NCBI GenBank assembly: GCA_008632985.1
Contig: QPGO01000243.1
Coordinates: forward strand, 52,430-72,429
Direction of reading: 5' to 3'
From: Psammoneis japonica
Taxonomy: Eukaryota
Length of the DNA: 20,000 bases
Numbering within the stretch: position 1 is the stretch's first letter; each line of letters opens with the position of its first letter. This document shows, one piece after another, positions 1-20,000 of this stretch. The position numbers and the translations under genes were made by a program. The notes under the pieces were generated by a model. It made no database searches. It saw only the letters and a list, made by a program, of their open reading frames with translations, and was not told the DNA's origin.

Positions 1-838
1 GACAGGTAGTCCTTGTAAGCTTCCAGCTCAAATGCATCGAGGCTGCGTGGAGGAGGCGGTTCCGGTGCAGGAAAGGCATCAAAGATGGATCTTGTTTTTG
101 TGTCGAAGAACCAGACAAGGATCCGCCATCATCACTGGAGCGGAGAGTGGAATCGACAGATGATGAAACAAGGGGTTTTGTCTCCTTTTTCGTTTTCTCG
201 CCTCCATCGACACCATTATTATTATTGGACTGAGACAGTGAATCAAATCTTGATTGGTTGATGATTGTTCTCAGTTTTTGTCTTTGTCTCTCCACTGGTT
301 GTCCCGAAATGGCTTCCAGCTCCAAAATGGGATCACTGCTTGTCGGTTTCTCTTTCTCAGTATTTGCGGCCATTGAAGAGTCTTCCCATGACTCTAAAAG
401 ATATTTTAAATCATTGGTAATTGTTGTGTGTGACGGTGTGGTTGTTGTAGTTCTTGTGCTTGCCAGTTGTGTAGTAGTCCACGGTTTGTTTTTCCTTTTT
501 CTTCGGCTGGCCATTTTCGCGTCGACCTGTTCAAAAAAGGGAACAAACGGTCGCTTTATTTTTTGTTTTGCTTCTTCTTTTCCCCACATTTCTTGTACAC
601 TTGTCTTTTCTTCTCCATCATCCACACCGTCGTCGTCGTCTTGATGATTCATCCATTTGACTCGCGTTTTTTGCCGTCGTCGGAGCTCACGAAGGCGAGC
701 TGCATTTTCTGCCTCTCGTTGTTTGTCGTCTGTGGACGAAAATGAAACTGCTTGTAAACAATTCCATACCTTGTACGACGATCGGAAACGGTATCTTCTA
801 GAAGCATACGTTTTCAACAGAGTACTACTTTGCCTCAT
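1..838 (-). CDS. Unknown protein, 5' part only (runs off the window); probable mitochondrial transit peptide
   Basis: Hand translation of the - strand gives an uninterrupted frame from ATG 838 to position 1: MRQSSTLLKTYASRRYRFRSSYKVWNCLQAVSFSSTDDKQREAENAARLRELRRRQK...DDDDGVDDGEEK.... There is an in-frame stop upstream at 856-854. The N-terminus is R/S-rich and acid-free. The ORF track omits it because there is no stop inside the window. Confidence 0.75.
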   Translation of the reverse strand, partial: MRQSSTLLKTYASRRYRFRSSYKVWNCLQAVSFSSTDDKQREAENAARLRELRRRQKTRVKWMNHQDDDDGVDDGEEKTSVQEMWGKEEAKQKIKRPFVPFFEQVDAKMASRRKRKNKPWTTTQLASTRTTTTTPSHTTITNDLKYLLESWEDSSMAANTEKEKPTSSDPILELEAISGQPVERQRQKLRTIINQSRFDSLSQSNNNNGVDGGEKTKKETKPLVSSSVDSTLRSSDDGGSLSGSSTQKQDPSLMPFLHRNRLLHAASMHLSWKLTRTTC

Positions 839-1008
839 CTTTGTCGTCTCGTGTCAAACGACGGTCGTCATGTCATGGTGTGGGCGTTGATGGAGCGGTC
901 GGAGGGAGAAAATCGCGCGCGGCACGATCGCGCAAACAAGTTTTAGTCAGATGGGTCAAAGATCCGGTCGGCGGCAAGTTTCTAGTCGGTTGAGTCAAAT
1001 GACGAGGC

Positions 1009-1016
1009 GCGCCAAA
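1009..1016 (-). promoter_or_regulatory. E2F-consensus site (TTTGGCGC) in the divergent promoter upstream of RAD52
   Basis: GCGCCAAA on + is TTTGGCGC on -, matching the TTTSSCGC consensus. It lies about 150 bp upstream of the RAD52 ATG. Confidence 0.35.
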
Positions 1017-1065
1017 AAACACAAACGAGAAACAAGCGCGAGCGATGGAGGGACGAAAACAAGAA

Positions 1066-1100
1066 CGATCGTCGATCGATCCGATCGATCCGATCGATCA
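1066..1100. repeat. Short CGAT(C) tandem repeat
   Basis: cgatcgtcgatcgatccgatcgatccgatcgatc, about six GATC cores in 35 bp. Confidence 0.8.
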
Positions 1101-1167
1101 AGAAAAAAGAAAAGAGAAACGACACAACATATTCGATCGCATCGCGAACCATTCAGGACTTGCCACA

Positions 1168-2527
1168 ATGTCTTGTCATCACGGTGATAAGGATAATCAT
1201 GGACAAGAGGAAGATACCAAGGTCGGCGGCATTCCCATGCGCAATCACGACGGGTCGGTGATGTTCAACAACAACAACGGACGACCCGTATACCGCAGTC
1301 AATACCTTTCGACGCACCCCTTAAAAAGCGATTGCAAGGAACGCATCGCACCAGGCAATGTGAAACTCACCTATGTCACTGGAGAGGGTGTGATTCGAAC
1401 CATGAATGAGGTGTTTGGACACGAAGGGTGGAGTACAGAAATTACAATGGAGCGTGTTGTGGTGAGTTTGTAGGAAAGGGCCGAAAAACGAGAACTCGAC
1501 ATGTTGATGTTGTACATCAGAGTATAAGCGTGTTCTGACTTTTTGTTTTGATGCCGCCATAAAGCAATGTGAACGCGACGATAAGGGACGTTGGGTGGTG
1601 GGATATCTCGCAACAGTACGTGTCACCCTGCTGAACGGCACGTCTCACGAGGATTGCGGGTGTGGAGAGGAAACAAACGAAAGCAAGATCAAGGCACACG
1701 ACAAGGCATTCAAATCGGCAGTCACGGATGCCATGAAGCGTGCAGCTCGTCACTTTGGAGAACGGCTTGGAAACGGTATGTTCAATAATGAACAAGACAC
1801 GTGTAAGATGATTTCATAGAGAACCGAAACCTCACTTCTTTTCATTTTACTTCTTCATGTGTTAAAGCTCTGTACGTGAAGGGTAGCGGCATTCGTTCAG
1901 CTCCAGTCAGCAACGCGCAAGCACTATCAGAGTTAGAACAGAAAGAGTCACGATACTTTTTCGGAGATCAGACAAATCTCGCAAGACGCGTCCCAAGAAG
2001 AGGAGACGAATGCAGGCTCGCCATTATCCAGCACGAACCAAAACAGAGCACCCAGTCATGACCAACAAGAAAACATTCCACCTCGAGTGCCACTGGGCCA
2101 CAATCGTAATTCGAGCGTCTCGCCGAGTACTGGTCAGCCAAGTACCCACGCCAACAGTCCGCAACAAGAAGGCATCCCACCTCGTGTTTCCTTGGGACCT
2201 TCCGATGCGCCACGTGATTCGAGAATTCCATCAAGTGCTGGTCAAATGGCACCACCATATGCGGACACGAGGACCGATCCGACTGGCGTTTCTGCCAACA
2301 TTGTAACTCCATCGGCACGTAGCAACCCAAACCAATTCATTTTTGCTTCCCAAGCGTATGGCTTGCCTGGAGCCCAACAGCAGCAGCAGCAGCACAGCTC
2401 TTCTCCTTCTCGTCGGGCACTTGGTGGTGGAACAAGTAGGGGGGCGTTGACAAGGAATAGTCCGACGCACTACGGCGGCACTAGCCCATCAAAGCGACCC
2501 CGAACCCAAGTCAACCCATACAAGTAA
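1168..2527 (+). CDS. RAD52: DNA repair/recombination protein Rad52 (Rad52/Rad22 family), 3 exons
   Basis: Exons 1168-1461, 1565-1775 and 1868-2527; introns GTGAGT..AAG 1462-1564 and GTATGT..AAG 1776-1867. Rad52 motifs: KLTYVTGEGVIRTMNEVFGHEGWS, ATVRVTLLNGTSHEDCGCG and KAFKSAVTDAMKRAARHFGERLGNALY. One frameshift near 1937-1981 is needed to join the low-complexity tail that ends at 2527. Confidence 0.92.
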
Positions 2528-2839
2528 CTCGAACAATTCTTAAAAGAACCAGAATCCACAAGTTTTAGACACTGTAATATCTTCTGAAGCTAGCTTGCTT
2601 TCAATACCAAGTCTCTATACTATTATTTTTAGTTTGTAGGCGCTAACCGCATTCTCTACACAACACACCCTCTCTCAATTGAAGCCTCTGCTCTTCAAAT
2701 AGGACGTATATAAAAGACACTCTCTAGTAGATTTATATATCAAAAGCGGCCTCGCTTCGAATACCCAGTCTATCTCTTATTCTTTACTGCGCTCTAAAGG
2801 TATTCTCCAACCACACAGACGACCATTGACAGAAATGCC

Positions 2840-4663
2840 TCACGCCTCTGATTTTATGACTTCACCACCACCCAAAGAACTCCCCTCTGCTGCCGCAAAG
2901 AACTCTTCCCAACCCTCGATGATTTCTCTTTGCTTTTCATCTTGACAACGCCTCAAGTTTAGACACTCTCGCAACAGATTCCCACTCACATGAGGAGGAA
3001 CCCGCGTGCAGCTCTGACACCACCCCGTCTTGGTGCAAATCTCCATTCCACACTGAACACTCGGAACCATGAGGCCGCATCGGACACACTCTTCACCGTC
3101 GGTGGGTTTATGAAAGGGCCCAAAGCGAGTCGCATTTCGGGCAATCCCCCCTCCCAGCACACTCTGTGCGGCCAAATGCCAATGCCCTGACGCATGTCCC
3201 ACAACTCGTCGCTGCGGCCCTGCATTTTGGTTGGGAATTCGCGCAAACGATCCAAACGAATCTCACCGGGAAAGTCCTTGGCCTTGCTCAGTCGCATGCG
3301 ATGCTCGTCTTCTCGTTCGAGCTGTCGACGCAAGTTGTGGAATCGGTTCTTGATGCCATTGTCGGTCCGTCCCGGAATCATCTTTGACATTTTGGCCCAG
3401 TGACTGCCAGTGGTGTTGTAGAGATGAAAAATCGTAGCGTCCTCTACAGGACTCCAGTCGGAAACCTTGAGCCGCGGATTCAAATGGTTGACATAACGCT
3501 CACGACATTGCTTTCCGGTGCGTTCCGGCATGGATTGAGCAACAATGGACCACTTCATGGGCATGCGCATGTTCTTGACGAGGCTCAGAAGAAGGGCGTC
3601 TTCTTCCTTGGTCCATGCTTTGGGTCCAGATTTGCGTTTCGCGGAAGCGCCAGAGCCTGGAGAACTTCCACGTTTGGTACCGGTAGCACTGGATACCGAT
3701 CCACCAGGAACACCACTCATAACTTGAGGATAGCCATAAGGAGGATGGTACGGGCCACCAGACGGCCCGTGATAGGGCGGGTATGTAGTCGGTGGCATGC
3801 CATATCCCGGCGGAGGTGCAGAATACATTGGTCCACCTGAAGATCCGGGTGCAGTTGGACCACCTCCATAGGGAGGAGGATAGGGCTGTTGAGCCATACC
3901 CATGCCCCTTGGACGACCACCCATGGCCGGAGGCATACCCTGCCACTGCTTTTGATCCGGCGGGGATCCTCCCTGCTGCTGCGGCGGCGGCGGTTCATTT
4001 GTAAAGGGCGGAAGTCTTGAAGGCGGGTGACCAGGGGAATGGCGGTCTTGAGGAACCATTCTCTGTTCCATGGCCGATGGTGACGGTGGTGCTTCCTGCT
4101 GCGGAGGGTCTTGGGGAGGAGGCTGTCGGCCCGGTGCGGTTTCGCCACTCTCACCAATCTTGACCCATTCGGTATCGTTGTCATCGTACTTGAGCAAGTG
4201 TTCCCCGGTGGCAGGATCGTATTGTTGAACCGTGCCCGCGTACCAGCTGTTGTCGACGGGCCAAAAGACACGAACCTTTTTTCCAATCATGCAATCCGCA
4301 CAGAAACTGATGAAAAACAGAGCAAAAGTTGAGTTTGTTATGAGATACTGCCGAACAGAGTCCATTACTTCTCAGCAAAGGAAGCGACATCATGAGCAGC
4401 ATTTTTAATCATAAGAAGGATGCCAACACAACATGATTTGTGTTGGATCGGCGAAGGTTACATGCTCGCGGCGGCACAACGGAAATCAATCACGTACAAT
4501 TTCCACATACGACGTACCGTGGTTTCACGCCGGGTGGCAGTCCAGGGATATGCACGTCCGGATCGTCGCATGCAAGCAAGGTGAGGCCTCTATTTTGACA
4601 TCCTGCACATGCATCAAGTGCCTGAGGAGGCACAGCGCTCTGACCAGCGGCGTCGCTCGCCAT
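2840..4663 (-). CDS. R2R3-Myb transcription factor with N-terminal Cys4 motif, Tudor-like domain and C-terminal Cys-rich domain
   Basis: Exon 1 4663-4518 (MASDAAG...CAGC...VKPR), intron 4517-4307 (GTACGT..CAG), exon 2 4306-2840. Tudor-like segment KKVRVFWPVDNSWYAGTVQQYDPATGEHLLKYDDNDTEWV. Myb repeats WTKEED..W..RTGKQCRERYVNHLNP and WSPVED..WAKMSKMIPGRTDNGIKNRF. A 1-nt frameshift near 3180 joins the 2840..3202 ORF (HLAAQSVLGGG...CVRC...C...C...WCQSC). Confidence 0.9.
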
Positions 4664-4924
4664 GGTGACGGTCTCGAAGGCAATGTTGCCGCTGAATGTG
4701 AATTTGGTGGGTGCTGTACCACGTTTCCGTTGAATTGAAGTTGAAAAACCGCATTCACGTTGAAATTTTCGTTGAAACTTTAGATACGAATAAAAATAAT
4801 AAACATATGTGACATTAAGATCTAAAGTATCTTTTTCACCCGTTGCATCGGGAAGTGCACACAAAAATCGGCAAGCAACGCAAACATGCCGATGATTATC
4901 CCGCTGATGCCGATGTCACCAAGA

Positions 4925-7334
4925 TTAATGCCTCTGATACCTCAGTCCGAGTAAGCGCCTGCTTGTGTCACCCTCAAAAGGCTTTCCATCCTGTCGCTCT
5001 AATTGGAACAAATAGCCGGCTTCCTGAATGCACACATACAGCTTGGTCCCGTCGGGACTAAACGCAACACCAGTGGTTTCGTCGTTTTTAAAGCGATCAT
5101 GAAACGCCTCAATCACTGTATAGAATCGGGTTCCATCGTACACGTACAGTCCAGGCGTTGCTCCTCCATCCTCGGTAAAGTAAATCAAATTGGAATGGCG
5201 AACGAGGTGGTCCGGGCCTGCTGTAAAACTACCCCCGCCCTCCAAAGCACCGAGACGAGTGCTTTGCACCGCATACGTTTGACGGTCCAGGTCCAAATGG
5301 AAAAGCTGCTTTGACTTTTTCGTGACAAACAAAAGCATCCCGTCGTCCGTCGTTATAATGCCTTCTGAAAACTGGTAATTTTCAAAGGCCGACCGATTTC
5401 CCAAATGACGAGACGGCGTCCAGCGAAAGGTATAGTTCTCGGGAAAGAGCTCCAAGTAGTCAATATCGCCATCTCCGTGCAGCATGGACCACGAAAAATT
5501 GGTAGCACTGCTTGGACTGAAACGACGGAGTGCTCCATACGCATGGTCCTCCGTAACAAAGAACCGTGGACGATCCGGGTCGCGCAAGTCGTAGGCAAAC
5601 GCTTCAAAACTACCACCACGCGCTTCCACAAGGTTGGTTTTTGCCGGTTTTCGCTGACCGGTAGGGTCCACCTGCCAACATTGACCACGAGTGTACTCTT
5701 CACAAGATATCCACGTGTCCCAGGGTGTTGCTCCGCCATTGCAATTGCGTGTCGTGCCAGTCAATCTTGCTGAATAGTTTCGAATGCGTCCTTGTGCGTC
5801 AAATTCCAACGCATACACTCCACCATTGCGATTGGGCTTTTCGGAATTGCTGACATAGGTCCATCCACCATCGTCCAGTTCAAACACGGCGGCGCCGTCG
5901 GGTTCGGCGTGAAAGTTGATGGACGACTGGGATTGAGTTGCGTCGGGGCTTGTGAATTTTACCCGTTGTCCGGACCGTGCGAGAACCTTGACGGTGAGAC
6001 CCGAAGAGACCAAGAGGCCTTCTTGCCGTGCCGTCAAGTTGCCAAGATCGTACGGTTTAGGAATCGCGGAATCAAACTCGGCGCATGTACTCGTTGACCA
6101 ATCGTAGACGCCGCTGCAAGGATAGTTGCTGTACCCGCTGTTTGTGCCATCAGCCATCCAATTCGTTGGTCCTACCGATACGAGAGAGAATCAGATAAAG
6201 ATGAGATTAGAAAATCGTTTCTGCGACTGAACAAAAACCAAGAGATAATCAAGCGTACCATTGACCCTGATTGCTCCTCCCGCGTCTCGTGTCGCTACAT
6301 TCATGGAAAAGCTTGAATCCGTAATCGTAAGGTGTGCCAACGATGATGGTTCACTGTTGATTGCACCGCCCTACGTGAAGCAAGAATGATCAAATGAGGA
6401 TCAAAAGCAAGAAAGCGCAAATACAATGCAAAAGTTGTGACTTACAAACTGCAGAGAATATCGTAGGCAAGTTACAAGAGCAAGATCAAAAGGTGAGGAG
6501 CATGAAAAAGGAGGATACGAGTACCCAAAAGACATGTGAGTTCTCTCTTTACCTTTGCTGTGTTTTTCGTAAAGGTCGAGCCATAGAGTTTCAGATTTCC
6601 TCGACTGTAGATTGCGCCACCTCCACCCTGGACGGCTTCGTTACCATCAAAGAGGCAATTTGAAACAATCAAACTAGTACCTACTTCCGTTTTGATTGCG
6701 GCTCCTCTCCAACCAACGGTCGACGCAACATTTCTGGTCAAGAGGTAGTGTTAGTTTCTTCTGATCGCAATACAACATAAAGACCCCACAAGCAAACTTA
6801 CCCTACAAATTCACAATTGCGCAAGAATTGCGTCTTGTACACTGACGGGGCAATCCGAACAGCAGACGCCGTTGCCTTTTCAAAGCGCATGCCGTCCATC
6901 ACAACTTCGGCGTTTGCTCCCATGATTCGAACGTGGTTTCCCTCGCCTTCCAATATGCACTTATCCGTTGACTTGACCTTTTCGCATGAAATAACAATCT
7001 GCTTCTTTATCATGAGAGTCGCATCTGGTGGCTTTATGACGTGAAAAGGACATAGAGTCAAGCTTTCTTGGGCTTGCCCAACCGCATTTACGAGTGCCGT
7101 CCACGATGAGTTAATCTGGGTACACGTGTCGTGCAAGGTTCGTTCGAGAAAGTCTCTCTTGGTTTTCTCTATTGCCTCTGCGAGTGGACGATTCCATTCT
7201 GTTACCATATCAAGGAATGGGTTGGAAGCTTGAGAAGAAACAATCAGCCTCATCATTGCTAGAAGCACGCCGTAGCAACTGGCACGGTGTCGGTGTCGAC
7301 TAGTGATTGCATCGCCGCCTTTGTTTTGCGTCAC
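4925..7334 (-). CDS. Multi-exon protein, probably secreted: parallel beta-helix (Pmp-like GGAI repeats) fused to a PhoX/DUF839 alkaline-phosphatase-like domain
   Basis: Exons about 7334(start uncertain; ATG at 7256)-6802, 6733-6553, 6448-6446 (microexon), 6370-6259 and 6171-4925, all with in-phase GT-AG junctions. Beta-helix repeats FDGNEAVQGGGGAI, FTKNTAKFGGAI and FSMNVATRDAGGAI. PhoX-type motifs PDGAAVF, YVSNSE, NCNGGATPWDTWISCEE, FEA, FTEDG and ETTGVAFSPDGTKLYVCIQ. Confidence 0.85.
6446..6448 (-). other. Putative 3-nt microexon (TTT, Phe)
   Basis: The - strand reads ...gtaacttgcctacgatattctctgcag|TTT|gtaagt..., a strong acceptor and a perfect donor 3 nt apart. This splits the interval into introns of 104 nt (6552-6449) and 75 nt (6445-6371). 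Confidence 0.7.
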
Positions 7335-7727
7335 GACTCTTACTCTTCAACAACAAATGCGAATGCAAAAGGCCTCCCTTTTGGACAAGGATAGCATAAG
7401 GTCTCTTCGATTCCAAACGAGTATCGAACGAAACCACTCCGAATCCTTTCGTGACGACCAATTTTGATCCCGTGCCAAAAATCAATGAAACACGACTGAA
7501 AAACGTTAGCACATGCAACATGCATGCATGTCTGACCTGGTTTGGGTTGCCGCGATCTTTTTCCACAACCACAACCCGGCCACCGTTTTATGCCAACGAG
7601 CGTTGGGAAATATGCAAGCTCGTTGAGTCCAATGCATTATCGCTTTGTTGCCATCGGTTCATTGATTTTTATTCTATATTCTCGTGTCGATTGCTTTTTG
7701 CATTATCGAAGTCACACGCGTGCGAAA

Positions 7728-8449
7728 ATGTCGGCAAATCATTCCGAAGCCAAGATACCGACAAACACTGCACCCAAGAACGACAAAATTACCATCCTTG
7801 GGTTTGGAAGTCTCTTGTCCGAAAAGAGCTCAAGGCTTACCTTTCCAGATTATCCAACTTTCGATTGGGTCGAATCCCACACTATCGACGTGTGTTTGGG
7901 CATCCTGCCGAGATCTTTTTCCAGCGTGGCATTGCAAACCTTGAAACTTTGGAAATCTCGTCGCTATCGGCTGAATACGATGAAGGAAACAAGGGTTTCG
8001 TTTGCTCTGTTTTCGAGGTTGAAAATGATGGCATGATGGAGGGAGGCATTCCAAGTATGGCTTTTTTGAAACGAGAAGAAGAATTCGACATTGCAACAGT
8101 TCCCTTTGTTGACAACGGTACGCCATCAGAAGGAATATTGTGCAGGCGATCATCTGATGAAGCTTATATAGAGAGATGGGGGCAGGAGCATTTCAATAAA
8201 CAGTATGGCCAATATGGCGTATCTACTATTTGGGGCTGGGAACGTAATTCAGGATTACGCCCTTGTGCCGTTTACTTGAGACACTGCGTTCTCGCAGCGA
8301 AATCTATGGGCACCGAATGCTACCAGTCCTTCCTCGACGAAACATTCTTGGTCGATCGAAAAACAACGATTCGTGACTATCTGGATCAGTTTCCCGACAT
8401 TATGAATACCCAACCACCTCCTGATCTGACAGATCGATACGGAGGGTAA
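7728..8449 (+). CDS. Gamma-glutamylcyclotransferase-like (GGCT fold) conserved protein
   Basis: ATG 7728 gives MSANHSEAK...ITILGFGSLLSEKSSRLTFPD. A 1-nt frameshift at about 7850 leads into LSNFRLGRIPHYRRVFGHP...FLKREEEF...LRPCAVYLRHCVLAA. The GFGSL loop and the downstream RE motif are GGCT-superfamily hallmarks. Confidence 0.75.
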
Positions 8450-9189
8450 CGAGTCATAAGCTCCTGTGATTGACACTACAAAAGCCAGTTGAAAAGGGTT
8501 CGATCGGGAGCTTTGGAATAGAGATTGCTTGTATTCATTATGTAACCTCTCCTCCTTGATCGTCTCTGACCAGTTGATCCCAAAACATTAGCTCTAGTCT
8601 GCGTATTTATGCGAACCTCTTTGCTGTAGGTGTCACTCTCTAGATGCTGTTTGAACGCGTCCATTGAAAATAGGCAGAGTCAATGTCAGGCCAGGAGATT
8701 TCTTTTGAAGATTCGAGTTTATGGCAATGGGCAACTTGCCGCGAGAACCAGAATCTCGTTTCTGCCTTTCCTGTTCCACGAAGATCGGCGGCTCCAGACT
8801 TGGAGACGGTGTTCCATAGTCGACGAGTTTTCTTTTGCTTTTGATGCCTGCTGCGTGTTCCTCCAGTCAATGGATAATACACTAGACCTAGAGTAGGGCC
8901 CTACCTGTAGAGGCCCTCTCTCTAGAGAAAGTAGTAGCTCTACTCTCTCTTGCTCTTACGGGGAGTAGCTACAGTAGTAGAGAGTGCTGTAGTTGCTTCA
9001 GTCCCGCGCCATCTGTCGCACGACTGAATGACAGTCCACAATAAACGTTAAATAGTGGTTAAAGTATTTATTCAGATTCCCAATCCGATCCGCGACCTTG
9101 ATCCTCCGCCATCAGCCATCACAAATTCTCTTTTTCATTTTTTTTCACCCGATGAGACACATTACATCGAGAAGTGACACGAATCTATA

Positions 9190-10664
9190 ATGAAAGGCTG
9201 TCTCCATCATTTGGTCTTGCTCCGGTCTTGCTCCTTATAACAGCCTCAGCCACGCACGCTGCAAAGAAGGTCTTCACTGTACCGTTCAAAGCTAGAGCAC
9301 TGGATTTTACCTATGGAAAGGACAAGGATGCGAAAACTGGCAACTGTGGCGAAGGCATCGTCGATGCTGTCTACATTAATGATAATCCTACCTGCTCTGC
9401 TGAGTGCGCTATTGCATACACAACACGTGGGGAGTGGGTTGAGTACATATTTGAATCCAACAATGATGTGCATGTCAATGTTGAGTTCTACTTTCCAGCA
9501 CCTCGAGGGGCCGCAAAATTCTTCTCAAGCTCAACGGCAGTGACCTGGAGTATTGAAAGGTCCTGGACAAGGCTTAGAAAAGTTCAAAAAACGAAAAACT
9601 CAAACTCCAGTTTTGTTCAAGCTGGAGTCAAGCACAAGCTTCTCGTAAAATTCCTCGACGATGATGTCCGTCTCTGCTCTATCGACGTGTCGTTGGCAAG
9701 AAGGGTGTTTGAGGTACCATTTGTTGCCGAACGAAACGACTTTTCCTATCGCAATGGTACAAAGGATGCAGGAGAATGGGTTGCGTATAGGTTCAAGTCC
9801 AGCGTCGATCAGACCATCGACATCTCTGCGCGCCTTTCAAGTGACAACTACCCTCCTCCCCGCCTCCCCATCAGGGTGAAGCTTGACGGCAAGAATGTGG
9901 GTGCATTCGAGGGACCAGACGGGGATCCTTGGGAGTATCAGAAACAAACGATATCCGGCATTGCCGTGAAGGGAGGAAAATGGCACACGCTTAAATTGAA
10001 ATTCATTACGGGTGGCGTTAACGTTGCTTCCGTCAGCGTGTTCCCGAAAAGAAGCCAAGATGAACTGACGTTGTTTGCCAAGTACGACTGGCAGAATGGA
10101 GCCAAAGATGTTAGCAACTCATTTTTAAAACACGACGGAGTTCTAGATAGTGACGACGTAACAGCCAAAGACGGAACACTCACTGTCGTTGGGTGTAAAG
10201 GCGTGGACCTTGGTTATATGGAAGAGCTTGACGAAGCATCTCTTTTCTTGTTGAGGTTCGAAGACGTCATTATTCAGAGTGAAGGAGAATACAGTGTCTT
10301 CGCAGGTGGAGGCGAGGATTGGTGGTGGGTGGGACTAGATAGCCGTAAATTGGCGTTTAGTGTTGGAGGTTTTGGTGGCCCTGAACTCTTGGTTGAGGTA
10401 GAAGGGCTTAAAAGCGGAGCCTCTGAAAGAGTTCAGTACAGCTTCGACAGCATTGAGTACCGCTTCAATGGAACAGCCGTTCCAAGGAAACGCCTTGCTA
10501 TCCGTTACAATGATGGTGAATGGGTGGAAGGTGGGTGGAAGCAGCCCGATTTGATGCGCACGCTCAGTTCCAGAGAGACAGTTCGAATCAACGACAGTTG
10601 TCGTGCTGATTGGGATGTGTTCAACGGGAGTGTTGGTACAGTTTACTTTTATGCTAACCTTTAA
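9190..10664 (+). CDS. Secreted protein with two tandem CBM6/CBM35-like carbohydrate-binding modules and an unassigned C-terminal beta-rich domain
   Basis: ATG 9190 plus one restored C gives the signal peptide MKGCLHHLVLLPVLLLITASATHA. The two modules read GEWVEYIF...HKLLVKFLDDDVRLCSIDV and GEWVAYRF...HTLKLKFITGGVNVASVSV. Three compensating 1-nt deletions (about 9492, 9553, 9611) scramble the middle of module 1. Confidence 0.7.
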
Positions 10665-10915
10665 TATCATAGCCTTCGTTATATTCAGCTGTCCTTGCCT
10701 AGTCTTCTAGTAGATACTTAGATAATCAAAGAAGAGGGTCAAAGCAATTGCATAATGGGACGAATGAGGTTGTACGTGTTCGTGGAATGGGATTTGAAGC
10801 ACATCCACGACTGAACTCGCGACTCAACCCAAAGCGCGACGACAGACGACAGAAGATGATGGTGTGCGCCGCAGTGTTCCATGTTGTGGTGCTTGCGACG
10901 GCAACTGTATTCTGA

Positions 10916-12508
10916 ATGGGTCATAGCAGCAGCCGCCGTCGTCTTCGTGATAGTTCGCTGAAGACGAAACACCCCGAAGAGCTTTGGCGGGACGCATTGA
11001 CCAGAGAGTTGGGAAATGGGGCGACAATTCAGATTGTTGGTATTTCTTCCGCAACACACACTGCTTTTGCACGTTCTGTTGCTGACGAGGGATCTGAGGT
11101 ATCACTTTACCAGATTGTTGAGAGTATCGTTGAAGAAAGAGGGTCTTTTATCCGTTCTGGTGGAGGAGCTTACTGTAACAATGAGATCTCAGACTTGACA
11201 GTCGACAGTGCAACTACTCACGGACATTTACCATCGGCAATTGAGCTCTTCGAGCTGGGCTCTGTATGGGTATTGACACAAATCGAAGGAAGGAATTGTC
11301 CTAGACGAGCTTCACTGAGTGATCAGTACGTGGTCCCAGATTGGGGTAGTACTACTATCAGGGTGCACTACAAACCGAAACGTTTTCCGGCTGCCTGCCA
11401 AGTTGAATGGGGCAAGTATTGTTCAGGGGTTAGTTTTTGCACAATCAGCGAATCTGATTATGTACAGTCAGAAAAGCGCAATACCGACATGCCATCCTCA
11501 TTTGGAGCTATTGTTTATGAGGTAAGAAGCCATTTACTTTGCGGTACGGTTTCTCGTACCTTCTCTTCGGAACTCACCATGACGAAATACATTGCCTTTG
11601 ACAAGGATTTTTCCCACGGCTATGTGATTTTGAATAAGCCATGCGGAGTACCGGCGCATGCAAATGTCAGCAATGGCGCTGAGAATGTGGTATCCAAATT
11701 CAAAGTGGCACTTCAATCACGGGACTATAGGTCAAAGAAAGGCGAAGACCTATATGTCGCATTGCCGCAGCGGCTCGACACGGAAACTTCAGGTCTTCTG
11801 GCAGTCGCTTTGAAAAAGGATTTCGCTTCTTACATGGCAAAAATGCTTGAAAAGAAAACTGAAACTCACTTGAAACAAGTTGAGGAATGCGACGGTGCCG
11901 CTGCTAAGGGCCTTGGATGTTTGGAAGCGAAAGCCGCCGCGAACGCTGATTTGAATGTAACGAAGAAATACCGCTGCCTCGTCTGCATCAAAAGTGGGGG
12001 GCGCAGTGATCTGTTGGAAGGACTGAAAGCTTCAGAAACGATCGTGACGCACTATCTAGACCCAGATACTTGTGTACCGAGAAAATTCAGGTCGCAACCA
12101 TCAACAGATGACTCTAGAGGATGGAAGGAGTGTCTGTTACGCTTGACAAAAGTCTCACCGTGGTTAGACCATTCTTTGAAGGACAAAGTACAATGGACAA
12201 CATCATGCGCAGAAAAGAATGACGGCTTTGTTGAACTTGAGGTCGATCTCCTCACTGGACGAACGCATCAGATCCGTGGCCAACTCGCTGCAATGGGGTA
12301 TCCCATCGTTGGCGATTCCTTGTATGGTGGTGGAGAGTGCAAATATGTGGATAGCAAGGGCAGAACATCCGACCGCATGGCATTACAATGCTGTGAACTC
12401 TCATTTCCTGAACCAAAGTGGAAGACAACTTCGAAGGGTGCCATGTCGTTGAAGCCGTCCATGAAGAAATGTGTTTTTCGCCTCGAAAGAGGTTGGTGGT
12501 GCGACTAG
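10916..12508 (+). CDS. RluA/RluD-family RNA pseudouridine synthase
   Basis: Motifs VILNKPCGVP, QRLDTETSGLL (catalytic Asp), KKYRCLV and LLTGRTHQIRGQLAAMGYPIVGDSLYG. Probable in-frame 84-nt intron 11522-11605 (GTAAGA..AAG), giving AIVYE|DFSHGY. The true start is uncertain. Confidence 0.9.
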   Translation: MGHSSSRRRLRDSSLKTKHPEELWRDALTRELGNGATIQIVGISSATHTAFARSVADEGSEVSLYQIVESIVEERGSFIRSGGGAYCNNEISDLTVDSATTHGHLPSAIELFELGSVWVLTQIEGRNCPRRASLSDQYVVPDWGSTTIRVHYKPKRFPAACQVEWGKYCSGVSFCTISESDYVQSEKRNTDMPSSFGAIVYEVRSHLLCGTVSRTFSSELTMTKYIAFDKDFSHGYVILNKPCGVPAHANVSNGAENVVSKFKVALQSRDYRSKKGEDLYVALPQRLDTETSGLLAVALKKDFASYMAKMLEKKTETHLKQVEECDGAAAKGLGCLEAKAAANADLNVTKKYRCLVCIKSGGRSDLLEGLKASETIVTHYLDPDTCVPRKFRSQPSTDDSRGWKECLLRLTKVSPWLDHSLKDKVQWTTSCAEKNDGFVELEVDLLTGRTHQIRGQLAAMGYPIVGDSLYGGGECKYVDSKGRTSDRMALQCCELSFPEPKWKTTSKGAMSLKPSMKKCVFRLERGWWCD

Positions 12509-13017
12509 GTCCGCGCGGCGGCTCTCAACGTGGATTCGGTAAAAACCCGCTCTCTTTCTCGAACGATACGATCGCTGAAACTCTCGAGAGGGTGACGCAT
12601 TCTCAAATCAATCAGCAATCGAATTGATGCATTGACGTGAAGTGCGTTCAGCAACTCCACCAGCTGACTTCTAACGGAACCGATTCAGCTCTCTAGAGAG
12701 TATTGTTAGTACTTCTAGTTATCTAGCTTCAAGCTCGTTCTAGATAGAGTAGGAATAGAGTTTTCTCTGGTAGGATAAAGTTTGCATTTATGTATGGTGG
12801 GTGCATGCTCCCACCAAGCAAGATCGTCACCAACCTGAGATACGACTCAAGACTCGTGACTGAAGGAAGTCGCACCCCGCAACCTATCGTCTCACACACA
12901 AATCGGTTGTCGGTTGTTGTTGAGGTTCTTGCCTTGTTGTAGCTGCGAGATCGACAGCAAAACGAAGCTAAAGCGCTTTTAAGTGATACAGCAGGAGTGC
13001 TATCTGATCTGTCAATA

Positions 13018-13619
13018 ATGACTAATAATTCGTTTCCGTCCCCCGAAGAACTCAGTGGCGTAAGTTCAAACCGGGATCCTGAGTAGCCATTTCTGGCTCA
13101 AATTGAAAATGAACACATCAGTCGTCGTGGGGCAATGCATCACTCAATTATTCAACAACTGTGTTTCTTCTTTTTGCTTGAAAGACCGTTCAAGGGACTC
13201 TCATTTACCTTGGGCTATACTTTTTCATCTTTATCCCATTTCAATCTTTTTCCAAGTTCTACCTAATCAATAAGAAACGAAAGGAGGCACGTGCAAAGGA
13301 AGGAAGCGAAAGGATCTCGTTCCGAGCTGTCAAGTATTACAATAGCAAGATGTAATTGCGCTGGTTGGTGACCGTACGGTGGGAAACTATATTGAGTTTG
13401 CAATTCTTTTCCTTCCGCTTTTGTGGATGCATGCGCTTTTTGTGGATCCATCGCAGTCACTGCTTATTTGTGTCGTTTATACCACGTCAAGGCTTTTTAT
13501 CCAATCCTGTTTCTCTACGGCGGGTACAGCACTTCTCTTTTGTTGAGCACTGCTCCAGGATACTTGACATATTTCTATCTGATGGTTCAGATACCTTCAA
13601 ATTCGCAATAGCTGGCTAA
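13018..13619 (+). CDS. MAPEG-family membrane protein (microsomal glutathione S-transferase-like), 2 exons
   Basis: Exon 1 13018-13059 (MTNNSFPSPEELSG), intron GTAAGT..AAG 13060-13184. Exon 2 reads TVQGTLIYLGLYFFIFIPFQ...GDRTVGNYIEFAILFLPLLWMHALF...VYTTSRxFYPILF...STAPGYLTYFYL after three 1-nt corrections (about 13348, 13491, 13593). It has four hydrophobic helices and the MAPEG R-x3-N-x2-E and R-x2-Y motifs. Confidence 0.75.
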
Positions 13620-13679
13620 CCTAGAGTCCACACCACAGCTGGACAAAACCAACCAGACGTGCCCGAATTGCATCATGAC

Positions 13680-15220
13680 TCATTTCGTTGCTTCTGCGCA
13701 AACGGCTTCTGCGGTTGAGAGAGCATAGTCAAGATCGGCAATTAAGTCTTCTTCTTGCTCCACGCCGACACTTATTCGAAGGAGACCCGGTGGACTAACT
13801 TGACGCGATGGAGGTTCAATGGATTGTCGGTGCTCAATGAGCGTTTCCGTCCCACCCAAGCTTGTTGCTCTCTTCATGACACCCACGGCTCCCGCAACTG
13901 CCATGGCCATGATTTCATTCTCCACCTCGATGCTCAGTACACCGCCATAACCCAAATTCATTTGTCTCGTGGCAATGTCATGTTGCGGGTGGCTTTCGAG
14001 TCCCGGGTAGTGGACAGCCGTAACAAGCAGGTGCTTGCTCAGATGTCGTGCCAGCGCCAATGCCGTCTGACACTGCCGTTCCAACCTAACATGTAACGTA
14101 CGTAATCCCCGCAATGTCACCACGAGTCAAACGACGAGCCTACAGCACCCATGCTGATTTGAAGTTGACGCAACACCGGCGCAAGACTTTTTCCACGGTC
14201 TGTCCAAGGAGATGTCGTAACCAATCCCAGCAAAACATCGGAATGCCCTCCCATATACTTTGTTGCGGCATGTACAGCGACATCTGCGCCAAGCTGTTAA
14301 TGTATTCGTAAGACAACGTTGGAGGGAAAAGCCAGCATGTCAAAAAAGGCGCAGGAAAATCTGAGACAAAAAGTTCACCGTGCATTATTTCTGCTCACCA
14401 TTAGTGGTTGCGTGATGCAAGGAGGTGTCATGGTTGCATCAACCACCGTCGTAATTTTCTTCTTGGAAGCAAATGTGCTAGCCACGTCGCAGACGGCGGC
14501 TATATCAATGACTTGACACCGCGGATTGGATGGCGATTCCATCCACAACACGAGGTCCTCCGACTCGTTCGCTTCTGAAATTGCTTTTCTATTGAGGAAT
14601 CAGTAGTGTAGTCAATAGCCTGATATACAATCCCATGACGAGAAAGGACGTCATCCAATACAGTGGGGATACCATGATACACGTCCTTTGGAATAATACC
14701 TTCACCGGAGATGTATGAGCAAGAAACACGGAAGATACCGCAGCCATTCCGGACGAAAACGCACAGTACAAGGTTTTGTCTCACTTTCTCTGCCACCATG
14801 ACACTCTAATTGACCAACGGTTGTTTCCAGTAAAAGACGAGTCGGATTATCCATGCGTGTGTATATCGAATCACCCTCGTGGTAAGGACCGTCGGGAGGC
14901 CGAGTATACGTTGTCGCCAAATGCAGCGGCGGTGCCTGAGGTGCGTTGTGTTCCGCCGTCGAAATGCCAGCGTGAGCCAAAATTGTATTCATACCGGAAG
15001 CTCTCGATGAAAGTTCGGCACTCGCACGTTCGTAAGCTCTCCTTCCAGCCTCTTCGGCAGATAAATTATTATTTGTGCCCCCACTGAGTGACGAGAAAGG
15101 CCTTTGCTGCCGACTACTACTGTGGGTGAACTCTGACTTTTCCGCCGCCAAGGCATTCCCAAGTCGCCTTCGTTGTTGAAGATCGCATGCAGCTTTCAAG
15201 ACTTTTCTATTCGTCGCCAT
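13680..15220 (-). CDS. Cys/Met metabolism PLP-dependent enzyme (cystathionine gamma-synthase/gamma-lyase family), probably mitochondrial
   Basis: Motifs YTRMDNPTR, AFSSGMAA, DVYHG, WMESPSNP, VVDAT, HAATKYMGGHSDVLLG (PLP lysine), LRGLRTLHVR, VHYPGLESHPQH, ATSLGGTETLIEH and LLRISVGVE. Intron 14398-14294 (GTGAGC..CAG). Several 1-nt frameshifts lie between 14120 and 14770. Confidence 0.9.
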
Positions 15221-15532
15221 TTCTATGTTTTCTGTTTTTAATCAACAAGACACAGCCAAGACGAGGACAAGAACCAGATTGATTTACTTTGCAACCCGCA
15301 AGCGCAACTTAAAACTGAAAACTGGCAAGCACCCGAAGCAGAAGATCTCGCAAAGTTTGCGCGTCTTGGTACAAAAAAGACGTTGGTTTCTACAACAGAG
15401 GGAAGATCTTTTCGCGCGAGATCCGTCGAATCGAAACCTGCTCCACTCGCCACTGTTCAGCTTCACATCATGCCAAATCCTTCACTGACATCTAAAATAG
15501 CGAATGGCCTTCTAAAATAATTTATGGTTTAT

Positions 15533-16256
15533 TTAGAGAGCAGCGAGAACATTCGGTGCCCAAGTATTTGAACTCTCCTCGGCGGCGGAAAAGTAATGCG
15601 TCACCTTTCCGTCGTCAGCAATCAAAGAGAAACGCTTCATCCTAACCATAACATCGGATTCGATGACAAGTCCCAGGGCTCTCGATAGTTCAGCATTGGC
15701 ATCTGATAGAAATCGGATTCCAGCATCAGCACCACCAGAGGACTCTCCCCAAGCCTGAGCCACAAAGAAACAAATTGTGAGCATCCACACAGAAAAAAGC
15801 CCCCACTTGGCGGGACCAACAAAAAGTCGCACAACCGTGTCAGCGCTCATACCTGCATAACATACGGGTCATTCGTGGCCAAGCAAATGGTTAGATCCAC
15901 ACCCTTTTCTTTGAGCTCATCTTGCGCCGTCATGAAGGAAGGTAAGTGAGACTTGGAGCATCCCGGGGTGAATGCGCCGGGCACTCCAAAGATGGCGACT
16001 TTCTTCCCCTTGATCAGTTCAACCAGATCCACGTCAATAGGCTTTTCATACCCAGCCTGTCCTTCCTTGAGAGTAACCGAAGGAAGTGCGTCGCCAACCT
16101 TGACTTCCGGCATGATTTCAGTAGCCGCGGATGCAGAGATCTTTGTCGATGACTGAGACGATACAAACGACTTTCGCGACTGAGCAAAAGGGAACCAAGC
16201 ACCGATGATATCAAAGCGAAAAGAGCAACAAGAGACGTAACACGGCTCGATAGCAT
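15533..16256 (-). CDS. PRDX5: Type II (Prx5-like) peroxiredoxin with a probable bipartite plastid presequence, 2 exons
   Basis: Active site FGVPGAFTPGCSKSHLP, then NDPYVMQ|AWG, FLSDANAEL and KRFSLIADDGKV. Intron 15852-15755 (GTATGA..CAG). Signal peptide MLSSRVTSLVALFALISSVLG with a 1-nt frameshift near 16195. Confidence 0.9.
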
Positions 16257-16379
16257 GGTCTTGGTAGTGTTGAGAGAATTTGTCCGTGATGTGTGATGTC
16301 GGACTGCGTTGATTGTGACTCATCCATCGCCATCATCGCTCGCGTTTTCGGTTTTTTCGAAAAACCTTTCCTTCCATCC

Positions 16380-16391
16380 GATGACGTCATC
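16380..16391. promoter_or_regulatory. Palindromic CRE/bZIP element GATGACGTCATC in the peroxiredoxin-parvulin bidirectional promoter
   Basis: A perfect 12-bp palindrome containing TGACGTCA, between divergent ATGs at 16256 and 16623. Confidence 0.45.
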
Positions 16392-16622
16392 AAAAAATCA
16401 AAAATACGTAGAATTGTCGTTAGCCCGTACGGTACGTTGCCCTTGGTACGAATCTACGGGTGTCAGCTGCCTCACAAATTCAACTCGAGAAAGCCAAACG
16501 AGAGGATTCAAGATATTCAACCTGATTTTGGTTCAACCTGCTTCCGACTGCCGACGACCGCATCCGCAAAATCATTGGTTGTTGCGCCTGTTAGAATTCA
16601 TTGCCGATAAAATCGTTTCAAA

Positions 16623-17099
16623 ATGAAGATTGTCTACCTTGTAGCTCTTGTGCTTTACGTTTCGCATCATGCGGTCGCCTTTGCGCCGTCGCGATCGGCA
16701 ACACCAACCTTTGCTCGATCCAATCTCGATACAAAGCGTCACAACTTTTTCGCAAACATTGGATCGATGATTAAAAACTTTGGCAGGGAGGTAACCGCAT
16801 CTCACATTCTAATTGGTCCCAAGACAATGGGAGAAGCGGAAGCCAAGGCGAAGCTTACGGAGCTCAAGGCTGAAATTGGTGACGACCCAGTCAAGTTTGC
16901 CGAAGCGGCCAAGGAATTCAGTACCTGTCCCAGCAGTAAGAAAGGTGGAGACCTCGGTACATTTGGTCCAGGTTTGATGGTGAAACAGTTTGACACAGTG
17001 TGTTGGGAAGAAGAAGTTGGAGTTGTTCATGGACCAATCAGCACGAACTTTGGGGAGCATCTCATTCTCATTACGAATCGCACGGGGGATGACAGATAG
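16623..17099 (+). CDS. ppiC: Parvulin (PpiC-type) peptidyl-prolyl cis-trans isomerase, plastid-targeted
   Basis: Motifs VTASHILI, FAEAAKEFSTCPSSKKGGDLGTFGPGLMVKQFD and GPISTNFGEHLI. Signal peptide followed by AVA-FAP (ASAFAP motif). Confidence 0.93.
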   Translation: MKIVYLVALVLYVSHHAVAFAPSRSATPTFARSNLDTKRHNFFANIGSMIKNFGREVTASHILIGPKTMGEAEAKAKLTELKAEIGDDPVKFAEAAKEFSTCPSSKKGGDLGTFGPGLMVKQFDTVCWEEEVGVVHGPISTNFGEHLILITNRTGDDR

Positions 17100-17899
17100 A
17101 TAGCTTGACCCCGTCGTGGTTTGAAATGGATGTGGTTGGCAATGAATAGAGAAGCGATAGATGATTGACAGCCTATTCTAAAAACGTAATACTGTCGTTT
17201 CTAGCATATCGCACGTTGGTCAGGCTCGAATGATGGTGTATCACTACAAGTTGACGCGACCGTCCCTAAGGCTAAAGTAGGGCCTACTGTAATTTGTAAT
17301 ATGCATTTTAACATCAAATATATACCGTATTTTTGATCAACAAACGCATACGCATAGAGTGATAAGCCTTGAAAAATCTTTCTCTGCAGAAGAGGAGGAT
17401 CGTACCCTTGGCAACTACAATGAAACTTACTGATGTAAGATATGCGAAGCCCAAACGGAGATCAAGCATCAATCACAAGCAGTCACCCCGACAGAATAGA
17501 TCGTGTCATTCTCTCGACGTACAGGACCATGATGATTTATGATTTTGTCTCCCACATACATGACGTCATTGCTTGTAGGCATTTCCCTCTTCGTGGCTCG
17601 ATTTTCCGCAAGAACTTTCTGTCACGTGCGACCGCTGCTGCGAGCCCTTCTTCGCTGAGTTTGCGGTGAGGTTGGTTTTCCTTTCCATCACCGGCAATTC
17701 TTGGAAGGGGCTTGGAAATCTGAAATTCGTGTTTTTTCCTCGACTCGTCGTGCGCAAGTGAACGAAGCGAGCGGCTCGGCATGCGGTAGCTCACTTCGTA
17801 ACCCATAGACGGAACCCGGACGCTGAATTGCTGTGACCCTCCGGAGCCAGAATTTTTTTACCACGACAAAACCACGGCCTCTGACGACCTCCTCTTTTG

Positions 17900-18364
17900 A
17901 TGTCACCGCTGTTCAACAAGAAGGTTACTCTCCCCGACACCACTTGCGCTCTTAACAACAGATGCCAAGAGCCTTGGTTTTTGGTGAGTCATGTCCTTTA
18001 TCGTGCGCTTTCCACGGGCTCAGGAATCATCGGCACCAACCCATTTTTTCCTCTTCAGCTCCCATTGCGGCTCGACCCATCACACCCTGCTCGAAGATGT
18101 GCACCTCAATTACCGTCAAAAGGAGCCCGTCACCACTGGCGCTTTTGATTGACCTCTCCTTCCTCCACCTGTTGCAGTGATGACAGAAGAATCGCCCACG
18201 GCATCGTCTCCCAAAACGCAAGCGAGATCCCCAGAGGAACCACTGCAAAGGTGTGCGGCTCCACCCTTGCATCTGCCGTGTGCCAGCAAAAGAAGGCCAT
18301 GTTGTGGAAGTGGCAATGCAAGCAACAACAACATGAGAGATGTGGTGTGTGGGCACCTTGTTGA
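17900..18364 (+). pseudogene. Decayed intron-containing gene of unknown function
   Basis: ATG 17900 ...EPWFL|GTGAGT (17984)...ttttttcctcttCAG (18058)|LPLRLDP...HWRF*LTSPSS...WAPC*. One in-frame TGA at 18146-18148. The spliced product has no Tyr and many Cys/His. Confidence 0.45.
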
Positions 18365-18449
18365 GAACTCTTGTGTGCCACCGGGACCCACACGCAATTT
18401 TGAGTGCATTGGACTCAATTTTTGCGTCCGTTGTTGGCTATTTTGATGT

Positions 18450-18930
18450 TGCTTCATTGATTTGGCTTGGCAAGGTGGCTGTCATGTTTGTTTGTTGTGT
18501 CAAGAAAAGCATGCTTGAATGTTTTGTTGCTGTGGCAAGCATTGTCATCGTCGCACAAAGTCGTTTTGTGTGTGCAGTGTTGTGGTTCTTGATCAAATGC
18601 CATTGGCCGTGTTGTTCACACCGGTGCTTTGTTGATTTGGCTTCATCCATTGGCTTTCACGGCTTGCATCATTTGTTTGTTGCATTGAGAAGAGCAGCCG
18701 AGTCTTTTGTTGTCATTGCGGGTGTTGTCGTCGTTGTGCAAAGTCGTTTCACACAGTGTTGTGGTTTTTGATCGCATGCCGTTTTGGCTGTGTCGTTTAC
18801 ACTTCGTTGATTTGGCTTCATCCATTGAATTTCATTGCTGGTGTCATTTGTTTATTTTGCACAGAAGAGCGACTGAGTGTTGCACTTCATGGCGGGCATT
18901 GTCGTCATCGTCAAAAAGTCGTTTTGCTGA
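18450..18930. repeat. Diverged tandem repeat, about 175-183 bp unit, about 2.7 copies
   Basis: gttgatttggcttcatccattg occurs at 18631 and 18806. aaagtcgttt occurs at about 18557, 18740 and 18915. Confidence 0.85.
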
Positions 18931-19074
18931 GCTTCTTTGTTGTGGTCGTGCATGCAACCACAAAGGATGACTTCCGTTTTTGTCATTGCCTTTAATGGCT
19001 TTGGTCAGAGGACACATTTGTCCCCTCAGCTTCTGTTGTAAAATCTAAGAAGCAATCCAGGAAGCCATTGGGGA

Positions 19075-19350
19075 ACTCCAGCTGTCGCATCGCATCGAAC
19101 ATCAGCTGTCAAACACTCCAGCTGCCGCATCGCATCGAATGCCATCCATCGCATCAGATCAAATGCTGCTCCTGCCAGCAGCTGACAAATGCTGCTGTCT
19201 GTCACATCGTGCCAAATGCCAGTGCTCTGGCTTTCGAATGCCAGCTGCCCTGTCGCACAGTGTCGAATGCCAGCTGCCCTGTCGTGCAGCATCGAATGCT
19301 GGCTGTTGGCTGTCACATCAAATGCCACCGGTGGCTGTCGAACACTGCCT
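19075..19350. repeat. Degenerate minisatellite built on (CA/TG)TCG and TCGAA(TG/CA)CCAGCTG units
   Basis: Two adjacent 29-bp copies at 19234-19262 and 19263-19291, plus several shorter variants such as ccagctgtcgcatcgcatcgaa. Confidence 0.85.
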
Positions 19351-19354
19351 GCCC

Positions 19355-20000
19355 AGCATTGTAGTCACAACCACGAAAAGCAGGAATGGCACACTTGAAA
19401 TCCTTCCAACGGCCACCTCCAGCACTCTCACGAGCATCGACATCAGCCGCCACCCACACAGCAGTCACCATTGTGGGGGTTTAAGTTGGTGATCCATTTC
19501 TCACCATTGCACCCATGCACGTCGCCATCCTCAGATTCTACACATGTGACAATCCCCAAATTTTGCATCTCCATGCACTGCGCTTCAGCTTCAATGGCAG
19601 CTTGCATGCACGGGGTGCCTTCTCAGTCGAATGCTTTCTTGATCAGGAGCACAATGTCACCTCTTGGACAAACAACACTTTTCCACCTGTTCAGCACCTC
19701 GAGTCTATCTTGTTCTGGCCGGTTCTGCTGAAGAAGAAACAATGTCCTATCTTCAACAGGTCTTTTTCTGGCTCTACGCTTTGCATCAGTTCGCCATTTG
19801 AGCGGGTTGTGAGCGCCGTCAAAAACGTGCATGGCTTCAATGCCGTTTTGTTTGTAAAGTCTGTTGTGACGCTGCACCAAAAGTTTTGCTGCTTGACCAA
19901 CAGGTGTCTTCGGTGAGGCATGCACTTGCCTTGCCGCTGTTGGGTCGAGGAGGATCTTGTAAAGAGGAATGGACACGTCAATTGCAACCGTTTCTCCTCT
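19355..20000 (-). pseudogene. Decayed XPG/FEN1/Exo1-family (PIN-like) 5' nuclease
   Basis: RGETVAIDVSIPL (N-domain), AMHVFDGAHNPLK, GTPCMQAAIEAEAQC (I-domain EAEAQ), VESEDGD and GCDY (19372-19361, after a frameshift at about 19460). In-frame TGA at 19625-19623. The 5' end is outside the window. Confidence 0.8.

Follow-up and report, generated by a model that had tools for sequence, protein, structure and literature searches.

Organization of the locus

The stretch of DNA analysed here (the window, 20,000 nt) ends within repeated sequence. Its terminal part has the following features:

17577 to 17806, no strand: single-copy flank, CpG-rich and TA-poor (contig depth 54.8; observed/expected (o/e) ratios TA 0.18, TG 0.87, CA 0.98 and CG 1.28)
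17807 to 20000, no strand: end of a multicopy element that continues past the end of the window (depth rise, 246 contigs, TG/CA excess, partial CpG loss)
18434 to 18975, plus strand: three diverged tandem units of ~175-189 bp (repeat families D1-D6, spacing 161-189; MAFFT alignment)
19075 to 19299, plus strand: short tandem units of 25-40 bp (TRF period 29 x2.3 at 19234-19299; families D4 and D7)
19446 to 20000, minus strand: FEN1-like nuclease pseudogene (N-terminus past the end of the window; frame stops after residue 185)
19623 to 19625, minus strand: in-frame TGA between the XPG_N and XPG_I domains (relatives carry E, K, G, Q, N, R or S in that column)

The extent of the element was defined with contigs of run X1. 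Their summed depth rises from 54.8 in the single-copy flank to ~400-1583 inside the element, and 246 contigs align at 80% likeness or more, 68 of them at 99% or more. Loose contig ends before 17807, 17822 and 17838 mark the repeat edge. A flank contig (record 2) covers 16630-17833 with one difference from the window. The tandem arrays account for ~770 of the 2194 bp of the element.

The frame of the nuclease gene was translated through its internal stop, written as X, for the domain search. Two Pfam domains are matched, XPG_N over residues 2-79 (nt 19764-19997; E 6.8e-8) and XPG_I over residues 128-174 (nt 19479-19619; E 1.7e-9), both above the curated cut-off, the XPG_I match spanning just 47 of 89 profile positions before the frame ends. 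A match to the FEN1 structure 5zod in the PDB (E 1.5e-6) gives an alignment that reaches human FEN1 residues 28-182. The gene is a pseudogene, as it has the in-frame TGA and its frame is devoid of the C-terminal part (H3TH region). The family comprises 29 representative relatives at E values of at most 1e-3; one member (P0031) is annotated from a diatom and a long one (P0012) features a CxC...CxH motif. A word index returned no relatives of the ORF and a single-protein scan of metagenome contigs found no relatives of the nuclease. An alignment scan of metagenome contigs yielded 80 loci, the best being 28-30% identical to the window gene and to family member P0002, and at most 37% to P0004. These loci are generic FEN1/XPG genes and were rejected as composition outgroups. 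Viral contigs gave one weak match of 30 residues (L001).

The element is probably a DNA transposon with its own FEN1/XPG-type nuclease, present here as a pseudogene. AcademX elements are said to encode a nuclease (PMC10045372). The element resembles these and the Harbinger/ISL2EU-type elements, whose second gene is XPG+SWIM, in bearing a nuclease with XPG_N and XPG_I domains that belongs to a small family. The one element end within the window shows no transposase, terminal repeats or target duplication. A search of 17000-20000 gave no inverted repeats, and there is no reverse transcriptase within the 20-kb stretch.

Composition of the element

Dinucleotide counting found 15 TA in 18001-20000 (TA o/e 0.12) and 23 TA in 8041-8460, exactly as counted by hand in the first-pass annotation. 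The pooled o/e ratios of 18001-20000 are 0.12 for TA, 1.84 for CA, 1.56 for TG and 0.67 for CG, versus 0.55, 1.16, 1.14 and 1.02, respectively, in the pooled host sequence (1-17500). The abundance of TG and CA reported earlier in the TA-poor region is thus confirmed. TA o/e is 0.07, 0.09, 0.15 and 0.19 in the four successive 500-bp segments of 18001-20000, while it varies between 0.20 and 0.88 in the rest of the window. Host segments of 2 kb have 45-95 TA (median 75), none having fewer than 45. The complete 17807-20000 segment has 19 TA in 2194 bp (TA o/e ~0.14). Its TpA/ApT index of 0.16 and its (CpA+TpG)/(ApC+GpT) index of 1.64 are both outside the host ranges of 0.40-0.81 and 1.06-1.37, respectively.

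Every NTAN context in the element shows TA loss, and its non-array segments are equally TA-poor (TA o/e 0.14, 0.15 and 0.20). AA, AT and TT are not depleted (AA o/e 1.33, TT 1.17) and the GC content is host-like, so GC-biased conversion was rejected as the sole cause. Avoidance of stop codons was also rejected as the cause of TA loss, since TGA and TCA are plentiful on direct reading.

TA loss had been described as starting abruptly near 17580, in coincidence with tandem arrays and decayed genes, and as bound to repeated DNA. The arrays and a decayed gene are indeed found within 17807-20000, and the depth rise and the 246 aligned contigs tie the deficit to repeated DNA. The start needs correction: TA loss begins at 17577, but the signature that is both TA-poor and TG/CA-rich begins only at ~17807-17838, off by ~230 bp. 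The intervening 17577-17806 segment has a 211-nt TA-free run without TG/CA excess. This run is unremarkable by itself because TA-free runs of ~200-310 nt occur also in host genes (e.g. 3109-3419). The adjacent intergenic segment 17100-17576 has a TA o/e of 0.87. The full signature coincides with the repeat and the flank is without it. Leakage of mutations into the unique flank was discarded, as the TG/CA excess is absent from 17577-17806.

A sharp boundary would also be expected if the mutations are older than the insertion of the element at its present site.

Differences between copies

Copies of the element were compared using contigs of one sample (X1, X2 and X3 are the same sample), based on the best-supported 40 of 502 variant rows; 26 variable sites among these 40 lie within the element and are called listed sites below. 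This copy has TG or CA where other copies have TA at 15 of the 26 listed sites, the TA depth fraction in the sister copies being 0.11-1.0; site 17986 is ambiguous, as its neighbour 17985 varies too. The listed sites include 10 G>A changes, 9 of them at TG, and 8 C>T changes, 6 of them at CA, where the baseline is 0.41 (p = 2.6e-4). A 5' T precedes 9 of 11 listed purine transitions and a 5' A none, and a 3' A follows 6 of 11 pyrimidine transitions. Transitions of the AA/AG class amount to 2 of 22 among the listed sites versus a baseline of ~27%. Interchange of TA with TG or CA is thus the main difference between copies, outweighing other substitutions among close copies at the listed sites.

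One X2 contig of single-copy depth (record 12) covers 17917-18856 and has 36 differences in ~940 nt. Fifteen of them can be attributed from the listed rows, 11 of which give TA where the window has TG or CA. This segment has 7 TA in the window and at least 18 in the contig. The letter found in the window is also present in X1 contigs at 22 of the 26 listed sites, with a summed depth of 133-1164 versus ~55 for single-copy DNA. It was found in no contig at the remaining 4 listed sites (18568, 18588, 19574 and 19875).

Tandem units within the window differ in a related manner. The 18434-18975 array has 29 YR-dinucleotide columns, 7 of which alternate between TG and CA without CG, while 9 pair CG with TG or CA. 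Units of the 19075-19299 array differ through CA/TG swaps and through exchange of CG with CA or TG; in family D7, CA..TG in one copy corresponds to TG..CA in the other.

Ordinary CpG decay is also at work in the element. CG o/e is 0.67 versus 1.02 in the host and CG is involved at 4 of the 26 listed sites. At 19574 the change is Val to Met and the CG state agrees with the consensus of the nuclease family. The caveat, made in the first-pass annotation, that the variable CA and TG sites were ancestrally CG applies to a minority (the 9 of 29 array columns, the 4 of 26 listed sites and Val to Met at 19574). CpG decay does not explain the whole signature, given the 15 of 26 listed sites at which TA is exchanged with TG or CA and the 7 array columns that alternate without CG. 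If all excess TG and CA were reverted to CG, TA o/e would still be ~0.18.

Direction of the change

The protein relatives of the nuclease provide an outgroup for the direction of the change, albeit a distant one (24-53% identity), so that losses of Tyr could be old and gradual instead of a burst. In the six columns where at least 25% of the relatives have Tyr, the window has Y, V, H, Q, C and C, coded by TAC, GTG, CAC, CAG, TGT and TGC. His, Cys or Gln is thus found at 4 of 6 Tyr columns in the window versus 10 of 93 over 15 relatives, none of which has more than 2 (binomial p = 0.0017). The Cys at Tyr-column position 111 is common to P0005, which is not Tyr-poor, and may be inherited. The window nuclease has the lowest Tyr content of 16 sequences (1.1%; the others pooled, 3.5%).

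Tandem units allow a comparison within the element. All 4 paralogue TA instances in scorable array columns fall on columns alternating between TG and CA, which hold 17 of the 54 instances (hypergeometric p = 0.0075). In one array column, where CG is absent, the window's three units read TG, TG and CA, and TA stands in the first two units of the paralogue. The coding strand of the nuclease gene shows CA as well as TG outcomes, which implies that both strands were hit.

The transition data are time-reversible, and polarity is carried by these small tests of 6 columns and 4 instances. Together with the abnormality of a nearly TA-free ancestor, the Tyr columns and the tandem units favour TA as the state that would be ancestral and changed to TG or CA in the lineage of this copy. 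A TA-poor state of the consensus or homologues, envisaged in the first-pass annotation as a refutation, is spoken against by TA in other copies at these sites and by Tyr in protein relatives at positions of His or Cys in this copy. The first-pass proposal of TA to TG or CA conversion on either strand is supported insofar as both statistical tests point to this direction, on both strands and in this copy's lineage, while the opposite, RIP-like polarity is only disfavoured.

Proposed process and competing explanations

17807-20000 is the end of a mobile element present in many copies and, according to the interpretation we favour, most TpA of this copy's lineage would have been turned by transitions into TpG (A to G in the top strand) or CpA (A to G in the bottom strand). 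The change would be TA-specific, hit the strands about equally and add to the CpG to TpG/CpA decay expected in methylated repeats. Through the two combined, both of the self-complementary YpR steps (CG and TA) would end up as TG and CA. The pattern suggests a burst-like, repeat-directed process acting at the DNA level. As its chemistry we prefer a putative enzyme that would deaminate adenine at 5'-TA-3' in duplex repeat DNA, the resulting hypoxanthine being read as G; an identical pattern would follow if the thymine of TpA were modified and then mispaired with G. Judged from sequence, conversion of TA to TG or CA in this copy by a TA-specific, repeat-directed process combined with CpG decay is, on balance, probable. 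The broader proposition is more tentative, possible though rather doubtful: that diatom-type algae have a repeat-directed hypermutation mirroring fungal RIP, with a putative enzyme acting on A (or T) at 5'-TA-3' that, with CpG decay, erases CG and TA steps and wrecks transposon genes (Tyr to His or Cys).

The opposite polarity accounts for part of the data. This copy would then be near-ancestral and the others would have been hit by a RIP-like C to T change at CpA that makes TpA. The pairwise pattern, CA or TG in the window and TA in other copies, is exactly the product of RIP, and changes from the window to other contigs are more often C>T plus G>A than A>G plus T>C (220 versus 150 in X1, 111 versus 30 in X2). 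The candidate enzyme would be the RID-related DNMT4; Hoguin et al. 2023 (PMC9998398) report it from 31 of 60 diatom species and give its function as unknown. This reading, however, demands an ancestor with TA o/e of at most 0.14 and CA/TG of 1.6-1.8, beyond anything in the host sequence, and leaves unexplained both His, Cys and Gln at Tyr columns and the paralogue TA instances on TG/CA-alternating columns. The RIP indices of the window are also opposite to those of RIPped DNA (TpA/ApT 0.16). We consider it unlikely. Still less likely is an intrinsic or selected composition, in which a lineage that long avoided TA (by foreign origin, selection against UA/TA or TA-free units) underwent CpG decay without any special mutation. 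The tandem array would multiply whatever its unit held over ~770 of 2194 bp and CpG decay is demonstrable (CG 0.67, the 9 of 29 array columns and Val to Met at 19574), but the non-array segments are as TA-poor, TA in sister copies at 15 of 26 listed sites shows that the TA-poor state is not fixed in the family, and TA o/e would stay at ~0.18 with all excess TG and CA returned to CG.

Two further explanations have a very low probability. Error-prone repair synthesis of a Pol-eta-like type (WA to WG) could be drawn to the T:G mismatches that deamination of 5mC leaves in a methylated repeat, for which the A:T phase of immunoglobulin hypermutation is a model. It would bring together TA loss and CpG decay in one element and affect both strands. 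The Pol eta spectrum should strike AA too; nevertheless the AA/AG class is rare among listed sites (2 of 22 versus ~27%) and AA (1.33) and TT (1.17) are undepleted, rendering this mechanism improbable. Most improbable is an artefact in which the assembly miscalls TA as TG or CA (e.g. due to modified bases and a long-read base-caller) and the TA contigs are true. The 4 of 26 listed sites at which no contig bears the window's letter speak for it, the X2 contig of single-copy-like depth could be the present locus itself, and an artefact would likewise mimic the Tyr to His/Cys signal. Base-calling error, a possibility left open in the first-pass annotation, is however unlikely in view of the contigs that share the letter of the window at 22 of 26 listed sites (summed depth 133-1164 versus ~55, although the assembly may have been built from these very runs), of the 68 of 246 X1 contigs that are at least 99% alike, and of the sparse differences in the host part.

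If the favoured conversion of TA to TG or CA is true, DNA-level removal of TpA by A to G or T to C would represent a chemistry different from cytosine-based systems, to which, to our knowledge, all context-specific repeat hypermutation belongs (RIP, CpG decay, APOBEC). It would imply that the nuclear DNA of a major group of marine primary producers is subject to an adenine deaminase or a thymine-modifying activity unknown so far, and such organisms might supply enzymes for editing adenine in DNA. A low TpA/ApT combined with high CpA+TpG would then be a new compositional marker to date and find silenced repeats. If the polarity is RIP-like instead, the data would reveal a RIP-type process outside fungi and a candidate function for the orphan diatom DNMT4. 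A search of full-text literature found no description of a TA-removing or RIP-like process in diatoms.

Relation to known systems

Fungal RIP changes C to T at CpA and creates TpA. The process proposed here resembles it in producing context-specific transitions on repeated DNA, on both strands, that dominate the divergence of close copies and break genes. The element, by its depth (54.8 to ~400-1583), is repeated DNA as RIP targets are. In contrast to the TpA excess and CpA/TpG deficit of RIP, TpA is destroyed here and CpA/TpG made, with inverted indices (TpA/ApT 0.16; 1.64), and the attacked base would be A or T. Decay of methylated CpG by 5mC deamination in silenced transposons yields the same shift from CG to TG/CA as in the element, and the same TG/CA sink, but is powerless to remove TA.

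ADAR and TadA/ADAT-type deaminases prefer a 5' U/T neighbour. The net A to G change with a 5' T at 9 of 11 listed purine transitions is alike. The substrate of ADAR/TadA-type enzymes is RNA, as in the hyperediting of retroelement RNA by ADAR, or ssDNA in the case of engineered editors, whereas the element here looks like a DNA transposon with both strands equally hit. C-to-U editing of LTR retrotransposons by APOBEC is reportedly an example of editing that became fixed in genomes. Enterobacterial VSP repair restores T:G mispairs to C:G, which depletes CTAG and turns TA words into CA and TG words. This repair bias has the same TA to CA/TG outcome, but it is bacterial, has a CTAGG-type context and operates genome-wide, while TA loss here extends to all NTAN contexts and is confined to the repeat.

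Composition and boundary of the element

The multicopy element closing the window is strongly depleted in TA. Its pooled observed/expected ratios (o/e) are 0.12 for TA, 1.84 for CA, 1.56 for TG and 0.67 for CG, against 0.55, 1.16, 1.14 and 1.02, respectively, in the host part (1-17500). In the final four 500-bp windows (18001-20000) TA o/e is 0.07, 0.09, 0.15 and 0.19; the other 500-bp windows range from 0.20 to 0.88. The hand counts of the first-pass annotation, 15 TA in 18001-20000 and 23 in 8041-8460, were exact on recount; host 2-kb windows hold a minimum of 45 TA (median 75). AA, AT and TT are not depleted (o/e 1.33, 0.93 and 1.17) and GC content is similar to that of the host, which marks the deficit as TpA-specific. 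Indices of the type used for fungal RIP place 17807-20000 outside the host range on both measures: TpA/ApT is 0.16 vs 0.40-0.81 across host windows, and (CpA+TpG)/(ApC+GpT) is 1.64 vs 1.06-1.37.

Contigs of three public runs from one sample were aligned to 16000-20000 at ≥80% likeness (246 contigs in set X1). Contig depth is single-copy (54.8) up to ~17740 and its sum reaches 594-1583 over 17742-18411. This rise, with loose contig ends before 17807, 17822 and 17838, places the element start at ~17807-17838 and shows that it extends past the window end; one unique contig stops at 17833. The abrupt change initially located near 17580 thus has two components: sequence is TA-poor from 17577, but the multicopy element and the TG/CA excess begin only at ~17807-17838. 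The features are:

1-17100, host genes: Rad52-like, Myb, PhoX-like, pseudouridine synthase, Cys/Met PLP enzyme, redoxin, parvulin
1003-1470, plus strand, ORF partially matching the Rad52/22 domain (E 1.3e-7)
17100-17576, AT-rich intergenic stretch on the parvulin downstream side, TA normal (o/e 0.87)
17540-17857, minus strand, ORF with no Pfam match
17577-17806, single-copy flank of 230 bp, TA-poor, CpG-rich (o/e 1.28), without TG/CA excess
18434-18975, three diverged tandem units of ~180 bp
19075-19299, short tandem units of 25-40 bp
19623-19625, minus strand, in-frame TGA in the nuclease gene
entering from beyond the window end, minus strand, FEN1-like nuclease gene with XPG_N and XPG_I domains

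The flank 17577-17806 is a different kind of sequence from the element. Its TA-free run of 211 nt is equalled in length within host genes. The GC-rich Myb-domain gene has a 310-nt TA-free run at 3109-3419 (TA o/e 0.20 in 3001-3500), so short TA-free runs occur also in host coding sequence.

Summed depth is ~2-4x higher over 17742-18813 (maximum 1583) than over the nuclease-gene part 18814-20000 (~310-540). Contig depth is no copy number; this excess in the left kilobase suggests shorter non-autonomous derivatives sharing the element terminus.

The nuclease gene

The TA-poor stretch coincides, as first noticed, with tandem arrays and gene decay; the decayed gene encodes a nuclease. Read through the TGA as X, its product matches XPG_N (E 6.8e-8), XPG_I (E 1.7e-9) and human FEN1 (E 1.5e-6). 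It is a pseudogene because the reading frame stops after residue 185. The family is small, with just 29 representative relatives at E≤1e-3 in an exhaustive HMMER search, one of them annotated 'Exonuclease 1' in the diatom Leptocylindrus danicus. The long relative P0012 features a CxC...CxH (SWIM-like) motif downstream of the nuclease core and has a conserved C-terminal region in common with P0026, also long. AcademX DNA transposons are described as carrying a nuclease (PMC10045372). The element, of which one end lies in the window, likewise has a nuclease gene and would fit a nuclease-carrying DNA transposon.

Divergence between copies

X1 contigs show 370 transition and 115 transversion places over the aligned stretch, flank included. 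Among the best 40 of 502 variant rows, 26 sites lie within the element. At 15 of these the window has TG or CA and other copies TA (site 17986 is ambiguous, as the adjacent 17985 varies too), accounting for 9/10 G>A changes at TG and 6/8 C>T changes at CA (baseline 0.41, p = 2.6e-4, listed rows). The depth share of the TA state at such sites is 0.11-1.0. Contig X2 record 12, of single-copy depth, spans 17917-18856 with 36 differences from the window; 15 are assignable from the listed rows and 11 of them give TA for window TG/CA. TA numbers 7 in this interval of the window and at least 18 in the contig. From these site counts and contig differences, TA<->TG/CA is the main axis of divergence within the element family.

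Miscalled TG/CA letters in the window copy are an unlikely cause, since X1 contigs carry the window's letter at 22/26 listed sites (summed depths 133-1164), although none does at the other 4. The runs, of unrecorded platform, may be the assembly's own data. Pol-eta-type WA mutagenesis would also remove TA; it is disfavoured because AA is spared in the window data, and the AA/AG class makes up only 2/22 listed transitions.

G precedes TA (position -2 on the A->G strand) at 9/15 mutated sites vs 10/38 strand-readings of surviving TAs. This excess (Fisher p = 0.03, small numbers) may reflect a weak extra GTA preference of the mutation process.

Direction of change

Transitions are reversible, so the copy differences fit A->G at TpA or the opposite direction. 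The polarity originally proposed, TA->TG/CA, is moderately favoured on a base of one window, one sample and the best 40 of 502 variant rows. The changes may have been made in place, as a repeat-targeted defence, or in an ancestral copy that was inserted here afterwards. A RIP-like C->T at CpA in other copies, leaving the window copy nearer the ancestor, is equally compatible with those differences, and is kept alive by the RID-related DNMT4, of unknown function, that Hoguin et al. 2023 (PMC9998398) report in diatoms. It demands, however, an ancestor with TA o/e ≤0.14. A full-text literature search found no description of RIP in diatoms, nor of TA->TG/CA mutation of repeats.

Protein relatives served as outgroup: 17/29 were aligned with the window gene and 15 counted after removal of two short rows. 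Six columns have Tyr in ≥25% of relatives; the window has Y, V, H, Q, C and C (codons TAC, GTG, CAC, CAG, TGT and TGC). His, Cys or Gln thus occupies 4/6 in the window and 10/93 in relatives (binomial p = 0.0017), no single relative having more than 2. Tyr content of the window nuclease (1.1%) is the lowest of 16 sequences (3.5% in the others pooled), and two motif positions that are Tyr in human FEN1 are His and Cys. The Cys at position 111 may be inherited, being also found in P0005, a relative that is not Tyr-poor.

Alignment of the three-unit array gives 29 columns with YR-family dinucleotides exclusively, 7 alternating TG/CA without CG. All 4 scorable TA sites of the paralogue lie on TG/CA-alternating columns, which account for 17 of 54 TG/CA instances (p = 0.0075). 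In one such column two paralogue units carry TA, against TG, TG and CA in the three units of the window copy. The fewest steps are needed if the ancestral unit had TA and either strand was mutated in the window copy.

A CG origin of the variable CA/TG sites, considered at the outset, holds in part: 9/29 array columns pair CG with TG/CA and 4/26 listed sites involve CG (three TG->CG, one CG->CA), but 15/26 involve TA. The same outgroup logic confirms that ordinary CpG decay is also present in the element: at 19574 all covering contigs have Val, the family consensus (11/14), and the window has Met via CG->TG.

The TA->TG/CA polarity would imply that a DNA-level process specific for TA changes A->G (equivalently T->C) alike on both strands of the element family, superimposed on CpG decay. 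The preferred candidate chemistry is adenine deamination at 5'-TA-3'; alternatively, the thymine of TpA might be modified so that it pairs wrongly with G. TadA/ADAT/ADAR-type enzymes favour a 5' U/T neighbour.

Observations in the host part

Low-complexity CGAT/AAGAAAA repeats lie at 1066-1119, beside the partial Rad52/22 ORF. All covering contigs differ from the window at 16075, 16128, 16279, 16314, 16365 and 16973. Difference clusters at 16165-16229 and 16586-16629 have about half depth (36.7 of 74.7 and 34.3 of 76.2, respectively), suggestive of a second allele or haplotype.

What the first reader, a model, noticed from the sequence alone, without database searches (positions are those of the whole stretch)
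19234..19291. Adjacent 29-bp repeat copies differ only by reciprocal CA<->TG swaps
Copy 1 is tcgaatgccagctgccctgtcg-CA-cag-TG and copy 2 is tcgaatgccagctgccctgtcg-TG-cag-CA. Both differences are double substitutions, best explained by one ancestral dinucleotide hit on opposite strands in each copy. Neighbouring CGs (tcgaa, gtcg) are intact in both copies while the array has no TA. Restoring TA yields a simple repeat, TATCG-TATCG-TATCG-AATACCAGCTA, and gaaTGc versus gaaCAc/gaaCAt variants recur across 19080-19345. This is internal evidence for TA as the target, with mutation occurring after duplication.
Basis: partly seen in the sequence, partly recalled or inferred. Interest (0 to 1): 0.75.

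Follow-up and report, generated by a model that had tools for sequence, protein, structure and literature searches.

The report
TA-erasing hypermutation of a diatom transposon
The two odd repeat copies lie in a jumping-gene copy of a diatom in which about four of every five TA steps were rewritten to TG or CA while its sister copies kept them, the mark of a targeted DNA-mutating process that runs opposite to the fungal RIP defence and that my searches found reported only in one unrelated alga.

Summary
Observation confirmed. The 29-bp units differ only by two CA/TG swaps. They lie in a non-autonomous ~2.7-kb DNA transposon of a diatom (window 17807 to the end). At the four columns five sister copies read TA in 19 of 20 cases, TG once, CG never. 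Across the element 78 of 98 TA became TG (41) or CA (37), none CG; 92 of 97 CG are intact. Outgroup copies, reciprocal states in independent copies and a FEN1-conserved Tyr codon that reads His or Cys give the direction TA>TG/CA. A read-derived contig carries the converted units. The base 3' of the A sets the rate, C 3.0 > T 1.6 > A=G 1; CpG decay comes later. Best mechanism: A-to-I deamination of chromosomal DNA in silenced transposons by a TadA/ADAT2-like enzyme (inferred; enzyme not found). The signature was measured in Bigelowiella natans (2026 preprint), and this scan noted it many times elsewhere in this genome.

The parts
19234..19262 (+). 29-bp unit 1; all 5 TA of the sister copies converted (CA, TG, TG, CA, TG)
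19263..19291 (+). 29-bp unit 2; all 4 TA of the sister copies converted (CA, TG, TG, CA); a fifth column is already TG in the sisters
19053..19357 (.). Short-unit repeat array, TA-rich in sisters; 37 of 37 TA converted here
17807..20000 (.). Copy of a non-autonomous ~2.67-kb TIR DNA transposon (runs off the window); 78 of 98 ancestral TA converted; TA observed/expected 0.15 vs 0.63 in sister C138
17805..17806 (.). AT dinucleotide found at every unconverted end of the family, probably the target-site duplication (no empty site checked); the junction TA is intact here
17807..18180 (+). Left terminal inverted repeat, about 360-370 bp, about 85% identical to the right one in sisters (right border approximate)
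18434..18881 (+). Three diverged copies of a ~180-bp internal repeat of the element
   Evidence: (D1-D4, D7)
19626..20000 (-). XPG_N (FEN1-like nuclease) fragment left from the autonomous parent; the Tyr of the VYVFDG motif reads His (TAC>CAC)
   Evidence: Pfam XPG_N E 2.7e-08
16611..17099 (+). Flanking host parvulin gene, open frame, diatom-named best hits; lies outside the converted block

Best explanation
SHOWN: this transposon copy has undergone A:T>G:C hypermutation confined to TpA. The A after a T became G on either strand, so a TA became TG or CA and then stopped being a target. The two 29-bp units were duplicated first and each TA was then hit independently; the visible swaps are columns where the two units were hit on opposite strands. 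The rate depends on the base 3' of the A (C > T > A = G). CpG decay is a separate, slower process. INFERRED: the lesion is adenine deamination (A to inosine, copied as G) in chromosomal DNA by a TadA/ADAT2-type deaminase. It is brought to silenced mobile-element chromatin, acts in episodes on some copies and not on others, and serves as genome defence by destroying reading frames (Tyr>Cys/His) and ends. Odds: pattern and direction about 0.97; host process aimed at silenced mobile DNA about 0.8; deamination by a TadA/ADAT-type enzyme about 0.55.
For: Window-private changes: 64 of 156 adenines after T changed to G, against 5 of 730 other adenines, 2 of 146 CpG cytosines, 0 of 604 other cytosines and 3 transversions in 1636 sites. 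78 of 98 TA converted, 0 to CG. Direction: (i) the window nests with C138/C218 (4-5 transversions in about 2190 columns) while the more distant C95/C6 read TA at 54 of 79 converted sites; (ii) of 148 reference sites converted in two or more of 9 copies, 74 show both CA and TG; (iii) FEN1 has VYVFDG, the parent C62 has TAC there, and six copies read CAC/CAT (His) and two TGC (Cys). Both strands in one copy of a DNA transposon, so editing of an RNA intermediate does not explain it (inference). Copy C10 has both junction TA steps converted, which fits mutation after insertion. Context: C 3.0 (bootstrap 2.1-4.8), T 1.6 (1.1-2.6), G 1.0 (0.6-1.6), A 1; p 9e-12 on 483 events at 224 sites. A review table gives ACG as the TadA/ADAT2 motif and UAG for ADAR (PMC10661471): C after the A fits the former. 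TadA-like and ADAT2-like genes are in the genome. The same signature was measured de novo in B. natans, in only some lines, with ADAT2 proposed (10.64898/2026.01.13.699255). A public-run contig at single-copy depth covers 19224-19381 with 1 difference.
Against: No enzyme is identified; the TadA/ADAT genes found are of the ordinary tRNA-editing kind and their presence discriminates nothing. The base two places after the A has no effect (p 0.89), whereas the cited TadA motif has G there. No strand-coordinated runs in the window (35 runs vs 40 expected, p 0.14), and only 1 of 9 copies has p<0.05 uncorrected, so processive action on a single strand is not seen. At 14 of 79 converted sites the outgroup also reads CA or TG (10 in the same state as the window) and 11 could not be aligned. 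Sisters carry 3, 5 and 7 private TA, so some reverse changes or older conversions exist. Copies C218 and C95 lie beside TA-erased DNA yet carry only 2 and 7 private conversions, so position alone does not convert a copy at once. Sequence cannot tell whether the A or the opposite T is the damaged base. Methylation and silencing of this copy were not measured. The DNA right of the window could not be read.
Confidence: 0.55

Rival explanations
1. An error-prone polymerase (pol-eta-like, G inserted opposite template T at WA steps) fills repair tracts in silenced transposon DNA and so gives TA>TG/CA without a deaminase.
For: AA is the second most hit context (4 of 269). Both strands are hit without long runs. 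The WA motif of pol eta is recalled, not looked up.
Against: Adenines after T are hit about 28 times more often than after A, even before correcting for saturation (64 of 156 vs 4 of 269). Almost no transversions or C:G changes accompany them. A-flanked TA steps are the ones that survive (13 of 27 vs 6 of 57, p 4e-4).
Confidence: 0.14
2. A TpA-specific base modification comes first and mutation follows: adenine methylation followed by deamination, or oxidation of the T to a form that pairs with G. This would be a chemical mirror of RIP.
For: Strict dinucleotide specificity is typical of methyltransferases (own knowledge). The genome has many PF00145 matches (27). Diatoms carry RID-related DNMT4 enzymes of unknown function (PMC9998398 passages). 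Weak excess of A>G at ApT outside TA in the window (6 of 133 vs 3 of 449, p 0.006, post hoc).
Against: TAC is preferred to TAT, so ApT, the usual eukaryotic 6mA context (recalled), does not set the target. In the low-divergence converted copies the non-TA excess is as high before C as before T. PF00145 enzymes act on cytosine.
Confidence: 0.18
3. An ADAR/ADAT1-type deaminase edits the DNA strand of RNA:DNA hybrids formed over transposons.
For: Two separate A_deamin (PF02137) genes are present, on C40 and C79. ADARs favour U before the edited A.
Against: ADAR's preferred 3' base is G, which is among the weakest here. Both strands are hit about equally.
Confidence: 0.08
4. Reverse polarity: RIP-like C>T changes turned CA/TG into TA in the sisters and the window keeps the old state; or the CA/TG columns are decayed CpG.
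For: 10 sites where the window and the outgroup share CA or TG. 3-7 private TA in some sisters.
Against: It needs the same TA at the same columns in five copies of two subfamilies. The FEN1-conserved Tyr codon is the TA state. Independent copies show CA and TG at one column (74 of 148). No paralog reads CG at the finding's columns and 0 of 98 TA became CG.
Confidence: 0.02
5. Assembly or base-calling artefact, or a general force such as GC-biased conversion or selection against TA.
For: The run laid may be the one the assembly came from, and its library type is not on record.
Against: A read-derived contig holds 19224-19381 with 1 difference across 17 converted sites. Non-TA adenines are almost untouched (5 of 730). 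Sisters of similar age in the same assembly keep TA.
Confidence: 0.03

Closest known systems
TpA hypermutation of integrated NCLDV and virophage DNA in Bigelowiella natans (Mettrop et al., bioRxiv 10.64898/2026.01.13.699255; parts 1-3 of 5 read, supplements not available)
   Same: A:T>G:C only at TpA, giving TpG or CpA by strand; confined to foreign or mobile DNA; uneven (some lines there, some copies here); enzyme unknown, ADAT2 proposed.
   Different: Diatom rather than chlorarachniophyte. Target is a cut-and-paste DNA transposon family. Near saturation (77-100% of TA in 9 copies). A 3'-base preference and a later CpG decay are measured here; a word search of the preprint's main text found no 'trinucleotide', 'CpG' or 'diatom'. 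No de novo rate here.
Repeat-induced point mutation (RIP) of ascomycete fungi (RID/DNMT4-dependent; features recalled, partly)
   Same: Dense dinucleotide-specific transitions on both strands that inactivate repeats and spare neighbouring genes.
   Different: Opposite chemistry: RIP makes TA from CA/TG, this removes TA. Near-identical sisters (98%) stay almost untouched, which does not fit symmetric mutation of paired duplicates.
TadA/ADAT2 tRNA adenosine deaminases and TadA-derived adenine base editors (PMC10661471, passages)
   Same: A>G through inosine; C favoured after the A.
   Different: Natural substrate is tRNA; DNA activity needed engineering in E. coli TadA; no +2 G preference here; no enzyme tied to the process.
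ISL2EU group of PHIS DNA transposons (PMC4482050, passages), for the element that carries the repeat
   Same: AT at both junctions; transposase relatives carry HTH_Tnp_4 and DDE_Tnp_4; two ORFs; about 5 kb.
   Different: Second ORF is an XPG/FEN1-like nuclease, not YqaJ; TIRs of about 360 bp mostly begin AG; the base before AT is usually C, not A.

Membership tests
B. natans-type TpA hypermutation | Changes are almost only A>G / T>C transitions | tested here: met
   69 of 74 window-private changes
B. natans-type TpA hypermutation | Confined to TpA, giving TpG or CpA on both strands | tested here: met
   64 of 69 A>G at TA; 41 TG, 37 CA, 0 CG of 98
B. natans-type TpA hypermutation | Localised to foreign or mobile DNA | tested here: met
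   TA observed/expected 0.15 in the element vs 0.55 in window 1-17804; flanking genes open
B. natans-type TpA hypermutation | Not constitutive: active in a subset of lines | tested here: inconclusive
   Copy-to-copy contrast (45 private conversions vs 2-7 in five sisters) fits, but copies are not lines
B. natans-type TpA hypermutation | De novo rate about 1000 times background | not testable with these tools
   Needs mutation-accumulation lines; the per-site contrast here is 64 of 156 vs 5 of 730
B. natans-type TpA hypermutation | Same enzyme (ADAT2 proposed, not shown) | not testable with these tools
   TadA-like and ADAT2-like genes present; no function test
Fungal RIP | C>T at CpA/TpG, raising TpA | tested here: not met
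   0 of 258 CpA cytosines changed in the window copy; TA is lost
Fungal RIP | Both members of a duplicated pair are mutated | tested here: not met
   Sisters 98% alike to each other carry 2-6 private conversions, the window 45; younger age of the sisters is not fully excluded
Fungal RIP | Premeiotic timing and RID dependence | not testable with these tools
   No life-cycle or genetic data
5-methylcytosine (CpG) decay | CA/TG columns derive from CG | tested here: not met
   0 of 20 paralog states CG; 92 of 97 CG kept. CpG decay does appear in older copies, 21-87%
ISL2EU (PHIS) transposons | AT target-site duplication | tested here: inconclusive
   AT at both ends of C62, C138, C95, C6; no empty site checked
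ISL2EU (PHIS) transposons | HTH + DDE transposase | tested here: inconclusive
   No Pfam hit on the C62 ORF itself; 12 of 16 scanned homologs hit HTH_Tnp_4 or DDE_Tnp_4 at E<0.01, mostly below the curated cut-off
ISL2EU (PHIS) transposons | Second ORF with YqaJ exonuclease | tested here: not met
   XPG_N and XPG_I instead; FEN1 is the closest solved structure

The most novel reading that the evidence does not exclude
Diatoms and chlorarachniophytes share a natural adenine base editor that acts on chromosomal double-stranded DNA as a genome defence across the SAR algae. A TadA/ADAT2-derived deaminase with a T-A-C preference is recruited to silenced transposons and erases TpA to near saturation before CpG decay sets in. 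The Tyr-free transposase P0130 from an unnamed public assembly would be a trace of it in a further organism.
Probability: 0.4. Interest if true: 0.9.

Novelty: new member of a known kind. Interest (0 to 1): 0.63.

Why it matters
A second eukaryotic lineage with TpA-directed A>G hypermutation would turn a single-species preprint into a wider genome-defence mechanism that works against the usual AT-ward mutation bias. This family gives a ready test system: a nearly intact parent, five lightly touched sisters and nine copies converted 77-100%. The 3'-base ranking is a fingerprint for finding the enzyme. A natural enzyme that deaminates adenine in chromosomal DNA would also interest the base-editing field. 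In practice, Tyr>Cys/His erosion hides old transposons from annotation and inflates their apparent age.

Tried and rejected
Strand-coordinated runs: not significant in the window (p 0.14; context-preserving p 0.16); 1 of 9 copies at p 0.015 uncorrected. Effect of the +2 base: none. Route through CG: 0 of 98. Word-index protein searches with the parent's second ORF and its XPG part found nothing; the full HMMER search with the transposase found 277 relatives. Tet_JBP search of the genome: no match, but the control rang nowhere, so uninformative. Sequencing runs: no RNA holder listed; run X2 has only TA-type contigs among the listed pieces over the element, but it is not on record as RNA, so I draw nothing on expression. 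Spread into the left flank: TA observed/expected 0.94 at 17100-17500 and 0.33 on only 6 TA at 17501-17804, with no paralog to compare; undecided. Literature searches for a diatom report (open-access PMC and bioRxiv only) listed only the B. natans preprint as relevant. The scan's index had no note on the element by sequence and none for 'deaminase candidate' words. In one search the L002 stretch was mis-cut and was ignored; one search has the right one. No structure prediction or complex job was run.

Full report
1. Observation. Window 19234-19262 and 19263-19291 are adjacent 29-nt repeats with four mismatches, arranged as CA vs TG and TG vs CA. TA is nearly absent from 18001-20000 (observed/expected 0.07-0.19 per 500 bases, against 0.51 for the whole window) and CA+TG is raised to 1.5-1.8. 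No TA lies between 19047 and 19361.

2. What the DNA is. The window comes from a 91-Mb eukaryotic assembly. The named best hits of the flanking parvulin gene are diatoms, and the other seven window proteins scanned are ordinary host genes. From 17807 on, the window is a copy of a dispersed element. C138, C218 and C15 are about 98% identical to each other and 94-95% to the window; C95 and C6 form a second subfamily at 92-93% to C138. The element is about 2.67 kb with terminal inverted repeats of about 360 bp and AT at both junctions. A 5.28-kb relative on C62 has two convergent coding regions. One is a transposase whose homologs hit HTH_Tnp_4 or DDE_Tnp_4 in 12 of 16 scanned. The other starts with an XPG/FEN1-like nuclease. 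It works like a PHIS/ISL2EU cut-and-paste transposon but lacks the YqaJ ORF described for ISL2EU (PMC4482050, passages), so I do not file it there. The DNA right of the window could not be read, so the right end of this copy and its neighbours are unknown.

3. At the four columns the five paralogs read TA in 19 of 20 cases, TG once and CG never. Both units exist in TA form in the sisters, so the duplication is older than the mutations. All nine TA of the two units are converted in the window; two columns went the same way in both units and left no visible difference.

4. Spectrum. Against the majority state of the close sisters over 2195 columns, 78 of 98 TA became TG (41) or CA (37), 20 stayed and none became CG; a second tally in the same call gives 79. 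Of 97 CG, 92 stayed. Among window-private changes, 64 of 156 adenines after T changed to G, against 5 of 730 other adenines, 2 of 146 CpG cytosines, 0 of 604 other cytosines and 3 transversions. The window and C138 differ by 103 transitions and 4 transversions; C138 and C218 by 18 and 2. So the copy is not much older than its sisters. By one rule, private conversions number 45 in the window and 4, 2, 6, 7 and 3 in C138, C218, C15, C95 and C6.

5. Direction. The outgroup subfamily reads TA at 54 of 79 converted sites, CA or TG at 14 (10 in the window's state) and is unaligned at 11. Across nine converted copies, 74 of 148 sites converted in two or more copies show both CA and TG. FEN1 has VYVFDG where the C62 parent has VYVFDG. 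That codon is TAC in C62, CAC or CAT in six copies including the window, and TGC in two. In copy C10 both junction TA steps read CA, which fits conversion in place after insertion, if the AT is a target-site duplication (no empty site checked). Against: C15, C95 and C6 carry 3, 5 and 7 private TA, so a minority of sites cannot be polarised.

6. Not an artefact. In public run X1 a 158-nt contig at depth 65.7 covers 19224-19381 with one difference, and the unique flank has depth 54.8. That span holds 17 converted sites. The run may be the source of the assembly and its library is not on record, so this tests the assembly, not the biology.

7. Fingerprint. When the two adenines of a TA compete, the winner depends on its 3' base: C 3.0 (2.1-4.8), T 1.6 (1.1-2.6), G 1.0 (0.6-1.6), A 1 (483 events, 224 sites, p 9e-12; the next base has no effect, p 0.89). 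TA steps flanked by A survive more often in the window, 13 of 27 against 6 of 57 (p 4e-4). The first swap of the finding sits in palindromic GTAC, where neither strand is favoured; the second sits in GTAT, where C and T compete. Strand choice shows no runs in the window (p 0.14). TA is lost before CG: TA/CG converted are 80 of 100 and 3 of 92 in the window, 84 of 109 and 23 of 107 in the second C15 copy, 131 of 161 and 87 of 189 in C3, and up to 62 of 62 and 62 of 71 in C86 (the older copies also carry ordinary divergence). C218 and C95 lie beside TA-erased DNA but are little converted, which suggests recent arrival or episodic activity.

8. Mechanism. Shown: a TpA-restricted A:T>G:C process, on both strands, in chromosomal copies of a DNA transposon, uneven between copies. 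Inferred: adenine deamination by a TadA/ADAT2-type enzyme steered to silenced elements (0.55). C after the A matches the ACG motif listed for TadA/ADAT2 and not ADAR's UAG (PMC10661471, passages with Table 1), but the G of that motif is not seen. The genome has nine PF00383 matches including a TadA-like and an ADAT2-like gene, two A_deamin genes and 27 PF00145 matches; none is tied to the process. Rivals: modification first (0.18), error-prone polymerase (0.14), ADAR-type editing of hybrids (0.08), reverse polarity or artefact (0.05 together).

9. What is known. Mettrop et al. (bioRxiv 10.64898/2026.01.13.699255; I read parts 1-3 of 5, abstract to conclusion, and searched the text; supplements not available) measured TpA>TpG/CpA hypermutation of integrated viral DNA in Bigelowiella natans, in 11 of 15 lines. 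They found transposon domains among TpA-poor genes and proposed ADAT2. This locus meets the sequence features of that process. It fails the defining features of RIP and of CpG decay. Diatoms do have RID-related DNMT4 of unknown function (PMC9998398, passages). Four searches listed no diatom report; subscription journals are not covered. Other papers were seen as listings only. Earlier notes of this scan describe the same process at many places in this genome (640 fit one look-up). They are unchecked and are not counted as support. My context fit was made before I saw the two notes on context and agrees with them.

10. A lead on breadth. P0130, a transposase homolog from an unnamed public assembly, has no Tyr in 282 residues. 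Against P0056, identical at 140 of 213 aligned positions, 6 of 7 Tyr read Cys or His. Its best match in this genome is 31-37%. It may show the same erasure in another organism; its DNA was not seen.

11. Verdict. Real, correctly read by the first stage, and a clean small example of a TpA-erasing hypermutation of mobile DNA. It is a new member of a kind known from one preprint. Interest 0.63.

Noticed in passing
G000:C62:309075-314355 (L041:4076-9356): Nearly intact 5.28-kb parent transposon with ~360-bp TIRs, a PHIS-like transposase and a convergent XPG/FEN1 nuclease ORF with a Cys-rich motif (SWIM-like in the C29 relative, Pfam E 0.066). The pairing differs from ISL2EU's YqaJ; word-index searches found no homolog of the second ORF.
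   Followed up: partly
protein P0130 (public assembly, unnamed): Tyr-free, Cys/His-rich transposase homolog; 6 of 7 Tyr of its relative P0056 read Cys or His; only 31-37% to anything found in this genome. Possible trace of the same process in another organism.
   Followed up: partly
L068, L069, L070, L074 (C301, C297): Repeated, broken copies of a C5 DNA-methyltransferase-like gene lie in TA-erased blocks that keep many CG; perhaps carried by a mobile element.
   Followed up: no
L088 (C40) and L089/L090 (C79): Two separate ADAT1/ADAR-type (A_deamin) genes; the second is a candidate worth testing.
   Followed up: partly
L017 (C218) and L022 (C95): TA-rich copies of the element sit beside or inside TA-erased DNA, i.e. 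young insertions into old erased islands.
   Followed up: partly
L028 / L042 (C15, second copy): A partly converted, internally deleted copy of the parent (84 of 109 TA, 23 of 107 CG converted), an intermediate stage between the window and the old copies.
   Followed up: yes
window 17807-20000: Weak excess of A>G at ApT outside TA (6 of 133 vs 3 of 449, p 0.006, post hoc); may be off-target activity of the same process.
   Followed up: partly
window 18434-18881: Three diverged ~180-bp repeats inside the element, function unknown.
   Followed up: no
window 1003-17099: Host genes by Pfam: Rad52, Myb with a Tudor-like N-terminus, PhoX, pseudouridine synthase, Cys/Met PLP enzyme, redoxin, parvulin.
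   Followed up: no
window 8880-9000 and 12700-12760: Intergenic stretches rich in CTAG/TAG steps with short repeats: TA-rich host DNA that is not erased.
   Followed up: no
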